A model generated the notes under the pieces. That model ran no database searches and was not told the DNA's origin. It was given only the letters and a program-made list of their open reading frames with translations. This document shows positions 1 to 64,000 of a stretch of DNA of 64,000 nt, piece by piece (within the stretch, counting starts at the first letter, position 1; the number at the start of each line of letters is the position of its first letter). A program made the translations under genes and the position numbers. The stretch spans positions 65,011 through 129,010 of the forward strand of contig CAVZSV010000001.1 of NCBI GenBank assembly GCA_963778115.1, in the 5' to 3' direction. This DNA is from an uncultured delta proteobacterium (GTDB taxonomy: Bacteria > Bdellovibrionota > FAC87 > UBA2466).

Positions 1-161
1 GTAATTCCGGTCGCCACCGCGTCGGCCGATACCTTTTCGCTCGATAATAATAAGAAGCTACAAACGGCTGAGACTTTGAAGTTTTACAAAGTGGACGTTA
101 ACAAAGACTTTGCACGCACCGAGATCAATCGCTTTAACCTCCTGGCAATCGAGGTTACCCC

Positions 162-1280
162 ATGAAAAATATTTCTTATCTTATCGTGATTGTTTTTCTT
201 TCGGGGAGCCTTGCCGAAGCGCAGCGAGGTGGACGTGGGGGGGGAGGAGGACGTCCCTCCGGTGGAATGCGGCCGGGAGGTGTTGGTGGCGGAATGAGCG
301 GGGGATTTCATCCCAGCAGGCCTTCCGAACCTATTGCACGCCCTACTCCGCATCCGACACCTAGACCCCCTCAAGACCCCAGACCCGGGACTCTGCCGGT
401 TACTAGGCCCGGACCCGGCGGAGGAATTGGCGGCTCTCGCCCCATCGGGGGAGGCGGTATGGGCCCTGGCCCAGGCTTTGGAGGTCCCCGACCCGGTGTT
501 GGTCCCGGCCACCCCACTACGTTACCTACTCGCCCAGGGGGGCGACCAGGTGCGGGAGACATCGGGAAATTTCTAGGAGGAAATCCGCCCGGCCATTTCC
601 CGGGAAATCCCGGCTTTCGTCCTGGCTATAACGGGTACCATAAGAGTGAATTTTACGGACATATCCATAACCATTTTCCTTACAGCCCCAGGTACGGATA
701 TCCCTTCGGAAGAAATTGGTGCGCCAATTTTCACTGGCACTATCACCACTGGCCGTACTGGACGGCCGCCGCAACGGCAGTCACTTTAACCGCATGGTTG
801 GGCTACGGCGCTTATGGAGGGTACGGGACCGCCACACAAATTCCCTACTATCCCGTTGAACCTGCTCCTGCGGACGTTTATGAAACTTCGGTCGAAGTGC
901 CGGCCCAGATCTGTGATCAAGGTCTGGCTCCCGTAAGTGACGATACGGAATGGTTGAATTTAGGAACTTTCGGGATCATTCCTTACCAAGGCACTGACTT
1001 TGCTTACGGCATACAACTGGCGATCTCAAAAGACGGAATAATCCGCGGCATTCAGTGGGATATGAAAGGAAATACCGCGACCGAGATCGCAGGATCGATC
1101 CAAAGAGACGGCCTTAAGATCGCTTGGCGCGCTAAGACCGCTAATGCTCCTTACTTTGAAAGCACCGTGGATCAGCTGACGCAGCCAGAATCTTATGTAA
1201 ACGTCTATGATCCCATAGCGAAAAGCCTAGTGAGCTGGCAGATGATCCAAATCGATCCCAAAGATCTCCCAGGACAATAA
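162..1280 (+). CDS. Secreted Gly/Pro-rich low-complexity protein with an aromatic/His-rich segment, one predicted TM helix and a C-terminal globular domain of unknown function
   Basis: N-terminal signal peptide (MKNISYLIVIVFLSGSLAEA). Long G/P-rich repeats (GGRGGGGGRPSGG..., PGPGGGIGG...). TM-like segment TAAATAVTLTAWLGY. The ORF is followed by a hairpin terminator. Confidence 0.5.
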   Translation: MKNISYLIVIVFLSGSLAEAQRGGRGGGGGRPSGGMRPGGVGGGMSGGFHPSRPSEPIARPTPHPTPRPPQDPRPGTLPVTRPGPGGGIGGSRPIGGGGMGPGPGFGGPRPGVGPGHPTTLPTRPGGRPGAGDIGKFLGGNPPGHFPGNPGFRPGYNGYHKSEFYGHIHNHFPYSPRYGYPFGRNWCANFHWHYHHWPYWTAAATAVTLTAWLGYGAYGGYGTATQIPYYPVEPAPADVYETSVEVPAQICDQGLAPVSDDTEWLNLGTFGIIPYQGTDFAYGIQLAISKDGIIRGIQWDMKGNTATEIAGSIQRDGLKIAWRAKTANAPYFESTVDQLTQPESYVNVYDPIAKSLVSWQMIQIDPKDLPGQ

Positions 1281-1284
1281 CAGA

Positions 1285-1318
1285 AAGGTACGGCCTACCT
1301 TCCTGTAGGCCGTGCCTT
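1285..1318. terminator. Stem-loop (GGCCTAC...GTAGGCC) between convergent genes. Candidate bidirectional rho-independent terminator
   Basis: Inverted repeat read directly from the sequence between ORF 162-1280 (+) and ORF 1324-2463 (-). Confidence 0.4.
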
Positions 1319-1323
1319 GTAGG

Positions 1324-2410
1324 TTAGCTCTTGGTCTTTTTTCGTGTCTTGGGCGTTGCTGCCGTGAATTTGGTGATGGCGTCGGCGTCTTTTCTAAGGC
1401 CAACGAGAAAATCCGCTACGGTATTGGCGATAGGATCGACCTCATCTAGATCGTCGCCCTCATTCAAGATGAAATATTCGGAAACGGCTTTGATGATATT
1501 GGCATCACCTTCACCCAGCTGCTCTTTGAGCTCGCTATAGTTAGCGCTATTTTCCGTGTGCTTTTTTTCGTAAAATTTGCTGATGGCAGCTCCCATCGCT
1601 TCGTAGTCGCGACGAGTGATGTGAATTCCGCTGCGCTTAGGACAATTGGCCCCGTACTGCCAATAGTCATTCATTTCAGCGTCTTTCTTATTGTCCCCCG
1701 CTGTTTTGGCCCTATAAACACAGTCTTTTTGATTGTAGGCAAAGTTTGAAAACTTGCCGCGGTAAAATTTGGTAAAAGTGTCTTGTCCCGCATGGAAAGC
1801 CGCTAACAGAGTCACCTGAAAAATCGCATCGTCCCAGTTGGGAGTTCCCTCTTGTGCACGGTATTGTTCCGCACCGTAAATGGCTAGGAAGTTCGTCGCG
1901 ACTAGTTGGGTATAGGGGTGTTTCATTTGGGAATAAGATTTCGCATCGCAAGCACCAATGAGTTGAATCAGAGAAAGGTAAAACCCGTGCATCTCCGTAT
2001 CGCTCAGGGTGAACAACTTCGTAATGGCATCTAGATACTGTTTGTCCGTCCAGTCGCCGATATCCTGGCCCTTGCGCCAGCCATAACTTCGGCCTCCCGT
2101 ATCGCTCGCGGGATAGCCTACGTGATAAAAGAAATTTTGATCGTTGATCTTAACGGCAACGCCGTTCTTATTATTTTCCGGACCGGCCTTCGCCGAACCT
2201 TCTTCGTGGGCTTCTGCCACCTTTTCGATCTGAGGCTGAATCTCGTCTTTCATCAAACCGAGCATCGTACTTTTACCGGCATAATCGGAGAGATCAAAGC
2301 CATTGGGAAAGTCGAACGGATCGTCTTTGATCGCATGCGGAGCGCAAAGCCCCACTGCGGACAGCAATAGCCACCCTAATAAAGAAACCGCGAACGAATT
2401 TTTGAGCATT
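1324..2410 (-). CDS. Secreted hypothetical protein. Likely start is at MLKNSFAVSLLG
   Basis: Long ORF with a signal peptide after an internal Met. No motif recognised with confidence. Confidence 0.5.
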
Positions 2411-2548
2411 GTTATATCCCCCAACTGAACATCTGACTGACGACTGACTGACCGGCGAGCCACCCATAGGCTCCTCCGGTATTCAAGTACGACTAGCTCA
2501 GCGCGTTATCATATTCAAGAGATTTAAATCGGGAAGGCAACGAGGGCT

Positions 2549-2878
2549 TTATTCGTCAAAGGCTTGGAGAGCCGCTTCCAGTTCCAGCTGACTCACGAGT
2601 TGGGTGCGGGGCTTTCCTTGATAAGCAAGAATGCGAAATCCATCAAAAGCGGATTTTTCTTCGTCGCCCTCAAGCGTAACGGCTTCCACTTCAATGGAGG
2701 CCAAGGGGAGAAGCGCTTCGCGTGATTCAAAAATCACAGCATCTTCTCGAGTTTCGGAATAACCGTCGAACCCGGCCTCCGCATTGGGATCGAAAACCGA
2801 CACATAGACCGGGGCTTCGATGCCATGGCGGTAGAGTTCTAAAATGTAGCCATTTACCTGATTCGCTTGGTTATCCAT
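2549..2878 (-). CDS. Hypothetical acidic protein immediately downstream of the helicase gene
   Basis: 109-aa ORF lying 53 nt downstream of the DEAD-box gene on the same strand. Confidence 0.35.
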   Translation of the reverse strand: MDNQANQVNGYILELYRHGIEAPVYVSVFDPNAEAGFDGYSETREDAVIFESREALLPLASIEVEAVTLEGDEEKSAFDGFRILAYQGKPRTQLVSQLELEAALQAFDE

Positions 2879-2931
2879 TAGGGGGTAATCAGTAGCAGAG
2901 TCTAAGGCGCTAAGAAAGTGATTAAATAAAA

Positions 2932-4068
2932 CTACGCTCCGGTCGCTTTAGCGCCTTCGATGGCGTCCATCAAAGCCGTATCCCGCCGCGTGACGATATT
3001 GACCACTAAACCTTCTCTTCCCGCTCTAGCCGTTCTTCCCACACGGTGAACATAGTTTTCCATAGAGTGGGGAAGATAATAGTTAATCACTCGCGAGACG
3101 TGGTGAACATCTAGGCCGCGCGAGGCCAAATCGGTCGAGACCAAAAGTTCAACTTGCCCGTCACGAAAGGCTTTTAAATTAGCTCGGCGAACCACCTTGT
3201 CCATCTCGCCCCGATAGACGACGCATTCTCGACCAATGCTATGAAGATGACGGGCCACTTCATCGCACTGTTCTCTCGTATTGACGAAGATTAGAGTCCC
3301 CCCCGAAGCAGGTTTTTCTAGCTCCGCTTCTAACTGAGGGAACCGCAACCCATCGGCGACAAATCGCTTCTTAGTGATAAGACGCGGAACCAAGCGACCC
3401 GAGCCTTCGCTACGAATCATTTGTGCTTCGGAAAAGAGTTCGCTAATGAGCGCCTCTACTTTTGGAGAGACGGTGGCCGAAAATAGTCCCATTTGTCTCT
3501 GGCGAAGACAGTGATCCGCGATTCGTTTGGCATCAGCCAGAAAACTTTCATCTAGCATTTGATCGGCTTCGTCGAACACGAGAAAGCGAACGTCGGATAG
3601 ATTGACTAACTCTCGATCCCTAAGTTGTAAGAGTCGTCCGGGAGTCGCGACCAATACTTCAAAAGAACCTTTCAAATTTTTCTTAGCGACTTCCAGCGTG
3701 GTTCCACCTAATACACTTCGCACTCTAATGCGCGTATCGTGAGTAAACGTCTTAAAGACCCGAGTCACTTGCTCCCCTAGTTCGCGGGTAGGAACTATAA
3801 CAGCGGCCCTGGGGTGGCTTTCGACCTGTACGGGCTGCCCCTCAGTCTCCAGTGTCTTAAGGACATGGAGAATGGGCAAAGCATAAGCTAGCGTTTTACC
3901 GGTTCCTGTTTGCGCGACTCCCACGACCGATTTTCCCGCGAGTAAAGCGGGTAACGTCCTGATTTGGATCTCGGTAGGTGTGAGGAGACTCTTATCGGCG
4001 AGAGTCTTTTGAAGAGACGCAAGAAGATTAAATTCAGTAAACGATGACATTCGAGTGTTTCCTAACAC
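2932..4068 (-). CDS. DEAD-box ATP-dependent RNA helicase
   Basis: Motif I AQTGTGKT, motif II VFDEAD, motif III SAT and motif VI HRVGRTARAG are all present. The Q-motif context is at the N-terminus. Confidence 0.9.
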   Translation of the reverse strand: MLGNTRMSSFTEFNLLASLQKTLADKSLLTPTEIQIRTLPALLAGKSVVGVAQTGTGKTLAYALPILHVLKTLETEGQPVQVESHPRAAVIVPTRELGEQVTRVFKTFTHDTRIRVRSVLGGTTLEVAKKNLKGSFEVLVATPGRLLQLRDRELVNLSDVRFLVFDEADQMLDESFLADAKRIADHCLRQRQMGLFSATVSPKVEALISELFSEAQMIRSEGSGRLVPRLITKKRFVADGLRFPQLEAELEKPASGGTLIFVNTREQCDEVARHLHSIGRECVVYRGEMDKVVRRANLKAFRDGQVELLVSTDLASRGLDVHHVSRVINYYLPHSMENYVHRVGRTARAGREGLVVNIVTRRDTALMDAIEGAKATGA

Positions 4069-4096
4069 AAATTACAAAAGCTTGAAACTGGGCTCT

Positions 4097-5362
4097 CTAA
4101 CGAGGGGCCGCATTAAGACGCCGAACTAGATCTGATAACTCGGCAGGTGTAAAAAACAAGGCACTCAACTCATCGATCGCCTTGCCCCTCCCTACGTAGA
4201 CTTCACCAATATGGTCAAACACTTTGTGGGGATTTAGATAGGTTACCGGCCTATTTCTTTCATCCGCCATGAGTCCGGCTTTAAGGTGAGCATCTACTTC
4301 GGAGACAAGCGCGTACAGATCGATAAATATCCGCCAGTCGACCTCGGTCATTCCCAATCGATTCCCTCGCTCAAAGACCTGCTGACGGTGAGCCACCTCA
4401 GCACTAGCCATAAACTTTCCGCGCGTCGCCGGAAAGGCCGCCTCAAATTTTTCCTTAAGAAGTTCTAAAGGGCGCTGTGGATGGGCGACTAATTCCGGTT
4501 TTACCGTTCCCAAGAAATAGTCTAACAACAGATTAAGATCCCATTTACGATCGTGGATCGCATGAGCCATCCCGTGAATGATAAATTCGGGTAAGCCTGG
4601 GATATTAAATTGTTCCACGAAATAAAGGCCCGAATCGTAAACCACTCCATCGGGAGAGCTCATGCTCCTAGGCCAATAGACGGATTGCATCTCCATCGCA
4701 TTGAAAGAATGATCAGACAAATTCTGTTCGAAGTGTCCAAGCAAGGAAAGCCATGAGTCCGGAAAATTCTCAAAAAAATCAACTGTCATTTGGTAAGTAT
4801 TCGCCCTAAATAACTCCAACGACTCTATCAGGTGAAGTTTTAACCCCGTATCCCGGAAGTTCCGAACCAAATTTTGGAGCTCTCTGGTCTTCGGTTTCAG
4901 CGCTAAATCAGAAACAGAAATCTCCCGCTTAGCCCCCTGAGCCTTTCTCTTAAATTGGGCCATCTCCTGCTCAATCTCTAAGAACCGATTACCCAAGAGT
5001 TCAGGAGTGAAAGCCTCTGTCATATATTCATCAAGCACCAAGGTCATGTCGCAAGCGATCGCATAAGGAAGACGGCGCTTAAGCGATTCGCGTTGCGCAT
5101 AATCCACTAGCACTTCAATAAAACGATCTGTGTTATCGCGAAAAATCTGAAACTTCTCATGATAACGAGGAAGGAGAGTCCTCATAAACGCCAGCATGTT
5201 ATAGGTTTCGGGAACTATATGGCTGCGTACTATAGCCGCGCAATTATCGTCGAATATCTCCTCTAACTCGGCAGGAAGCTCCTCTTTCGCCCCGAAAGCA
5301 GAACAGGAAAGAATCAAAAAAAATAAGGCAATCCGGCGTGGCATCGTATGGGGTTTAACCAA
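4097..5362 (-). CDS. Secreted hypothetical protein
   Basis: 421-aa ORF with an N-terminal signal peptide (IALFFLILSCSAFGA). No recognised catalytic motif. Confidence 0.5.
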   Translation of the reverse strand: MVKPHTMPRRIALFFLILSCSAFGAKEELPAELEEIFDDNCAAIVRSHIVPETYNMLAFMRTLLPRYHEKFQIFRDNTDRFIEVLVDYAQRESLKRRLPYAIACDMTLVLDEYMTEAFTPELLGNRFLEIEQEMAQFKRKAQGAKREISVSDLALKPKTRELQNLVRNFRDTGLKLHLIESLELFRANTYQMTVDFFENFPDSWLSLLGHFEQNLSDHSFNAMEMQSVYWPRSMSSPDGVVYDSGLYFVEQFNIPGLPEFIIHGMAHAIHDRKWDLNLLLDYFLGTVKPELVAHPQRPLELLKEKFEAAFPATRGKFMASAEVAHRQQVFERGNRLGMTEVDWRIFIDLYALVSEVDAHLKAGLMADERNRPVTYLNPHKVFDHIGEVYVGRGKAIDELSALFFTPAELSDLVRRLNAAPR

Positions 5363-5440
5363 ATTCCGAGAGCCAGATCAAGCAGCGTACTAACTCGGCT
5401 AGGAACCCGAAGAAATCACAGAGTTTTTCTACAGAAAGGG

Positions 5441-5785
5441 TTACTTTTTCTTAGTTAGCGAACACGTAAACTGCCCGTCGCGCGAGCTCACCTTACCGTC
5501 CGCCCAAAAGGTAATCACCTCTTTGGAAAGCGAAATGGCTTCGGGCAGCACTAGGTAGACGTTCCCGGTCTTCTTCGCTTCCTGGCGAATTACATAGCCC
5601 GACACTTTCCAAGACGGCCCTTCTCCGGTCACAAACTGCGTCTTGCTGTCATAAGAAAAAGCATAATCGGGGTCGCACTGGGAGCCTTCGCGGGTGCACT
5701 GGTAGTCTCCAGAAACATCGGGTTCATCCGCCGCGAAGAGGCAAAAGGAATTAAGACAAATAAACGCCACTAACCAATATCTCAT
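5441..5785 (-). CDS. Small secreted hypothetical protein
   Basis: 114-aa ORF with a signal peptide (WLVAFICLNSFCLFAA). Confidence 0.4.
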   Translation of the reverse strand: MRYWLVAFICLNSFCLFAADEPDVSGDYQCTREGSQCDPDYAFSYDSKTQFVTGEGPSWKVSGYVIRQEAKKTGNVYLVLPEAISLSKEVITFWADGKVSSRDGQFTCSLTKKK

Positions 5786-5962
5786 TTGAGACCTCCAGTT
5801 TAGGAAAACGCTAACCGCGAAGCTAATCTATAGGAAGGCAAAGAGATATAAACCTTTTTGGGCCTCTCCCTATAGGGATGTCTCTTGCCTTTTGCTACCT
5901 TGGGGAGGAGCATGATTGAAAAATAATTTACGGGTTGGGGCAGTCTATGAGGAGACTAGCCC

Positions 5963-7903
5963 ATGGAAATTATCGCGAGACTATTGCCCCGCGAACCGAG
6001 TCTTCACAACCGGTCCGCTATGAAACTATGGCTCATGAGAAAGGGCACCGAAGCGACCGAATTTGACGAGGTTGATGCCGGAGAGCTTGCCCCCATTTTA
6101 AATAGCCTCTCCGATGGACTGATTCTGACGGACGCGAGTTCAAAAGTTAAGATTCTCAATAAAGCGGCAACGCTAATCTCCGGGGGTAAGCCTCTTAATG
6201 AGTGCCCTCTGTTTCACCCCGACAGAACGACTCCGCTAGCTTTGCAAGACAGACCTCTGGAGCGAGCTCTCCACGGAGAAGAGATCGAACGCATGGAGGC
6301 GGTGCTAAAAACCCCGGTCCACCCCAATGGGCTCTTTGTTGAGATCAACGCTTCCCCCATCAGAGACGAAGTAGGTCACATTTACGGGGCGGTAGCTCTT
6401 ATTCGCGATGTTTCGAAACGAAAGCAGGCCGAAGAGGAGCTCTGGCATAGTAAGCTTCGTTTTGAAACGCTCTCCCACATGGTGAACGACTATGTTTGGG
6501 AATGGGATATCCCCAACGATATCTCCTGGCGCCAAGGGAGACGCAATGCTTTCGGTTATCGTGAAGAGGAGATCCGTTCGGTAGATACGTGGTGGAGAGA
6601 AAAGATCCATCCCGAGGATCAAGAACGCATCTTTGCCCTTCACGCTGAGGTCATGAGTGGATTTAGACAATCCTGGCGTGCGGAGTATCGTTGGCTTAAG
6701 AATGACGGCTCTTATGCCTACGTTATCGGACAGGCCCACGTTACCCGCCGGGACGAAAACAATCGCCCCACATATATGATGGGAGCCTCTTTAGATATTA
6801 CCGATCGAAGATCCATTGAAGAAAGACTCTCTCAGCTGGCTCTCATAGTGGAGTCCACCGACGACGCGGTTTTCAGCGTGGATCTGAATCGAACCATTCT
6901 TAGTTGGAATAAAGGGGCGGAAAAGTTGTGGGGCTATACCCCCGATGAGGTAATCGGCCGTGACGTTCACCTTTTGGGAGATTCCGCGACCTCAGAACTT
7001 GCCAAAAAGCTTCTCGTTCCAAGGCTCATGAACGGCGAAAGCATTCAACGCTTTGAAATGTGGAGAAAGAAAAAAACCGGCGAAAGCATGCTACTCTCGC
7101 ATACCGTCTCGCCCATCAAGAACGCCAAAAATCAAGTGGTTGGGGCTTGTATTGTAGGACGTGACATTACCGACGTCCGTAAGGCCGAAGAAGAGATCCG
7201 ACGACTCACCTCCAACCTTGCGCGATCCAATGAAGAGCTAAAGCAGTTCGCCTACGTAGCTTCTCACGACATTAGCGAGCCGCTTAGAACCATGGGAAGT
7301 TTCGCAAGCCTCCTAAAGAAAAACTACGCAGACCAGTTAGATAGCCGGGGACAGGAGTTTATAGATACCATCGTTGATGGATCGAACCGAATGAGGCACT
7401 TAATCGACTCGCTCCTCGATTACGCTCGCGTCGAGCAGGCCCCTTTGCATCTGAAAGACGTAGATTGTAGGGTATTGATGGAAAGGCTCAAAGCCGATCT
7501 TAAGTATTCTATCGAAAGGACTCGCGCCGAAATCGTTTCAAAGGATCTCCCCCAAATTACAGCAGATGAAGTCCTTCTTAATCAACTCTTTCAGAATCTA
7601 ATATCGAATGCCCTTAAATTTTTCCAAAAAGCTCCTCCTAAGGTGACGATCTCCGCCGAAAGAAAAGGACAAGAATGGACCTTTTCCGTGAAAGACGAAG
7701 GGATTGGGATCGATCCGGTTTTCCACGATCGTATTTTCCAAACGTTCCAGCGATTAAACGGGGCCGGGGACTTTCCTGGTAGTGGGCTTGGGCTTGCGAC
7801 CTGCAAGCGGATCATAGATCGTCACGGGGGACGAATTTGGTTCGAATCACACCCCGGCCATGGGACGACTTTTTACTTTTCCATTCCCGATCAGGACAAA
7901 TAG
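5963..7903 (+). CDS. Multi-PAS sensor histidine kinase
   Basis: Several PAS-like segments. H-box FAYVASHDISEPLRTM. HATPase_c G-boxes GIGIDP and GSGLGLATCKRIIDRHGGRIWFESHPGHGTTFYF. Confidence 0.85.
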   Translation: MEIIARLLPREPSLHNRSAMKLWLMRKGTEATEFDEVDAGELAPILNSLSDGLILTDASSKVKILNKAATLISGGKPLNECPLFHPDRTTPLALQDRPLERALHGEEIERMEAVLKTPVHPNGLFVEINASPIRDEVGHIYGAVALIRDVSKRKQAEEELWHSKLRFETLSHMVNDYVWEWDIPNDISWRQGRRNAFGYREEEIRSVDTWWREKIHPEDQERIFALHAEVMSGFRQSWRAEYRWLKNDGSYAYVIGQAHVTRRDENNRPTYMMGASLDITDRRSIEERLSQLALIVESTDDAVFSVDLNRTILSWNKGAEKLWGYTPDEVIGRDVHLLGDSATSELAKKLLVPRLMNGESIQRFEMWRKKKTGESMLLSHTVSPIKNAKNQVVGACIVGRDITDVRKAEEEIRRLTSNLARSNEELKQFAYVASHDISEPLRTMGSFASLLKKNYADQLDSRGQEFIDTIVDGSNRMRHLIDSLLDYARVEQAPLHLKDVDCRVLMERLKADLKYSIERTRAEIVSKDLPQITADEVLLNQLFQNLISNALKFFQKAPPKVTISAERKGQEWTFSVKDEGIGIDPVFHDRIFQTFQRLNGAGDFPGSGLGLATCKRIIDRHGGRIWFESHPGHGTTFYFSIPDQDK

Positions 7904-8006
7904 TAAGGATATCTATTGGGAGGTTAGACGCGTCACGTTAGTTCGGGTAGCAAAGACTACCACCGTCAAAGATTCTCATTCCATCTCCTGACACATTCGG
8001 TTTTAG

Positions 8007-9098
<1,092 letters not shown>

Positions 9099-9249
9099 GC
9101 GGGGCCATTGCTACAAGCCTAATTTGCAACTATTTCAGTGAGCCAAGAGGGGGGCTATAGAATATAGGAGACACTTGGCCTAAAGGCATCTATTGTATAG
9201 GGCTGAAAACGGCAAAACGTCGTTTTTACTTAATTAAGCGAGAGTACAC

Positions 9250-9447
9250 ATGGCCAAAGGCACAGTAAAATTCTTTAACGGCGGCAAAGGGTTCGGTTTC
9301 ATTACACCAGATGACGGTAGCAAGGACGTTTTCGTTCACGCTAACGACACCGGCGGAGCCTCCCTTCAGGAAGGGACCAAAGTCGAATTCGATGTCGTCC
9401 AGGGCAAGAAAGGTCCTCAGGCCAGCAACGTCCGAGTCGTATCGTAA
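9250..9447 (+). CDS. cspA: Cold-shock protein (CspA family)
   Basis: [28 protein letters not shown] carries the RNP1/RNP2 motifs. The gene has a long 5' leader and is followed by a terminator. Confidence 0.9.
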
Positions 9448-9485
9448 GACTTAGTCAGCCAGTTCCGGGCGATTTCGCCCCATAG

Positions 9486-9520
9486 GAAAAGCTCCGAAAG
9501 GGGCTTTTTTCTTTTTTGGC
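9486..9520 (+). terminator. Rho-independent terminator after cspA
   Basis: GC stem (AAAAGCTCC/GGGGCTTTT) followed by a T-run. Confidence 0.5.
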
Positions 9521-9563
9521 GCTTGCCTAATTCGTCTTGAAATACTGCCGCCCGCCTAGCTAA

Positions 9564-10064
9564 TCAGGTCCAAATAAATCGAGAGCAAATTTCAAACCCA
9601 ACCGTAAGTAGAGCCGGTACCGAGAAAAGAAAGGTAGATACCCGTCGGGGAACCTGCTTCTGATACGTTTGGTACTCAGGCACCAGCGCTAGCGTCTTCT
9701 CCTCCTCAAAAATTCGAACCCATATTCCCAGATAAGTGACCACCGTGAGTCCTACCTGTTCTAAGCTTAAGAAAGGAAGCAGCAAGATCGCTTGAATGTG
9801 GAGAGCTCCCGAATAGATAGGATGTCTCATTAACGTATAGGGTCCCGAAGTGGTAATGCCACGGATTCCGGGCAGGAGTCCAAAGTTAGACTTTAGCGCC
9901 ATTAAACTCATGATGATAATCATTTCGTAAAAGAGCTTCGCAAATACGATAGACCGATAGACTGCTAACGGCAGGCTCACCTGATTAAAATGGGAACTCA
10001 CCAGTCCGTTGGAAAAAAGCACCGCAATGAGCGCAAAAGAATTCACGCGCAACATCGAAGGCAC
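9564..10064 (-). CDS. Isoprenylcysteine carboxyl methyltransferase / PEMT-family membrane methyltransferase
   Basis: TSGPYTLMRHPIYSGALH...VRIFEEEKTL matches the ICMT/PEMT C-terminal signature. It is a multi-TM protein. Its 5' end overlaps, in another frame, the 109-aa membrane ORF 9985-10314. Confidence 0.55.
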   Translation of the reverse strand: MPSMLRVNSFALIAVLFSNGLVSSHFNQVSLPLAVYRSIVFAKLFYEMIIIMSLMALKSNFGLLPGIRGITTSGPYTLMRHPIYSGALHIQAILLLPFLSLEQVGLTVVTYLGIWVRIFEEEKTLALVPEYQTYQKQVPRRVSTFLFSVPALLTVGFEICSRFIWT

Positions 10065-10375
10065 CTTCGATTCTAACGACCGCCACCATTTGAGCCAAAG
10101 CCGTTAACCCTGAGCCCAGTAACAATAGAGCACTCTCGGGGGTAGCCACCGTACGTGGCCATTGTTTAACGAGACCAATTAGCACCAGTAGCGACACGAA
10201 TACTTTTTCTCCGACTATCCAAAGGAGCTGCTTAGACGGAGGCTTAATCAGTTTAGTTTTAGTAGCTTGAGGGTCATAGTACGTAGACTCTCGCAACGAA
10301 GAACGTGAGTTCATCTTAGTTTCCTATTTTTTTTTGAAATCCGAGATTGGAAAGAATTGACAGACTAGCAGAATT

Positions 10376-10750
10376 TCAACTTAGCAATGTAGGCGGGCGA
10401 AAAATAGGAAGACCAATGAGTTCCATATGAACGAAAAATGCGGGAGTCGTCACCCTATCGGGCAAGAAAGACGCATCGAAGTGTTTTCTAGAAAGAGGGG
10501 TGGAGTGATGGGCATGAGTATGCAAAGTACTATCGAAACATTCTCGAAAGCATCCACTGCTTTTTTTGCAAAGATCGTGTTCACAGCGTCCCCCTGAGCC
10601 AACCCCCACGACACTGTTGACCGCCGCTACCAATTTGCAACCTCCGGGAAACGCTCTCACGAAGGGAGTAGAAGGATCGAAAACTTCCAAGAGGAATAGC
10701 GCCAAAGAAAGAAACAGGATGGCTCTTCTTCGGCCGCTCGAAAGAAACAT
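10376..10750 (-). CDS. Cys/His-rich hypothetical ORF. Its coding status is uncertain
   Basis: 124-aa ORF with Cys and His clusters and no recognisable domain. Confidence 0.2.
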   Translation of the reverse strand: MFLSSGRRRAILFLSLALFLLEVFDPSTPFVRAFPGGCKLVAAVNSVVGVGSGGRCEHDLCKKSSGCFRECFDSTLHTHAHHSTPLSRKHFDASFLPDRVTTPAFFVHMELIGLPIFRPPTLLS

Positions 10751-11143
10751 GGTTTTATTTTAGCAGAAACCCTACCGAACGACGGAAAACATTTTGGTCT
10801 TTCATCGAGGACTCGTCGCATAAAAACGCATGAAATCATTGCTAACTAACTATCCGACTGTCTGGGTCTTCGCGTTTTCGGACAAGGCAGGGTTCGTAGC
10901 TCATCCTTTGCAACGTTTCTTGTTGATAGCGCGCGCACATTTTAAGGATGATATCCAACTTTTAAGAGTACTCTTTTCTCTTTCTAGAGCCTCCGCCGAA
11001 TAAACGGTAGTTCCTTTGGGAAATCCCTTCCATAAATCAGATGCCCAATACCTTTCGATGAAAGCAACACTCGCTTTAAAAGCTCGGCAAGAAGCGAAAC
11101 CAGCGCGGTACAGTAACCTATGGACATTCCTGTCTTTCGAAAG

Positions 11144-11896
11144 TCACCATTCTCGATCTGCAAAAATTCTCATGGCATCGCGCCAGAATTGGGCTTGCCT
11201 CGGATGAAAGTTATCGTATCGTTTTCGAAAATCTGGATTTTCGACGTACATCTGTCCCAAGCCGGTGTAGATCTCTTTCGTCGGATGGTAGAAGCGTTTG
11301 ATTAAAGCGTAGTGCTGTCTGACGATCTCTTGCACGGCTTGCTCTTCGGGTTTTTGATTAGCTCTGATGGCGGACGTCAAAGCATGATCCAGTCGCTCAA
11401 ATTCCTCCCCGACGATATCGTAGTCTTTTTTCTTCCAGCCATTCGTATTTTTTCTAGATTCCGTAACCAGACGCTTTCCGCCGTTTTCCACCCAATATTG
11501 TTCGTACTCCGCTTGTTTTTCCTTATCGAAACCCAAATACATCTCTTTCGCTTTCATTTCGGTCCCCCCTTCAAGATTCAAAATGGTGTTGTCGATGGTT
11601 TTGATTAATGCATGGGTATGCTCGATATTTCTTTCTAGGATGGCTCGGTGTGACTTTAACGTTTCTACTTTGTCGAAATTAGCCGCTGTGATTAACCGCT
11701 CGACCTCGGTGAGCGTAAACCCCAATTCTTTAAAGAATAAGATCTGCTGCAGCATTAGCAATTGAGGTTGCTCATAAACACGATATCCGTTCTCGCCATG
11801 GTAAGCAGGCTTTAGTAACCCTATCTCGTCATAGAAGTGCAGTGTGCGAACGCTGACTCCAGAGAGCTTGGCTAACCCTTTTACCGAATAGGCCAT
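11144..11896 (-). CDS. MerR-family transcriptional regulator with a TipAS-like C-terminal domain. The likely start is at MAYSVKGLAKL
   Basis: N-terminal MerR HTH (YSVKGLAKLSGVSVRTLHFYDEIGLL...ELGFTLTEV) followed by a ~140-aa TipAS-type effector domain. Confidence 0.85.
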   Translation of the reverse strand: MAYSVKGLAKLSGVSVRTLHFYDEIGLLKPAYHGENGYRVYEQPQLLMLQQILFFKELGFTLTEVERLITAANFDKVETLKSHRAILERNIEHTHALIKTIDNTILNLEGGTEMKAKEMYLGFDKEKQAEYEQYWVENGGKRLVTESRKNTNGWKKKDYDIVGEEFERLDHALTSAIRANQKPEEQAVQEIVRQHYALIKRFYHPTKEIYTGLGQMYVENPDFRKRYDNFHPRQAQFWRDAMRIFADREW

Positions 11897-12212
11897 TGGT
11901 GAACCCCTCAACGCTTTCCTATAAAGATAAGGGCTCACGCTACGTTAGGGTCAATCCTTTTTTTCTCTCAGTACCCCAAGCGAAAAAAGGCGGTAACCAA
12001 AAATACCGCTACGAGTACCAAGGCCGGATATCGTTGTAGGTATTGCGATCGGAGTAGGAAATTAGCGACTCGACGACTACAGGCCCGGGCGCCTGCCATC
12101 ATTGCCAATTCAAGTTCTCCATGCTTTATGTAAGTGATGTTCTTTCCTGGTTCCAGGGAAGAGCGCAAATCCTGACCTAACTTGGGGTGGTCTGGATTTT
12201 CACATCTTTCAT

Positions 12213-12941
12213 ATGGGATTTGGGGGGGAAATGAAGTTCATGCCTTGGATGGCTTGTCTTGCCGTCTTATCTTTTAGCCTATGGAATGGCTTATCTTACG
12301 CATCCACAGTGGCTCCCGTTGGCAATCCGCTGTCGACGCTGAGTTCGGGATCTGTTGAGGTTCCCGTGTACGAGAAGGTAAATCTAACCGTAGACGGTAG
12401 CACTCAATCTGTCCCTCTTTTCCTGTCGGGAGATGGGATTCGGGAAGAGACGATTATCTTTGATGTGCCCGTTTATACCGCCACCGCCTATATCTCTACC
12501 GATCCTGCAACGCTCGAAGCGAGCCAAGATAGAGATAAAACGTTGAGCAGTATTTTAGCCGCCCCCACCAAGCTACTGCAATTGACCATGCTCACCGATC
12601 TCACTGCTATTGAAGTTCAGACGGCTTTTAAAGATCAACTAAGAACCAACGGTGTTGATGTGACTTCGGGTCTGGTGGCTCAATTTCTAAATAAGATCAA
12701 TTTTCCGTTTCCCACGGGAATGTCGATCAACGTGGTGGGATATATTCGCGCCGACGGAACCCAGATCGTTCAAGTGGAAGTTCCCAACCGGCCGTATATT
12801 GTTTCTACCGACTCCACTCTCTCCAACGATTGGTGGCTTGTTTGGTTTGGAAAGACAGACGCGAGTGACCCCAATATTGGACAGTTGCAAGACGATTTAA
12901 TTAGCCAAATTTTCAAAGGTCAATCATCGCGGATTTTTTAA
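12213..12941 (+). CDS. Secreted hypothetical protein
   Basis: Signal peptide (MPWMACLAVLSFSLWNGLSYAST). No catalytic motif recognised. Confidence 0.45.
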   Translation: MGFGGEMKFMPWMACLAVLSFSLWNGLSYASTVAPVGNPLSTLSSGSVEVPVYEKVNLTVDGSTQSVPLFLSGDGIREETIIFDVPVYTATAYISTDPATLEASQDRDKTLSSILAAPTKLLQLTMLTDLTAIEVQTAFKDQLRTNGVDVTSGLVAQFLNKINFPFPTGMSINVVGYIRADGTQIVQVEVPNRPYIVSTDSTLSNDWWLVWFGKTDASDPNIGQLQDDLISQIFKGQSSRIF

Positions 12942-13106
12942 TTCTGAAACGCGCAGCAGTTAGCCGCTCTATCCCCATCTGGGACGAATTTACCGCGTCC
13001 GGGGGGACGAAGCGGATTGCGGAATCGAACGTGATGCTGGTTAGGCTAGGTAGACTCTTAGAACGCCCAGAATATTGAGAACCAAAGTAGGCTCACCGGT
13101 CGATTT

Positions 13107-15038
13107 CTATTTAGCGCTTTTCGTACCACCAGCACGAGGCACCAATGGATTAAAGATCTCAGTTAATAGATCGGGGCGGCTCTTATCCCTTTCGAGAAAG
13201 GGATAGCGATTACCTGCGTAGTAATCTAAAGAAGCGTTTTGAAAGTAATCCTGATTTTCTAACAATAGGCGCAGCGGTTTCTTGCTGGTCTTGCTCGTGG
13301 TCAGCGCCTCGCGAAGCCGATCGGGGGTGAAGTGCCTATCATTAACTCCCAGGACCTTCATTCCGGGTCCGACATCAGCTTTGTCAGCCAAAGTTCCCGG
13401 GACCACATCAACGATCGTACCGTCCTCTTTCACAATAAAACCTAGAGAGGGAATATAATTTTGTGCTTTATCTTCGGTCTCGTGCGCTTTGACCAAGTCC
13501 CCTGGAGAATCATGGTAAACCAACTTCCAACCACTTCGCGAGATTCCATCCAAGGGAGCTCTTTCGCGGGAGTTCAGCCGGATTTCAAAAAACTTTGTCC
13601 AATCGTTGGCTAGCACTTCGTTAAGAGCCGCAACGACATCCTTAAAATTATAGGGCTTACCTCTCTGTGCGCCCGTCTCGCTGCCCCCAAAAAAAAGTCT
13701 CAGAAAGTCTTCGAGGCTTCGTTTTCCCCCACTCTTTTCCCTGATGAACGTATCTACGTCGAGCCATAGCAATGCCCCCTCGTCATAAAAATCGACGCTC
13801 CGTCGGCGACTCGCCCAATCGGGCCTAGAAAAATAAAGAATAGGTGCCGAGACCGAAGTATCCCCAAGCGATCTCCACTCGCGCCCTTTTTGGGATCGCA
13901 TTGCCTCCACCACAAGCGCATAGTTCTCTTTGCTAATTTCGGGGGAATAAAAGCCGCTCCTTCCCGTAAGCAAATATCCTAAGTAATGAGTAAGCCCTTC
14001 GTAAACCCATATGAGGTCGGTACGTAGTGGAGTTTGAAAATTAGAGGTCGTCATCGCCTCAGGCCTTCGGTACTTCCCGTTCCAGGAATGGACGAATTCG
14101 TGTGGCGTATACCAGGTCAGCGAAAAGTTTCGAAAGCTATCGTCAATAAAGAAACGCTCCGGCATTCGGTTATCACTGGACTCTTGATGTTCGACAGCAT
14201 TCGGACTTATGGCGTCACTCAAAGTGATGAGGAACCGGTAGGAACGATAGTGCTGGGATTTGAATAGCGCCTTTGCTTCAACGACGAGGTTATCGTATTT
14301 GGCTTTCAGTTCCGGCGGAATCGCAATAGCTGCCGCACTATCGCCAGCCAGGATCAAGAAATGGGGCGGCCCGCTTTTCGGGCCGATAGGAATCTCAGCG
14401 AAATACTTTCCGGCAAGGACCGGCGAATCCGCTAAGGTATCTATAGTAGCCGCCTTAAACTGAGTTCGGTTTCCTCGGTTTTTTTCAATAGGCAAAGCCG
14501 TTCCCAGTTTCCATCCTTCAGGCAGAGTTATTTTGGCTTCCACTTTCTGATCCCGCACGTCGGGCCCTTTGGGGTAGAGCAGCACCAAATACCAATTCAA
14601 GATCATCAACTGTGAGGTCATATTCGGTGAGGACATACCAAGCCCGTCACCGTCTTTAGCAGAAGCGCCGAGGTAGTCGAAAGTAACATCCAGAGTGTCA
14701 ACATGGCTGGGAACTTCGCAATGAAAAGAAAACAGATCGATGGGATCCCTCTGCCAAGCGAGATCTTTCCCGCCCGCTACCAATTTCAGATTTGCCAAAT
14801 CGTTTATCGGTCCATTCGGGGAATGCTGCCCCGGAATCCACTGCGGGTAAAACAAAGTAAGCGGACCCGGATGCACCGGAATTTTCATCACAGTATGCAA
14901 TAATCGACGAGGTGCCTCAGTCGCATCAAGGATAAGTTCAATGGGGCGATCAGAATTCTTCGCTGTCACCCCGGTCGCGGCCAGGCAAAAGACTCCTAAT
15001 ATCCATAAGAAAACGTGGGACAGTGTCTTAATTCGCAT
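13107..15038 (-). CDS. Secreted zinc metallopeptidase, likely M61 family, with a C-terminal PDZ domain
   Basis: Signal peptide. HEXXH motif (HEFVHSWNG). C-terminal PDZ-like segment (GFIVKEDGTIVDVVPGTLADKADVGPGMKVLGVNDRHF). The size and architecture match M61 glycyl aminopeptidase-like proteins. Confidence 0.6.
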   Translation of the reverse strand: MRIKTLSHVFLWILGVFCLAATGVTAKNSDRPIELILDATEAPRRLLHTVMKIPVHPGPLTLFYPQWIPGQHSPNGPINDLANLKLVAGGKDLAWQRDPIDLFSFHCEVPSHVDTLDVTFDYLGASAKDGDGLGMSSPNMTSQLMILNWYLVLLYPKGPDVRDQKVEAKITLPEGWKLGTALPIEKNRGNRTQFKAATIDTLADSPVLAGKYFAEIPIGPKSGPPHFLILAGDSAAAIAIPPELKAKYDNLVVEAKALFKSQHYRSYRFLITLSDAISPNAVEHQESSDNRMPERFFIDDSFRNFSLTWYTPHEFVHSWNGKYRRPEAMTTSNFQTPLRTDLIWVYEGLTHYLGYLLTGRSGFYSPEISKENYALVVEAMRSQKGREWRSLGDTSVSAPILYFSRPDWASRRRSVDFYDEGALLWLDVDTFIREKSGGKRSLEDFLRLFFGGSETGAQRGKPYNFKDVVAALNEVLANDWTKFFEIRLNSRERAPLDGISRSGWKLVYHDSPGDLVKAHETEDKAQNYIPSLGFIVKEDGTIVDVVPGTLADKADVGPGMKVLGVNDRHFTPDRLREALTTSKTSKKPLRLLLENQDYFQNASLDYYAGNRYPFLERDKSRPDLLTEIFNPLVPRAGGTKSAK

Positions 15039-15086
15039 CAGGCTCCTTGGGGGGAGTATACATGGCGGCCCCCGTTGGACAAGTTT

Positions 15087-15401
15087 CTAGCCCCACGCGC
15101 CCAAGGTTAGCATATCGCTGCGTCGAGCGGGTGGCGTCTGAAAAGGTGACTCCTGTCGCTCTAACAGGTGAGGCTTACACGCCAGAGCCGAAAGAGAAGG
15201 AAATAGGAAAGTGGAAGTTTCTAGAGCTTGCAGTACGAGGCGTGCCGAACGATTACAGGTAAAAATAGCACCCGGCTCGAGAAGGATGTCTTCGTAATTT
15301 CCCTCGATCGTAAGCCAAATCTCCCCGTCAGCGCACTCCACTCGCAGCCCAACCGGAGCCGTGAAACTATAGATTTCGCCTTTCACTAAAGAATACTGCA
15401 T
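15087..15401 (-). CDS. Small DUF2917-like protein. The start is at MQYSLVKGE
   Basis: ~104-aa ORF with a recognised pattern (ECADGEIWLTIEG...ILLEPG). It lies divergent to the CGNR gene. Confidence 0.4.
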   Translation of the reverse strand: MQYSLVKGEIYSFTAPVGLRVECADGEIWLTIEGNYEDILLEPGAIFTCNRSARLVLQALETSTFLFPSLSALACKPHLLERQESPFQTPPARRSDMLTLGAWG

Positions 15402-15524
15402 TGTTAACCTCACTTTTAGTAACCGATATATTTAGTTTAGGCGGTTACACTGGAATAGGTTTTGCTTGATTTTCAGTAACCTGTCAAATATATTTTGATG
15501 GTTACACCACGCAAAGAAGGCTGT

Positions 15525-16139
15525 ATGGAGAAAACACTCGCGGATTTAGGGGATTACGAACGCATCGCCGGTAATCTGGCGTTGGATTTCGCCAACACCA
15601 TGGGGGGGGGACGAGAGATAGCCCCTCTTGAGTATTTGAAGAGCTATGCACATCTTGCCGCTTGGGCCGTCTTTTGTGAGCTAATTTCGCAGGCCACGGC
15701 CCGACGTTTAATTGACCAGGCGCAAACTAAACAGAACGCCGCCACTGAAGTGCTCCATCGAGCGGTGAGCCTAAGGGAAGCTATCTACCGGGTGGTCACG
15801 GCCTCTGACCACCGAGGGGTTCCCAAGAATGAAGATCTCTTTCTAATCTCGCGGGAGTATCAGTTTGCCATTGGCCGCGCGAAAATTGTCGATAGCAAAT
15901 CAGGATTTTCTTGGCAGTGGCCGGAATCCAAAACGGATCTGGATCAAATGCTTTGGCCGGTCGCGAAAGCGGCTGCTGAACTTTTGACCTCAAACCCTCA
16001 CATTGAGTTCCTCCGCGAGTGCGCAGCCGACAGCTGTACCTGGGTTTTTCTGGACACGTCCAAGAATCATAAACGCCGCTGGTGCGACATGCGCGACTGC
16101 GGTAACCGGGAAAAAATGAAGCGATTCCGAAAGACCTAA
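15525..16139 (+). CDS. CGNR zinc-finger (ABATE/zf-CGNR) domain protein. The ORF opens at 15495, with the likely start at MEKTLADL
   Basis: C-terminal WCDMRDCGNREKMKRFR is the hallmark zf-CGNR motif. The coding region contains a G9 homopolymer at 15601-15609. Confidence 0.8.
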   Translation: MEKTLADLGDYERIAGNLALDFANTMGGGREIAPLEYLKSYAHLAAWAVFCELISQATARRLIDQAQTKQNAATEVLHRAVSLREAIYRVVTASDHRGVPKNEDLFLISREYQFAIGRAKIVDSKSGFSWQWPESKTDLDQMLWPVAKAAAELLTSNPHIEFLRECAADSCTWVFLDTSKNHKRRWCDMRDCGNREKMKRFRKT

Positions 16140-16192
16140 ACTCTCTGGGATCTCACAATCCCGATTTGCTGTGATCCTAAAACTTCGCGACC

Positions 16193-16468
16193 TTAGATGC
16201 TCCTTCGCACCAACGAATAGCGTTTTCGGTGATGAACAGTTCTTTGTATATTTGCCTCTCCTCCCGGCCTTGGTTGCCACAATAGCGGAATCGCTAACAC
16301 CGAAGAGGGGGCTTTCGACGCGAGATACCTCGAAACATGAGAATTAGTCCTTCTGGTAAGGAATACATTGGCCGATCGGGATGTTCCAAGAAGTGCCCAT
16401 GCACAGAAAAAGGCAAAGCAAAATATTAGAGGTGTCCACAGTGCCTGGAATTTGATGATGTATTTCAT
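16193..16468 (-). CDS. Small hypothetical protein with an N-terminal hydrophobic segment
   Basis: 91-aa ORF. Weak support only. Confidence 0.25.
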   Translation of the reverse strand: MKYIIKFQALWTPLIFCFAFFCAWALLGTSRSANVFLTRRTNSHVSRYLASKAPSSVLAIPLLWQPRPGGEANIQRTVHHRKRYSLVRRSI

Positions 16469-16504
16469 GGAAACCTCCTTTCGCTTATTCGAAACAATTT
16501 TAGA

Positions 16505-17038
16505 TCACTGAATGGGAAGTCCGTAGCTCATCGGAAAATCAAGAGTTGAGATCACACGATCGAAGAGCCTATCGACAAGGCTAGTAGTCCGATCGAGCGG
16601 TTGAATCACTTTCATTTCACAGACGGGCTCCCCAATATCGTTACTTATAATGAAAGATCTCAAATAGACTCTTAGAATGGTTCCGTCCGCTCTGACGTAG
16701 CACTTTTCCATCTCATACATGGGCAATCGCCCCTCCCAAAGACTCTTTTCATAAAATCCGGTTTTCCCTCTATCCTCGGGAATCGTGATCTCCATGGTGG
16801 TCTTACCTATTAAATCATCCGCCCGGTATCCAAGAAGATCGCCGAATTCCTTGTTGGCGTTTAAAATTTCAAGATGGGAACCCACCACGGCAACGGCCCG
16901 CCCGTAATTCTTTAGAATTTCTGCGACTAGTTTTTCGATTTCGAATCTAGCACTATCCGTTGTCGTTCGCTCTGCGTCCCGGGGTCTGTTTCGCCCATGG
17001 TTTCTTTTGGTTCTGTCTTCTCTTAGTAAGTAACTCAT
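16505..17038 (-). CDS. Stand-alone PAS-domain protein
   Basis: PAS-like core (ILNANKEFGDLLGYRADDLIGKT...YVRADGTILRV). No kinase domain is present. Confidence 0.55.
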   Translation of the reverse strand: MSYLLREDRTKRNHGRNRPRDAERTTTDSARFEIEKLVAEILKNYGRAVAVVGSHLEILNANKEFGDLLGYRADDLIGKTTMEITIPEDRGKTGFYEKSLWEGRLPMYEMEKCYVRADGTILRVYLRSFIISNDIGEPVCEMKVIQPLDRTTSLVDRLFDRVISTLDFPMSYGLPIQ

Positions 17039-17039
17039 G

Positions 17040-17173
17040 ATGTTCCTCCTATGGTTAACTCACACTTATATTATCGCCCCGATCTCTATATTCATTAAAT
17101 CGATAATATATTATAATTAATTAGATTAAATGAATTATGTGTAACTAGTTAAAATTAATGGGAGTTATTAAAG
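17040..17173. promoter_or_regulatory. Strongly AT-rich divergent promoter/operator region between the PAS gene and lysR
   Basis: >75% A+T, with iterated ATTAAAT/TAATTA motifs located between divergent start codons. Confidence 0.35.
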
Positions 17174-18079
17174 ATGGGGACGCTAAATTTCAGTCATTTG
17201 TACTATTTTCACACAATTCAAAAGTTGGGTTCCATCGTGGAAGCTTCAAAGCGCCTGCGACTGACGCAACCCACGCTGAGCACTCAGCTGAGGCAGTTGG
17301 AAAATTCATTGGGGGTCGAGCTATTCACTCGAAAAGGGAAGAGACTCATCTTAAATGAAGATGGCAAACTCGCCGCAGAATTTTCGGATCAGATCTTTCA
17401 GCTTGGCGATGACATGGTACTTGCCCTTCGTTCCAAGGATAGAAAACGCGTAACAAAAATCAGAGGTGGGGTACTTCCCTCGGTTTCAAAACGAATCACT
17501 TCAGATTTTGTATCCCCGCTCTTTGACAACAAGTCTACCACCATCACAATAAGCGAAGGTTCTCTAGATTTTCTGCTTTCGGAATTAAATCGAAACAATC
17601 TAGATTTTATTCTAAGTGATGCCTCCGCTCAAACAGGAAACCAGACGATCGCAAGTTATCCGCTAAAGCATCGCCACTTTGTAGCAGTAAGCTCGCCTAA
17701 GATGGCACACTTGGGAGATAACTTTCCCTCCTCTTTAAACCATCAACCACTAGTGACATTTACGGGACATAGCCAACTTCGTCATGAAATCGACAGAGTC
17801 CTTGAGGGGCTAAATCTGAGGAACGAAGTAATCGCCGAATGTGACGATGTTGATTTACTATGTCTACTTTGCGAGAAGGAATCTTGCTTTTCGGTATTGC
17901 CACTCTCGTCGGTATCGTCGGCGTTGCGTAATAAAAGTCTACTGGAACTGGGAAAATTTGGAACTCTCAAATCAGATATTTGGGTACTCTTCGAGCAGAA
18001 AAGCCCCGTCTCAGCGAGGTTATTGAACGCCATAAAGGCATTCAACCGCCAATTAGATTTGGAGTCCACTGAGGGATAA
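17174..18079 (+). CDS. LysR-family transcriptional regulator
   Basis: N-terminal LysR HTH (LSHLYYFHTIQKLGSIVEASKRLRLTQPTLSTQLRQLE) followed by the substrate-binding fold. Confidence 0.9.
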   Translation: MGTLNFSHLYYFHTIQKLGSIVEASKRLRLTQPTLSTQLRQLENSLGVELFTRKGKRLILNEDGKLAAEFSDQIFQLGDDMVLALRSKDRKRVTKIRGGVLPSVSKRITSDFVSPLFDNKSTTITISEGSLDFLLSELNRNNLDFILSDASAQTGNQTIASYPLKHRHFVAVSSPKMAHLGDNFPSSLNHQPLVTFTGHSQLRHEIDRVLEGLNLRNEVIAECDDVDLLCLLCEKESCFSVLPLSSVSSALRNKSLLELGKFGTLKSDIWVLFEQKSPVSARLLNAIKAFNRQLDLESTEG

Positions 18080-18092
18080 GGAGATCCCATCC

Positions 18093-18671
18093 CTAGGGGA
18101 AGTGAACGATAAGACCGGCTGTGACTTGATAGTCGTTATTGGTCCAGCGGGTTTTGTAATTAGTGAAAACGGAAACGACTTCCGCGGTAAAGGCCACATG
18201 ATTCATGAGTCCAATATGTAATCCTGCACCCGCGTACGGGCAGTAGACAAAAGAACTTGTCGTCGTAGTAGTCACCCCACTAACCGTCTCATCCAACTTC
18301 GATTGAGTCGCTTGAGCACCGGCGCGCAGTACGAAAGTAAATGCATTGGCCAGTCGAATGTGAGATCGCAACCCTAGTTTTACCTCTTGATCGGTATCGG
18401 TAACACTTTGCACGGAAGAGGAGAAGGTCTCCGTATCTTTGCCGTAGAGATATTCCGTCTCCAAAGCAATCGCCGGAATCCCTACCGAAGCCCTGGCTCC
18501 ATAGACCAACCTATCGGTCGTGTGGGCGACAGGAACCGTCTCTTGCACCTGTTCATAGCCAAAGATGGGCTCTATTTCAGTCTGAATCCCCGTATTAATC
18601 GTATTCGCGAAGGAAAGTTTCGGGGTAAGAACGGCTAGTAAAAAAACGATAGGAAAATAACGATAGATCAC
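18093..18671 (-). CDS. Outer-membrane beta-barrel protein (OmpW/OmpA-like small barrel)
   Basis: Signal peptide, alternating hydrophobic beta-strand pattern, and a C-terminal aromatic residue (F). Confidence 0.5.
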   Translation of the reverse strand: MIYRYFPIVFLLAVLTPKLSFANTINTGIQTEIEPIFGYEQVQETVPVAHTTDRLVYGARASVGIPAIALETEYLYGKDTETFSSSVQSVTDTDQEVKLGLRSHIRLANAFTFVLRAGAQATQSKLDETVSGVTTTTTSSFVYCPYAGAGLHIGLMNHVAFTAEVVSVFTNYKTRWTNNDYQVTAGLIVHFP

Positions 18672-18840
18672 GGGGTTATCCCTCCTTTAAGCCTATTGTT
18701 CGGATGAAATGCCCCAAGGCTGAAGGTTTTCCGTGGCAAAAACTTTTTGAATGTTTTAGAAGCGGTGAATCAATTTTGCCTCGGGCCATTTTCTATGATT
18801 TGTAATTCGAGATAAGAGCTAGGAAATAGATGCTTATTTC

Positions 18841-20226
18841 TTGATGAGGTTTGTCATGAGACTTTTTAGCTTCGTAGTTCTTCTGGTTTTCACGGTGGTT
18901 CTTAACGCAGCACCGCTGCCCACCCTGCCAAACGGTTTTCTAAAAATCGACTCAAAGCGGATTCCGCCAGCACTCCAGGGCTTAGTCCAAACCGTGGCAG
19001 CGGCGGTGGGTAAACTAGAAATTCGGGCACGCGTAGATTTCGAGGTCAAAGAAACCAAGATCAAAAAGGGAATGGTATTCGCTACTGGCACTGCCTATGT
19101 AATAGAGCCGGGAGATCGAATCAATACTGACTATCACGTCATCAGTGATTGGATACAGAACCGAAATCATTTGGATCTAGTCTTTGTCTTCGGTGGCAAA
19201 GAGATCGAAATCGACAAAGTGCTCTTCGAGGACGAAAAGGCGGATTTAGCCACTCTAGCATTACCCGAGAAAACAAAATCCGCGTTACCCGTGGCAAAGG
19301 TCGAGCTCGACACCGGACTCCGAGTCATTCAATTAGGACATCCTTTAAGCAGTAAGACTCCAATGGTTACCTTGGGCAACGTTATTCAAAATGACGAGGA
19401 AGGTCTTTTCTTGAGCACACCGTCGCTTCCAGGACTTAGTGGCGCTCCCATCGTTGCCTTCGATGAATATGGAAAAATGCTGGGTGTGATTGGAAATACG
19501 AAGGGGATTCTCGCTGTGTCGGCCATAAAGTTAAAAGGTTTGGAAGGCGCTTTAGCAATCGACTACTACGGCTTAGACAACATCAATGAGCGACTATACT
19601 GGCTTACCTCGCGAGCTGATGTGGAAAAGACGTTTCGTATTGAAAAGGGTCCGCAAGGAGATTTTAAAAGTGACCCTCTAGAAGAACTTAAAGTGCCGCG
19701 AGGACAATTAGAACAGGCAACGATGATGAACTTCTCGCTTTTGCGTAACGACCATAACGTAACGATCTTCCGAAAGGAACTGGAAGAGATTTCCAAAGAT
19801 TTTGATTCTCTTGCGGAGCAGTTAGTAAATCAAGGGAAGGAAAAACCTCCACGAGAAGTATTGAAAAAAATGGTCACCCTCAATTTTAGATTAGAAGCGA
19901 TATCCGCGAGAGCTGTGAAAAACCTCTACCCAATATCAAGTCTTCCTATTAGAACTTCGGAGGAACTCGCACGGTCATACGTCTCGAATCCTACTTCTGC
20001 AAAACTCGCCAGGTTTCTAAAAGGCGTAGCGATTGAAATTAGAGACCTTCTCCCGCAGCTAGATGCGCAAGTGAAGGAGGATAATCAAAGGAAAGCTTTG
20101 GTGACCTCCGCTTCAGAACTATCCAAGTACTTATTAGAGCTAGAAGCCATCCCCAAACTAAAAGAAGACGAAGTCTATTTTTCTCACTTTTTCCAAATCC
20201 CCACTCGAGTCAACGTCATCCGATAG
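18841..20226 (+). CDS. Secreted trypsin-like (S1-family) serine peptidase with a C-terminal helical domain
   Basis: Signal peptide. Catalytic-region-like segments (TAYVIEPGDRINTDYHV ... LPGLSGAPIVAFDEYGKMLGVIGN). The GLSGAP motif is the S1C Ser motif. Confidence 0.55.
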   Translation: MMRFVMRLFSFVVLLVFTVVLNAAPLPTLPNGFLKIDSKRIPPALQGLVQTVAAAVGKLEIRARVDFEVKETKIKKGMVFATGTAYVIEPGDRINTDYHVISDWIQNRNHLDLVFVFGGKEIEIDKVLFEDEKADLATLALPEKTKSALPVAKVELDTGLRVIQLGHPLSSKTPMVTLGNVIQNDEEGLFLSTPSLPGLSGAPIVAFDEYGKMLGVIGNTKGILAVSAIKLKGLEGALAIDYYGLDNINERLYWLTSRADVEKTFRIEKGPQGDFKSDPLEELKVPRGQLEQATMMNFSLLRNDHNVTIFRKELEEISKDFDSLAEQLVNQGKEKPPREVLKKMVTLNFRLEAISARAVKNLYPISSLPIRTSEELARSYVSNPTSAKLARFLKGVAIEIRDLLPQLDAQVKEDNQRKALVTSASELSKYLLELEAIPKLKEDEVYFSHFFQIPTRVNVIR

Positions 20227-20261
20227 GCATCTCCTTCCTGAAAATAGTCTTTGTTAAAGAC

Positions 20262-21557
20262 TTACCAAAGAGTGTCTTGGTAGAGATCGGTGTTGGAGGT
20301 CAGGTCATAGACATCCACAACGAACGAATGGCCCCAAGTGCCATCTGCGGAAGCACCGAAAGGAATGGAGAGTTTCCAAGGATGATTTACGTCGGTTTCT
20401 AGATGATCTTGGGTGATGAGAAACGTCTTAGCTATGGCTAAGCCACCGTCAGCGTCTCTATACTGTGGAAATTTCGAGGCTAGGGGCTTCCCCTGATCGT
20501 CTCTGAAGTGAATGCTCACCGAGAGTTGGTGACCCGTTAACGCGCGATCCAGACGCACGAGCATGTAATAGGCGGCCTCCATATCCTTATATTCATAGAC
20601 GCCGCCAGACTGTACTACCTTAACCTGAACGAGAGGCGAAGCCACAGCCGGAGCGGGAATAGCGGGAAGCCCTGTGGGCACTTTGTCTTTTGAAAGACGG
20701 TAGGCGAAAGGAATTTGCTCTTCTGTCGCGCCGTACCTATTAGTCCAAGTTTGAGGAGTGAAGCGATTGTGTAATACGATAAATTTCTTTTGGGTCAACT
20801 CACGTATTCCAAAAAAGATCTCGGTCCAGTCGACAAAGCCATCATGATTAATATCGTTCTGAGAGGGATCGATCTCCAAGACCTCCCGCAAGGATTCAGA
20901 GAATATTGAACCTACGACTTGTCCGTTGTTTAGGTGCGTAGGATCAAAGGGGTTCATATCGACAAACGCAAGTCCCTCTCCCGTCGCCGAAGTGATATCT
21001 ACAGTTCCATGGAGATCCCCCAGGAGTTGAGCCAGAAAAAGCCAACGCTTGGTATCTGCCTCCGCTCCCGCCGGGGGAAGAGGATTGGGTTCTCGCTCGG
21101 CTCGACTCCCACAAGCGTCAGTCGTAATCAAGACTCCTTGAGTCTTCACCGATTCCATTGTCTTTCGGAGCTCTTCTCGAGGCAGTCTATCGCCGTTCAT
21201 TTTTAGTACATGTCCTTGACCTGGGATCGTCATCCCATGTCCACAATAGTAGAACCACAATACATCGTTAGATTTAAAGCGGGCATGAAACCTCTGGGGT
21301 GACTGGAAAAAAAGGAGGGTGTCCGATCGTCCAGCCTGTCGATCTTGAAATTCGTAAATAGCAAGACGATTTATGCTGGGGCGGGTCCTCTTAAGCAATT
21401 CCCGCAGCCTTCCCCAACTCTGTTTGCATCCTGTACCCACATTAGGATCGTTGCTATCTACGGCGGCAAAGAGATGAATGGTACCTTTGGGATTCGTATC
21501 AGCGGCGACACTCAAAGAACTTGCTGAGACAATGGCCAAAATAAGAAAGAGTTTCAT
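20262..21557 (-). CDS. Secreted caspase-like (peptidase C14 / orthocaspase) domain protein
   Basis: Signal peptide. His motif YYCGHG and Cys motif TTDACGS are at the spacing expected for a caspase His-Cys dyad. The C-terminal domain is unassigned. Confidence 0.55.
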   Translation of the reverse strand: MKLFLILAIVSASSLSVAADTNPKGTIHLFAAVDSNDPNVGTGCKQSWGRLRELLKRTRPSINRLAIYEFQDRQAGRSDTLLFFQSPQRFHARFKSNDVLWFYYCGHGMTIPGQGHVLKMNGDRLPREELRKTMESVKTQGVLITTDACGSRAEREPNPLPPAGAEADTKRWLFLAQLLGDLHGTVDITSATGEGLAFVDMNPFDPTHLNNGQVVGSIFSESLREVLEIDPSQNDINHDGFVDWTEIFFGIRELTQKKFIVLHNRFTPQTWTNRYGATEEQIPFAYRLSKDKVPTGLPAIPAPAVASPLVQVKVVQSGGVYEYKDMEAAYYMLVRLDRALTGHQLSVSIHFRDDQGKPLASKFPQYRDADGGLAIAKTFLITQDHLETDVNHPWKLSIPFGASADGTWGHSFVVDVYDLTSNTDLYQDTLW

Positions 21558-21707
21558 AGGCGGCTCTCCTCTTTAGACGGCCACCAAACCCATTAGCATC
21601 GACGAGCTGAAGCTGGCACTCGTGATTGCTCCTGTCAATATGACGGTTTTCGAAAATTACCGGGTGCCTAGTAGACGAATATTGAACTTGATGTTTTCAT
21701 TCTCTTT

Positions 21708-21905
21708 ATGAAAGAAGAAGACTTTGAAGGAACCTTGGTGCTGGAGCGACTTGAGGAGATTGGCGAACGGGAAGCTTTCTTTGATGCTGTAGATAGCGAT
21801 GATTTCCGCAAGGCCGCATCCTTAATGAAACGGGCGGGTTTGGATGATGTGACCATCGAGACGGTCTTGCGGAAGATGGCGGCGGCCGAGAGGGATGGAG
21901 AATGA
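21708..21905 (+). CDS. Small acidic hypothetical protein
   Basis: 65-aa ORF immediately upstream of, and co-directional with, the CoA-binding protein gene. Confidence 0.3.
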   Translation: MKEEDFEGTLVLERLEEIGEREAFFDAVDSDDFRKAASLMKRAGLDDVTIETVLRKMAAAERDGE

Positions 21906-21908
21906 TCG

Positions 21909-22322
21909 ATGAATGTTTTAGACAGCCAGATTAAAGAGCTACTTAGCCGCTATAAGAAATTTACCGTCTATGGCTTAAGTGCTGATCCCGCAAAAGCAAG
22001 CCATTACGTCCCACTCTACATGCGAGAAAACGGATGGGAGATAGTAGGAACCTACCCTAAACCACACTCGGTGAATGATTTTTCCATTTTTGATACTTTG
22101 GCGAAAGCTCCCGCAAACTATCGTAAGTTTATCGACGTCTTTCGCGCCTCCGACAAAATCCCCGACGTCGTGGATGAAGTGCTGGAATTAGGCGGTGTTG
22201 AAGTCCTTTGGCTGCAGCTGGGAATTACTCACCCTCAAGCCGAAGCTCGAGCGGAGAAGGCCGGCCTTCGAGTCGTTTCAAACCGGTGCTTGATTATTGA
22301 GCATAGGAAATGGTTTCGATGA
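21909..22322 (+). CDS. CoA-binding domain protein (YccU-like)
   Basis: KFTVYGLSADPAKASHYV...VDVFRASD...VLWLQLG is the CoA_binding_2 pattern. The protein is 137 aa. Confidence 0.7.
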   Translation: MNVLDSQIKELLSRYKKFTVYGLSADPAKASHYVPLYMRENGWEIVGTYPKPHSVNDFSIFDTLAKAPANYRKFIDVFRASDKIPDVVDEVLELGGVEVLWLQLGITHPQAEARAEKAGLRVVSNRCLIIEHRKWFR

Positions 22323-22487
22323 GATCAGTTGGAGGAAAGGCCGGTTGCGCGGCCGAATCATAGGACGAATGGCTGTGGGAGAATCGAGCATCTACGGCGG
22401 AATGCTTCGTACGCTTAATACACCAGCGAACCAACCGCTGGCCGCAAAGCTACCCATTCACTTTCCGGCCGAATAGGTAGCGGGCGA

Positions 22488-22955
22488 CTATTTGTTTGCT
22501 AGGTGCGTTTTGAGAAAGTTATCGGCAATCTGTTCGTAGGTCTCGGCAAGTTTATCCAGCGTGTTTACCCGTTCTTTTACGCTTAAAATTATCACTTCCA
22601 TCTTACCTTTTTTGGGAATCTGCGCTTTGCATTGCGTCTCACCATAGGTTTCGCCAAATCGCTTGATGGCTTGGAGGGTTAACTTCGCCTTGGAACTCAT
22701 CTCCCGAAGTCCATCAAATCCCAATTTCTGGGTTTCCTTAAGAGGACTCTTCAACTGAGTCTCACACCGAGTGGCAATCTGATCGAGTCCTTCGATCTCA
22801 GAATACAGGCGAGCGTTTTCCGAAATGAGTTCAGGAACGCAGTTTCCCTCTTTATCCATTCCTCGTTTGTGGGAGGATAATAGTGAGGCATTGGCCACGC
22901 TGATTACTCCAAAAAGAACCGCGAAAGTAAGGAAACGCATACCCCTCCCAGGCAA
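22488..22955 (-). CDS. Secreted hypothetical protein
   Basis: Signal peptide (FLTFAVLFGVISVANA). Confidence 0.4.
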   Translation of the reverse strand: MPGRGMRFLTFAVLFGVISVANASLLSSHKRGMDKEGNCVPELISENARLYSEIEGLDQIATRCETQLKSPLKETQKLGFDGLREMSSKAKLTLQAIKRFGETYGETQCKAQIPKKGKMEVIILSVKERVNTLDKLAETYEQIADNFLKTHLANK

Positions 22956-23154
22956 AACTTAACTCAAGGGGTTAACCAAGCAAACGATATGCCATAAAAA
23001 GCCGAAGCAATCCCCCTTGGCGCCCCGCTTGAAGTGACAAATTTGGAGAGAAGACTGCCTCTTTGCGCTACCCTGGAGTTTCGGGGAGGATTAGGCGAGG
23101 AAAAAACTATGAACGACGTCGTCTCTAGGTAGGTCCTGCAATAAAGCACTTGGG

Positions 23155-24108
23155 TCAGCCGCCCGACTTTTTCCAGTCCCTATTCCATTTAAAGGGCACC
23201 ATAATAGAGATCTGTGAATCAACCTTCACTACTCCGGGAAGCAAGCCAGAGCCACGATGGATTTCTTCCAGAGTTTTCTCCAAATCGACCAAATTCTGAT
23301 ACCCAAGCTGCGGAACCGACCACGGATCTGATATGACGGCGTGAGCGCCTAACAAAATGATATCGCGAGGCAGAAAAGAAAGTAGTTGTTCCGTCGTCTT
23401 AAGATAACTCCCCATATGCTCCGGCAACAAAGTCCCAGCATACAAGAAATCTCCCGTGAAGAGCTGATGACTTTGTGGATCGTAAAGCATTATCGACTCT
23501 TCGGTATGGCCCGGAGTGCCTAGGACCTGTAGGGTTCGTCCTCCCAGATCAATGCCTTCGCCCGCTTTTAACCAGCGCTCGACTTTGAAATGCGGCGGCT
23601 TCACTCTTTCAGCACGCCCCAGATGTTGTAGATCTTCGAACTTAAAATACCCATCGGGATCGATTTGCTGTCTTAACTTCGGCTGATCAAGCATCATAAT
23701 GTGAGTGAACTTATCGTGATTTCCGACGTGATCGTAGTGAAGGTGGGAAGCGACTACAAGCACCGGAAGTTTAGTCAATTTCTCAACGACCTCTTTGATA
23801 TTTCTTACGCCCGGACCTGAGTCAAATAGGAGTGCCCTGTCATTCCCCAAGATCAAATAACTGACATTCTTCTGCCAATACCGTGGTTCACCGATCGCAA
23901 TCGTCTTAGCACCGATTGACTCCACGGCGAAATAATCTTCTACCCAGTATACTTCATTCTCTAAAGTGCCTTTCGCTCCGAGTTCAGGCTGCAGACCTAC
24001 CACAAATAGGAGCTGAACGAGAAAGGTTCTTGGACTTGCCGCAAAAAGTGCCGCGGCCAGAAAAACGACAGCCAAAATGACTAAAATGATAGCCTTGAAA
24101 ATCTTCAT
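23155..24108 (-). CDS. MBL-fold metallo-hydrolase, exported or membrane-anchored
   Basis: HxHxDH motif (ASHLHYDHVGNH). The N-terminal hydrophobic anchor/signal sequence is followed by a downstream His. Confidence 0.8.
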   Translation of the reverse strand: MKIFKAIILVILAVVFLAAALFAASPRTFLVQLLFVVGLQPELGAKGTLENEVYWVEDYFAVESIGAKTIAIGEPRYWQKNVSYLILGNDRALLFDSGPGVRNIKEVVEKLTKLPVLVVASHLHYDHVGNHDKFTHIMMLDQPKLRQQIDPDGYFKFEDLQHLGRAERVKPPHFKVERWLKAGEGIDLGGRTLQVLGTPGHTEESIMLYDPQSHQLFTGDFLYAGTLLPEHMGSYLKTTEQLLSFLPRDIILLGAHAVISDPWSVPQLGYQNLVDLEKTLEEIHRGSGLLPGVVKVDSQISIMVPFKWNRDWKKSGG

Positions 24109-24160
24109 TCGAACTCACGTCCCACACCTTTACCACACGTGATTACAAATAGGATGAGTT

Positions 24161-25179
24161 TCAGCGATCTAAAACCATCAGAACCGCGGTGCCGGAGATC
24201 ATCGTAGGATGTCTAGGATGCGTTTCGCCTTGTGGAGGGGGCTTAAACTGAGCTGCTATCGTATATAAGAGATGGGTCGAAGGATCTAAAGCCATCGTTC
24301 TTGCACTTTTTTGTGTCGCAATAGTATCTACGACAGAAAAGTTATCGGGAGAGTTTTCACGAATTACCGTTATCGTGCCTTCTCCATTTGAGCTAAAAGC
24401 CAATTGCGTCGTGGCGTCAAAAGCGGTTGCATCGACACCTTTTCCAATAGGAAGTGAAGAAACAACTTTGCCGCTTTCTGAATCCACGATAACCATCCTC
24501 TCGTTGTGACATCCGCAAAAGAGCCGATGGTGTTCGACATCCAAAGAAAGTCCAGTGGGTTCTTCGCAAGATGTGAGTGGCCACTCGGATAATTTTACGG
24601 ACTTTATGGGATCGATCGCTACCAACACATTTTTGTCTTCAAGATTCACAAACACTTTCCCTGAGGGATCGGCTGCGGCAAACTCAGGCTTCCCCCCAAC
24701 TCGACAGTCGCCGTGGCCTTTCCCGTGGCAGCGTCGACAATGGTTGCGTTTGCTGATTCGCCATTGAAACTGATAACCCTCTTCCCTACGGGTTGGTAGA
24801 CGATGGCATCCGGTTTCTTTCCGGTTTTTACCGTCCCCAGAACTTTCAGAGTTTTTAGGTCGAATATCGTTACCGTATTGGATAGACCGTTGCTCGTGAA
24901 TCCGCGCCCTAGCTCGGGTGCTAATGCAACGCCGTGCACGCCTTGAGTTGCTGGGATTTCACTTTCTTCCGTTCCTGATTCGAGATTAATCACGGCCACC
25001 CGTGTCGCTCGGGTTATATAAAGCCGCTTCATCGCGGCATCCACCGTAAGGTAATCCCACCCGGTATCACCCTTGAGCTTTATGGTCTTAACGAGGTGAT
25101 ATTTTCCGCCGTCTGCTCGAACCATCCCTGTTGTAATTATTGCCAACAACGCGACTATCCGAAAAAGCAATAGCGACAT
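24161..25179 (-). pseudogene. YVTN-type beta-propeller repeat protein split into two overlapping frames (24646-25179 and 24161-24655). This is a frameshifted gene or a sequencing error
   Basis: Both halves contain YVTN/YncE-like repeat units (LYITRATRVAVINLESG; TGKKPDAIVYQPVG; KGVDATAFDATT). Together they give a single ~340-aa propeller with a signal peptide. The two frames overlap by 10 nt. Confidence 0.5.
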
Positions 25180-25218
25180 GTGAGATCCTCCCCGAGTAGG
25201 GTTATACTATCACGGACT

Positions 25219-25983
25219 ATGAGAGCCGTTTTTGCGATTCTAATTTGGGCGGTGGCGGTTATTTTTTCGCCGTGGGTTCTAGCTCAAGGAGGCCCTCCTC
25301 TTATTACCGATGATCCGGATCCGCCTGGAGGCGGCCACTGGGAAATAAATATCGCGTTGACGCTCAACGCAACCTCCGATGCTCAGACCTTCGAGCTGCC
25401 ACACCTCGACGTGAACTACGGCTTGGGCGATAGCATTCAGCTCAAATGGGAGTCAGGCATTGCAATGATTACCCAACCCGGAACTACGGCGATGGCCGGA
25501 TGGGAAGACAGCCTATTTGGAATAAAGTGGAGAATTATAAACGGGGGCGACAAGGGTATCTCGGTAGGGACCTATCCACAATTAGGGATTCGACTTCTTT
25601 CCTCTGACAATTCCGATATCTCAGGGCCGAAATCTTATTTCATGCTTCCGGTAGAAGTGAAAAAGGGATGGGGAAACTTTGCCGTGGACGGGGAAGTAGG
25701 GGCTGTGTTCGCCTCAGGAGCCACCAATGGCTGGATGTATGGAGCCTGCGCCGGTTACCAAATCACAAAAAGAATCGAACTTCTTACCGAAGTGCATGGT
25801 CAGGTAAACGGAACCGCGGGAGCTTCCCTTCTCTTTCCTCCTGGACTTATTGTTCAAGTTGGAGCGACCATCGGTTTCAATGATGCCATTGCTTTGATGG
25901 GTGCTGTAGGGCGCACGGTACTAGTTCCCGATGGGGAACCCATCACGACCTTAATGTATTCCGGAGTGAAACTGACTCTCTAG
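25219..25983 (+). CDS. Putative outer-membrane beta-barrel protein. The ORF opens at 25180
   Basis: Signal peptide (MRAVFAILIWAVAVIFSPWVLAQG) and an amphipathic beta-strand pattern. Confidence 0.4.
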   Translation: MRAVFAILIWAVAVIFSPWVLAQGGPPLITDDPDPPGGGHWEINIALTLNATSDAQTFELPHLDVNYGLGDSIQLKWESGIAMITQPGTTAMAGWEDSLFGIKWRIINGGDKGISVGTYPQLGIRLLSSDNSDISGPKSYFMLPVEVKKGWGNFAVDGEVGAVFASGATNGWMYGACAGYQITKRIELLTEVHGQVNGTAGASLLFPPGLIVQVGATIGFNDAIALMGAVGRTVLVPDGEPITTLMYSGVKLTL

Positions 25984-25993
25984 GAGACTTTAG

Positions 25994-26332
25994 TCAGTCT
26001 TGTACCCACTTTTGAAGCCTCAAGATCGCGTCATTCCATTGGCTTGAAATCTGATCCAGATAGTTCTGCGCGCCCCTCAGACTACGCTTATCCAACTCCC
26101 ATATAGCCTTTCTCCCCTGACGATGGCTTCGAGCAAGGCCAGCCTCTTCCATCACCCGCAAGTGCTTGGTAATCGCTTGGCGTGAAACTTTCATGCCTTT
26201 CGCAAGCTCAGTGATGGATTTTGGCCCCTCATCGCAAAGACGAGCTACCAGTTTAAGCCTCGTACTATCGCCTAATGCCGCAAATACGCCAGCCGATCCC
26301 TCAAACTTGATGGCCTGTCTGGAATTTGGCAT
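25994..26332 (-). CDS. ArsR/SmtB-family transcriptional regulator. The likely start is at MPNSRQ
   Basis: HTH_20 signature LGDSTRLKLVARLCDEGPKSITELAKGMKVSRQAITKHLRVMEEAGL. Confidence 0.85.
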   Translation of the reverse strand: MPNSRQAIKFEGSAGVFAALGDSTRLKLVARLCDEGPKSITELAKGMKVSRQAITKHLRVMEEAGLARSHRQGRKAIWELDKRSLRGAQNYLDQISSQWNDAILRLQKWVQD

Positions 26333-26333
26333 C

Positions 26334-26825
26334 TTATTGCTCCAGATATTTCTTGATAAGCTCGGTCTGCTTCTGCCAGCCACCGTCATTCGCTTTGAAG
26401 GCAGCAGCACGGCGGTGTAGGGGAATCTTATCGAAACCAGACTCCGTAATGGTCAAAAGAACGCCCTCTTTGTTTTTTGCTAGCTCAAAAGTGATGAGCG
26501 TCATGGGCTCCGAGGAATAATCGATTTTTTTATCGATCGCGAAAGGATGCCACTTGATGGCAAAAAGACTCTGCGGCTGGATTTTTTCTACGTGAAAACT
26601 TACGGCAGTGCCCTCATAGGGCTTCTGCAGTGCGGCTACCTCTTTGTCGACGACTGTGGGGGCTATAACCCCTGTAATCGCCTGACCTGCGACAAACGGC
26701 CCCTCCAATCGCATTCCAAACCAAGTCCCGAACTCTTTCGAATCCGTGATGGCGCGCCACACGTGTTCCAAAGGAGCTTTCAATAATACCGTCTTAATAA
26801 GTTTATCGTTTGAACTCATACGCAA
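26334..26825 (-). CDS. SRPBCC / AHSA1 (activator of Hsp90 ATPase-like) family protein
   Basis: LKAPLEHVWRAITDSKEFGTWFG opening. The gene is tightly coupled to the downstream ArsR gene, which is the usual ArsR-SRPBCC pairing. Confidence 0.8.
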   Translation of the reverse strand: MRMSSNDKLIKTVLLKAPLEHVWRAITDSKEFGTWFGMRLEGPFVAGQAITGVIAPTVVDKEVAALQKPYEGTAVSFHVEKIQPQSLFAIKWHPFAIDKKIDYSSEPMTLITFELAKNKEGVLLTITESGFDKIPLHRRAAAFKANDGGWQKQTELIKKYLEQ

Positions 26826-27068
26826 CCCATAGGTTGCATATTAACAATTTCAAAAATAGAAAGCAACCCGAACCATTAGAAATAAAATTTACGCGAATTT
26901 CAGAAAGACAGATCGCCGATCGCGGCGATGGCGTTGTATCGACGATACTTTCGATAAAAATCTGGCAAATTAAATTGTGTTTAGATTTATTTCTATTTTT
27001 TTTATTTGACCGCACTGCATTCGTAGATTAACTCCCCCGAGAACTCAAAAAATTAGGAGCTAGTACTG

Positions 27069-28136
27069 ATGGTAAATTTACTCGTGTGTTTCGTATTGTC
27101 TTTATTTTCTGCATCCGCGATGGCAACGGAAGGTCTTACTCCGGTCGAAGGAATGCAAAAAGATCTCTTTATCTATGCGTTTCCTGCTAAAGACGCTGAG
27201 GGACAGCTAGAAGGCTATGTCTATTCGCGTCGAGAATTGGATAACGTCTGGGTTGATGTGGGAGCGCAAGACCGACACGCAACCTCCGTAGTTGCGCCTA
27301 AAATGGACTACAAGGTCTTTACCTACAAAATTCCGGGAACCATTGATTCCAAGACAACCGAGCTCAAGCTACATAGTTATGACGTAGCTTCCAAAGCTTT
27401 GATCTTTGCGAATTTTACCGCCGAACCAAAAGACGACGGGATAAAGTTTGGATTAGTCTCGTACGAATACACCGACAAAAACCCACGCCACGTGGGCTTC
27501 CGGGCGTTCTTAGTGGAAACTTCTCCGGGTTCTGGTGTTTTCCACGTCGATTTTATAACGCTGCTACCTTTGGGCTCGGTTTATGGCAAGACGGACAAGA
27601 CCTGGACGGGAACTCAAATACTGCACAATGACAGCAAGCTGGAAAAGATCTACCGACTGAGCCAAACCGTAAAGAATACGGAAGGTCTCACCGTGGAAGT
27701 TCGCGCAAAAAAACTCGACCGTACGGGGTTTGTGCAAAAATTTGTGCTAAAAAAAGAGAACGACTCTGACAAATTTGATTTTGTTTTGGATGGCACAAAG
27801 TCCCTTACGACCGCCGACGTAGCTAAACAGGAGCGCGAAGATGCCGAGTTACATGCTCTGGAAAACAGAAAGAAACTTTTCGGTGGCGCCCAATACAGCC
27901 CCCAAGAAGTTGCTCAAGCCCGTGCCGAGTATATGGCCGCCCGCGGTTGGATGGGATGCCATATTGGTTTTGACGGCAAACCCGTCTCTATGCTCATGGG
28001 CATGGTCCCTACTTCCCAAGGAGGAATGTGGGAGGGCACTGGCTTTAACCGTCCCACCTGTAGCAATGGCAATACGCTTATTGCTGAAGGCAGATCCGGT
28101 GGATACATCGTACATTTTTACCGGCCCTGGAACTAA
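27069..28136 (+). CDS. Secreted hypothetical protein
   Basis: Signal peptide (VCFVLSLFSASAMA). No recognised domain. Confidence 0.5.
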   Translation: MVNLLVCFVLSLFSASAMATEGLTPVEGMQKDLFIYAFPAKDAEGQLEGYVYSRRELDNVWVDVGAQDRHATSVVAPKMDYKVFTYKIPGTIDSKTTELKLHSYDVASKALIFANFTAEPKDDGIKFGLVSYEYTDKNPRHVGFRAFLVETSPGSGVFHVDFITLLPLGSVYGKTDKTWTGTQILHNDSKLEKIYRLSQTVKNTEGLTVEVRAKKLDRTGFVQKFVLKKENDSDKFDFVLDGTKSLTTADVAKQEREDAELHALENRKKLFGGAQYSPQEVAQARAEYMAARGWMGCHIGFDGKPVSMLMGMVPTSQGGMWEGTGFNRPTCSNGNTLIAEGRSGGYIVHFYRPWN

Positions 28137-28149
28137 CGGTTCGTTGGCT

Positions 28150-28198
28150 TAAAAAAGGCAGTGCACTCTGGCCTCTCTAAAGTGCACTGCCTTTTTCT
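28150..28198. terminator. Perfect hairpin terminator (AAAAAGGCAGTGCACT...AGTGCACTGCCTTTTT)
   Basis: 13-bp inverted repeat flanked by an A-run on one side and a T-run on the other. It is bidirectional. Confidence 0.65.
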
Positions 28199-28276
28199 CA
28201 TTCCTGCGTAGTGACTCTTTCGAAAGGGGCGTCTGACAGTGGACGATTTTTAAACTTAGTGCGAAACTAGGCCCTT

Positions 28277-28999
28277 ATGGGACGAATATTTGAAACTCGA
28301 AAAGCAACCATGTTTGCCCGTTGGGACCGTATGGCAAAAGCGTTTACGCGCGTTGCCAAAGAGATCGCCATCGCGGTAAAGGCCGCAGGTCCCCTTCCGG
28401 AAAATAACCCAGCTTTACGCCGAGCCCTCCAAAACGCCCGCGGCGTAAACATGCCCAAGGACAAGATCGAAAACGCCATCAAGCGCGCTAGCGGTCAGGC
28501 CGACGCCGATTACCAGACCCTTTTTTATGAAGGCTACGCCCCCCATGGAGTACCGGTAATTGTAGAGGCGGCAACCGATAATCCGGTGAGGACGGTGAGT
28601 AACGTAAGGCGGATATTTAAAACGTATGGCGGCAATCTTGGCGCCGGCGGCAGCGTGGCCTTCCTTTTTAAGCACATGGGGGTTTTTCGACTCTTACCGG
28701 AAGGGCTTGATATCGAGGTCCTCGAATTCGAGCTGATCGATCACGGTCTTGAAGAGATGGGGGAATCCACCGGTGAAAAGGGCGAAAAGATAATCATCGC
28801 TCGCTGCCTCTTTGAAAATTTCGGCCAGCTTCAAAGTGCTATTGAAGCCCGCAAGATAACCCCGCTTTCGTCGGGATCCGAATACGTCGCCGAAAACTTT
28901 GCGGAGCTCCCGAACGAACAAGCGACAGAAGTCTTGGAACTCATCGATGCCTTGGAGCAGGACGATGATGTTCAGCGGGTTTTTCATAACTTGAAGTGA
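28277..28999 (+). CDS. YebC/PmpR-family DNA-binding regulator
   Basis: The protein is collinear with YebC-like proteins (RASGQ...YEGYAPHGV...RTVSNVR...GGNLG). Confidence 0.8.
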
Positions 29000-29014
29000 T
29001 CTTCCGTCCCCTGC

Positions 29015-29737
29015 TTAGTCGGTGATCTTAATGGGCCTGTCTTTGGTATGGTATGAGGTTACAAAGTTTCCCCCGGCTGACGTCGCCTGCGAAAGGGGCG
29101 TTGTCTTTTCCAGAGTCAAAGTCATGGTCGTATCCCCTGGGGAAAGCGTTGAGAGATCGCTGGGTGTTAGCGTTACAAATTTGTCCCCCGGATTCGAAGC
29201 ATAGAAAGAGGTCATCTTTGCTGGGTCTCTCGCGTCTGGGATCGTTAGAGTCACCTTTTGCCCTTGCTCAAGGGGTTTTCCTGCCCACGAAACGTGCACG
29301 GGCGAAGTCCGTTTTAATTCCGTCGGCGTCGAATTTGCGAACTCAATTTTTTCAATGACACCACTATTCTCGTACTTACGTCCCTTCGTGTCGGTAAAAT
29401 AAAAAGTGTTTTTTTTCTTAAGCCCCACCCCGTCTCCCGAATAAAATGTTCCTAGCACATCATGTTCGCTAAGAGCATAGGAGTCGTGTGTGACTTCGCT
29501 CCCGCCATCAAGATGCAATGTCGTTGATCCAAAAATAAATTGTGCACGAACCGTTGTCTTATCCGTAGTTTCATCATAGGAAGCCGAATACGACTGAACC
29601 ACCCTATCCGGATTGGCATCCTTAGCGTTTTCAGTGGCACAGCAGGAGAGTAAGGTTGCGTAACCAACCGCCACAGTTAGACCCAGGACCAAATGCAACA
29701 CCCGCGCTAGATTTCGATGATTGACTCTCATATCCAC
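29015..29737 (-). CDS. Putative lipoprotein
   Basis: Signal peptide with a lipobox-like LLSCC. Confidence 0.45.
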   Translation of the reverse strand: MDMRVNHRNLARVLHLVLGLTVAVGYATLLSCCATENAKDANPDRVVQSYSASYDETTDKTTVRAQFIFGSTTLHLDGGSEVTHDSYALSEHDVLGTFYSGDGVGLKKKNTFYFTDTKGRKYENSGVIEKIEFANSTPTELKRTSPVHVSWAGKPLEQGQKVTLTIPDARDPAKMTSFYASNPGDKFVTLTPSDLSTLSPGDTTMTLTLEKTTPLSQATSAGGNFVTSYHTKDRPIKITD

Positions 29738-29791
29738 CTCTACGGGGAGGCAGTGTGCAATTTCTGTGCAAACCGGAAACCCGAGGCGAGC

Positions 29792-30283
29792 TTAGGGATA
29801 GAAATACAAAAGGGCCGGCTCAAGTTCGGCTTTAAACGGAAGCAATTCGCCGGTGTCGACACCGAACTCGGATTGCGTGGGCTTATTGGTAAATAGAATC
29901 CGAAGATCCCTAGGGGTGGAATGAGCCCGATAAGGAGCGGGCCCATCCAAAGAATCAAAAAAGGAGATCTGCTTCGAAGCTTTCCAATTTCCTTTATATA
30001 CTCTCACCAGATGCCCGTAAAAATGGTGTACGCTAAGGATAGGCGGCTCGTGAGACTCCCATCTATCCTTGTCGATACTTACCAATAAGATGTATTTGTA
30101 CTGAGAAAAGAAGCCCCGCGTATTTTCCACCGTTTCTTTCGCCCACGGCTCGATTATCTTTTGAAGGTAAACGCTATCCGTCGGAACCGTGGATCCCATG
30201 GAGACCCGGGCGAAGAAAACGACAAGGGTGAACAGAAAAATTGGCATTTTTTTCATCTGGTACTTAATCCTAATATTTGCCAC
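29792..30283 (-). CDS. Secreted hypothetical protein
   Basis: Signal peptide (MKKMPIFLFTLVVFFARVSMG). Confidence 0.4.
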   Translation of the reverse strand: MANIRIKYQMKKMPIFLFTLVVFFARVSMGSTVPTDSVYLQKIIEPWAKETVENTRGFFSQYKYILLVSIDKDRWESHEPPILSVHHFYGHLVRVYKGNWKASKQISFFDSLDGPAPYRAHSTPRDLRILFTNKPTQSEFGVDTGELLPFKAELEPALLYFYP

Positions 30284-30392
30284 TTACTAAACTCAGTCTC
30301 GGTCTGTGTCTCAAATTGTGTTTTTCTCTTCACAATCAGTATTTAGATCAAGTTCTTGTGCTAGGTTATTATAAACACTCATTGGGGTAAAT

Positions 30393-32267
30393 ATGTACGT
30401 TAAAGGATACTCCCGTGCCGTCTTATATCTTTATTTTGCCCTTGGGGGACTTACGGCGTCTCTCGTTCTAACCGCGTCTCCATTCGAAGCCAGTCAAAGT
30501 GATAATGATAACTGGACCCCGGTGTATAAGGCAGTTCAGTTAAATAACCCATCCCACATTTTATTGACGAATAGTTGGGATGAATTATCCAACGCGGTCC
30601 AGAAATTTAATTACGGATCGTATGGACATTCCTTTTATGCGCGTAAAACCGCCATTCCAGGGAAAACGGTCGTAGTGAAGCGTTTCTTCCTAGAGGACAA
30701 TGCGAGATTAGGAAGTGGCAGAGGCTTCTATTACACTTCCGATAGTGCTGAAATCGCAAATCTGACAAGTGCTCCGTGGTCCTTGAGTTCCTCCAGCGAA
30801 TTTATTTTGTTCAGTCCGCTTTTGCCGCAGCCCCCTGGTACTCTCCCCCTTTATCGATATGTCAATTCATCGAAAGTACAGATCATCTCGACGATCAAAA
30901 GTTCGCATATCGATGCTCAGAATCTTAGGTTATTAGGTTACGCTCCGTCGCACTTATATCGCGGAGTGAACATGGTGGTAAGCAATACCTCACAAAATTC
31001 GGACACTAACGATAGCGTTTCATCCAGCGATACCCCTTCCTGGAAGCCCAACTTAATTCGCTGGCCACTTTCCACTTTCACGGTAGTTCACGCCACGACT
31101 TTACCGTCGAAAGCGGCCCCGACGGATTCAGAATCCATGCATCTAAGTTTTTCGCAATGGCTCTTTAAAAACGCCGTCTTTTCCGGAGGCGATGCCAATG
31201 AAAGAGAAGCCGATACGGCTAATGACTGGAACGATTATGCTTACTGGCTCGACAGCGCCATGGCGAATCTTGATAACTTTCTAAGTAACGCTCCCAGCGG
31301 AGTGACCGTACTTGTAGACCTTCATATTGCTCCTTGGGGATGCAGCCCTTCGAATAGGACGGTCTTCGCCTCTCCCCTCAACGTATTTCAAAATCCCAAC
31401 TTATTTGAAAACCCCCTTTGCCAGGATCTTTTTAAGAACGCTTGGGCATATCTATCGCTGCGTTACGGACAGAACCCGAAAGTTTGGGGATTTGATGTTT
31501 TAAATGAACCTTGGGTCGCTTCGGTGGGAGCTAGTAATTGGAATTCCGCGGCAGCTCTTTGGAATTCTTTGGCTGAGACGAGTGCTAAAATTATCCAAAG
31601 CAATGCCGCAGCTGATAAACGAATTGTTATTGAATCGCCCTATGGAGATCCCAAAACTATACTGACGATCAAGCCGGTCACCGGAGTGGCAAACGCCGTC
31701 TATAGCTTTCATATGTATTGGCCTACCGACTTTACCTATCAAGGAATCAGCACTTCCGTTTGCCCCTGCACTCCTAAGAGTGCCGACGATAAGAGCTGTG
31801 CCGACTCCGCCAAGGTATTACCTTCCGTGTTCCCGAGCGCTTCTATGTCATCGATCATTCCGGATTATGCCTCTCCTTCTAGCAAGCCGGTTTACGGATC
31901 GTGGGATGTAGCGGGTCTCCAACAGGCCATCCGACCCGTAGTGCTCTTCCAGCAGCAATACCATGTTCCCATTTACGTCGGAGAATTTAGCGCCTCACGC
32001 TGGACCTCTCCCGGTAGTGCGGCGAATTTTCTTGATGCCTGTATCAACCTCTTTGAGAGCCACGGATGGGATTGGACCTATTTTTCTGACATCCAAAATA
32101 CGACGGATGCGACGTCAGGCAGTGCATTTAATGTGACACTGCCGGAAGGGGCGCAATATGATTATTTTTGTCCGTCGCGCCCTTCAGACTCTCTGCAGTC
32201 CTCGACGTCGACTTCAAGAATGCAAGTTCTAATGAAGGCGTTTGACGGAAATCTCACCACTCCCTAG
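30393..32267 (+). CDS. Secreted glycoside hydrolase, GH5-like (cellulase superfamily), with an N-terminal extra domain
   Basis: Signal peptide. The acid/base motif FDVLNEPW (NEP) and the nucleophile motif IYVGEFSAS (GEF) are at the expected separation. Confidence 0.65.
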   Translation: MYVKGYSRAVLYLYFALGGLTASLVLTASPFEASQSDNDNWTPVYKAVQLNNPSHILLTNSWDELSNAVQKFNYGSYGHSFYARKTAIPGKTVVVKRFFLEDNARLGSGRGFYYTSDSAEIANLTSAPWSLSSSSEFILFSPLLPQPPGTLPLYRYVNSSKVQIISTIKSSHIDAQNLRLLGYAPSHLYRGVNMVVSNTSQNSDTNDSVSSSDTPSWKPNLIRWPLSTFTVVHATTLPSKAAPTDSESMHLSFSQWLFKNAVFSGGDANEREADTANDWNDYAYWLDSAMANLDNFLSNAPSGVTVLVDLHIAPWGCSPSNRTVFASPLNVFQNPNLFENPLCQDLFKNAWAYLSLRYGQNPKVWGFDVLNEPWVASVGASNWNSAAALWNSLAETSAKIIQSNAAADKRIVIESPYGDPKTILTIKPVTGVANAVYSFHMYWPTDFTYQGISTSVCPCTPKSADDKSCADSAKVLPSVFPSASMSSIIPDYASPSSKPVYGSWDVAGLQQAIRPVVLFQQQYHVPIYVGEFSASRWTSPGSAANFLDACINLFESHGWDWTYFSDIQNTTDATSGSAFNVTLPEGAQYDYFCPSRPSDSLQSSTSTSRMQVLMKAFDGNLTTP

Positions 32268-32272
32268 CGTTT

Positions 32273-33520
32273 TTAGATCGGCTGATCAGAAGAATCACTG
32301 CCGTGCCTCCCCGGATTCTCTCCGGCGGGTTGGCGGTGAGGTCTTAGATCTTGGGTATTAGCTAAATCGTTATAGCTTGCGTGAGGTCGCGGAAGATCAA
32401 AACCTAAATTTTGAAGCAGCTGTTTCGCCCAACCCACGTCACTATAAACACGCTCTCCGTTAAGCCCACCGAGCAAGGCTCCAATTAAGTTTCCAAACCT
32501 GTCGAAAACTCCGCCTCCCGAATCGCCTTGGACGGTTTGAGTTCCGCTCTGAGCGACTTCAAAGAGGTGGCCCAATACTCTTCCAACCCTTGCTAATCCC
32601 GTACCCATGCCGGCACCCAGCATTCGGTGGGAGTATTTTATAGACTCCTCATTTTGAAGGGGAGAATCGCGCATCGGAATGGGCTGTATGTCGCCTTTGC
32701 AGGGAAAAATAATGACGCCTCCATCATTAGCGCGTGCTATCTGATTGGGTGTAGGACGGTTTTTTAAATCATTGGGATTGAGATAGATTTTTGCTCCCTG
32801 AATCTCTCCAAAATCAGACGCGAGGAAGGTAGCTTTTCCCACTAGAGCACCGGCTTCTTGCCCTTTTTCAGCCGATGCGACATAGGCATCATTCAAACAG
32901 TGCGTGGCGGTCACAGCGGCGCACAGAAATTCCGAGGCCACTTTCTTAACCGCGGCCAAAGTCCCCTGACACCCATTATAGACGGTACGATTTCCCTCTC
33001 GCATGGCGAGCCTATAGGAAAAGCTCATTAGTCCGTTTTGACCTATTCTGGTTTCCTGGCCTCCGGCCTGGGGAACTTCGCCTGTCCTTACACCCGCTCC
33101 CCCAGAAATGGGATTGCTCGCTGGACCAGAATTAGCAGTACCGGCGCGTGCCCCTCGGCTGGGAGGATCCTCTGCCGCTACTGGAAACCCACTGCTGCCA
33201 GGCGAACCGTGCCCCAAAGCCCCTTCGGGGCCGGGATTCGATCCGGAATTAAATCCTATTCCTGCTCCTGCTCCCCCTCCAAAAATCTGCGGATCGATAA
33301 AACCATCACGGCCCTGAGAAGGATTTCCTCCCTCTGAGGGTTCACTTCTTAAATTTGCGAACTGCCCTGCATCGATTCCCCCTCGGCCGCCTTCCAATGC
33401 GCCCAACGGCGATTCCTCGGGTCCGAGACCTTGCGAAGGGCCGCCACCGCTCGGCCCTCCTCCGCCACCCATGCCGCTTAAGCAGCCGCAAAAACTGGAA
33501 AGCAAAGCAAAAAACGCCAT
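32273..33520 (-). CDS. Trypsin-like S1 serine peptidase with an N-terminal Gly-rich low-complexity linker. The ORF extends to 33643
   Basis: Signal peptide, then a G/P/S-rich region. TATHCLND is the His motif and GDSGGGVFD is the Ser motif. Confidence 0.75.
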   Translation of the reverse strand: MAFFALLSSFCGCLSGMGGGGGPSGGGPSQGLGPEESPLGALEGGRGGIDAGQFANLRSEPSEGGNPSQGRDGFIDPQIFGGGAGAGIGFNSGSNPGPEGALGHGSPGSSGFPVAAEDPPSRGARAGTANSGPASNPISGGAGVRTGEVPQAGGQETRIGQNGLMSFSYRLAMREGNRTVYNGCQGTLAAVKKVASEFLCAAVTATHCLNDAYVASAEKGQEAGALVGKATFLASDFGEIQGAKIYLNPNDLKNRPTPNQIARANDGGVIIFPCKGDIQPIPMRDSPLQNEESIKYSHRMLGAGMGTGLARVGRVLGHLFEVAQSGTQTVQGDSGGGVFDRFGNLIGALLGGLNGERVYSDVGWAKQLLQNLGFDLPRPHASYNDLANTQDLRPHRQPAGENPGRHGSDSSDQPI

Positions 33521-33892
33521 TAGTATGAGAATACGAAATTTCAGAAAGCCCCCCGAACTTATGACAATGCAAAGGGCAGACCGAACGGAGCTAAATGAGG
33601 AGCTCGAAAAAACATGAGCCGATTCCAGACGATAGGTACGCAAAACACGCGATGTAAAAGGGGGGTATTCTGCGAGAATATGTCGACTGAATACTCACCT
33701 CGTTCCGGGGTATACGGCTCCGTGCCTCTTTCTCTTATCTATGACTCAGGGTCATCCCCGACAGATTTAGCGCATGCGTTGGGAATGATTTGGAGAATGT
33801 TTTTGGCCTAGGAGTTGATACGGGGTGAAGCGACATCCCCAACCATCCATGGGACGATTTGGTTGCGAAACTAAATCAAGAACCTAGGGGGA

Positions 33893-34300
33893 ATGGGGAT
33901 GTCGCCAGTGAAATTCCGTCTTAAGGAGTTGTTGCCAAGTCTTAGTGAGCAAGCCAAGTCCTGTCAGGACCGAGAGGTTAAAAAGAGGCTTTATCTGGTC
34001 AAGGCGATAGCGACGTCTAGGAGATCGATAAAGTCGGCGTGTGATTTTAGAGGAGTAAGTCGGGACCGGTTCTATGAGTGGTCGAAGAGATTGCTCAAGG
34101 GGAAGAGTATTTCGGCTCTAGCCCCGCTGTCCCTAAAGCCCCATCGAAGTCCCCATAAGACAAAATCTCAAATCGAGAAAAAGATAATCGAGCACAGAAA
34201 GGCTCATTCCCCCGGGCGAAAAGGAGCTTAACGGAAAGGTCGAGAATACCCCCAAGTACGACGATTCGGAATTCTACAGCCAACACGATTTGCGAACCTA
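33893..34300 (+). mobile_element. Decayed IS transposase remnant (IS481/IS630-like). An N-terminal HTH fragment is fused out of frame to a C-terminal tail fragment
   Basis: 112-aa ORF with a transposase-type HTH (RRSIKSACDFRGVSRDRFYEWSKR). Downstream, in another frame, ...NENRKTKTLGWRTPGLLLEE resembles the conserved C-terminal tail of rve-type DDE transposases. No intact catalytic core is present. Confidence 0.35.
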
Positions 34301-34609
34301 CATGCAACTCTTCGTGGCAATGAAAAACTATAACTACAACTGGAACGAGAATAGAAAAACCAAAACCCTCGGCTGGAGAACTCCAGGGTTACTCCTAGAG
34401 GAAATCAATACCACGATCCTCATCCTGCTCCAATGCTGCCTGCCAGAGCCGCCAGAAACACCCGTCGAACAAAAAACACAATTGCCCACTAAACCCCAAA
34501 AACCAAAAAACCGAATTATCGCTTGGATGGATTGGGAGGCGGCGCAATACCCCAAGTATGCTTTTCTAGCCGTGTCCGGGATGTCTCAAATTTTTTCAGT
34601 AACACGGGA

Positions 34610-36196
34610 TTACTCGAGTGCCTGGTATAGCATCGGTCGGGCAATCGGCATGGTGAACGAAAAGGTCGAACCTTTCTCTGGCTCAGACTCCACCCAGATT
34701 CGGCCGCCGAAATTCTCCACTATCTTCTTGCAGGTTGCTAGACCTATCCCCATACCCGGATATTCATCCCGTCCGTGTAATCTCTCGAACATGCCGAAAA
34801 CCTTATCGAGATACTCCCGCTCGATGCCTATTCCGTTATCTCTGACGGAAAAAATCCAATGGTCTTCTTTGAGACCGACGGAGATCTCAACCTGCGGGGG
34901 GGTTCCAAGCTTGTGGTATTTGACGGCGTTGCTGATTAAGTTTTGGAATAATTGGCCCAATAGCAATTTATCGCAATAAACCCTTGGTAGTTCTGCGATG
35001 CTGAGGGTTGCCCTTTGTTCCTTAAGGCAAATCGCTAGCGTGGAGAGAACCTGATCCACGACTTTTCGGCAGTCCACTTCCTCACAAACCAGTTTTGCTT
35101 TTCTGCCGATGCGTGAATACTCTAGCAGCGACTTAACAAGGGCGGTCAATCTCTTGGCACCATCCACCGCGTAAAAAAGATATTTTTTTTCTTGTTCATT
35201 TAACTTTCCATCGCAGGAGCGCGATATTAGCTGGCAATAGGTCGATATCATCCGTAGGGGCTCAGCCAAGTCGTGTGCGGCGACTGAGGAGTAATTTTCA
35301 AGCTCCGTATTCGATCTCCCGAGTTCTTCGAGCGCCACTCTCAGCTCCTCTCGGTTTTTTGAAAGCTGGCGGTTGTGGTTTACGAAAAAGAAAAATGAGA
35401 TCACGATGGGCGGAATAAATTCCAAAAATTGAAGCGCCCACCAACGAACGTCCCACAACGACGAAAGGGGTTGAATTACGGCTGCCAAACCGAAGAGCAG
35501 ACAGCAAAGTAGAAGTGAAATGGACTCAGCGTTGGAGACCGCCGTCCGCATTCTTAAAAATGCCGCAGAAAAAAACAGAACCGCAGCACAACCCCCGAGC
35601 ATTCCGGATACCCACGTGAATTGTCCGGCAATGAGGATGGGAGGAAGCAGATCGGGAAAAGCACAAGCGATACTTCCAAATGCCATTGCCAGTGCCAGTG
35701 CCAGAACCAGGGCCAAACGACGTTTTCTAATGCTGTTATCACTCGATATCGGTAGCCAGGCCACTAAAAAGGAAAAGCCCAACGCGACCGAACTTATCCG
35801 ATGGAGCCAGGTGACCTTGACCATGTCTTCGGTGACCCCTGCCATGAGCCTAAGTAGGGCCACCAGCCCAAGCGCAAACGCAATCGTCGAAACGCTGGGA
35901 TTTCCCTCATTCTGAAGTCTCTGACTAAGAAACAAGAGCACTGCGGTTGTGAAAATAGTTACCGCCGCCGCTTCGTCCAAAATGGAGTCGAGACGCGCGT
36001 TCTCCCAGTTCCCATTAGGAAGCAAGAGCAGGGTTACCAAAAATAAGACAACCACCGAGACGACACAGGCAAGGGGATTCCCTCGAATTAGTTGGCGAAT
36101 GCCTGTCTTAAGACGCCCAAGGGCAGCGGTCTTCGTCGAGAGAATTGGCCTTTGGATCGCTGGACTGCAACCATTATGGCTCAAGATTTTTACCAC
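34610..36196 (-). CDS. Membrane-integrated sensor histidine kinase (~8 TM N-terminal domain)
   Basis: H-box SSVAAHDLAEPLRMISTY. HATPase_c motifs DNGIGIE and GMGIGLATCKKIVENFGGRIWVESEPEKGSTFSF. Long hydrophobic N-terminus. Confidence 0.85.
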   Translation of the reverse strand: MVKILSHNGCSPAIQRPILSTKTAALGRLKTGIRQLIRGNPLACVVSVVVLFLVTLLLLPNGNWENARLDSILDEAAAVTIFTTAVLLFLSQRLQNEGNPSVSTIAFALGLVALLRLMAGVTEDMVKVTWLHRISSVALGFSFLVAWLPISSDNSIRKRRLALVLALALAMAFGSIACAFPDLLPPILIAGQFTWVSGMLGGCAAVLFFSAAFLRMRTAVSNAESISLLLCCLLFGLAAVIQPLSSLWDVRWWALQFLEFIPPIVISFFFFVNHNRQLSKNREELRVALEELGRSNTELENYSSVAAHDLAEPLRMISTYCQLISRSCDGKLNEQEKKYLFYAVDGAKRLTALVKSLLEYSRIGRKAKLVCEEVDCRKVVDQVLSTLAICLKEQRATLSIAELPRVYCDKLLLGQLFQNLISNAVKYHKLGTPPQVEISVGLKEDHWIFSVRDNGIGIEREYLDKVFGMFERLHGRDEYPGMGIGLATCKKIVENFGGRIWVESEPEKGSTFSFTMPIARPMLYQALE

Positions 36197-36395
36197 TTAC
36201 CCTCTCTCCAATCCGCTGACAAGCGCCCTGGGAACCTGGACCTGTCGCGTTTTAACACTGAAGCGCGGAAGATAAAAGAGGTTGCGACACGCAAGTCGAC
36301 GCGCTCGGGGAAATAAAGAGGTGGCCAAATGGCTCTTCGAAGTCCTATGATATATAAGGCTTTTGCCTATCTTTTCTGATGAGGGGCCGAAATAA

Positions 36396-36830
36396 ATGAA
36401 GGACTCAAGACCCGTTGAAGTACTGTTGGTAGAGGATAACCCTGGCGATATTGGGCTCTTGCGCGAAGCGTTCAAACACGTCAAGGCACCGATGAAACTC
36501 AATGTGGTCGGGGATGGCGAAAAGGCGATGGCATTTCTTAAAAGAACCGGATCGAACAAGAATGCTCCCGTGCCGGATCTGGTTCTGCTTGATCTTAAGC
36601 TTCCCAAAAAAGGCGGCCATGAAGTGTTAAAAGAGATAAAAGGCGACGAAGGTTTAAAAGCGATCCCGGTGTTGATTGTAACGACTTCGCAGTCTAAGGA
36701 TGACGTTCGATTGTCTTATCAAAATCATGCGAACGCGTATGTAACCAAGCCTGGAGACTTGGATGAATTCATGCAAGTCGCTAAGGCGATTGATGAGTTT
36801 TGGTTTCGGACCGCCGCACACCCCCACTAA
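36396..36830 (+). CDS. Single-domain response regulator (CheY-like receiver)
   Basis: LLVEDNPGD, then LVLLDLKLP (phospho-acceptor Asp), then a T-loop and a K at KPGDLDEF. It sits divergent from the histidine kinase. Confidence 0.85.
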   Translation: MKDSRPVEVLLVEDNPGDIGLLREAFKHVKAPMKLNVVGDGEKAMAFLKRTGSNKNAPVPDLVLLDLKLPKKGGHEVLKEIKGDEGLKAIPVLIVTTSQSKDDVRLSYQNHANAYVTKPGDLDEFMQVAKAIDEFWFRTAAHPH

Positions 36831-36993
36831 AGTAAATCTGAATGACTTGGACCTAGACGGGTGGATTTTGGTCCCCAGCAGTCTCACCAAAATCGAGTAG
36901 TTCGCCATAACGGACACCCCATTCCACATCGGTAACGCTACGTTCGCGGCTCAAGTGGACGAATTTCAAACTTGATGCTATCCCCTACTCAGC

Positions 36994-37425
36994 ATGAATG
37001 AAGAAGGCCGAAAACCTATTATGTTTGAGTTTGACGTTGACGTACGCTTTGCAGAGCTCGATTTTTACGGCCACGTCAATCTCAGTAAGTATTTGGATAT
37101 TGTCGTTACCTCGCGATTTCTTTATTTAGAGCGTGTCCTAAAAATCTCCCTCGCCGAAACGGCAAAGGCGGGTGTTGCCTTCTATACGGCCAAAGCGTTC
37201 CAAGAATTTTTACGCCCGATTAAAGGTCTTCAAAGAGTGCGCGTGAAATCGTTCGTCGAAAAGGTCAACGACACTCGTTTGGAAGTTCCCTATGAGATAT
37301 ACGACGCCCAGGGAAAGGTTCTTTATTCCAAAGGGCTTCTGACCTTCGCCATTATGGATCTTAAGACCAACCGACCTTGCCCTCTTCCCGACTCGGCTAA
37401 AGATTGGCTTTTTGAGAAAAACTAA
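36994..37425 (+). CDS. Hotdog-fold (4HBT/YbgC-like) acyl-CoA thioesterase
   Basis: FEFDVDVRFAELDFYGHVNLSKYLDIV is the 4HBT N-terminal pattern. The protein is 143 aa. Confidence 0.55.
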   Translation: MNEEGRKPIMFEFDVDVRFAELDFYGHVNLSKYLDIVVTSRFLYLERVLKISLAETAKAGVAFYTAKAFQEFLRPIKGLQRVRVKSFVEKVNDTRLEVPYEIYDAQGKVLYSKGLLTFAIMDLKTNRPCPLPDSAKDWLFEKN

Positions 37426-37596
37426 GTTCGCTGCAACAACACGCCCAACCCGATACTGACTGCAAACGAGTGAAGCCAGCTTTATAGTTCATGATGCACT
37501 TCGTTTGGGTAGGTCTTTCTCACCTGAAGGATTCCAACCAATTTTTCGTTGTCAGCCATCATAGCTTTTCTTTCTACGCTTTCATTGTCTTGAAGC

Positions 37597-40020
37597 TCAC
37601 TCAATTCTCCTTCCCCCCTCTTCCGTCATCGGCGGCGTGTTGACCGCATTTCCCATTCGCAGCAAGTCTTGGATCAGAAACGGACGGTTGGCACTTTTCC
37701 TTGGTAGTGGCGGACCTAAGTCAATTCCATTACGCAAATGGACGGTTGCCTGCCCTTCGTCGTCAATGGTGACGATGGCAAGCATCCAATCGGCGTCGTC
37801 TAAATGATCGTGGGCGAAGTTTACTTCGGTTGGATAAAAAACTACCGTTCCGTTGGGATCAGAACTGCTTTTAACCTCGATGTGCATCTTGCGTTGGTGT
37901 TGGGAATCCGTGACCAATACGTCATAACCCATTTGGTCCTGAGTGCGGTTGTAAGTGACTAAATTTTGCTGTTCTAAGACACCCCGAACGGCCTCCACAC
38001 TTATCTCTTCCATCGCCGAACGATAGGCGCCTGTTTGCTTTCCATTTCCCCGGGCTGATTTCAATCGATTCACCAAATGGGAGGAAGTAGGCATCGCTTT
38101 TATCGCGAAGGGATCTTCTTCTTCCGCAGGCTCGGAGAGGATCTTGGTCTTAGGCGTCGAAGATCGTAGACTGAGTCGATTAAGTGGGATCTTTGGCATC
38201 TCCCTCATGCTTTGCAGCCATTCCGCTTCGTTTTCGGGCGTCGGGTCCACCAAATAATTCCTAGCCGACTCTGCAATCCTAGCGAGAGGCTCATCCAACG
38301 GTGAAATAATTCCGTGGGCGACATCCACCGAACGTTGGATTCCTCGAAGCAAGCGCAAGAGATCCTCTTTTGCTTCGACGGGGATCGCGGTGGTTTTCTC
38401 ACTGTTAGGAATTTTTCTAAGACGAGCAAGAACTGGAGCTAGGTCGCGCCCGTTTGCGGGAAACTGAATGTTAACTATTCCGTTCGTTAACTCGATCATA
38501 GGGCGCTCTTTGTCGAGCTCAGAAAGGTGAATGCCGCCGCTGATACCTCCATTGCTCGCCGGAGGAGGAGTAAAGAGAATTCCAGTTCCCGTATTGGTGA
38601 CCGACCATTGCCCGTTGTGGATATCGATCCCCCCTGCTAACGATTTGGTAAAGCGGGCGGTCAGATTTTGGAACCCGGGGGCGGCTGCGACCGCCTTGGC
38701 TGTGCTTAACCGTGCATTGAAAGCGGCATCTGCAGAACGTGCGGCAAGATAGCGTTTCAAATGCGTATCGGACTGCTCGGCCATCCTGAGAAGACCTCGA
38801 AAGGCAACATCAGTAGCCATGGGAATTTCCAGTGTGGTCGGAGAAGTATCTCCTAGGGGAACAATGTTTCCACGGAAAGGGGTAGGAGTTCCTGAATTTT
38901 GCATTCCCACAACCTGTACCATCCGTAATTGAAGAGGGGTGTTAAGATGGTCTTCTCTGCCAAAAAGTAGGAACTGCGGTGCCACAATAAAATTTCCCAA
39001 CCGGTCGACGTAGGCATAATTCCATTTCGCGGCGTGGGGAGAAAAAATGGCGCGACGCTGCCCTCGGAGAGGGTCACTTTCGCCAATATTGTGGACTTTG
39101 ATAACTAAGCGGCCGACTTCGGTGGCGTCATCCTCAAAAAATTCGAGCGCCGGATATTTCTTTCCTTGGATCTCTATCGTCGTCTCCTGGAATTTAAGGC
39201 CCAGACGTTGCGCGAGGCTAAGACCGGCGCGATAGGCCGCGCTTCCGATGCGCTGGACCTCCTCGGGCGACGCCGCTCCGGTAATGGCCTCGATATTTTG
39301 AAATTCGGCAAATTTAGCCAGGATAGCCATTTCTAGTTCCTGGTTGTGTTTCTCTAACTCCGATAGCTCCTCACGAAGTCGGGCGAGCTTGTCTGGCTTT
39401 TTTCCCGAACGAGTGAGATTAAAAATGACGTCTCGAATTCCTCGAATTCGCTCTTGGGTTTCGGCTAAGAATTGACCCTCAGTGGAGATGAAAGCCGCCG
39501 CCATCCGTGCAGTGGCGACGCGAAGATTTTCGGGATCGACATATTTGCCCGGCCTTCGATTTTTCGCGACCAAGTCAAACATGATCGGTTTAGCGGCATC
39601 CTTGAGGCGATCGGCTTCCGCTTCTGTTAGGTGTGCGGGAGGGACCTGGTAGGTCAAAGGGTCAACGCCCAAAGGGTGGATTTTAGTCCAAGCGATCTCA
39701 AAGTCTGGGTATCTGGGGAGATCAACAAATAACTTAATTTGGTGGATCGCTTGCAGCGCCATGTTTGGCATCATATGAAAGGGCATGCTGTTGGGTGTTG
39801 AGGCGACGACCTCGAGGGGATCGTCGTAAATTTCTTGAAATCGGCAAAGGGCTGCGAAACATGCGGGGTCAATGCCTGCGGGGACAGTTGTGGTTGAAAG
39901 ACATGATGGTTTTTCTAGATCTCCAGCGGCGAATGCTGAGGGAATACGGCAGAGAGACAAGACAACGCTGGCGACAAAACCGTAGACGAAAGGTGTGACA
40001 AATTTCGGGTATCGATGCAC
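37597..40020 (-). CDS. Large (807 aa) exported hypothetical protein with a C-terminal DUF3883-like (PD-(D/E)xK restriction-endonuclease-like) domain
   Basis: N-terminal hydrophobic signal-like segment. The C-terminus (AYRSAMEEISVEAV...GYDVLVTDSQHQRKMHIEVKSS...) follows the DUF3883 consensus (GYDI...IEVKtT). Confidence 0.5.
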   Translation of the reverse strand: MHRYPKFVTPFVYGFVASVVLSLCRIPSAFAAGDLEKPSCLSTTTVPAGIDPACFAALCRFQEIYDDPLEVVASTPNSMPFHMMPNMALQAIHQIKLFVDLPRYPDFEIAWTKIHPLGVDPLTYQVPPAHLTEAEADRLKDAAKPIMFDLVAKNRRPGKYVDPENLRVATARMAAAFISTEGQFLAETQERIRGIRDVIFNLTRSGKKPDKLARLREELSELEKHNQELEMAILAKFAEFQNIEAITGAASPEEVQRIGSAAYRAGLSLAQRLGLKFQETTIEIQGKKYPALEFFEDDATEVGRLVIKVHNIGESDPLRGQRRAIFSPHAAKWNYAYVDRLGNFIVAPQFLLFGREDHLNTPLQLRMVQVVGMQNSGTPTPFRGNIVPLGDTSPTTLEIPMATDVAFRGLLRMAEQSDTHLKRYLAARSADAAFNARLSTAKAVAAAPGFQNLTARFTKSLAGGIDIHNGQWSVTNTGTGILFTPPPASNGGISGGIHLSELDKERPMIELTNGIVNIQFPANGRDLAPVLARLRKIPNSEKTTAIPVEAKEDLLRLLRGIQRSVDVAHGIISPLDEPLARIAESARNYLVDPTPENEAEWLQSMREMPKIPLNRLSLRSSTPKTKILSEPAEEEDPFAIKAMPTSSHLVNRLKSARGNGKQTGAYRSAMEEISVEAVRGVLEQQNLVTYNRTQDQMGYDVLVTDSQHQRKMHIEVKSSSDPNGTVVFYPTEVNFAHDHLDDADWMLAIVTIDDEGQATVHLRNGIDLGPPLPRKSANRPFLIQDLLRMGNAVNTPPMTEEGGRRIE

Positions 40021-40125
40021 CGGTAGGCAGTCCTCCGCGTATTACTTCTGACAGCCTTGGAAGTATGCAAACGCCGTTCCTGAATAAGGCTCTAGTGAAT
40101 CCTTGAATTCCCTCAGTTAACGTGA

Positions 40126-40944
40126 TCAAAGCAGCGATCGCGGAAATTCCACGGCATCGATCACAAGATAAGCGTTATTAACGCTCGGTTTAAGAGTGAG
40201 GACGTAGTGTCCGGTCTTTAACTTGGCCCCCACTTGGGCCGAGTATGGGACAGCCAGGTGACAAACGCCGCCCGCCGCTAATACTACGGCGTCGCCCTGC
40301 TGGCGCCACACGTTTCCACCACTACTTTTTTCGTTGAAGAACTTAGTCAAAATGGGTGCGATGGCACTATTACATTCCCCTTTGGAAGCGCTGTTACCGA
40401 GCGAAAGTAACTTCAAAGCACTCTGCGCGACGACCGAGGGAGTATCATCCGACTTGGCCCAGTTAAAAGCCACTGAATAGCTGGTCTCGATCTCGGCGAA
40501 GTAGTTCATTCGAAAACTAACTTCAGATTCACTATCGGGAGTCGCAATGATGTATTCCCAGCCCGTGTGAGGCTCTAAATTTCCCTTGGCCCGATTATTT
40601 GCGGGTATTTCCGACCAAAGATAGGGCACAAGCAGATGGCAGCTATTTCCACGAGCAACGATCGATGCCTCGCCGTTCTGTAGGAACCTGCACTGCTTTG
40701 CAGGACAAAACGCTGCATAGTTTTGACAATTCTTCATTAGGTCAGACGCGTTCTTATAGCCATCATGTTGATGGTAGTATTTGGCCTCTTTTGAAAATAG
40801 CGACACGTAGCCATTGCAATCCTGCCCTAGGCTCGAGAAGAGCTTGTGAAGAAGCGGAGCCATATCCTTCGTCGAACAAGGAACAGCCATTACCGACGGT
40901 CCAACAACGCCGAGTGCAAATAAAGCTAAAGCAAATAAGCGCAT
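40126..40944 (-). CDS. Secreted Cys-rich hypothetical protein
   Basis: Signal peptide (MRLFALALFALGVVGPSVMA) and multiple Cys residues. Confidence 0.45.
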   Translation of the reverse strand: MRLFALALFALGVVGPSVMAVPCSTKDMAPLLHKLFSSLGQDCNGYVSLFSKEAKYYHQHDGYKNASDLMKNCQNYAAFCPAKQCRFLQNGEASIVARGNSCHLLVPYLWSEIPANNRAKGNLEPHTGWEYIIATPDSESEVSFRMNYFAEIETSYSVAFNWAKSDDTPSVVAQSALKLLSLGNSASKGECNSAIAPILTKFFNEKSSGGNVWRQQGDAVVLAAGGVCHLAVPYSAQVGAKLKTGHYVLTLKPSVNNAYLVIDAVEFPRSLL

Positions 40945-40983
40945 ATAAATCTTTCCCTCTCCCCTTACTTATCCGAAAATTAG

Positions 40984-41078
40984 AAGGTGTCACTCTCCTT
41001 TCGGGCCCTTTAGGAACGGGTCACCCAATAGGCAATATGACCCGTACCTTTTGAGCCCGCTGGGAGAGTGACACTTTT
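40984..41078. repeat. ~95-bp imperfect palindromic (MITE/REP-like) element, copy 1
   Basis: GTGTCACTCTCC...GGGAGAGTGACAC outer arms with long inner arms. It forms a ~45-bp stem. Confidence 0.75.
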
Positions 41079-41110
41079 CGGACTATAATTAGTCGTAAAG
41101 GAGACTACCT

Positions 41111-41494
41111 ATGCAAACTAAAATACAGCTTGTGGTTCGAGTACTTCTTGGAGCCCTGTTTCTTTTTGGGGGTATCGCCTTCTTCTTTACGACACCTCCC
41201 GCGCTGACCGGCGACATGGCTACCTATTTTGCCGGTCTCGTTGCTTCCCACTATTTCTTTTACCTTCTTAAATTTAGCGAGATCGTGGTGGGTGCGTTCC
41301 TCGTTTCAGGCTTTTTCGTTCCCCTGGCCTTAGTTATCCTTGCTCCTATTTCCCTTAACATCCTTCTCGTTCACATCTTCTTAGAACCTAAAGGCCTTCC
41401 CACGGCTATAGCAATAGCGATCGCTGTTGTTTACCTCGGGTTTTTCTCCCCCAGCTACAGTCCCGTACTAAGAAAATTGTTTGTTCCCAAGTGA
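41111..41494 (+). CDS. Small 4-TM membrane protein of unknown function
   Basis: 127-aa ORF that is almost entirely hydrophobic. It is flanked on both sides by the palindromic elements. Confidence 0.5.
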   Translation: MQTKIQLVVRVLLGALFLFGGIAFFFTTPPALTGDMATYFAGLVASHYFFYLLKFSEIVVGAFLVSGFFVPLALVILAPISLNILLVHIFLEPKGLPTAIAIAIAVVYLGFFSPSYSPVLRKLFVPK

Positions 41495-41513
41495 GTGGAA
41501 CAACAAGAAGGCA

Positions 41514-41612
41514 AGAAGGTGTCACTCTCCTAGCGGGCTCAAAAGGTACGGGTCATACTCAAACTCCAATATGACCCGTTCCAAAAGGGCCCGCTAGGAG
41601 AGTGACACTTCT
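41514..41612. repeat. ~100-bp palindromic element, copy 2, in inverted orientation relative to copy 1
   Basis: It shares the arms AAGGTGTCACTCTCCTAGCGGGCTCAAAAGGTACGGGTCA / TGACCCGTTCCAAAAGGGCCCGCTAGGAGAGTGACACTT with copy 1. Confidence 0.75.
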
Positions 41613-41663
41613 TAGGGTCATCGATCTTCCTATGGTGTCGCCTGTGCATATAGGAGGTCATTC

Positions 41664-42062
41664 ATGCAGCAACAAGAAACAAATGGACCGAAATCCGGTC
41701 GCTTCGAGTTTCAAAAGTGGTCCGTCTATCAAAGGGCACTTCTTTTCGTGAAGGCAAGTTTTCGACTTTGCGATAGGTTCCCTAAACAATCGGTAACTGG
41801 ATTGCGAGATCAGTTTCGTAGAGCGAGTCAGTCTATTCCTCTAAATATTGCGGAAGGCTGTTCGAGATATTCTTCTAAGGATAAGGCAAATTTTTGGAGA
41901 GTAGCTAAGGGTTCGGTGTTTGAGTGTGTAGCGATTTTGGATTTGGTAAGGACGATGGAATTGGTGGAAGAAGGTATCGATGATTTGGAAATTGAGTTGG
42001 AGCATTTGGGGAAGATGTTGTCGGGGTTGATTCGATTTATTGAGACTAATCCGAGGAAATAA
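41664..42062 (+). CDS. Four-helix-bundle protein (23S rRNA intervening-sequence protein family, TIGR02436; Avd-like fold)
   Basis: YQRALLFVKASFRLCDRFPK...RDQFRRASQSIPLNIAEG...FWRVAKGSVFECVAILDL is the characteristic family pattern. Confidence 0.85.
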   Translation: MQQQETNGPKSGRFEFQKWSVYQRALLFVKASFRLCDRFPKQSVTGLRDQFRRASQSIPLNIAEGCSRYSSKDKANFWRVAKGSVFECVAILDLVRTMELVEEGIDDLEIELEHLGKMLSGLIRFIETNPRK

Positions 42063-42203
42063 GAGTCCGATGGCGGGACGCAAATTTGATGGAACCTAGG
42101 TTGAGAGGGTTTGGAATTTTCACAACATTAACCGGCTACGCCGGGCTGGAGGTTAAGATTAAACTTAAGGGTAACCTTAATAGTTATGGCGGGGCGGACG
42201 GGG
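41924..42203 (+). repeat. 280-bp direct repeat, copy A. It covers the 3' end of the four-helix-bundle gene plus 140 bp downstream, and ends in the 17-bp core ATGGCGGGGCGGACGGG (42186-42202)
   Basis: About 97% identical to 49588-49867. Confidence 0.85.
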
Positions 42204-42322
42204 CGCGTTAGGCGTGATCCGCGAAGTTGAAGAGATCGTTCGAAAATAACAAATGACGACGAGACACTCGTGTTTCGCGACTGAACGAAACTGCACCGAA
42301 ATGAAAGAGATCACCATGTCAT

Positions 42323-42347
42323 GTCCCGAAACGTCCCGATCGGGACC
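42323..42347. promoter_or_regulatory. GTCCCGAAACGTCCCGATCGGGAC. A direct-plus-inverted GTCCC(R) repeat cluster, boundary element copy A
   Basis: Two direct GTCCCGA copies plus the palindrome GTCCCGATCGGGAC, located ~120 bp downstream of the 17-bp core. Confidence 0.5.
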
Positions 42348-42583
42348 GCATTAAAACGGTCTCGGTTGGACTTCGGGATACGTTTTTTCCTTTTCTGCCC
42401 GCCAACTTTTCAAGACCACATTTGAAAGGAATGAGTATGAAACTCTTTCAGTGGATAGGAAGCCTAATGGCCATCGCTTGCCTTATGGAAATTGCTCACA
42501 ACCCCAGGTACTTAATGACACTCAACAAGGGCCAGCACCACACTTGACTCGGTTTAACGACGAACTGGTAAAGGGAGGAATGA

Positions 42584-42955
42584 CTATCTCTTCCGGTTGC
42601 TCTCTACATAATGGAAGATCTCTGGCAAACACTTATCGAAAACATCGGTGATGTCGATGCCGTAGATCCTTTTCGCACGGGCAATAATTTTCTTGCGGTA
42701 GGCTTCGTACGGTTTTTTACCTGCGGGCCCAAAGTCGAAAATAGTAGACCGGTCGGTAATGAGCGCCTCTGGGTGTTTGAGAACATGGAGCAAGAAATGG
42801 TCTGCGATGTCCGAGACGAAATTAAGCTTCTCTTGTGAAGCAACAACGACCGTTTGTCCTTTAAACGGTCCTTTGTCTAGCTTGAACGGAGGAAACTTGT
42901 CATCGATGCGTCTCTTCTTCATGGCAGCAAACCTTGCTACAAACTGGGGAAGCAA
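42584..42955 (-). CDS. Hypothetical protein
   Basis: 123-aa ORF with no recognised domain. It is the first gene inside module 1. Confidence 0.3.
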   Translation of the reverse strand: MLPQFVARFAAMKKRRIDDKFPPFKLDKGPFKGQTVVVASQEKLNFVSDIADHFLLHVLKHPEALITDRSTIFDFGPAGKKPYEAYRKKIIARAKRIYGIDITDVFDKCLPEIFHYVESNRKR

Positions 42956-43137
42956 TCAATGAAAAGCCATCGGTGTGACGCTCCCCTATTACCCTGGCGT
43001 ACCGTTCCTCTCGGAGGCATAATCACCGAGCCAGGAGATCGATCGCGAGCTATTTATTAACTATCTGAAATTACAAAAGTATTCGGTTACCGGTAAATTA
43101 CTTCTTATGCTAATATTGGCGTCGTGGAGAATGGATC

Positions 43138-43401
43138 ATGAAAGAATTGAAAAACAAACCTGAAGAAACGAAGGAGCCATCGCTTTACGAACAGGCGATG
43201 CGGGCTAAGCCGCGATTTGACTCAAAAGAAGAAGCGATCGAATTCTATACAAATAAATTAAATGCACTTGCCTCAAAGCGAGTGACTACAGTTCCGAAAA
43301 TACTTACTGAAGCAGAAACATCTCCTGTCTTTGATGAAGATTTTCTGGAAGCTCGCAATCTTTGGAACTCTCTCTCTAGCGTGAAGGCTCTCTCGAAGTA
43401 A
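43138..43401 (+). CDS. Hypothetical small protein
   Basis: 87-aa ORF. Confidence 0.25.
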   Translation: MKELKNKPEETKEPSLYEQAMRAKPRFDSKEEAIEFYTNKLNALASKRVTTVPKILTEAETSPVFDEDFLEARNLWNSLSSVKALSK

Positions 43402-43473
43402 TCCATGGCATGGGCCGATCTAGTCTTCTTGCGAGTCGCTTGCGCAGTGTTGGTTTGCTTGCAACTTGGTTCA

Positions 43474-44340
43474 TCATGCGGCGGTCTTCCTCCTATGGGA
43501 TTTCGCTTCAGCTGCGGCACGATGATACTTGTGGGCAATCGCCGAAAGGTCCACGGTCGGCGAGGGTAATTTCATTTTCAGATTTTCCAGGGTGCTCGTG
43601 ATTATCTGGGAGATAGCAAGATCGCGGAACCATTTGTGGTCCGATGGGATAACGAACCATGGGGCGTGCTTGGTATTGGTCTTGTGCAATAGATCCTCAT
43701 ACGCCTTCGTATACTCATCCCAGTACTCCCGCTCTTTATAATCAGAATCACTGATTTTCCAATTTCTGGCTGGGTCATCCAATCTCTTCTTAAAGCGTGC
43801 GAGCTGTTCTTCCTTCGATATGTGTAAGAAAAACTTGAGGATGGTCGTGTTGTTTTGGATAGCAAGAAGCCTTTCGAAATCATTGATGAGATCGAAGCGC
43901 TTGGACCACTCTTTTTGAGGCACAAGTTTATGGACTCGAACGACGAGAACATCCTCATAATGGGAGCGATTAAAAATAGCAACACTGCCCTTACGAGGTG
44001 CATGGGGGTGCACCCGCCACAGGAAGTCGTGTTCCAATTCTTCCGGGCTCGGTTGTTTAAAGGACGCAACGACGCACCCTTGAGGATTCATACCCGTCAA
44101 AACGTGTCTTACGACGCCGTCCTTACCTGCCCCATCCAGTCCTTGGAGAACAATAAGAAGGGAATGTGTATTCTCGGCGTACATCAGATATTGCAGTTGA
44201 TCCATCTTCTGCAGATGTTTTTGGATCACGGGCAGTCCTTCTCTGTGGGATTCGTGCTTTCCATGACTGCTAGGACTTAAGTCTGCGAGTCTGACTTTGG
44301 CGCCTGGCTCAATGAATAGTTTCTCTCGATAGTTCTCCAT
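43474..44340 (-). CDS. ppk2: Polyphosphate kinase 2 (PPK2) family polyphosphate:nucleotide phosphotransferase
   Basis: Walker A LLIVLQGLDGAGKDG, the lid/Walker B region, and conserved ...RVHPHAP...NRSHYEDVLVVRVH. Confidence 0.85.
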   Translation of the reverse strand: MENYREKLFIEPGAKVRLADLSPSSHGKHESHREGLPVIQKHLQKMDQLQYLMYAENTHSLLIVLQGLDGAGKDGVVRHVLTGMNPQGCVVASFKQPSPEELEHDFLWRVHPHAPRKGSVAIFNRSHYEDVLVVRVHKLVPQKEWSKRFDLINDFERLLAIQNNTTILKFFLHISKEEQLARFKKRLDDPARNWKISDSDYKEREYWDEYTKAYEDLLHKTNTKHAPWFVIPSDHKWFRDLAISQIITSTLENLKMKLPSPTVDLSAIAHKYHRAAAEAKSHRRKTAA

Positions 44341-44374
44341 ATTCCTCTCCCATTATTCTTGCAAAAACCAGGGA

Positions 44375-46888
44375 CTAAGAGGCTTCTCTCGTGGGCAGAG
44401 AGCCTTTAACAGTTTGAAGTAATTTTGAAGCCGGTGCCGAAACTTTGTTGGCTTGACCCGAATCCAGTATTCGATACGCGAGAAGCTTCAATCGGTCGTT
44501 TAGAAGCGCCCATGTTGCGGCATAAGCCCACACGAAAAACGCCCATCCCCATCCTAAGGGCGTCATAAACAGACCGTACACCGCAATCAACGTTGCTACG
44601 GTTTGTGTGCCTAGCACTGCTACCCACAAGATTCGGGCGGGACGAATAGACCAGAACGGTCCACGCGTCCTGGTCAGGAATATCGTCATATGTCCTGCGA
44701 CAGACAGTTTGAGGTACATTAGAGTTTGAATGTGATCGCGATCAAGATGAAAGACCCGCTCGCCAAGGTAGAAGAGAATGAATGCCGCTAAGACACCAAG
44801 GATGCCGAGCACAGTGGATATTCCGAGCACCAGGCGCATGTTCCACGCCTCCGGGGAATTCTTGTAATGAACTCTATCGTAAGCAATGGACAGAATAGCT
44901 CCGTCATTAAGTAAGGCCAACATGACGATCATGACTGCGGTCACTGGATAGAAGTTAAATACCAGGATCGAAAGAGTCATGAATAAGAGTACTCGCAAGG
45001 TCTCAGCGATTCGGTAAATCGCATAACTGTTCATCCGCTGAAAAATTTTACGACTCTCCTTTATAGCCGTGACTATTACGGATAGTCCCGGCGTCATGAG
45101 AACGATCGATGCCGCGGCACGAGCTGCATCCGTCGCATCCGAAACCGCGATACCGCAGTCGGCCTTCTTGAGAGCGGGAGCATCATTAACCCCATCGCCG
45201 GTCATGCCCACGATGTGGCCGCGTTTCTGGAGAACATCTACAATGTGAAACTTATGCTCCGGAAATACCTGCGCGAAACCATCCGATTTCTCAATGGAGT
45301 CTGCGAGCTCTTTAGTCTCCTCGTGCTTACTATCGGCAAACCCGCTGGCATTCAGGATATTGGTGCCCAGTCCCAACTTCTTGGCCGTTTCCCGAGCGAT
45401 TGCCATCTGGTCGCCCGTTACCATCTTGATGTTGACTCCCATCTGTCTGGCAGTGGTAATGGTCGCCTTGGCGTCTTCTCTTGGGGGATCGAAGAGCGGC
45501 AATACCCCTAAAAACTGCCACGCACCGTCGGCGCTTGTCCGAGCTACTCCAAGCGAGCGAAAACCGCGTGCGGCAAATTCATTCACGGCCTTTTCGACGT
45601 CTGCTTGGATCTTTCCGGCGTTTGCCGACAATTGCAGGACTACTTGGGGTGCTCCTTTTGTCGTCTTAAACTCTTTTCCGTCCGTTCCCTTCACCGTGGC
45701 TTCCGTACGCTTATGCACTGGATCGAACGGGAGGAAGTGAATCACCTGATAGCCCTTGAGTGCGGATTCGCTTTTCAGGCCCTTCAGAACGGCCAGGTCG
45801 ATAGTGTCTTTATCGTCCGCTCGTGACGCCAGAGCCGCACTTAGAATAAGATCATCCAACGTCGTTCCATTTACGGCGAATGGATCACCCAAGGTCAGTT
45901 TGTTCTGGGTCAAGGTGCCGGTCTTATCCGCGCACAGAACATCCACTCCTGCTAATTCCTCGATAGCGGTGAGGCGCGTCACAATCGCCTGCTCCTTGGC
46001 CAGAATTCGAGCCCCCACCGCCATCGTCACTGAAAGCACTGTGGGCATCGCTACGGGAATAGCGGCTACCGTCAACACTAGAGCAAACTGCAATGTGGTG
46101 AGAATCGGATCTCCCCTGAAGACAGCGATCGTAATAATCATCGCCACCAAAATAACGGCGAACACGATCAGATAATTACCAATCTTCAAAACGGCCTTCT
46201 GGAAATGACTGACGGTTCGTGCTTCGGCTACGAGTTCCGCGGTCTTTCCGAAAAAGGTGTTCTGACCCGTGGCATAGACGAGCGCATCTATTTCACCTTG
46301 GCGGACAACGGAACCGGAAAAGATCGCTTCCCCGGGCTTGCGCGTTGCAGGCAATGATTCACCGGTTAGCGTCGACTCATCCACTTCTATCGGGTCACCT
46401 GCAAGTAGACGCGCGTCCGCCGGTACAATGTCCCCCAATCGCACACGAATGACATCGCCCGGAACTAGATCACGCGCTGGCGCCGAGATCCACTGATTGT
46501 CGCGTCTCACCCGAGCGTTAATGGCAAGCTTTGCTTTAAGGGCCTCGATGGCGTTACCCGCCTGGCGTTCCTCCCAGAATCCCACGATGGCGTTGGAAAG
46601 TAACAATACGAGAATGATCAAGAAATCGGGCCAGTGGCGAGCTACCGCGGAAAGAATTACGGCCGCCTCGATCATCCACGGAATCGGTCCCCAAAAGTAG
46701 CTCAGAAACTTTAGAAATAGGTTCGTCTTCTTCTCTTCAATTGCGTTGGGACCATATTGGAGGAGCCGCTTCCGCGCCTCAGCTAGGCTGAGGCCGTCCG
46801 GCGATGCTCCTAACTTTTTTTCAAGTTCCGGTAGAGGCAATGATTTTAGATCGGCGTGGCCATGTGACTTAACCGTATTAGACATCAT
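44375..46888 (-). CDS. P-type ATPase, P3A (plasma-membrane H+-ATPase-like) subfamily
   Basis: Phosphorylation motif CADKTGTLT, plus TGES and MVTGDQ, and hinge GDGVNDAPALKKAD. The N-terminus (GPNAIEEKK..FLKFLSYFWGPIPWMIEAAVI) closely parallels plant/fungal AHA/PMA1 H+-ATPases. Confidence 0.9.
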   Translation of the reverse strand: MMSNTVKSHGHADLKSLPLPELEKKLGASPDGLSLAEARKRLLQYGPNAIEEKKTNLFLKFLSYFWGPIPWMIEAAVILSAVARHWPDFLIILVLLLSNAIVGFWEERQAGNAIEALKAKLAINARVRRDNQWISAPARDLVPGDVIRVRLGDIVPADARLLAGDPIEVDESTLTGESLPATRKPGEAIFSGSVVRQGEIDALVYATGQNTFFGKTAELVAEARTVSHFQKAVLKIGNYLIVFAVILVAMIITIAVFRGDPILTTLQFALVLTVAAIPVAMPTVLSVTMAVGARILAKEQAIVTRLTAIEELAGVDVLCADKTGTLTQNKLTLGDPFAVNGTTLDDLILSAALASRADDKDTIDLAVLKGLKSESALKGYQVIHFLPFDPVHKRTEATVKGTDGKEFKTTKGAPQVVLQLSANAGKIQADVEKAVNEFAARGFRSLGVARTSADGAWQFLGVLPLFDPPREDAKATITTARQMGVNIKMVTGDQMAIARETAKKLGLGTNILNASGFADSKHEETKELADSIEKSDGFAQVFPEHKFHIVDVLQKRGHIVGMTGDGVNDAPALKKADCGIAVSDATDAARAAASIVLMTPGLSVIVTAIKESRKIFQRMNSYAIYRIAETLRVLLFMTLSILVFNFYPVTAVMIVMLALLNDGAILSIAYDRVHYKNSPEAWNMRLVLGISTVLGILGVLAAFILFYLGERVFHLDRDHIQTLMYLKLSVAGHMTIFLTRTRGPFWSIRPARILWVAVLGTQTVATLIAVYGLFMTPLGWGWAFFVWAYAATWALLNDRLKLLAYRILDSGQANKVSAPASKLLQTVKGSLPTREAS

Positions 46889-47163
46889 CAGCGTGCTCCT
46901 TTTTCCGCTTCTGCATCACGGTGTGCGGATTAACTAGCGGGTCTTGGGTTATCACGCACAGATGGTCTAGCCAAGATGTTAGAAGCGGAAGGTCTGTCCG
47001 TTTTGGACGGCGAGTGGTCTCAGGACTCATTTTGGTGTTGGGACTTTATATGGTCTACAAGGGAATATTTACCTAAGATTTCACTGGTTCACCCCACATA
47101 ACCGAAGACACATTTTGATTATTGTTGACTCCGTACTATAGTACGGAGTCTATAATTTGAGGT

Positions 47164-47568
47164 GTGGATATGACTATTGGCAAACTGGCGGAGGCAGCGG
47201 GGGTCGGCGTGGAGACCATCCGTTTTTATGAGCGAAAAGGTCTCATCAAAAAGCCGCAGCGCAAAGACGGCGGATTTCGTTACTACTCAGACGAGGAAGC
47301 ATCAAGAGTACGGTTTGTAAAACGGGCCCAGGAGTTGGGGTTCACGCTACGCGAAGTGAAAGATCTCCTGGACCTTCAATCCAAGCGCAAGGTGACCGGC
47401 TCGCAGGTCCAAAAGAGGGCTCAAGAGAAAATAACCGAGATCCATAAAAAGATTTCTGACTTGAAACAAATGGAAGCGTCACTCCAGCGCCTTGCCGAAG
47501 TCTGCGGAGATGGCGAACAAGCCATCCGAGAATGCAAAATTTTCGACTGTTTTGGAAAAGGTTGCTGA
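47164..47568 (+). CDS. MerR-family metal(loid)-responsive regulator with a C-terminal Cys cluster
   Basis: MerR HTH (IGKLAEAAGVGVETIRFYERKGLI...ELGFTLREV), a coiled coil, then C-x8-C...C-x5-C. Confidence 0.85.
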   Translation: MDMTIGKLAEAAGVGVETIRFYERKGLIKKPQRKDGGFRYYSDEEASRVRFVKRAQELGFTLREVKDLLDLQSKRKVTGSQVQKRAQEKITEIHKKISDLKQMEASLQRLAEVCGDGEQAIRECKIFDCFGKGC

Positions 47569-47582
47569 AGAAAGGATTAATT

Positions 47583-48023
47583 ATGAGACCTCACTTATCA
47601 ATGAATGTGAAAAGCCTCGAAAAGTCGGTCGACTTTTACCGGACGGTATTTGGAGTTGAGCCCCAAAAGCGATCCTCTACCTACGCAAAATTTGACCTCA
47701 ATGACCCCCTTTTTAATTTCACCATGCACGAAGTTTCTGAAGGAAGAGATGCGAGTCGGGTCAATCATCTAGGTATCGAAGTCGGAAGCGTTGAAGAGGT
47801 ATTAGCCTGGAAGAAACGGCTTGAAACGAAGAAAATACAAACTTTGTCCGAGGAGAACGCCGAATGTTGTTTTGCGAAGCAGGATAAATTTTGGTTCCAA
47901 GACCCTGACGGTAATTCCTGGGAAGTCTTTTTTGTTCACGAGCAGCTGCCCGTTGAAGGAGCGGAACCCCCAAGAACAGTATCGAAAGCGGGAGCCTGTT
48001 CTACCGCCTCCAAGTGTTGTTAG
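47583..48023 (+). CDS. VOC/glyoxalase-fold protein of the ArsI/CadI family. The ORF opens at 47532
   Basis: VOC fold with a vicinal Cys pair (ENAECCF), as in ArsI C-As lyases and CadI, plus a C-terminal Cys-rich tail (ACSTASKCC). It lies in an ars operon context. Confidence 0.65.
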   Translation: MRPHLSMNVKSLEKSVDFYRTVFGVEPQKRSSTYAKFDLNDPLFNFTMHEVSEGRDASRVNHLGIEVGSVEEVLAWKKRLETKKIQTLSEENAECCFAKQDKFWFQDPDGNSWEVFFVHEQLPVEGAEPPRTVSKAGACSTASKCC

Positions 48024-48032
48024 TACCCATAG

Positions 48033-49088
48033 ATGAATCTCGTTAAAAAGAAACTGTCATTTCTCGACCGCTATCTGACTCTATGGGTTTTCCTGGCAAT
48101 GGGATTAGGACTCCTTCTAAGTATCCGGGCACCCGGGCTCACTAACGCCCTTACCAGAATGAGTTATGGAACTACGTCCTTACCCATCGCCATCGGTCTT
48201 ATTTTGATGATGTATCCGCCCTTAGCAAAGGTGCGGTTCGAAGAACTTCCGCCGGTTTTTCGAAATCGAAGAGTTTTGCTTCTGTCCTTAGTTCAAAACT
48301 GGATTTTGGGACCGCTTTTAATGTTTGTTCTCGCGGTTATTTTCCTAAGGGATCGGCCGGAATATATGGCAGGGCTCATATTGATTGGGCTCGCCAGGTG
48401 CATTGCCATGGTCATCGTCTGGAACGAGCTTGCCGAAGGAAGCACTGAGTATTGCGCGGGGCTTGTCGCCTTCAATTCTATTTTTCAGATCCTCTTTTTC
48501 CCACTTTACGCCTATGTCTTTCTAACGGTACTTCCCAATGTTCTTGGGATTCAATCTTTGAAATTAGATGTCTCTATTGGAGAAATAGCGAGGTCCGTAG
48601 GAGCCTATCTGGGCATACCATTTTTGGCGGGGTTTCTGACACGCTTTATTCTACGGCCCCGAAAGGGAGCTGATTGGTATGACAAGAGTTTCGTGCCGTT
48701 TATCAGTCCAATCACGCTTGTAGCGCTCCTTTTTACAATCGCCGTGATGTTTTCCCTTAAAGGAAATCAGGTCGTTGAACTCCCGATGGAGACGTTGAGA
48801 ATCGCGCTGCCGATGGCGATCTATTTCATCGTGATGTTTTTCCTGTCTTTTGCCTTGAGCGAAAAGGCGGGCGCCAGTTATCCACAGGCTACCAGTCTTT
48901 CTTTCACCGCAGCCTCAAACAATTTTGAGTTGGCCATTGCCGTCGCGATTTCTACCTTTGGGCTCCATAGTGGGGTTTCCTTTGCGACCGTAATCGGTCC
49001 CCTTGTTGAGGTGCCCGTGCTGATTTCACTCGTTCGGGCCGCTTTTTGGTTTAAGAAACGCTGGCCTCTGAAGGCAGAAATGAGGTGA
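48033..49088 (+). CDS. acr3: Arsenite efflux permease, ACR3 family
   Basis: The 10-TM bile/arsenite/riboflavin transporter fold with ACR3 signatures ([43 protein letters not shown]). Confidence 0.9.
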
Positions 49089-49092
49089 TGAA

Positions 49093-49560
49093 ATGAATAT
49101 CCTATTTATGTGTGTTGCCAATTCAGCTCGCAGCCAAATGGCCGAAGGGTTAGCCAAAAAAATATTTGATTCTTCAGTTCGGGTTGAAAGCGCCGGTTCG
49201 AATCCAAGCAAGGTCAATCCATTTGCGATTAAGGTAATGGAAGAAGTCGGGGTGGACTTAACTCAACACTATTCCAAATCCTACGATGAGCTGGAGCCGG
49301 CATTCATCGTCAAACTCGATTATGTCATCACCCTTTGTGCCGAGGAAGTGTGTCCTCAAATGGTATCTCGGGCAAAAAAAATCAACTGGCCTCTCTCTGA
49401 TCCTGCTAACAAAGCGGAAAATGACGAAATTCAATTGGCGACCTTTAGGGAAACTCGTAACTCACTCCTTTCTCGCCTTAGGGATTTCGCGAAGCAAAAT
49501 GGGATTAAATGGAAAAGCGGCGAAAGCGCGACCCACTGTTCTCTATCTCGACCGTCATAG
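49093..49560 (+). CDS. arsC: Arsenate reductase ArsC (LMW phosphotyrosine-phosphatase family)
   Basis: ILFMCVANSARSQMAEG is the CX5R P-loop of the LMW-PTP. It is the last gene of the ars operon. Confidence 0.75.
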   Translation: MNILFMCVANSARSQMAEGLAKKIFDSSVRVESAGSNPSKVNPFAIKVMEEVGVDLTQHYSKSYDELEPAFIVKLDYVITLCAEEVCPQMVSRAKKINWPLSDPANKAENDEIQLATFRETRNSLLSRLRDFAKQNGIKWKSGESATHCSLSRPS

Positions 49561-49587
49561 AGTCCGGCAATTTCTGCTGCGAGGATC

Positions 49588-49867
49588 GGTGTTTGAGTGT
49601 GTAGCGATTTTGGATTTGGTAAGGACGATGGAATTGGTGGAAGAAGGTATCGATGATTTGGAAATTGAGTTGGAGCATTTGGGGAAGATGTTGTCGGTGT
49701 TGATTCGATTTATTGAGACTAATCCGAGGAAATAAGAGTCCGATGGCGGGACGCAAATTTGATGGAACCTAGGTTGAGAGGGTTTGGAATTTTCGCAACA
49801 TTAACCGGCTACGCCGGTCTGGAGGTTAAGATTAAACTTAAGGGTAACCTTAATAGTTATGGCGGGG
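49588..49867 (+). repeat. 280-bp direct repeat, copy B. It contains a 5'-truncated copy of the four-helix-bundle gene 3' end (a gene fragment) and the 17-bp core at 49859-49875
   Basis: Near-identical to copy A. The ORF-track ORF 49286-49735 is a read-through artefact fusing the arsC antisense/out-of-frame region to this fragment. Confidence 0.85.
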
Positions 49868-49993
49868 CGGACGGGATTCTTTAGGACGATTTTGCAACGC
49901 GTTGGATCGTAACGATTATTAATAATCACAAAAGCTTACTCGTAAATTCGACATGACCGAAAGCGCACCAAACTGCCACTACTTGCCATTCCT

Positions 49994-50013
49994 GTCCCAC
50001 AGCCGTCCCACAC
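49994..50013. promoter_or_regulatory. CCTGTCCCACAGCCGTCCCACAC. GTCCCACA direct repeat, boundary element copy B
   Basis: Same architecture and offset from the core as copy A. It lies 57 bp upstream of the xis-like gene. Confidence 0.5.
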
Positions 50014-50069
50014 TTGAACCGTACGAACCGACCTTAACGAACACTTAGGCACACAATGAAGGAGGTACT

Positions 50070-50303
50070 ATGACTGACAAAAATGAGCCCGAGCAGATGG
50101 CTGCAGAAAATGACTATCGATTAGTTTGGACGTTTGATGATGTTGCCCGTGAGCTTCAGTGCTCTAAACGCCTGGTTGAAAAGCTTGTGCAAAAAGATCG
50201 TATTCCCCATGCAAAGGTGGGACGGCTTGTTCGGTTCAGTCCAGCCAGAATTAAAGAATGGATAGAGAAAGAGGGACGAGATGAATGCCTTATGCACCAT
50301 TGA
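50070..50303 (+). CDS. Excisionase/AlpA-family HTH DNA-binding protein
   Basis: 77 aa, ...FDDVARELQCSKRLVEKLVQKDRIPHAKVGRLVRFSPARIKEWIE matches the Xis/MerR-like winged-HTH 'excisionase family' pattern. Confidence 0.6.
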   Translation: MTDKNEPEQMAAENDYRLVWTFDDVARELQCSKRLVEKLVQKDRIPHAKVGRLVRFSPARIKEWIEKEGRDECLMHH

Positions 50304-50763
50304 TAGCGGCAGTAATTCCATCGAACGTAAAAGAGAGAGCCCATTTCGCTTTGGCGGCGAGAATAATCTGTGGCGAAGTACAGTCCTTATTGATCTTAAC
50401 GGCAATTATCTTTTTTCCCAATTCAATCGCCTTTTCAATTTCCCATTTCACCCATTCGCTGGCGTAAGTAGTGCCTCCAATTAGACAGAGAAAATGAGTC
50501 GCACCCGAGATCTTTGCGGAAATGGCTCGCTTAATAACCGCGGCATTAGTACTGTCGATAGAAATATCGGCCGATTGATCGCTCATTCCAAAGTCGAAAT
50601 CTCCATTCTTGTCCCAAGCAAGTAGCAGGTTTTTATAATGTTTGTCGTTATCAAAATCATAGCTGATAAAAATTCTTGTTTTTGCCACTCTTGCAACCCT
50701 CCCAAAAAGTTCTTTATTGTGGTGAGTCGTGATAAATATGTAAAGGAATTTCTCCCGGGTCAT
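50290..50763 (-). CDS. TIR-like protein of the ThsB/DUF1863 type
   Basis: RIFISYDFDND...W opening, with CLIGGTTYASEWVKWEIEKAIELGKKIIAVKIN. This closely parallels Bacillus ThsB (CVLIGSQTFNRRWVRYEIMKSIEKGNKIIGIHIN). Confidence 0.7.
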   Translation of the reverse strand: MTREKFLYIFITTHHNKELFGRVARVAKTRIFISYDFDNDKHYKNLLLAWDKNGDFDFGMSDQSADISIDSTNAAVIKRAISAKISGATHFLCLIGGTTYASEWVKWEIEKAIELGKKIIAVKINKDCTSPQIILAAKAKWALSFTFDGITAAINGA

Positions 50764-50862
50764 GGCGCTGCGCTCCAGGAATGGAAGAGGGACTTCGGGA
50801 TAACACTTTCCGTGGAAGAGAATGGGGGCTACGCGTTGAACAAGCCGCTTTGCTTCGTGCTA

Positions 50863-52197
50863 ATGCCATTTGGGGAAAAAGTGGACACGACAGGCACTAA
50901 AGTCGATTTCGATCGGGTTTATCAAGAGGTAATCGCGCCGGCGATTTCCGAATCAGGTATGGAGTGTATCCGTGCTGATGAAGAACAGGTCGGGGGCATC
51001 ATTCATAAACCAATGTTTGAGCGCTTAGTTCTTTGCGAATATGCCGTTGTTGATTTAACGACCGCCAACGCTAACGTGTTTTACGAACTAGGCGTTCGGC
51101 ACGCGGTTCGTCCTTGGAGCACGGTGCTGTTGTTTTCAGCTCCAACTCGATTACCTTTCGATGTTGCTCCCCTGCGCGCGATGCCATATAAGTTGCAAAA
51201 AAATGGCCACCCTGCTGAAGTTACTAAAACGAGGGCGTCCCTTGTAAAACGACTAAATACGGCACGAGCGGCAGCGAAAGATAAGCCCGCTCACGACAGT
51301 CCCGTTTTTCAGCTGCTCGATGGATTCCCCGAGATCGACCATACTAAGACCGATGTGTTTAGAGACCGAGTGAAATACTCGGAGGGAATAAAGCAGAGTC
51401 TCGCTGAAGCCAGGAAAAAAGGGCTCGACGCAGTAAAGGCGGTTGAAACCACTCTTGGCGACATTGCGACTCAAGATATTGGTGTAGCCGTGGACCTATT
51501 TCTTTCTTATCGTGCCGTTAGCGCCTGGAAAGATATGGTCGATCTGGTTGGGAAAATGGCGCAACCGCTTGCTGCGACGGTGATGATTCAAGAACAACTT
51601 GCTTTCGCTTTGAATCGTCTCCGAAAGAGTGATGAGGCGGAAGTCGTCTTGGTGAATTTGCTAAAGACCAGAGGAAAGAGTAGCGAGACGCTAGGGATTT
51701 TAGGACGCGTTTACAAAGATCGGTGGCTGGAAGCAGAAAAGTCCGGAGAGCAAAAGGTCGCTCAAGGTTGGCTCGAAAAGGCTATTGAGACTTACCTTCG
51801 CGGCTTTGAGGCCGATTGGCGTGATGCCTATCCGGGAATCAATGCGGTTACATTAATGGAAGTAAGGACCCCACCCGATCCTAGACGAAAAAAGCTGATT
51901 CCCGTTGTGATGTACTCAGTTGAACAACGCCTCGATCGTGATGAGCCGGACTATTGGGACCACGCCACACTTCTTGAAATCTCCGTACTAGGTCGAGACG
52001 AAATCACTGGCAAGGAGGCGCTAAACAATGCCCTTATCTCTATGCGAGAGGCATGGGAGGGCACGTCAACGGCTGGAAATTTGCTCATAATCCGAAAAGT
52101 AAGGGAGACGCGCAATGAGACCTTCAATTGGGCCATGGAAGCTGAGCAAGCCATTACGGAGCGGGTGCGAGTCATATCGCAGGCTGCAAAAAACTGA
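50863..52197 (+). CDS. Two-domain protein with an N-terminal nucleoside-2-deoxyribosyltransferase-like (TIR/SLOG-related Rossmannoid) domain and a C-terminal alpha-helical TPR-like domain. The ORF opens at 50638, with the likely start at MPFGEK
   Basis: FVLMPFG...VDFDRVY...ADLTTANANVFYELGVRHAV resembles the NDT-family catalytic-Glu motif (D..(S)GT.FElG). The remaining ~300 aa are helical-repeat. It lies divergent to the ThsB-like gene. Confidence 0.45.
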   Translation: MPFGEKVDTTGTKVDFDRVYQEVIAPAISESGMECIRADEEQVGGIIHKPMFERLVLCEYAVVDLTTANANVFYELGVRHAVRPWSTVLLFSAPTRLPFDVAPLRAMPYKLQKNGHPAEVTKTRASLVKRLNTARAAAKDKPAHDSPVFQLLDGFPEIDHTKTDVFRDRVKYSEGIKQSLAEARKKGLDAVKAVETTLGDIATQDIGVAVDLFLSYRAVSAWKDMVDLVGKMAQPLAATVMIQEQLAFALNRLRKSDEAEVVLVNLLKTRGKSSETLGILGRVYKDRWLEAEKSGEQKVAQGWLEKAIETYLRGFEADWRDAYPGINAVTLMEVRTPPDPRRKKLIPVVMYSVEQRLDRDEPDYWDHATLLEISVLGRDEITGKEALNNALISMREAWEGTSTAGNLLIIRKVRETRNETFNWAMEAEQAITERVRVISQAAKN

Positions 52198-52232
52198 TAT
52201 AGATCCTGCTTTCCGGCTCACTACCTTTTGGT

Positions 52233-52982
52233 TCAAGACCCTTTCGGTGAGTCTAGATGCCGCAATAATTCAATTGCGGCCTTAAGCGGATCTTTGGGCA
52301 GCTTAGGAAATAATCTACTTGCTTCTCCTCCGAAGTCATTCGGAATAGGCGAATCATGTCGATGAGCTTCACTAATCGCAATAGCATGATTCATCTCTAG
52401 CGGTATAAACACTACCTTCTTATTCGCATCTATCGCGCCTTTAATTTCATCGGCAGCCACGCGTCCACCTCCGATTCCAATAAACACGTCACCGGTCTCA
52501 ATAATCACACCAGATGTAGGAGATAATCGCTGTTTTTGAGGATCGATCCCCCCCCAGAGACTATCTTCGATAATGAAAACTTTGTCGACTGACCTACAGG
52601 ATTGTATTCCCTTCTCCTTGGCTATCGAGGAGATAATTCCGACTGTTGTAAAACCTAATTCTTTCGCGATCGGGTATATCTCTCCAATACCGTCGCAGCT
52701 GGCCCCAATTGTGATAACCACTTTCCGTGGATTCAACTCCTTTAGAATCGTTCTTGCGTACCGTTTCATGGTCATTGGATTCTCGTAACCGAGGGAAGAG
52801 AACCCTAAGAAGGTCACACTTTTTTTACCGGCTGATTGGTAGTATTTTTTGATCGGCTCGCTGGGATTTGATCCTTCCAGTTCGCTCATGACGGTGACCG
52901 TATATATCGAACAGCTAAGTATTACTAGCAGGGTTAAGCGGTCTGGAAGCGAACGCCAAGACTTCCATTTCTCCATCGACAT
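52233..52982 (-). CDS. Membrane-anchored SLOG/LOG-family Rossmann-fold protein (TM-SLOG)
   Basis: N-terminal TM helix (LTLLVILSCSIYTVTVM). The Rossmann core with G-rich loops (VVITIGASCDGIGE...VFIGIGGGRVAADEIKGA) is reminiscent of the LOG/SLOG PGGxGTxxE motif. It is the last gene of the TIR operon. Confidence 0.5.
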   Translation of the reverse strand: MSMEKWKSWRSLPDRLTLLVILSCSIYTVTVMSELEGSNPSEPIKKYYQSAGKKSVTFLGFSSLGYENPMTMKRYARTILKELNPRKVVITIGASCDGIGEIYPIAKELGFTTVGIISSIAKEKGIQSCRSVDKVFIIEDSLWGGIDPQKQRLSPTSGVIIETGDVFIGIGGGRVAADEIKGAIDANKKVVFIPLEMNHAIAISEAHRHDSPIPNDFGGEASRLFPKLPKDPLKAAIELLRHLDSPKGS

Positions 52983-53009
52983 AATCCTTTTTGCTCTATG
53001 CTCTACCGC

Positions 53010-53567
53010 CTAAGAAACGTTTCTACTCATTTTCTCTCGACTGTTTATTATTTTGCTTTTGTCGGAACTCTTACGAATCGCTTCTTCGATCGCCGTTTTG
53101 ATGACAGCGGGATCGGAAGTCCAATCAATATGGTGAATGTATCCCGATACAATGTTCTCGTGCAAGCGATCGGCTACAATTGCAGAATTGTTCTCACCTC
53201 TCGTAACCGAGGGTAAAATAATGCCGAGTACTGCGTGTTCAAGGTGGAGCGTTGAGTAAATTTCCCAGTCCACATACTTTCTCTTCCAGGTTTCTGCCCC
53301 GCACAAAACTACGGTAACAGATGAGCCTTTAATGAACTCTTCGCGTATTCGACGATTAACGTATTCCGTATCGTTACTACGAATACTGCCATCGACAGAC
53401 TGGTCATAGAACACCTCATAGTTGGACGAAAAAAGTTTCTTGAATTGTTCAAACCAGGTCCAGTCGTTTGCGTGGTGGAAGCTAATAAATACCTTGCGTT
53501 TGGTCTGTTGGTTCAATATCCCGGAAAGACCTGCGAACCTGGTCGCAAAGCGATTGTCAGAACTCAT
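53010..53567 (-). CDS. TIR-like protein of the ThsB/DUF1863 type
   Basis: KVFISFHHANDWTWF...TVVLCGAETWKRKYVDWEI is the same signature as ThsB. Confidence 0.7.
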   Translation of the reverse strand: MSSDNRFATRFAGLSGILNQQTKRKVFISFHHANDWTWFEQFKKLFSSNYEVFYDQSVDGSIRSNDTEYVNRRIREEFIKGSSVTVVLCGAETWKRKYVDWEIYSTLHLEHAVLGIILPSVTRGENNSAIVADRLHENIVSGYIHHIDWTSDPAVIKTAIEEAIRKSSDKSKIINSREKMSRNVS

Positions 53568-53576
53568 ATTAGTCCC

Positions 53577-54116
53577 TTACAGCTTTAACCAATTCTTCAA
53601 TAGCGTCACGCTCCTCGTTCCGCTGGGTTCCGGATCTACTACCCACTGCTTCCCCGAATATCCAGTTACCCTAATAAATCGAATTACCGGGTACAGCCCT
53701 AGATACTCTCTTCTCGCCCACGCCTCTTCAGTAGAAGAGCGCCCCATGGGAAGCAACGCCACATTCCCAACTCCTTTGTGCCCATCACCCATTCCCAGCT
53801 CCCACGGGATCCACCCCGACCTGGAGCTATTCTCAGACATCATTATAACGAGACGGCCAGAACGACGTAACTCGCTACGAAGGATTTCCGCTGTCTCGGC
53901 GGACGGGTTCTCTGGCAGGCGCTTATCGCCGTTATCGGCATAAACAACGCCTCCGTGCTCTCGAAGAAAATCGCTTACGCCCCTTACATATAAGTCATCT
54001 TTGGATGAATGGGAGAGGAAAATTTTTTGCCCTCTTCCTTCCGCGAGCCTTTGATCGTTGGTGAGTGCCTCAGACTTACGAATCTTGTTAATGTCGTCGA
54101 AGGTAATATAAGCCAT
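53577..54116 (-). CDS. TIR domain protein (TIR_2 type)
   Basis: KIFLSHSSKD (box 1), ...LVIMMSENSSRSGWIPWELG (the SxWC/EL box), and a conserved Glu. Confidence 0.75.
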   Translation of the reverse strand: MAYITFDDINKIRKSEALTNDQRLAEGRGQKIFLSHSSKDDLYVRGVSDFLREHGGVVYADNGDKRLPENPSAETAEILRSELRRSGRLVIMMSENSSRSGWIPWELGMGDGHKGVGNVALLPMGRSSTEEAWARREYLGLYPVIRFIRVTGYSGKQWVVDPEPSGTRSVTLLKNWLKL

Positions 54117-54124
54117 AGTAATTT

Positions 54125-55024
54125 TTACTCACCCCTACGGGCCATCCACATAGTGTGTTCTCTGGAAATCGCGTTTTCTGTATTCTTCACAAAGACCCCC
54201 AAATCATTGTCGCTATTCACAGAGTTTGAATCAACCTCAACCAAGCTTAGTTCCTGAGCCGTCAGCGCGTAGACTTGAGCGAGCTCCTGAAATTTGCGTA
54301 TTTGCATCCAAGAAAATAGTGCTATGGCTAACGCCGAAAAGAAACCAGTCATATTGCGGCTTTCCGGTTCCTTAATTAAATAGAGAGCCCATAAAAATCC
54401 AATTAGCTGGGTTGCAATAGCACAACGAAAAAATGTCGTTTCCTTTGACCTATTGAACTCCGCCTTGCCTGCATACCAGTTTTTTTGGTCCATCAAACGA
54501 AATTTCAAGTATATTGTTTTCCGCTCATTCGTGGTGGAAGCCCTTATCTTTCGCATTAGGTCGGTGATTTGTGGACCTTGATTCGTTGATGTTTGAAAAT
54601 CGAACGCAAGATATTGCCTTTCGGTGAGAAATTCCGAAAGAGCGCTGGCAAACTTCCGATCAGCATCGCCAGATGCGAGTTGAGTCGGATAAGGATCAGC
54701 GCCCATCATATATTTCCAGGAAAGGCTTTTCACCGATTCTGCGACTGCACGCGCACCGTACCAAGTTTTCTCATAGCGAGTAAATTTGAGCGCTAGAGAA
54801 ACAAGGAAGGCCAAGAGAAATAGGAAGGCACCCGCAATCGCAAACCAAGACTTACCCTCATGCTGAAGGGAGCTAAAGGAAGATAGCAAGACTCCTAATA
54901 GAACCAGGATAAGATCTGCTTTCACCAAACGAGCATACATTCCCTGCGCCTTGAGTGAGGCATTGTTTGCAATATGCCAGAGGACCGGCAGGTCCCTATC
55001 CTGCAGACTAGTTGTCATGAGCAT
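54125..55024 (-). CDS. 4-TM membrane protein, a candidate SLATT-like pore/effector domain protein
   Basis: Two TM hairpins (LILVLLGVLLSSF/WFAIAGAFLFLLAFLVSLAL and FFRCAIATQLIGFLWALYLI/FFSALAIALFSWMQI) are separated by soluble helical segments. It is tightly linked (8-9 nt spacers) upstream of the TIR genes. Confidence 0.4.
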   Translation of the reverse strand: MLMTTSLQDRDLPVLWHIANNASLKAQGMYARLVKADLILVLLGVLLSSFSSLQHEGKSWFAIAGAFLFLLAFLVSLALKFTRYEKTWYGARAVAESVKSLSWKYMMGADPYPTQLASGDADRKFASALSEFLTERQYLAFDFQTSTNQGPQITDLMRKIRASTTNERKTIYLKFRLMDQKNWYAGKAEFNRSKETTFFRCAIATQLIGFLWALYLIKEPESRNMTGFFSALAIALFSWMQIRKFQELAQVYALTAQELSLVEVDSNSVNSDNDLGVFVKNTENAISREHTMWMARRGE

Positions 55025-55046
55025 CCTACTCCTCGTTGAATCGCGA

Positions 55047-55328
55047 TTAAGCTACCTTTCGAGGTACGAGTCTGATCTCATAGCCAAGAACGCGCAGTAC
55101 GTTTAGTAATATATCAAACGTGATCTTGGCAGTACCAATGCCCGATTCGATCTGGGCTATCCTTCCTTGGCTGACTCCAAGCTTTTTGGCTAATGCGGCC
55201 TGAGATAATTTTCGTTCCTGGCGCGCCTCAGAAATTAGCTCGATCAACTTCTGCTTCTCTCGCACTTCCGCTGGGTTTACTCCGAGCGATTTCGCCAATT
55301 TCTCAAAATTTGTTTCTTTCCAAGCCAT
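55047..55328 (-). CDS. higA: XRE-family HTH antitoxin (HigA-like)
   Basis: LSQAALAKKLGVSQGRIAQIESG is an XRE HTH. It lies 2 nt downstream of the toxin gene. Confidence 0.8.
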   Translation of the reverse strand: MAWKETNFEKLAKSLGVNPAEVREKQKLIELISEARQERKLSQAALAKKLGVSQGRIAQIESGIGTAKITFDILLNVLRVLGYEIRLVPRKVA

Positions 55329-55329
55329 C

Positions 55330-55662
55330 TCAAATCTCCTTAAGTCTTCTCAGAATCAATTCTACGTCTTCCTTGGGAATCGCTTGGGTCTTCTTCTTCA
55401 TCGCATGAACCATGTAGATCGCGTCACTCTTCTTGATGAAGTAGAAAAACCTCACTTGCCCACCTCGATCCTTGAATCTCAATTCATGGAGACCGTGATG
55501 GATGCCCGATAAATTCCGACTGACGGGCATTGAGAGCACTTTGCCCTGTTCCAGGAGCGAGATCGCATCCAAGAACTCACCTTGGACCTCTTCCGAGCAC
55601 TCGTGAAGAAACGTTTCCACCGGGCTACGACCTGATGATGTTTCATAGAAGCGTATCTTCAC
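55330..55662 (-). CDS. higB: RelE/ParE-superfamily toxin of the HigB type
   Basis: 110 aa with toxin upstream of antitoxin, which is the HigBA gene order. ...LHELRFKDRGGQVRFFYFI...IYMVHAMKKK matches the HigB/gp49-like pattern. Confidence 0.7.
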   Translation of the reverse strand: MKIRFYETSSGRSPVETFLHECSEEVQGEFLDAISLLEQGKVLSMPVSRNLSGIHHGLHELRFKDRGGQVRFFYFIKKSDAIYMVHAMKKKTQAIPKEDVELILRRLKEI

Positions 55663-55782
55663 TTTTCCTATTATAAGCTATAACTAATAATTAGTTCAAG
55701 CTAATACTCAAAACAACGACAACGGGTACGAGTCGAGGACTCGTCCGTTTCTGATTTAACTTATTGATATCATTGAGAAAAA

Positions 55783-55799
55783 ATGGCGGGGCGGACGGG
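55783..55799. repeat. Third copy of the 17-bp core ATGGCGGGGCGGACGGG
   Basis: Exact match to the terminal 17 bp of repeats A and B. It is followed by ~200 bp homologous to the post-core segments of A and B. Confidence 0.8.
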
Positions 55800-55872
55800 A
55801 CTCGGACGGCGGAGATTTTTAACGCATTGAGTTAATTCAAATAACAAAAACTAACAACGAGTTACTTGTTAG

Positions 55873-55996
55873 TGTGTCCCGCACAGAAACGCACCAATTA
55901 GCCCCTTTTACCCCTATCCTGTCCCACAAACGTCCCACAAAAAAGCGAGTGGGACGGGTACGAGCGTAGGCGGAGTTTGGCGTGGGACGGTTTCGT
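55873..55996. repeat. ~125-bp repeat, copy C, containing GTCCCACAAACGTCCCACAAAAAAGCGAGTGGGAC (55921-55955)
   Basis: About 90% identical to 63474-63598. Homologous to the motif regions of A and B. Confidence 0.8.
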
Positions 55997-56022
55997 CCCC
56001 TGATGGGGGCAATCTCCCGTGA

Positions 56023-56466
56023 TCAAAGGGGGCAATGGGAGGCGAAATCAAACCACAGGCCTTTGAATTGTTCGATAAACTTCTTCAGGTTGTCGATTCC
56101 GTCCGGTTTTTTGAAATAGAAGCTGGCGCCGTTGGCGTAAAACTCACAAACGTCTTTTTCTAACTCTCCGCTCGAAAACGCACAGACGGGAATTCTCTTG
56201 AAAGCGGGATCAGCTTTTAATTCCCTAAGCACCTCTTGCCCGGATTTTCCGGGCATCCGAACGTCGAGCAGAATGACTTGAGGTTTGGCTTCGGGGGAAG
56301 ACCTGAGTAGCTTGAGGGCTTCGTCTCCACTTTTGGCCGTGGTAACCCGCAGGCCTGAATCCACCATTTTGATGACGGATTTCATTAGCTGAAGTTGATC
56401 CAATGCATCGTCCACGATCATCACGTGCGGTCTCATGCTGCTTTTCCTCCAATACTTTTGGGACAT
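56023..56466 (-). CDS. Single-domain response regulator (receiver)
   Basis: HVMIVDD, then VILLDVRMP (Asp), then a K at KKPDGIDNL. It overlaps the histidine kinase gene end. Confidence 0.85.
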   Translation of the reverse strand: MSQKYWRKSSMRPHVMIVDDALDQLQLMKSVIKMVDSGLRVTTAKSGDEALKLLRSSPEAKPQVILLDVRMPGKSGQEVLRELKADPAFKRIPVCAFSSGELEKDVCEFYANGASFYFKKPDGIDNLKKFIEQFKGLWFDFASHCPL

Positions 56467-57959
56467 CTAAAATAGAATGTGCTACCTGTTCCCGGTACTG
56501 AATCCACCCAAATACGGCCGCCGAAGAGCTCAACGATCTTCTTGCAAAGGGCTAAGCCGATTCCAGTACCCGGATACTCTTCGTTACTATGCAGTCTGTT
56601 GAACATCTCGAAAATTCTATCGGTGTGCTGCGGTTCGATCCCGATACCATTGTCTTTTACAGAAAACTCATAGCAGTCGGCCTGTTCGTTGAAACCGATA
56701 TCTATCTCGGGCTCGCGAGATTTGTCCCGATAGGTCAAAGCATTGCGAATCAGGTTAGTAAATAAAGACTCCCAAAGACTGGATACCCCTTGTACCGCTG
56801 GAAGCTTCCCACAATGGATATGAGCGTGGGCGATCTCTACGTCCTGTTTCAGGTTGGACAATATGCCCTGGACCACCTGGTCTAACTCGATATGCCTGAC
56901 GTGAGTCGCTGAAACATTCACTTTGGCAAGTTCGAGAATATCATTAACAAGAGCGTTTGCCTTCTTGCCGTTCTCCTCGATGAACCCGATCGCCTGGTCT
57001 ATCTCCTCATTTCGGGGTTTGGGGACTAACCGGTCCAACATCTGCGCCCATGAAACGATGGATCGCAGTGGAGAGCGCAGGTCATGAGCCGCAACGCCAG
57101 CAAACTGCTCCAGTTCCTTATTGGAGCGGCTCAATTGCTGGGCGTTCATTTCGAGCTGCTTTTGAGTTTCTGAAAGACTTCCGACCATATGATTGATAGC
57201 GATCGTAAGCTTCTCAATTTCGTCGGTCCCCTTTAGACTGGCCACTCGCGCATCGAGATTCCCCCCTGCAATAGCATCAGCCACCCGTCTCATCTCCCAG
57301 AGCGGCAGAATGAGCGTTCTGTACGTACTAACCCCCGATACGATGGCCAGAAGTAAAAGTGCTAGGGTAAGTCCAGTCATTACCCTGCGAAATCGCTGGT
57401 CAGCCGCCTCCAGATCGACTCCTGCCCTGTGCAGCTTCTTCACATTGAAAATATTTAAATCAGCAATCGCGGCTTCGTTAATCTGTTTCTTGTTGATCCA
57501 AACGTTGAAGACCCTTGCGATCCGTTTCTCCGAACCTTCATCGATGGCATTTACCAGCGCCTCCTGAAGATCCACAATGCCTTTTCTACTTTCAAGGTAA
57601 GCCTCAAATACTCGCTGTCCCCTTCTTGAAGGATTCAAGATTTTCATCTGCTCAATGCATGAGAGAATCTCCTTGTCCGCGTTGCGAAGCAGTCGAAGAT
57701 AAATCGGTTTAGGATCAAATCGATACGAAAGAAGGTATTTTTTCTTGTCGCTTACGAATTTTCTAATCTGGCTGGTTAATAAGCTCGCTTTCTGGACCTT
57801 ATCGAAGACAAGGGTTGCCGCCTCCTTCCTCTGTTGAATGGAGACTGCGAGGTAAATGAAGGAGCCTAGGACCAAACAGAAAATCAAGAACTGGGGAAGA
57901 ATTACCTTGAAGAGCAGGCTCCGCATCTGAAAATGCGTTTGTCGAGTCTGACCGTTCAT
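56433..57959 (-). CDS. Sensor histidine kinase (TM-periplasmic-TM-HAMP-HisKA-HATPase)
   Basis: HAMP (ILPLWEMRRVADAIAGG). H-box FAGVAAHDLRSPLRSI. HATPase_c motifs DNGIGIE and GTGIGLALCKKIVELFGGRIWVDSVPGTGSTFYF. Confidence 0.85.
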   Translation of the reverse strand: MNGQTRQTHFQMRSLLFKVILPQFLIFCLVLGSFIYLAVSIQQRKEAATLVFDKVQKASLLTSQIRKFVSDKKKYLLSYRFDPKPIYLRLLRNADKEILSCIEQMKILNPSRRGQRVFEAYLESRKGIVDLQEALVNAIDEGSEKRIARVFNVWINKKQINEAAIADLNIFNVKKLHRAGVDLEAADQRFRRVMTGLTLALLLLAIVSGVSTYRTLILPLWEMRRVADAIAGGNLDARVASLKGTDEIEKLTIAINHMVGSLSETQKQLEMNAQQLSRSNKELEQFAGVAAHDLRSPLRSIVSWAQMLDRLVPKPRNEEIDQAIGFIEENGKKANALVNDILELAKVNVSATHVRHIELDQVVQGILSNLKQDVEIAHAHIHCGKLPAVQGVSSLWESLFTNLIRNALTYRDKSREPEIDIGFNEQADCYEFSVKDNGIGIEPQHTDRIFEMFNRLHSNEEYPGTGIGLALCKKIVELFGGRIWVDSVPGTGSTFYFRCPKSIGGKAA

Positions 57960-58990
57960 GGGCGACTCCAGGCGGGTTTTTCACTTAGCGTCACCGCTTC
58001 ATAGCTCACCTTTTCCAAAAGGCTCGGGTACAGTACGTGCGAGATATCGACAAGAGGGGGATGACTGGATTCCAGAGCTTCATACCACTCAGCCTCCTGT
58101 TGCATGATGGCCAGAAGGACGTTGTTCAGTTTGAGCCCTCGTCGAAGGGACTTCGAAACCACCGAAATCTCTTTTGCGGTTCCGAACTGGTTACCAAGTT
58201 CTCGGGTGATTATGCTCACCACTTCCTCTGGATTGTCATACTCAAGTTGTTCCGCGCGAAACAACGCCCGAAGGAGTTTAGTAAACGGCGCGCCCTTGGC
58301 AACGACTCGGCTTCGCAGGCCCACAAGCATAGACATCTCAACATAGTCATCTGAGTAGAAGACTTTTATTTGACTAGGAGGAAGAGTATTTTGAATCCTA
58401 ATTAAATGTGGATTCCAAGTGACGACTGCGTCCACCGTCTCACTTTTTAGCGCCCTTAGCATGTCGCCAGGCTCTAAACTTACAAACTTAACCTTTCTAA
58501 GACCAAGGCCGGCCGAGCGGATCATAGACGTCGCAAGAAAATGGCTCGTCGATTTCGGGGTGACACCGACACGTTTTCCACGAAGATCCTCAATTGATTC
58601 AATGCCACTGTTTTTTCTCGCGACCAGAGCGGTATTGTGGGTAGCCTCATGTAAAGAAGTGAGGACTGCGAGATCTTGACCGTCAATCGCTTGCAGTACG
58701 ATCGGTGTCTCGTATGAGGTAGCAAGGTCCACCTTACCGGCAATGGCAGCCTTGAGGGCGTCTCTTCCCGAAGGATAGGGAGCGAGCACGACGTCCAGTC
58801 CCTCATCCCGAAAGTAGCCCTTCGCTAGAGCTACATAGAGAAGGCCAAAGCTCACTTGCTGAGCATCACCGATAACAATCCTCTCAAGCTTAGGACGCTT
58901 CCAGTTTTCAAAGAAGGCTATAGTGAGCAGAGCGGTCAGGAAGAATCCGACGAGGATGAAAAGGGGAATCTTTTTCACCGTGGCAGGCAT
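57956..58990 (-). CDS. Periplasmic substrate-binding protein (NMT1/THI5-like, nitrate/sulfonate/bicarbonate SBP family), co-transcribed with the kinase
   Basis: N-terminal anchor. ...VIGDAQQVSFGLLYVALAKGYFRDEGLDVVL..GRDALKAAIAGKVDLA is the NMT1 pattern. There is a 4-nt overlap with the kinase gene start. Confidence 0.65.
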   Translation of the reverse strand: MPATVKKIPLFILVGFFLTALLTIAFFENWKRPKLERIVIGDAQQVSFGLLYVALAKGYFRDEGLDVVLAPYPSGRDALKAAIAGKVDLATSYETPIVLQAIDGQDLAVLTSLHEATHNTALVARKNSGIESIEDLRGKRVGVTPKSTSHFLATSMIRSAGLGLRKVKFVSLEPGDMLRALKSETVDAVVTWNPHLIRIQNTLPPSQIKVFYSDDYVEMSMLVGLRSRVVAKGAPFTKLLRALFRAEQLEYDNPEEVVSIITRELGNQFGTAKEISVVSKSLRRGLKLNNVLLAIMQQEAEWYEALESSHPPLVDISHVLYPSLLEKVSYEAVTLSEKPAWSRP

Positions 58991-59083
58991 GTCTGGCTAT
59001 CCCCTCAGTTGCCCTTGTGGGACGCTGTTATAGGACTTTAACTATGATGGCCTCATAGCAGATGTGCCGCAAGGTGTCAAAAC

Positions 59084-59094
59084 CGGGGGGGGGG
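59084..59094. repeat. G11 homopolymeric tract (candidate slipped-strand phase-variation site)
   Basis: CCGGGGGGGGGGGTTCCCC read directly from the sequence. It lies ~230 bp upstream of the lipoprotein ORF. Confidence 0.9.
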
Positions 59095-59326
59095 GTTCCC
59101 CTTACCGTGAGCCTCAGAAATTGGCTAGAAAGCATTCCACTCCTGAAGTTTCGACTCGAAACAGAAACGCTCGCAGCGTTGTATTCTCACGGTCTTCGCG
59201 CCCCACCGTTAGTATGCGCATCGCATGTAATCTTCAGTTCATCCTCCTGTTATGTTCGGTGCGTTAAAATTAAGTAAAGACAAGCCCTCGCTGTGTGGGG
59301 TTGCGAAACAAAGAAAGGAAGCCAAT

Positions 59327-59548
59327 ATGAAAAGCATCTATCGATTGTTATTCGTCGCGGGAGTTTTCCTATTGGCGTCCTGTGGAAATCAGTGTGGCCC
59401 GGGAACTTACGATAACGGGAATGGTTGTGTGTACTCTGCTAACAATTACAATTATCCCTATAACGGAGGATATGGGAATTCTTCCTACCCAGGTAGCTAT
59501 CAACCCGGTTATCCAAACTACAACTATCCCGGGTATTATCCTCATTAG
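59327..59548 (+). CDS. Small lipoprotein with a Tyr/Asn/Gly/Pro-rich low-complexity tail. The ORF opens at 59252
   Basis: Lipobox FLLASC followed by NYNYPYNGGYGNSSYPGSYQPGYPNYNYPGYYPH. Confidence 0.4.
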   Translation: MKSIYRLLFVAGVFLLASCGNQCGPGTYDNGNGCVYSANNYNYPYNGGYGNSSYPGSYQPGYPNYNYPGYYPH

Positions 59549-59725
59549 GCGCGCTAGCAATCGTAGCGAGGTTTCTACCGATGGTCCGGTTCAGGGCGGC
59601 CATCACGATTAACTTGCCGATCCTGATCGGGATTAATTCGCAAACCACCGCAGCCCACGATGCCAAAAAGAAAACAGAACAAGACGATCCATTTCATAAT
59701 GGTTAACCTCGTTTTCTGTCCCTGG

Positions 59726-60694
59726 TCATGAATGAATCACCCAGACCGGCAGGTTTGCGTTTCGCAGCACGGCTCGTGTTACACTCCCTAGAAAATTGAT
59801 ATCGAAACCTTCTTTGCGGGAAACCATGGCGATAATCCCCGAACTCAGATCTCGGGCGGTCTTCACAATGTCACCGGCCGGATCAGTACCTTCCTCAATC
59901 AGAATCAGTTTTGCTCTAACGCCGTTCTTTTTTGCCACTTTTTGAAACCGACAAAGAGTAGCGTATTTCTTCGAGGCCACCTCTTTAACAGTTCGCCGAT
60001 AGGATTCCGGAGGGCCAAATGTCGACTCCCCATGCTCTCGAAGAAATTCCGATTCATGAAATAGCGTAATTTTGGCGCCGTGCTGTTGGGCCATGGCAAC
60101 TACTCTTCTGAAGCCCACCAAGGAAGCCTTACTGAGATCGGTGGGAAACAATATATTCTGGATCTTTTCAACGACTCGGGCCTTAGGCGTAACGATGAGA
60201 AGGGGCACATCCGATTGTGCCACCAACGTCTCCGCGAAGCTTCCCAGAATCAAACGATTGAGTCCTTTTCGTGAACGACTCGTGATTGCGAGAAGAGACA
60301 CGTTCGATGCCCTTGCATAAATGAGAAGGTCACGTGCGACTCGTCTCAGGGAAGAGTTACGTGACGTCAGAAGAAGGGGATCTGACATTTCGGGGATATC
60401 GAACCTCTCCAGCTGCCGTTTTATTTTCTTACTAAGCGAAAGGCGCATTTCCGAGGAGTGAGGGCTGAAGTAATCAGGTGGCACTCTGAGCTGCGTTGGA
60501 TTCATCAGATAGACGGGTTCGATGGTCTCGTGGTTTAACTTGCTCCAAGCCCGTAGAAGCTTTGCCATCTTTGCCTGTATGGCGAAGTCATTGGCAAAAG
60601 TATCAAAGGCCCAGAGTACCCGTTTGGTTCTATTGGTTTCCTGCATAAGCTCCTTACCGATTGAAAAGCCGTCTAGCCGTTTCTCAGGGGTCAA
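59726..60694 (-). CDS. Tandem universal stress protein (UspA) domain protein
   Basis: Two Usp domains. The C-terminal ATP-binding pattern is ...IIAMVSRKEGF....GSVTRAVLRNANLPVWVI. Confidence 0.8.
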   Translation of the reverse strand: MTPEKRLDGFSIGKELMQETNRTKRVLWAFDTFANDFAIQAKMAKLLRAWSKLNHETIEPVYLMNPTQLRVPPDYFSPHSSEMRLSLSKKIKRQLERFDIPEMSDPLLLTSRNSSLRRVARDLLIYARASNVSLLAITSRSRKGLNRLILGSFAETLVAQSDVPLLIVTPKARVVEKIQNILFPTDLSKASLVGFRRVVAMAQQHGAKITLFHESEFLREHGESTFGPPESYRRTVKEVASKKYATLCRFQKVAKKNGVRAKLILIEEGTDPAGDIVKTARDLSSGIIAMVSRKEGFDINFLGSVTRAVLRNANLPVWVIHS

Positions 60695-61133
60695 GAGGAA
60701 ATCGAAATGAAAAGTGATTCACCTTTCCTTTCCTTTTTGCCTTTATAATAATTTCATCTCCCGCCTCTCGACGTTCTGGGTGGGATATCCGGCACTCAAA
60801 ATAATCTTTCTCAAGCCCGCAGTAGAAATTTGTCTCGAGCCCTTTGCTTTTGAGGAGAAGGTAGATTGAGGCGTCTCCAACGATGGGATTCGCATTTTCA
60901 GCGTTGAGCAAATAAACTTTGACCCCCTTTTGGCCATCCATCAGAAGCTCTGCGTGAAACGCGTCTCCCTTTCTTACAATCCCACCGTGCGGGCCTGTCT
61001 TCGGAGAGGTATCACCCAAGGAGACGGTGGGAGCTAGAGAAGATAGAAGGAGAAGGAGAAAAGAGATCCATGCGGGACAAGACGCTAATTCAATTCGATG
61101 CTCTTTCTGCTGTAGAAAGACATTCAACGGCAC
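60684..61133 (-). CDS. Hypothetical exported protein
   Basis: 149-aa ORF with a hydrophobic N-terminal segment. Confidence 0.3.
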   Translation of the reverse strand: MPLNVFLQQKEHRIELASCPAWISFLLLLLSSLAPTVSLGDTSPKTGPHGGIVRKGDAFHAELLMDGQKGVKVYLLNAENANPIVGDASIYLLLKSKGLETNFYCGLEKDYFECRISHPERREAGDEIIIKAKRKGKVNHFSFRFPLDP

Positions 61134-61417
61134 CCCGCGCTGCGTGTGGATATCAATTGCTCGTAGACTGGAAACCTAATTACCTTCCCCGGAGGAGTGC
61201 GTGGTCCACCTGGTTTTGGAAGGTTGGGAGTTCCAAGGGTTCGGGCAATCAGACAAAGTGAATACACAAAACAGAAAAACACGCTCAACCTCGATACTGA
61301 GACAATGATGCCGCCTCCAAAAGTCATGGACCAATGAAAGTTGCTTTTCATACCAAGGTAGACTGCGACTGCAATGCTACCCAGATAGACGTTCCTTCTG
61401 AAGATAAAAGGCACCAT
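61124..61417 (-). CDS. Small membrane protein
   Basis: 97 aa with two predicted TM helices. Confidence 0.3.
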   Translation of the reverse strand: MVPFIFRRNVYLGSIAVAVYLGMKSNFHWSMTFGGGIIVSVSRLSVFFCFVYSLCLIARTLGTPNLPKPGGPRTPPGKVIRFPVYEQLISTRSAGCR

Positions 61418-61505
61418 TCTATCCGATAATAGCAGTGCCGAATTACAGGACGATGAATTCTTGATTACATTTGATCATCTTAGATGAGTGACTTAACGCC
61501 ATGCT

Positions 61506-61775
61506 TTAGGCGACGTCCCGTTTTTCTACAATAACCATTTTCCTTTTTTTCTTCGTCGGAGTTTCTGCGTTAAAGTAACTATCGGTTACCTGCTCCCGCC
61601 AGCGCTTAAATCGCCCGGTAAGACCCGACAGGTTCGATCTGATTTGAGCTGGAAGCGCCGCTATTTCAGACAACACTTCGCGTGGCAGTCCCAACTCAAG
61701 CTCCCCCGCGAACCCGGAGAGCTTCAGATAAAGGAGGTACTCAGTGTCTTTTGTCGTTCCAAATTTAAGTCGCAT
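61506..61775 (-). CDS. Hypothetical protein
   Basis: 89-aa ORF. Confidence 0.25.
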   Translation of the reverse strand: MRLKFGTTKDTEYLLYLKLSGFAGELELGLPREVLSEIAALPAQIRSNLSGLTGRFKRWREQVTDSYFNAETPTKKKRKMVIVEKRDVA

Positions 61776-62022
61776 GCCTAATTCCTTTCATTCGTTCGAA
61801 TTAACACGATCTGCAATATAGTCTTTCTTCATTACAGGAGAATGAATTTAGGATGATTTTTCGCGTAAGGTCACTTTAGGGACCCATCGAAGAAGAGCGA
61901 GTTTGAGCCAGTCATTGAGCCCAAGAGAGGCGATGAGCGAGCCGAAAAAAGCAACGGCGATCGCTGGCGTTCGAACCGTTGGGCCTGCGAGAATCAGGCG
62001 ATTCCATAACCACCGCGCAAGT

Positions 62023-62439
62023 TCAAGAAGCCACCTTTTGAGATCCTTCAGAAAGTCCTTCGAGCGCTCGCTCGAGTTTTTGATCCGCTTCACCGGCCAG
62101 CTTTACCAGACGATCATCCCCCAGCATTTCCATAATGGCCGAGGGGCGCACGAATTCCACCGACATCCGGCCAGAACCCAAGTCTCGAACGACTGCATTA
62201 CAGGGAAGAAGACTCGCGACATCGGGATTCGCCACGTAGGCTTCGTAGGCAAGGTTCGGATTACAAGCCCCCAGAATGACGGTGGCGGCAATATCCTTTC
62301 CCGTCTTTTCTTTTATCTTCGAGTGGAGATCGATACGGGTAAGAACTCCGAAACCCTCTTGCTTCAGCGCGTTCGTCGCTTGGGCAACGATATCTTCCAG
62401 ATTACCAATGACCGTTCGCTTGAAGTTAATCTTGTTCAT
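62023..62439 (-). CDS. DUF302 domain protein
   Basis: ...GFGVLTRIDLH...ATVILGACNPNLAYEA...LLPCNAVV matches the DUF302 consensus. The +-strand ORF 61903-62445 is its shadow. Confidence 0.65.
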   Translation of the reverse strand: MNKINFKRTVIGNLEDIVAQATNALKQEGFGVLTRIDLHSKIKEKTGKDIAATVILGACNPNLAYEAYVANPDVASLLPCNAVVRDLGSGRMSVEFVRPSAIMEMLGDDRLVKLAGEADQKLERALEGLSEGSQKVAS

Positions 62440-62449
62440 GGATAGTGCC

Positions 62450-62803
62450 TCAATCCTTCTTCTCGGGTTCGGTGCCGCCCTCTTTCATCATCCTGTGCTT
62501 ACCACGCATCCCGCGATGCATTCCCTTCATCCCGTACATCTCTTCCATCATAGGACAATGGTCTTCTTTCGCCATTGGGCATTCCTTTTTCATTTGCTCG
62601 TGACATTCAGACATCGGCTTATCGGAGCGTAAGCACTCAGCCATCTTCTTGTGCATATCGGCCATCTTGTCCATCAGGTCTGCGCGCTTTACGCGCTCTT
62701 CTTTGGTAAGCTCTGGCATTTTCTTGGTGTCGTCGTTGGCGCGACCCACGGGCGACTGAAGAATAAACATGGAAAGGACTAACAACGTTGCAAAGCGCAT
62801 CAT
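62450..62803 (-). CDS. Periplasmic Met/His-rich protein with a CpxP/Spy-like LTxxE segment. It is a candidate metal-binding stress protein
   Basis: Signal peptide. LTKEERVKRADLMDKMADMHKKM. The C-terminus has MxxM/H-rich clusters (HCPMMEEMYGMKGMHRGMRGKHRMM). Confidence 0.45.
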   Translation of the reverse strand: MMRFATLLVLSMFILQSPVGRANDDTKKMPELTKEERVKRADLMDKMADMHKKMAECLRSDKPMSECHEQMKKECPMAKEDHCPMMEEMYGMKGMHRGMRGKHRMMKEGGTEPEKKD

Positions 62804-63000
62804 AGGAACCTCTTCTGGCTAGTTAGGTTTAACTGCATCCACTTATAGTGCAAGTCACGCACCATGTATTGGCTCCAGCTCAGACAGAGTTCAGTTGATT
62901 CGAGAGACAAATAGTCCCGAAGTTTTCGCCTTTCGTCCCATCACGGGCCTTTGCCGGGCTCGTCGAACCGGCATCCCAGCTACAGAAGCATTGCGAGAAA

Positions 63001-63357
63001 TCACTGAAAAAAGCGGTACCTCTCCACAACCCAGACAAAAGCCAAGGCCAACACGATGAACACCAAGAGACCTAATCCTATTGAGCGATTCGATCCAAGC
63101 TTCGGAGCGGTATAGGCAATAACGGCCATATAAGGAACCCAGGAAACCAGCGTTCCCACCAACACGAACTTAGAATGCTGGCTTACGGCCACCGCGTCTT
63201 TGGCCGCGCCGATGAAAAAGTAGGAGACGATGGTAAATACCGGAACCAAAGCCGCGAATCCTGACCAGGTTCTAAGTCCGCTTTCTTCTAACCCGACAAT
63301 GAGTGCCGTCACTGTCCCTCCGATCAAAAAGGTCACTAGGAATCCAGAAAATGTCAT
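63001..63357 (-). CDS. 4-TM small membrane protein
   Basis: 118 aa and uniformly hydrophobic. Confidence 0.4.
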   Translation of the reverse strand: MTFSGFLVTFLIGGTVTALIVGLEESGLRTWSGFAALVPVFTIVSYFFIGAAKDAVAVSQHSKFVLVGTLVSWVPYMAVIAYTAPKLGSNRSIGLGLLVFIVLALAFVWVVERYRFFQ

Positions 63358-63473
63358 TGTGCCCTCATTTACAAAGTGCGCTCCTCTTTTATACCGCGCT
63401 GATCACGCTGACTAAGAAAAAGAAGCAGCGCTGAACCTCGATTGCAAGCGCGACCGATGCCGAGGAACATTCG

Positions 63474-63598
63474 GTGTGTTCCGCACGAAAACGCACCAAC
63501 TACCCCCTTTTACCCCTATCCTGTCCCACAAACGTCCCACAAAAAAGCGTGTGGGACGGGTACGAGCGTAGGCGGAGTTTGGCGTGGGACAGTTTTAT
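63474..63598. repeat. ~125-bp repeat, copy D, containing GTCCCACAAACGTCCCACAAAAAAGCGTGTGGGAC at 63523-63557
   Basis: About 90% identical to copy C. No 17-bp core lies upstream of it. Confidence 0.8.
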
Positions 63599-63610
63599 CC
63601 CCTCGTACCG

Positions 63611-63961
63611 TCAGGGAACGTTAGGAACCAATGGATCTAAGAGATCTGCATATCGCTTGGCCCATTCCAGCCACTTTTCCAACTGGCTTCCGCTGTCGAT
63701 TTTCCCGTGACGTTTCAAAGCGTCTGCTTCCACCGTCGCGATGTATTCCCTTATCCGATGACTTTGGTGCCAAGCTTCCACCTCTCGCCCCAGAACCTTC
63801 CGCCGTTCCTCTTCCTGTCGTTGCAACTCTAACTGTTCGTGGTATCGCAGACTTTCTTCCTGACGCTCTTTAATGAGTTTTTCGTGCCTTTCGCGCCCGA
63901 CTTTTATCGCTTCTGCCGCCTTAATTAAGCCTCTAAAGAACGAATCGAGACGCGTTTCCAA
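63611..63961 (-). CDS. Coiled-coil hypothetical protein. It may extend beyond the window
   Basis: 116-aa ORF with a charged heptad-like composition. Confidence 0.3.
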   Translation of the reverse strand: METRLDSFFRGLIKAAEAIKVGRERHEKLIKERQEESLRYHEQLELQRQEEERRKVLGREVEAWHQSHRIREYIATVEADALKRHGKIDSGSQLEKWLEWAKRYADLLDPLVPNVP

Positions 63962-64000
63962 CCTCTGCTTGTCACTATCAGACCAGCTTTTTCGACTTCC

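What the first reader, a model, noticed from the sequence alone, without database searches (positions are those of the whole stretch)
50290..52197. Divergent pair: a ThsB-like TIR and a protein with a nucleoside-deoxyribosyltransferase-like domain plus a TPR-like domain, adjacent to the TIR operon
50290-50763 (-) has a ThsB-like core, CLIGGTTYASEWVKWEIEKAIELGKKIIAVKIN, almost collinear with Bacillus ThsB. Divergently transcribed from it, 50863-52197 (+) combines an N-terminal flavodoxin-like domain carrying an NDT-type motif (ADLTTANANVFYELGVRHAV, the family that includes TIR, SLOG and nucleoside 2-deoxyribosyltransferases, which are frequently nucleotide- or NAD-processing in conflict systems) with a ~300-aa helical-repeat domain. 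This could be a second signal-generating or signal-degrading arm (sensor, modifier or anti-signal), or an independent two-gene system. Either way, the island contains five Rossmannoid nucleotide-signalling domains within 5 kb.
Basis: partly seen in the sequence, partly recalled or inferred. Interest (0 to 1): 0.7.

Follow-up and report, generated by a model that had tools for sequence, protein, structure and literature searches.

The report
Thoeris TIR plus cADPR-type effector pair
The two genes are a bacterial anti-virus module of a recently described kind (a TIR signal-making enzyme next to a "ThsI"-type effector that joins a nucleotide-cleaving domain to a signal-sensing helical-repeat domain), so the sequence observation is correct but the system is not new.

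Summary
The TIR gene is 50290-50688 (-), 132 aa with a GTG start. The second gene is 50836-52197 (+), 453 aa with a TTG start.

This architecture is the "CMP hydrolase and TPR" effector ThsI of type VIII Thoeris (Yirmiya et al., bioRxiv Dec 2025). It is also the BcTpr partner of BcTir (Liu et al., bioRxiv 2023), and was predicted by Burroughs & Aravind in 2020.

The TIR is 51-55% identical to Bacillus type VII Thoeris TIRs, which are SLATT-associated; type VII signals through canonical cADPR. Its best solved-structure match is BcTir (8FZ9).

The neighbouring operon (SLATT, two TIRs, a weak SLOG-like protein) supplies a ThsH-like SLATT effector. The same parts recur together in unrelated contigs and on an enterobacterial plasmid.

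Verdict: a new member of a known kind, namely a composite type VII/VIII-like Thoeris island. Interest is modest.

The parts
50290..50688 (-). thsB-like TIR gene (TIR-1), 132 aa, GTG start. The open frame extends upstream to ATG 50763.
   Evidence: PF08937 at E 5.5e-19. Nearly all of the 120 best homologues are 130-133 aa, at 63-71% identity. WxxWEI is invariant, Glu83. 51-55% identical to Bacillus type VII Thoeris TIR domains. The best PDB match is BcTir 8FZ9, E 7e-7.
50689..50835 (.). 147-bp divergent intergenic region, presumed to hold both promoters
   Evidence: Follows from the revised starts. No consensus sigma-70 site scored above shuffles, and there is no notable repeat. The promoter role is inferred.
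50836..52197 (+). thsI-like effector gene, 453 aa, TTG start: an NDT/MilB-like N-glycosidase domain plus a TPR-S sensor domain
   Evidence: PF13281 at 4.4e-43 and PF20308 at 6.3e-27. More than 7,900 homologues at 60-65% identity across phyla. 27% identity, E 1e-25, to the TPR-S protein that sits next to type VIII-type TIRs on a Citrobacter plasmid. The full model matches ASK1 8QGY and 5ULM.
50836..51285 (+). N-terminal NDT / CMP-hydrolase-like domain (aa 1-150). Predicted active-site residues are Asn78, Asn80 and Glu84, in NANVFYELG.
51526..51858 (+). Core of the TPR-S (Tetratricopeptide Repeats-Sensor) domain. The helical region runs from about 51360 to 52197.
   Evidence: PF20308 covers residues 297-407 of the 519-aa ORF. 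ASK1 central regulatory region 5ULM matches at E 4e-5 for the single sequence and 4.3e-12 for the profile. The secondary structure is all-helical from residue ~179 of the 461-aa model.
52233..52982 (-). 249-aa protein, weakly SLOG-like, with an N-terminal hydrophobic segment. Last gene of the neighbouring operon, convergent with thsI-like.
   Evidence: PF18306 LDcluster4 at E 8.5e-4, below the cut-off. No homologue in any of the 160+ fetched loci.
53010..53567 (-). TIR-2 (185 aa), ThsB-type
   Evidence: PF08937 at 2.2e-22. Closest to type VI Thoeris TIRs (35-40% identity, E 5e-21). Its best homologues sit between an NDT-TPR-S gene and a TIR132 gene in L107 and L117.
53577..54116 (-). TIR-3 (179 aa)
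   Evidence: PADLOC ThsB PDLC00436 at 1.1e-48. Closest to P. aeruginosa type III Thoeris TIR1 (35% identity, E 6e-22) and a type IX TIR.
54125..55024 (-). SLATT membrane protein (299 aa), ThsH-like (type VII Thoeris effector architecture)
   Evidence: PF18184 SLATT_3 at 1.1e-36 plus PF18181 SLATT_1 at 1.1e-30. Strong homologues (E ~1e-50 to 1e-56) lie directly upstream of TIR132 genes. In L117, L131, L159 and L161 an NDT-TPR-S gene is present as well.
55047..55662 (-). XRE-family HTH (55047-55328) and Gp49/HigB-like (55330-55662) pair at the head of the minus-strand operon. This is context and a possible regulator.
   Evidence: PF01381 at 3.1e-15 and PF05973 at 8.1e-21. Gaps of 1-27 nt run through to the SLOG-like gene.

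Best explanation
The pair is a Thoeris-type anti-phage signalling module.

The 132-aa TIR protein (ThsB-like) is predicted to detect phage infection. It would then convert NAD+ into an ADP-ribose-derived messenger, most probably canonical cADPR.

The 453-aa protein is a ThsI-type effector. Its C-terminal TPR-S domain binds the messenger. This switches on the N-terminal MilB/DNPH1-like N-glycosidase domain (Glu84 as nucleophile, with Asn78 and Asn80). That domain then destroys an essential nucleotide or NAD+ pool and stops the infected cell from supporting the phage.

The SLATT protein in the neighbouring operon is a second, membrane-disrupting effector (ThsH-like) that reads the same messenger. 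The island 50290-55024 therefore works as a composite type VII + type VIII-like Thoeris, with two further TIRs and a weak SLOG-like protein.

What is shown here: the domain identities, the conserved catalytic residues, homology to TIRs of validated systems, and recurrence of the gene set.

What is inferred from the literature: the identity of the signal, which protein binds it, the substrate, and the defence phenotype.
For: Architecture:
- NDT/MilB fold plus TPR-S. This equals the 'CMP hydrolase and TPR' ThsI of type VIII Thoeris. That system defends E. coli and becomes toxic when cADPR is supplied. The authors equate its TPR with the Burroughs-Aravind TPR.
- The same architecture is BcTpr, where N82A and E86A abolish defence. 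The window has the same NxNxxxE motif, and it is invariant.

TIR-1:
- It is 51-55% identical (E 1e-42) to Bacillus type VII TIRs, including the B. licheniformis SCCB 37 system, which defends and is triggered specifically by cADPR.
- Its top PDB match is BcTir 8FZ9.
- The catalytic-position Glu is invariant.

Proxy for a validated effector:
- The two TIRs of a Citrobacter IncF plasmid are 56-61% identical to the two validated type VIII TIRs.
- That plasmid's adjacent TPR-S protein aligns with the window protein at E 1e-25. A SLATT_3+SLATT_1 gene follows on the plasmid.

Co-occurrence:
- TIR frequency falls with distance from the core gene: 12.2% at +-1 ORF, 10.2% at +-2, 2.1% at >=5.
- 28 of 74 loci have a TIR within two genes.
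- In L061 the homologues of TIR-2 and TIR-1 (58% identity) lie in tandem directly upstream of the core gene.
- From the TIR-1 side (74 loci, median only 4 kb), SLATT is directly upstream in 37, NDT-TPR-S is present in 16, and both are present in 8.

Published precedent:
- ThsH and ThsI in one TIR operon is a published, rare configuration, explained by the shared cADPR signal.
Against: - The TIR and the effector are divergently transcribed, not co-operonic as in the validated systems and in most loci seen here.
- In the closest subfamily (60-65% identity), 42 of 74 loci show no TIR within about 8 kb. The effector may therefore not need this TIR.
- The commonest partner of the TIR-1 clade is SLATT, not ThsI.
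- The window protein is only 27% identical to the proxy for validated ThsI. No validated ThsI or BcTpr sequence was available for direct comparison.
- Both key papers are preprints, and they disagree on which protein makes the signal.
- Nothing about the signal, the substrate or the phenotype can be tested in silico.
Confidence: 0.75

Rival explanations
1. These are two independent modules that are neighbours by accident. TIR-1 is the ThsB of the SLATT (type VII) system and has been separated from it by the insertion of the plus-strand gene. The NDT-TPR-S protein is a self-contained, single-gene sensor-effector that does not depend on any of the local TIRs.
For: SLATT is directly upstream of TIR-1 homologues in 37 of 74 loci, while NDT-TPR-S is adjacent in only 11. 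42 of 74 loci of the closest core subfamily have no TIR in the fetched flanks. Liu et al. also count 29 of 78 'Tpr alone' loci. The two genes are divergent, and the core gene is the only plus-strand gene between minus-strand Thoeris genes.
Against: All three components co-occur in at least 8 metagenome contigs, in L061 and on the Citrobacter plasmid. ThsH and ThsI are reported to read the same messenger. BcTpr alone did not protect without BcTir.
Confidence: 0.15
2. BcTir/Tpr-type mechanism. The NDT-like domain of the 453-aa protein is itself the NADase. It makes a cADPR isomer, binds it, and then depletes NAD+. The TIR protein is a non-enzymatic partner that forms a complex with it and regulates it.
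For: Liu et al. report that BcTpr, not BcTir, consumes NAD+ and yields a cADPR isomer. They report that N82A and E86A abolish this, and that BcTir binds BcTpr. The window protein conserves the same residues. TIR-1's best PDB match is BcTir.
Against: TIR-1 and its whole family keep the catalytic-position Glu. BcTir itself keeps it too, as WVPHEV. Yirmiya et al. detect phage-dependent cADPR from the TIRs expressed alone, and cADPR added from outside is enough to trigger type VIII toxicity. The BcTir/Tpr work is an unreviewed preprint with several speculative steps.
Confidence: 0.1
3. Signal-degrading or housekeeping role. In one version, the N-glycosidase domain cleaves the TIR product to terminate or buffer signalling from the neighbouring TIR operon. 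In the other, the protein is a non-defence, ASK1-like stress-signalling scaffold.
For: An N-glycosidase could in principle open the N1-ribosyl bond of cADPR. The family is unusually conserved for a defence gene, at 60-65% identity across phyla, and is often found without a TIR. It is homologous to the regulatory N-terminus of ASK1.
Against: cADPR makes cells expressing type VIII Thoeris stop growing, which is effector behaviour and not sink behaviour. Neighbours are typical conflict-system parts: patatin, CHAT, S8 peptidase and TIR fused to TPR-S, SLATT, nSTAND1, pYEATS. Many copies are on plasmids. ASK1 has lost the catalytic Glu (YHLG), whereas the bacterial proteins keep it.
Confidence: 0.05

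Closest known systems
Type VIII Thoeris (ThsB + ThsI, 'CMP hydrolase and TPR'); Yirmiya et al., bioRxiv 10.64898/2025.12.03.692087
   Same: The effector architecture is the same: a MilB/CMP-hydrolase-like N-terminal domain plus the Burroughs-Aravind TPR (TPR-S). A small ThsB-type TIR gene is adjacent. The window protein is homologous (E 1e-25) to the effector encoded next to TIRs that are 56-61% identical to the validated type VIII TIRs.
   Different: The TIR is transcribed divergently rather than in one operon. It belongs to the clade that normally accompanies SLATT (type VII). The effector belongs to a separate ~445-aa subfamily, about 27% identical, found mostly in Acidobacteriota, Nitrospirota and other environmental phyla. 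This subfamily matches the whole ASK1-type PF13281 model. No experimental data exist for it.
BcTir/Tpr system of Bacillus cereus; Liu et al., bioRxiv 10.1101/2023.05.26.542521
   Same: It is a two-gene TIR + (MilB-like glycosidase - TPR) system. The catalytic Asn and Glu have identical spacing (NxNxxxE). The window TIR's best solved-structure match is BcTir 8FZ9.
   Different: Firmicutes-type proteins are about 410-420 aa and only about 30-38% identical in the N-terminal domain. They are co-directional operons (L081). The BcTpr sequence itself was not available for a direct alignment.
Type VII Thoeris (ThsB + SLATT effector ThsH)
   Same: TIR-1 is 51-55% identical to Bacillus type VII TIRs. 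A 299-aa SLATT_3+SLATT_1 protein is encoded 3.4 kb away. SLATT followed by TIR132 is the commonest arrangement of TIR-1 homologues.
   Different: In the window the SLATT gene is followed by two other TIRs (type III/IX-like and type VI-like), not by TIR-1. TIR-1 lies beyond the inserted effector gene.
TPR-S conflict systems predicted by Burroughs & Aravind 2020 (J Bacteriol 202:e00365-20)
   Same: A TPR-S sensor scaffold is fused to an effector domain and associated with TIR, SLOG, patatin, caspase-like and membrane proteins. All of these associations were re-found here. The link to the ASK signalosome was also re-found.
   Different: I could not read that paper, as it is not held. The comparison rests on how later papers describe it.
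MilB / DNPH1 (Rcl) / nucleoside 2-deoxyribosyltransferase superfamily
Human ASK1 (MAP3K5) N-terminal thioredoxin-binding domain + central regulatory TPR region
   Same: PF13281 matches at E 4.4e-43. Foldseek aligns 460 columns to 8QGY (E 4.9e-9) and gives TM 0.55 to 5ULM. The LSYR, NR and GRxYKD motifs are shared.
   Different: The window protein has no kinase, PH or SAM domains. ASK1 appears to have lost the catalytic Glu, reading YHLG (on a weak N-terminal segment).

Membership tests
Type VIII Thoeris (ThsB + ThsI) | Effector with an N-terminal CMP-hydrolase / NDT-fold domain | tested here: met
Type VIII Thoeris (ThsB + ThsI) | Effector C-terminal TPR domain of the Burroughs-Aravind (TPR-S) type | tested here: met
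   PF20308 TPR-S at E 6.3e-27 and PF13281 at E 4.4e-43.
Type VIII Thoeris (ThsB + ThsI) | Sequence homology of the effector to ThsI of validated systems | tested here: inconclusive
   No validated ThsI sequence was available. As a proxy, the effector next to TIRs 56-61% identical to the validated type VIII TIRs (Citrobacter plasmid L083) aligns at 27% identity, E 1e-25, over both domains.
Type VIII Thoeris (ThsB + ThsI) | A TIR (ThsB) gene in the same operon as the effector | tested here: inconclusive
   The TIR is adjacent, 147 bp away, but divergently transcribed. In related loci the TIR is usually co-directional.
Type VIII Thoeris (ThsB + ThsI) | Canonical cADPR made by the TIR on infection, activating the effector; anti-phage protection | not testable with these tools
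   Only homology is available. TIR-1 is 51-55% identical to type VII TIRs of the cADPR-signalling group and 36% identical to a type VIII TIR.
Type VII Thoeris (ThsB + ThsH SLATT) | SLATT-domain membrane effector next to a TIR gene | tested here: met
   SLATT_3 at 1.1e-36 plus SLATT_1 at 1.1e-30, at 54125-55024. TIR-3 starts 8 nt downstream.
Type VII Thoeris (ThsB + ThsH SLATT) | TIR of the clade found with SLATT effectors | tested here: met
   TIR-1 against Bacillus type VII TIRs gives E 1e-42. SLATT is directly upstream of TIR-1 homologues in 37 of 74 loci. In the window, however, TIR-1 is not the TIR adjacent to SLATT.
BcTir/Tpr system | TIR partner related to BcTir (PDB 8FZ9) | tested here: met
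   8FZ9 is the best PDB sequence match of TIR-1, at E 7e-7.
BcTir/Tpr system | Tpr protein with a MilB-like N-terminal domain carrying the catalytic Asn and Glu (BcTpr N82, E86) | tested here: met
   Window N80 and E84 lie in NANVFYE, the same NxNxxxE spacing. They are invariant in 19 diverse sequences, including Firmicutes-type members.
Nucleoside 2-deoxyribosyltransferase family proper (Pfam PF05014 / PF15891) | Profile match above the family threshold | tested here: not met
   No Pfam hit on residues 1-155, even at E <= 10. A distant plasmid homologue reaches only E 0.12. It shares the fold and the Glu but is not a member of PF05014.
Type I Thoeris (ThsA SIR2-SLOG + ThsB) | ThsA (SIR2 or TM/Macro + SLOG) effector next to ThsB | tested here: not met
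   No SIR2 or Macro domain is found in 50070-55662. The only SLOG-like call is weak and stands alone.
Type III Thoeris (several TIRs + SLOG effector) | Multiple TIR genes with a SLOG-domain effector | tested here: inconclusive
   TIR-3 is 35% identical (E 6e-22) to P. aeruginosa L0872 type III TIR1. The operon ends with a protein that matches SLOG cluster 4 only at E 8.5e-4, below the cut-off. No ThsD sequence was available.

The most novel reading that the evidence does not exclude
There are two linked ideas.

First, the ~445-aa, ASK1-like subfamily to which this effector belongs may not simply be a ThsI. It is 60-65% identical across many phyla. In more than half of the loci no TIR is in reach, and it is often paired instead with a TPR-S-patatin paralogue. 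It could be activated without a dedicated TIR, by a messenger made elsewhere, by a host or phage metabolite, or by direct sensing.

Second, in this island it may be one node of an integrated hub. Three TIR clades (type VII-like, VI-like, III/IX-like) would make different ADPR-derived signals and feed three different effectors: NDT-TPR-S, SLATT and the SLOG-like protein.
Probability: 0.15. Interest if true: 0.6.

Novelty: new member of a known kind. Interest (0 to 1): 0.3.

Why it matters
The finding adds an environmental, non-model example to the newly defined cADPR-dependent Thoeris types VII and VIII.

It shows that a SLATT + TIR + NDT-TPR-S combination, called rare in the literature, recurs in metagenomes and on clinical enterobacterial plasmids.

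The effector subfamily found here is the bacterial lineage closest to the regulatory N-terminus of human ASK1. Biochemistry on it could show what the ASK1 thioredoxin-binding and TPR module evolved from: ligand binding by TPR-S, and the substrate of the N-glycosidase domain.

For annotation, it corrects two start codons. It also replaces the uninformative label 'TRAFs-binding domain-containing protein' with a functional prediction.

Tried and rejected
- NCBIfam gave no name for the TIRs or the effector.
- Promoter and terminator scans of 49900-55800 found no more sites than shuffles did.
- No notable repeats lie in the divergent intergenic region.
- There are no Rfam matches in 49000-56500 and no tRNA genes in the window. 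No integration site or RNA element could therefore be tied to the island.
- Burroughs & Aravind 2020 could not be read by DOI or by a guessed PMC id.
- Searches for 'TPR-S' and 'DUF4071' found no paper on the bacterial TPR-S systems.
- A search among 240 fetched homologues for a protein with the exact BcTpr residue numbering found none. BcTpr was therefore compared only through its published motif.
- The organism could not be identified. The exact protein occurs on one unnamed NCBI contig of 196 kb and on one Logan contig.
- The SLOG-like protein has no homologue in any fetched locus and no convincing PDB or Pfam match.
- My first BLAST clustering of neighbours under-counted TIRs, giving 5 loci. 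An iterated HMM raised this to 31 loci, although it also picks up the TIR-like DUF4062.
- I considered classical type I Thoeris and a true nucleoside 2-deoxyribosyltransferase, and rejected both. See the membership tests.
Full report
**1. What is in the sequence**

One search lists a 157-aa ORF at 50290-50763 (-) and a 519-aa ORF at 50638-52197 (+).

Twenty-one homologues of the long protein all begin MxxPLCFVLMPFG. This fixes the start at TTG 50836 (453 aa), preceded by a GGGGG run.

Nearly all of the 120 best homologues of the TIR protein are 130-133 aa, and the 132-aa query is 98-100% covered. The start is therefore GTG 50688, 9 nt after GGGAGG, and the protein has 132 aa. The two genes are divergent and separated by 147 bp.

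**2. Domains**

The TIR gene:
- It matches ThsB_TIR at E 5.5e-19 and several PADLOC ThsB models.
- It aligns with Bacillus ThsB 6LHY. Its WVKWEI Glu lies under the Glu of ThsB's WVRYEI.
- That Glu (E83) is invariant in the family.

The 453-aa protein, C-terminal part:
- It matches MAP3K_TRAF_bd (PF13281, E 4.4e-43) and TPR-S (PF20308, E 6.3e-27).
- It matches the ASK1 central regulatory region 5ULM by sequence.
- The full AF2 model (pLDDT 80) has ASK1 8QGY and 5ULM as its best Foldseek hits.

The 453-aa protein, N-terminal 150 residues:
- Pfam finds nothing on this region alone.
- A PADLOC 'Effector TIR' model hits it at E 6.4e-8.
- A profile built from close and Firmicutes-type homologues hits DNPH1/Rcl at E 0.007, with the YELG Glu aligned to Rcl's GYELG.
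- Asn78, Asn80 and Glu84 are invariant.

**3. Surroundings**

Six closely spaced genes (gaps of 1-27 nt) lie downstream on the minus strand:
- a Gp49/HigB-like gene;
- an XRE HTH gene;
- a SLATT_3+SLATT_1 membrane protein (54125-55024);
- TIR-3 (53577-54116);
- TIR-2 (53010-53567);
- a 249-aa protein whose SLOG assignment is weak (PF18306, E 8.5e-4).

An excisionase-family HTH gene (50070-50303) overlaps the 3' end of the TIR gene by 14 nt.

Upstream lies a gene cluster that looks like an arsenic-resistance set: MerR, glyoxalase, an SBF-family (ACR3-like) transporter and an LMW phosphatase (ArsC-like).

**4. The family and its neighbours**

The 453-aa protein has more than 7,900 homologues at E <= 1e-5. 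The best are 60-65% identical and come from Nitrospirota, Acidobacteriota, Planctomycetota and other phyla. The N-terminal domain alone finds 15,225 cluster representatives (50% identity clusters) at E <= 1e-3.

I examined 80 genome loci. Among 130 immediate neighbours, the commonest Pfam families were:

| Pfam family | Immediate neighbours (of 130) |
|---|---|
| TPR-S | 20 |
| Patatin | 12 |
| TIR_2 | 11 |
| DUF4231/SLATT | 5 |
| ThsB_TIR | 4 |

Individual neighbours include TPR-S-patatin, TIR-TPR-S-patatin, TIR-TPR-S-subtilase, CHAT-TPR-S, SLATT, QueC, Ogg-HhH, pYEATS and nSTAND1 proteins.

With an iterated TIR HMM, a TIR(-like) protein is the nearest neighbour in 18 of 74 loci and lies within two genes in 28 of 74. 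Forty-two loci show none. TIR frequency decays from 12.2% at +-1 ORF to 2.1% at >=5 ORFs.

On plasmids:
- A Lactiplantibacillus record carries TIR then TPR in one operon.
- A Citrobacter IncF plasmid carries TPR-S protein, TIR, TIR and SLATT. This is the window's parts list.

**5. The TIR side**

Homologues of TIR-1 (63-71% identical) were followed into four contigs and 80 metagenome loci. The median locus is only 4 kb, so the counts are lower bounds. Of 74 loci with an identifiable 132-aa TIR:

| Feature | Loci (of 74) |
|---|---|
| SLATT gene directly upstream | 37 |
| SLATT gene anywhere | 47 |
| NDT-TPR-S gene (411-445 aa) present | 16 |
| NDT-TPR-S gene adjacent | 11 |
| Both SLATT and NDT-TPR-S | 8 |
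| QueC/Ogg block (usually with a TGT-like gene) | 12 |

The other window components recur in the same contigs:
- TIR-2's best homologues lie between the NDT-TPR-S gene and the TIR132 gene in L107 and L117.
- TIR-3's best homologue is in L125, next to TIR, SLATT, TIR132 and NDT-TPR-S genes.
- The window SLATT has E ~1e-50 to 1e-56 homologues in L117, L131, L159 and L161, which also carry the effector.
- In genome locus L061, homologues of TIR-2 and TIR-1 (58% identity) are in tandem directly upstream of the effector gene.

Only the SLOG-like gene has no counterpart elsewhere.

**6. What is known**

Kaur et al. 2021 cite Burroughs & Aravind 2020 for the bacterial origin of ASK-signalosome components. 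I could not read the 2020 paper.

Liu et al. 2023 (preprint) took a B. cereus TIR + Tpr operon from that paper:
- It defends E. coli against T-phages, and both genes are needed.
- The N-terminal domain of BcTpr is MilB-like.
- N82A and E86A abolish NAD+ depletion, cADPR-isomer formation and defence.
- The BcTir structure is deposited as 8FZ9. 8FZ9 is the best PDB match of the window TIR.

Yirmiya et al. 2025 (preprint) define:
- type VII Thoeris: TIR + SLATT effector ThsH;
- type VIII Thoeris: TIR + ThsI, annotated 'CMP hydrolase and TPR'.

They report that both types signal through canonical cADPR and that added cADPR is toxic to cells carrying either system. They equate the ThsI TPR with the Aravind TPR. 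They describe rare operons with both ThsH and ThsI, islands with many ThsB genes, and Thoeris operons with Cap9/10/11 (QueC, TGT, OGG).

I compared the window TIRs with the TIR domain sequences in their Table S1:

| Window TIR | Closest TIRs in Table S1 | Identity | E-value |
|---|---|---|---|
| TIR-1 | Bacillus type VII TIRs, including the validated B. licheniformis system | 51-55% | 1e-42 |
| TIR-1 | Yersinia type VIII TIR | 36% | 1e-17 |
| TIR-2 | type VI TIRs | 35-40% | 5e-21 |
| TIR-3 | P. aeruginosa type III TIR1 | 35% | 6e-22 |

The two TIRs of the Citrobacter plasmid are 56-61% identical to the two validated type VIII TIRs. That plasmid's TPR-S protein therefore serves as a proxy for ThsI. 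The window protein aligns with it at 27% identity, E 1e-25, across both domains.

**7. Mechanism**

Best-supported model, confidence about 0.75:
- TIR-1 senses infection and makes cADPR.
- TPR-S of the 453-aa protein binds cADPR.
- The MilB/DNPH1-like domain (Glu84) is switched on and degrades a nucleotide or NAD+ pool.
- The SLATT protein is a second effector for the same signal.

Shown here are the folds, the motifs, the homology to validated TIRs, and the recurrence of the gene set. Inferred are the signal, the binding, the substrate and the phenotype.

Rivals:
- The modules are independent, with TIR-1 really belonging to SLATT and the effector being autonomous. The many TIR-less loci support this.
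- The BcTir/Tpr model, in which the NDT-like domain makes the signal. The conserved TIR Glu and the Yirmiya data argue against it.
- A signal-sink or non-defence role. The cADPR-triggered toxicity and the conflict-system neighbours argue against it.

**8. Novelty and score**

The architecture, its TIR association, its defence role and even its combination with SLATT are already described. This is a new member of a known kind.

Features particular to this locus:
- the divergent orientation;
- a TIR of the 'SLATT clade';
- three TIR clades and up to three effectors in 4.7 kb;
- an effector subfamily that is the closest bacterial relative of the ASK1 N-terminus and is frequently found without a TIR.

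Interest is 0.3.

The most novel reading not excluded is TIR-independent activation of this subfamily and/or a multi-signal hub. I give it about 0.15 probability.

Noticed in passing
window 50290-50763 and 50638-52197: Both genes are probably mis-started by simple ORF calling. The TIR is 132 aa from GTG 50688, not 157 aa; a public gene call even shortens it to 98 aa. The effector is 453 aa from TTG 50836, whereas the public call uses the 519-aa ORF from ATG 50638.
   Followed up: yes
window 50070-50303 (+): A 77-aa excisionase-family HTH protein (PF12728 at 4e-10, TIGR01764 at 2.8e-10). It has a weak similarity to the MADS defence-system HTH MAD1. It overlaps the 3' end of the TIR gene by 14 nt in convergent orientation. 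It may mark a mobile-element border or act as a regulator.
   Followed up: partly
window 55047-55662 (-): A Gp49/HigB-like toxin gene and an XRE HTH gene sit immediately upstream of the SLATT gene on the same strand, with a 22-nt gap. The best sigma-70-like site of the region (10 of 12 matches, 55699-55670) lies just upstream of them. This pair may regulate the SLATT/TIR operon.
   Followed up: partly
window 52233-52982 (-): The 249-aa last gene of the TIR operon has an N-terminal hydrophobic segment and only a sub-threshold SLOG cluster 4 match. It has no homologue in about 165 related loci. It is the one part of the island that does not recur elsewhere.
   Followed up: partly
PDB 8QGY (human ASK1) aligned to the window protein profile: In the segment aligned to ...NANVFYELGLRHA..., ASK1 reads ...QPSLFYHLGVRES... 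The ASK1 thioredoxin-binding domain therefore looks like an inactivated NDT/MilB-like domain in which the nucleophile Glu is replaced by His. The N-terminal segment alone is not statistically significant. It is, however, collinear with the significant TPR match and with the 460-column Foldseek alignment.
   Followed up: partly
L003, L006, L015, L018, L028, L043, L049, L060, L061, L063, L076, L078 (genome loci): The ~445-aa NDT-TPR-S gene is very often followed by a ~870-940-aa paralogue. In the two checked against Pfam (L003, L006) this carries an N-terminal TPR-S and a patatin phospholipase domain. Other loci pair it with TIR-TPR-S, TIR-TPR-S-patatin, TIR-TPR-S-subtilase or CHAT-TPR-S proteins. 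Several effectors may thus share one sensor type.
   Followed up: partly
L085, L088, L095, L096, L098, L119, L146, L153, L156, L159, L161; also L034, L079: A block of TGT-like, Ogg-HhH, QueC and a 166-168-aa ThsB-type TIR recurs next to the SLATT/TIR132 pair. The block is Cap10/Cap11/Cap9-like. This matches the 'type IV CBASS-like' Thoeris operons mentioned by Yirmiya et al.
   Followed up: partly
L083 (Citrobacter freundii IncFIC plasmid NZ_OW969879.1) and identical hits in Klebsiella, Enterobacter, Hafnia, Raoultella, Aeromonas and Actinobacillus plasmids: An identical TPR-S + TIR + TIR + SLATT cassette, flanked by IS26 and a recombinase, is spread across many clinical and environmental enterobacterial plasmids. 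The tblastn statistics are the same in each record (27.8% identity to the window protein).
   Followed up: partly
window 47164-49560 (+): A MerR-family regulator, a glyoxalase-family protein, an SBF-family (ACR3-like) transporter and an LMW phosphatase (ArsC-like) lie directly upstream of the island. They look like an arsenic-resistance cluster. PPK2 and a P-type ATPase lie further upstream (43474-46888).
   Followed up: partly
L082 (Rhizobium etli CIAT 652 plasmid pB): The divergent neighbour of a 53%-identical NDT-TPR-S gene is annotated 'putative nucleoside 2-deoxyribosyltransferase', but Pfam sees only a PfkB-kinase-like region in it. An HhH-GPD glycosylase gene is nearby.
   Followed up: partly

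Follow-up and report, generated by a model that had tools for sequence, protein, structure and literature searches.

The question raised by this locus is whether it encodes a new variant of Thoeris, with a SLOG protein that is anchored in the membrane, faces the cytoplasm, senses a nucleotide made by TIR proteins and gates a separate SLATT pore. This had been proposed, in a preliminary description of the window (the 64,000-nucleotide stretch of uncultured delta proteobacterial DNA analysed here), for six minus-strand genes at 52233-55662. The six open reading frames were confirmed at exactly these coordinates, and the same six-gene set is also present on an independent 6-kb Logan contig. The domain assignments were essentially right, and the broader claim is upheld that the locus is for Thoeris-type defence, with TIR signalling and a SLATT effector that disrupts the membrane. 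The reading that we favour, with a probability of about 0.68, is that these genes encode an abortive-infection system of the Thoeris family with a SLATT effector (type VII-like), in a multi-TIR form and carried on a 5.9 kb repeat-bounded cassette, and that the SLOG protein is not the gating sensor of SLATT. It would thus be mostly a known system in a multi-TIR variant, with one puzzling accessory gene, the SLOG-like gene.

The six genes are co-directional and tightly packed, as had been described, although the measured gaps (1, 22, 8, 9 and 27 nt) span 1-27 nt rather than 2-27 nt. Each gene is preceded by a Shine-Dalgarno-like sequence, and no convincing internal terminator was found within the operon. 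There is one strong promoter, a sigma-70-like TTGAAC-18 nt-TATAAT on the minus strand at 55670..55699, which lies directly upstream of higB and is the best match in the region (10/12). Within it, at 55682-55696, can be read a 7-1-7 palindrome, AACTAAT-T-ATTAGTT, which is likely to be the HigA operator.

The first two genes were correctly recognised as a toxin and its antitoxin. The higB-like gene (55330..55662, minus strand, GTG start) encodes a 110-aa toxin of the Gp49/RelE-ParE superfamily (PF05973, 8.1e-21), and the higA-like gene (55047..55328, minus strand) a 93-aa XRE/HTH_3 antitoxin and repressor (HTH_3, 3.1e-15), which also matches NCBIfam antitoxin subfamilies (7e-13). The toxin-first order and 1-nt gap are typical of HigBA, and in order, sizes, gap and promoter palindrome the pair resembles other type II modules of this kind; unlike them, it is co-directional with a defence operon and probably co-transcribed with it. 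HigBA had been counted as part of the system's architecture, yet it was found in none of the seven other SLATT loci examined (0/7). It is a separate toxin-antitoxin module outside the conserved system. By way of the palindromic operator in the sole good promoter, the pair probably controls its own expression together with that of the rest of the transcript, and it probably helps in retention of the cassette.

Downstream of this pair, the gene at 54125..55024 (minus strand; alternative ATG at 55018) encodes a 299-aa protein with four TM helices in two hairpins, as the SLATT-like assignment had it. Both SLATT_3 (PF18184, 1.1e-36; NCBIfam SLATT_3, 5.8e-44) and SLATT_1 (PF18181, 1.1e-30) match in this single protein, which is not a transporter. 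We regard this double-SLATT protein as a ThsH-like effector by analogy, on the basis of the common "SLATT" annotation and of the similarity of a nearby TIR (TIR3, below) to a validated partner TIR. The protein has 229 homologs. The window was compared with ten SLATT-locus contigs from seven independent loci, and in 7/7 of these loci one or more TIR genes adjoin SLATT. Two other lineages (L003/4/5 and L006/7) keep the order SLATT-TIR1-TIR2, with identities of 51-66%, on elements with an integrase or recombinase. TIR1-like genes adjoin SLATT in L003, L006, L137 and L138, and TIR3-like genes in L008, L010 and L138, with L008 and L010 being simpler, two-gene TIR + SLATT operons. Judged from these sequences, the conserved core is the trio of the ThsH-like SLATT protein, TIR1 and TIR2.

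Two different TIR proteins had been noted in the operon and a third, ThsB-like one at 50290-50763; all three are borne out, and in each the glutamate that aligns with the catalytic Glu of BcThsB is kept. TIR1 (53577..54116, minus strand, 179 aa, Glu106) is a ThsB-type protein of the TIR_2 type (FLSHSSKD...WIPWELG), matched by TIR_2 at 1.9e-7, over its full length by the PADLOC ThsB model PDLC00436 at 1.1e-48, and by PDB 8BTN_B at 1.6e-19. Its homologs adjoining SLATT in L003, L006 and L138 are 55-60% identical to it. TIR2 (53010..53567, minus strand, 185 aa, Glu102) is ThsB-type of the DUF1863/ThsB_TIR type (PF08937, 2.2e-22) and aligns to BcThsB (6LHY) across the catalytic Glu; homologs of 64-66% identity come after TIR1 in L003 and L006. 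TIR1 is 46% identical to a TIR from a type IV context and belongs to a promiscuous TIR cluster, which is paired with effectors of types I, IV, V and IX. Of the few references to which TIR2 was compared, the nearest is a type VI (2'cADPR) TIR, with 40% identity. Therefore the product of TIR1 and TIR2 may be something other than cADPR. TIR3 (50290..50688, minus strand; PF08937, 5.5e-19; Glu108 in the numbering of the longest ORF, which runs to 50763) probably starts at GTG 50688, ahead of which is a GGGAGGG Shine-Dalgarno sequence. With the ThsB of B. licheniformis SCCB 37, from a validated type VII system, it shares 55% identity over the TIR domain (E=3e-36).

TIR3 is divergent from a plus-strand gene at 50812..52197, the likely start of which is GTG 50812 or TTG 50836 within a longest ORF from 50638. 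The encoded TPR-S / MAP3K_TRAF_bd protein (PF13281, 4.4e-43; PF20308 TPR-S, 6.3e-27) has a TIR/DrHyd-like N-terminal domain, which PADLOC reports as "Effector TIR" at 6.4e-8. It is a candidate ThsI-like type VIII effector, and with TIR3 it looks, by analogy, like a second, type VIII-like module. All nine genes of the locus, these included, fall within one 5.9 kb cassette between two copies of a dispersed intergenic repeat, the left at 49793..50050 and the right, upstream of the higB promoter, at 55717..56000 (both plus strand). The repeat blocks ATGGCGGGGCGGACGGGAYTC and TGTCCCACANNCGTCCCACA are common to both copies and equally spaced in them (0.01 and 0.05 expected by chance), and further copies occur at about 42.2 and 63.4-63.6 kb. 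The leftmost gene of the cassette encodes a small DNA-binding protein of the HTH_17 / excisionase family (50070..50303, plus strand; PF12728, 4e-10; TIGR01764 "excise", 2.8e-10); in L003 and L006, too, an HTH_17 gene comes before the SLATT module, beside the integrase or recombinase.

It is the last gene of the operon (52233..52982, minus strand; 249 aa, or 247 from the second ATG) that carries the proposed novelty. The LOG/SLOG Rossmann assignment was right as to fold: the protein model is clearly SLOG-fold, with TM1055/TIGR00725, MoCo carrier protein and LOG as closest folds. The protein has no Pfam Lysine_decarbox/LOG match and is distinct from housekeeping LOG; it belongs to an uncharacterised, unannotated family of some 400 cluster representatives. 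Unlike the LOG / TIGR00725 / MoCo-carrier clade of the SLOG superfamily, this family usually has a signal peptide and is enriched near TIR/TPR-S genes. The anchor facing the cytoplasm that had been ascribed to the window protein is not what its one hydrophobic segment (aa 16-34, N-terminal) resembles: with a net charge of +2 on the N-flank and -1 on the C-flank, the segment looks like a signal peptide or an N-in signal anchor. Since the family mostly bears classic signal peptides, some of them lipoprotein-like, the SLOG-like domain probably lies outside the cytoplasm, a heuristic prediction that combines hydropathy, charge bias and homolog signal peptides; the signal is absent in about half of the short metagenomic relatives.

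How, then, does this gene relate to the system? The idea that a cytoplasmic SLOG sensor gates the SLATT pore has several points in its favour: ThsA binds 3'cADPR via its SLOG domain, the Pfam name for SLATT is "SMODS and SLOG-associating", and the gene is co-directional with TIR2, 27 nt beyond it with no terminator between. Fused "SLOG and 4TM" effectors also occur beside TIRs, although these are untested or negative candidates (Yirmiya et al., bioRxiv 10.64898/2025.12.03.692087). Apart from the predicted extracytoplasmic position of the domain, the idea is opposed by the family HMM, which found 0 members on the ten SLATT-locus contigs (seven independent loci), the closest included; the nearest SLATT-TIR-TIR relatives stop at a terminator or an apparent tRNA 3' end without a SLOG gene. 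Further, TIR + SLATT alone suffice in validated type VII systems (Yirmiya et al.). A SLOG-gated SLATT is thus highly improbable. We consider it just as improbable that the functional unit is a type III-like Thoeris of several TIRs and a SLOG effector, to which SLATT has been added as a second effector. The P. aeruginosa L0872 locus has a TIR_2-type TIR, ThsB-type TIRs and a SLOG protein in a parallel order (TIR_2 type, ThsB type, SLOG), and its TIR1 and ThsB-type TIR are 35% (E=7e-25) and 31% identical to window TIR1 and TIR2. However, the type III SLOG protein, that of locus L130, is Pfam LD_cluster3, without a signal peptide or BLAST similarity to the window protein, and the 379-aa TIR_2 protein of type III is missing from the window; nor does TIR1 homology define a Thoeris type, since the same TIR1 type is also found beside SIR2-STALD ThsA proteins (L132).

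The two other possibilities concern the SLOG-like gene alone. Tentatively, it could be an extracytoplasmic accessory of the TPR-S (ThsI-like)/TIR3 module, or of wider TIR/TPR-S conflict systems, that is merely transcribed behind the SLATT operon, which would fit with our preferred explanation of the core. Its stop codon is 35 nt from that of the TPR-S gene, albeit in convergent orientation, so that the two are not co-transcribed. Among 79 family loci, a TPR-S homolog lies within 8 kb in 6 (immediately adjacent in L018, L072 and L085; the one in L066 is 55% identical to the window TPR-S protein) and a TIR-domain gene within 5 kb in 10, giving a union of 13/79, these being raw counts without a background model from a home-made TIR HMM and crude ORF calls. 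Export signals are present in 10 of those 13 SLOG-like genes, and the enrichment makes some link of the family to TIR biology plausible. Against this, the other 66 loci have no such neighbours and heterogeneous contexts, and we know of no mechanism that would let an exported SLOG protein take part in signalling inside the cytoplasm. That the gene is an unrelated passenger, encoding an exported protein that binds nucleotides or cofactors and plays no part in defence, is unlikely: the closest folds, the housekeeping-looking neighbours at most family loci and the fact that, among the SLATT systems examined, only the window locus has the gene would all suit a passenger, but its place inside a compact repeat-bounded defence cassette, tightly behind TIR2, and the enrichment near TIR/TPR-S genes would not. 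Nor would the fusions seen in relatives, where the partners are Zeta-toxin, calcineurin-like phosphoesterase and NMNAT-like domains of the sort that typify conflict systems centred on nucleotides. Given that the gene follows TIR2 by 27 nt without a terminator, and given the enrichment of its family around TIR genes, its product may yet have a working part in the system.

With a type VII-like SLATT system as the preferred reading, analogy with the validated systems suggests how the locus could work. One or more of the TIR proteins would sense a phage component, and the TIRs, with their conserved catalytic Glu, would turn NAD+ into a cyclic ADP-ribose-type signal, presumably canonical cADPR in the case of TIR3 at least. 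The 4-TM double-SLATT protein would bind this signal directly on its cytoplasmic face, oligomerise and breach the inner membrane so that the infected cell is stopped. Having several TIR lineages probably widens the range of phages sensed, and one signal may serve both the SLATT effector and the TIR3/TPR-S module. The SLOG-fold protein, probably exported, would come from a family with a loose link to TIR/TPR-S systems and might act on an extracytoplasmic nucleotide by binding or cleaving it.

The architecture had been thought undescribed, yet both of its main pairings are known: TIR + SLATT is type VII, and multiple TIRs + SLOG is type III. TIR-SLATT neighbourhoods were noted computationally earlier, and it was predicted that SLATT, in association with TIR genes, serves as a membrane effector under the control of ADPr derivatives (PMC9503650). 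The type VII systems that have been validated are two-gene, anti-phage TIR + SLATT operons without a SLOG protein, in which the SLATT effector is ThsH, the TIRs make canonical cADPR as the signal, and cADPR is toxic to cells with the system (Yirmiya et al.). The window shares with them a defence island in which one or more TIR genes adjoin the gene for a membrane protein with a SLATT domain, but it adds two TIR lineages directly behind SLATT, has its type VII-like TIR3 displaced by 3.4 kb to beside the TPR-S gene, and has an operon headed by HigBA and ended by a SLOG-fold gene. In type VIII (ThsB + ThsI, "CMP hydrolase + TPR"), the TPR-S domain is highlighted in ThsI, and rare loci hold both ThsH and ThsI (Yirmiya et al.). 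The window pair is alike in its TPR-S domain with a TIR/DrHyd-like N-terminal domain and in its ThsB-type TIR; however, its two genes diverge and do not form one operon, the "CMP hydrolase" identity of ThsI could not be carried over to that N-terminal domain, and TIR3 is nearer to type VII ThsB than to type VIII ThsB (55% versus 36%). Type III (P. aeruginosa L0872, effector ThsD; van den Berg et al. 2024, through citations) has multiple TIRs of the same two types (TIR_2, FLSHS...PWE[IL]G, and ThsB/DUF1863) and, after them, a SLOG protein that is not of the STALD kind; it differs in lacking SLATT, in its extra TIR protein and in its SLOG effector, which is cytoplasmic, of LD_cluster3 and without detectable sequence similarity to the window protein. 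With type I (ThsB + SIR2-SLOG ThsA), the locus has in common the principle that TIR proteins produce the signal, the ThsB-type TIR fold with its catalytic Glu, and a SLOG-fold protein in the locus.

Six open reading frames run along the minus strand from 55662 to 52233, at exactly the coordinates proposed in the preliminary description, and encode in order HigB, HigA, a membrane protein with two SLATT domains, TIR1, TIR2 and a SLOG-like protein; profile searches bore out the earlier domain calls for HigB, HigA, SLATT and the two TIR types. The genes are as tightly packed as had been claimed, but the spacers measure 1, 22, 8, 9 and 27 nt, so that the lower bound falls below the 2 nt first given. 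A purine-rich Shine-Dalgarno-like sequence lies 5' of every one of the six, and no convincing terminator was found within the run. The only strong promoter match across 49.5-56.2 kb (TTGAAC-18-TATAAT, a 10/12 match) is directly 5' of higB, and this promoter contains the palindrome AACTAAT-T-ATTAGTT (55682-55696). The identical gene set is present on an independent 6-kb contig of a public sequencing run. At the head of the run is a putative HigBA pair, in which a Gp49/HigB-family toxin gene (PF05973 at 8e-21 in the profile search) stands directly 5' of an XRE antitoxin gene (HTH_3 at 3e-15) with a 1-nt gap. HigA would repress the operon via the promoter palindrome, and HigBA would stabilise the cassette.

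The SLATT protein is 299 aa long and carries a SLATT_3 domain (1e-36) followed by a SLATT_1 domain (1e-30), with four TM helices in two hairpins; its gene lies 8 nt upstream of TIR1. It has 229 detectable homologs, the closest from a named organism being that of Bacteriovorax stolpii (45% identical), and no relative was found on viral contigs. Gene neighbourhoods were read at seven independent SLATT loci from other genomes or metagenomes, and a TIR gene adjoins SLATT in all seven. At one (L003/4/5) a SLATT gene whose product is 55% identical to that of the window is followed by TIR1 (60%) and TIR2 (64%) homologs; integrase and HTH_17 genes lie upstream, and 3' of the TIR2 homolog are about 240 nt without an open reading frame, ending in what appears by eye to be a tRNA 3' end. 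At another (L006/7) the order is HTH_17, SLATT (52%), TIR1 (56%), TIR2 (65%), a PIN-like protein of 149 aa and a TIR protein of 366 aa, the gene run being closed by a clear intrinsic terminator and adjoined by a serine recombinase. Simpler arrangements are the two-gene TIR and SLATT operons of L008 and L010 (Bacteriovorax stolpii), whose TIR resembles TIR3 of the window. A TIR3-like gene, SLATT and a TIR1-like gene (55%) are found together in L138, the SLATT homolog of L136 (Priestia) is flanked by TIR genes on both sides, and that of L137 sits amid five. This last locus (L137:4996-9300) is a very dense multi-TIR island in which one of the five TIRs also matches Nuc_deoxyrib_tr, and genes for a Metallophos protein, a deoxynucleoside kinase, a thymidylate synthase and a homolog of the TPR-S N-terminal domain described below lie near its SLATT gene.

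HigBA (tblastn, 1e-3) and members of the SLOG-like family (family HMM against six-frame translations, E<0.01) are both absent from all seven of these loci. The check on neighbourhood conservation therefore gave a divided answer: SLATT-TIR1-TIR2 is kept in L003/4/5 and L006/7, but the HigBA and SLOG-like genes are not. Since these are missing from the seven other SLATT loci read, the conserved functional unit, as far as gene order can define it, is SLATT plus one to several TIRs, which in the subclade of the window takes the form SLATT-TIR1-TIR2.

TIR1, of the TIR_2 type, aligns over its full length with the PADLOC ThsB model (1e-48) and also matches PDB 8BTN_B (1.6e-19); TIR2 is of the ThsB_TIR/DUF1863 type (2e-22) and was aligned to BcThsB (6LHY). 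Loss of the catalytic glutamate would have argued against signalling by these proteins, but it is retained in all three TIRs, Glu106 of TIR1, Glu102 of TIR2 and Glu108 of TIR3 aligning with the catalytic residue of BcThsB, E85. The three proteins were compared with 20 TIR-domain sequences from Table S1 of a recent preprint (Yirmiya et al., 10.64898/2025.12.03.692087). For TIR3 (50290-50763), ThsB from the validated, cADPR-responsive type VII system of B. licheniformis SCCB 37 is a close relative (55% identity, E=3e-36), and a type VIII ThsB is a more distant one (36%). The best matches of TIR1 among the 20 references are a type IV-context TIR (46%) and type III TIR1 (35%, E=7e-25); both fall in the promiscuous cluster 2612357774, whose TIRs partner effectors of types I, IV, V and IX (10.64898/2025.12.03.692087). 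TIR2 comes nearest to a type VI TIR (40%). TIR1 and TIR2 thus fall in lineages known with other signals, and only TIR3 has a close validated relative.

Metagenomic relatives of TIR2 (45-63% identical) are usually followed by a protein of ~205-220 aa that has no Pfam match and a single TM helix, oriented N-out/C-in by its charges; such pairs, with TIRs 47-62% identical to TIR2, occur in L092 (partner gene at 8495-9157), L093, L094, L100, L101, L107, L109 and L113/L114, inside RM/BREX-like islands and often with a second TIR upstream. This single-TM partner may be an uncatalogued Thoeris effector. The idea that it (~215 aa) is the DUF6650 protein of type VI is unsupported, given the lack of any Pfam match. 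More distant TIR2 relatives are followed by a TIR and an LD_cluster2 SLOG effector, which is the type IX layout. A SLATT or SLOG-like gene like those of the window was never seen after the metagenomic relatives.

A gene for a 519-aa TPR-S protein lies 3' of the six-gene run in convergent orientation, with 35 nt between the stop codons. The protein matches MAP3K_TRAF_bd (PF13281, 4.4e-43) and TPR-S (PF20308, 6.3e-27). In type VIII Thoeris the effector ThsI is annotated as 'CMP hydrolase + TPR', a TPR-S domain has been pointed to in it, the signal is as in type VII, and rare loci contain both ThsH and ThsI (10.64898/2025.12.03.692087); by its domains the neighbour gene appears to supply an effector of this TPR (TPR-S) kind. 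As to the CMP-hydrolase (DrHyd) domain of ThsI, the N-terminal domain of the neighbour gives a PADLOC 'Effector TIR' match at 6.4e-8 and no Pfam match, one of seven homologs matches Nuc_deoxyrib_tr weakly (0.031), a single-sequence AlphaFold model reached a pLDDT of 41, too low for use, and hhalign against the TIR and SLOG-like alignments gave no signal. The longest TPR-S reading frame overlaps TIR3. Sequence features place the probable start of TIR3 at GTG 50688, which is preceded by a GGGAGGG Shine-Dalgarno and gives the N-terminus MAKTRIFISYDFDND..., like that of Bacillus ThsB. For the TPR-S protein they point to GTG 50812 or TTG 50836, shortly ahead of the conserved CFVLMPFG strand; these choices would therefore leave a divergent promoter region of ~125-150 nt between the two genes. 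TIR3 and TPR-S would form a second, type VIII-like arm, which may share cADPR with SLATT.

The last gene of the run (52233-52982) encodes the SLOG-like protein, whose structural model shows a clear SLOG Rossmannoid fold in a fold search. Among comparisons with known structures only that search gave matches; PDB sequence and profile searches with the protein or its alignment returned nothing significant, and a word-indexed homolog search returned the protein itself only. An exhaustive HMMER search recovered a family of 404 cluster representatives (243 at E<=1e-10; 30-48% identity), on no member of which does any Pfam or NCBIfam model score above threshold; Pfam LDcluster4 gives 19.4 bits on the window protein and 18-21 bits on homologs, against a gathering threshold of 26.3. 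That the protein is a housekeeping LOG (cytokinin riboside 5'-monophosphate phosphoribohydrolase), an identity that would have counted against the earlier proposal, was checked by profile search and rejected: there is no LOG/Lysine_decarbox match, and TIGR00725 scores 16 bits against a cut-off of 107.

The TM anchor attributed to the SLOG-like protein is borne out by a single hydrophobic segment (aa 16-34), but a cytoplasm-facing orientation is not; the flanks carry net charges of +2 (N-terminal) and -1 (C-terminal), a bias that predicts N-in/C-out, and the Rossmann domain is therefore predicted to lie outside the cytoplasm. A possible lipoprotein signal (ILSC at C24) is only borderline because charged residues are too close, and the segment is best described as a signal peptide or anchor. 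Short members of the family typically begin with classic Sec-type signal peptides, some of them lipoprotein-like, and a hydrophobic N-terminal segment is present in 25/50 metagenomic representatives and 65/79 reference-genome genes. A conserved cysteine stands a few residues past the signal peptide in many members from genomes, above all those of Burkholderiales and other Proteobacteria (L015, L018, L043, L053, L059, L063, L072 and L084; for example AGAC-DGP, AGAC-EPP, ATGC-QPP and LTAC-ESM), which suggests lipoprotein anchoring or a periplasmic disulfide. Long relatives (380-1550 aa; P0006, P0007, P0008, P0009, P0012, P0014 and P0019) are multidomain fusions with one to three copies of the domain, whose partners are calcineurin-like phosphoesterase, cytidylyltransferase-like (NMNAT-type), Zeta-toxin kinase with LSDAT_prok (an LSDAT-type SLOG), GNAT, AHSA1 and DUF6829 domains. 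Fusion to such domains shows that cytoplasmic versions also exist, and the partners suggest that the domain handles a nucleotide, perhaps one related to NAD.

What, then, does the SLOG-like protein do? An alignment of 11 sequences found 79 genomic loci of the family across many phyla, and in none of them is there a homolog of the window SLATT, HigBA or ThsB-type TIRs. A TIR-domain gene lies within 5 kb in 10/79, including TIR-FGE-sulfatase, TIR-WD40, TIR-NACHT/NB-ARC and LDcluster4-like-TIR fusions; a homolog of the window TPR-S protein occurs in 6/79, next to the SLOG-like gene at L018, L072 and L085, and the one at L066 shares 55% identity with the window protein. Two loci (L015:6615-7883 and L066:5669-6964) encode proteins of ~420-430 aa with an N-terminal, sub-threshold LDcluster4-like SLOG and a TIR_2 domain. 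Together, TIR and/or TPR-S neighbours are found at 13/79 loci, as raw counts with no formal background, and 10 of the 13 SLOG-like genes concerned carry export signals. TIR genes are rare, and chance neighbours would be expected at well under one of 79 loci. With 13/79 loci and no SLATT in any, the family is therefore linked, on genomic context, to TIR/TPR-S conflict genes and not to SLATT, and a cytoplasmic sensor role is unlikely. Only three loci of the family were found on viral contigs.

The proposal that the SLOG protein senses a TIR product in the cytoplasm and gates the SLATT protein is contradicted both by conservation, its gene being absent from the other SLATT loci, and by the predicted extracytoplasmic topology; although the two genes do share an operon-like run, we consider this the least likely of the options and very improbable. 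The likeliest of the options, though still less likely than not, is that the protein is an extracytoplasmic accessory of TIR/TPR-S systems, a reading that agrees with its neighbours and export signals. Alternatively it may be a passenger, which is doubtful; its absence from other SLATT loci would fit, and its recurrence beside TIR and TPR-S genes would not. On an improbable reading, the exported protein truly belongs to TIR signalling systems as an additional part that works outside the cytoplasm, where it could bind or cleave TIR-made ADP-ribose-type signals in the periplasm or medium and then quench them or relay them to kin as an alarm; on the same reading the signals could arrive through the SLATT breach or from lysed neighbours. 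Were this so, Thoeris-type immunity would gain its first extracytoplasmic arm, with a new SLOG family of ~400 clusters tied to TIR and TPR-S proteins, and if the link is functional TIR-derived nucleotides may act beyond the cytoplasm. Whichever role applies, a SLOG-fold family with no curated model, mostly bearing signal peptides and enriched beside TIR/TPR-S genes, is the most original lead from this locus.

The nine genes (the run of six, TIR3, TPR-S and an HTH_17/excisionase-family gene at the left edge) form a compact defence cassette bracketed by repeat copies at 49793-50050 and 55717-56000. On this layout the SLOG-like gene counts as part of the cassette's cargo and not among the housekeeping genes of the host. 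The bracketing copies share, in the same order and ~130 nt apart, a 21-nt block (20/21) and a 23-nt block (21/23), with tandem GTCCCACA motifs. They belong to a dispersed intergenic repeat of ~200-250 nt with core blocks ATGGCGGGGCGGACGGGAYTC and TGTCCCACANNCGTCCCACA, further copies of which lie at 42120-42400 and 63385-63600; the window contains 17 occurrences of GTCCCAC, where 5.3 would be expected. Recurring every 6-8 kb, the copies delimit three cassettes, for metal/arsenic resistance, Thoeris and a two-component system. To the left of the Thoeris cassette a P-type ATPase gene (44375-46888) precedes an arsenic-resistance-type operon (47164-49560) of a MerR-family regulator, a glyoxalase-fold protein, an SBF/ACR3-like permease and an LMW phosphatase/ArsC-like protein. 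The repeats could be att-type scars left as islands accreted in tandem, or sites bound by the HTH_17 protein; searches of the window returned no tRNA, Rfam family or recombinase homolog. Thirteen window proteins that were looked up are all singletons or near-singletons at 90% identity, known from one NCBI/ENA contig and Logan reads. Packaging of defence genes between repeat copies, beside resistance and regulatory cassettes, hints at a mechanism of modular exchange.

If the locus works like the validated type VII systems, its TIRs, once triggered by phage, would make a cyclic ADPR-type signal from NAD+, which would directly activate the double-SLATT protein; this would then permeabilise the membrane and abort infection, and several TIR lineages would broaden sensing. 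The earlier assignment to a Thoeris-like TIR system with a membrane effector thus stands as to class, on this analogy, but not as to SLOG gating or novelty. In December 2025 a screen of ~600 million proteins led to seven new, validated Thoeris types (10.64898/2025.12.03.692087). Type VII joins a TIR gene to the SLATT-domain effector ThsH and involves no SLOG protein; the TIRs make canonical cADPR on infection, added cADPR arrests cells carrying the system, and the model of ThsH is an oligomer that spans the membrane and has nucleotide pockets where protomers meet (10.64898/2025.12.03.692087). 'SLOG and 4TM' candidates tested in the same study gave no defence in E. coli (10.64898/2025.12.03.692087). 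Aravind's group had earlier reported that TIR and SLATT genes share conserved neighbourhoods, at times together with an HTH gene, and had predicted SLATT to be a permeability effector regulated by ADPr derivatives (PMC9503650). The general architecture, proposed to be undescribed, was therefore already on record.

Type III, in the preprint's summary of van den Berg et al. 2024, combines several TIRs with a non-STALD SLOG effector (10.64898/2025.12.03.692087). The window does contain multiple TIRs of the L0872 types (35% for TIR1; 28-31% for TIR2 and TIR3 against type III ThsB-type TIRs). However, in L130, where TIR1 is 96% identical to the published type III TIR1, the SLOG is an LD_cluster3 protein without a signal peptide, whereas the window protein has a signal peptide or anchor; no BLAST similarity was found between the two and their Pfam affinities differ. 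Type III membership was therefore rejected. The L130 locus (395-5105) reads TIR_2, ThsB_TIR, ThsB_TIR, TIR_2 (379 aa), LD_cluster3 SLOG, a 252-aa TIR-like protein and a 138-aa 2-TM protein, and in another Pseudomonas genome (L132:6001-11799) an L130-type TIR1 (86% identical) stands beside two SIR2-STALD ThsA genes; these loci illustrate how one TIR lineage swaps effectors.

The locus is useful for asking which TIR feeds which effector, with ThsH-like and ThsI-like effectors and three TIR lineages at one natural site, and whether a single SLATT pore answers to different cyclic ADPR isomers. The stated mismatch with canonical type I and II Thoeris was confirmed: no SIR2 or STALD match, as in the SIR2-STALD(SLOG) ThsA of type I, was found in the nine cassette proteins, and there is no Macro domain in the cassette to correspond to the Macro and TM effector of type II. 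As in type VII, TIR genes with the catalytic glutamate are present and a SLATT-domain membrane protein, a candidate ThsH, is encoded next to TIR1. By analogy, therefore, the locus is a Thoeris-type TIR-to-membrane-effector system of an already described kind; what is new is a multi-TIR SLATT system with a co-resident ThsI-like module, a HigBA head and a SLOG-family tail, and its SLATT-TIR-TIR form, conserved in at least three lineages, extends the SLATT-effector Thoeris type.
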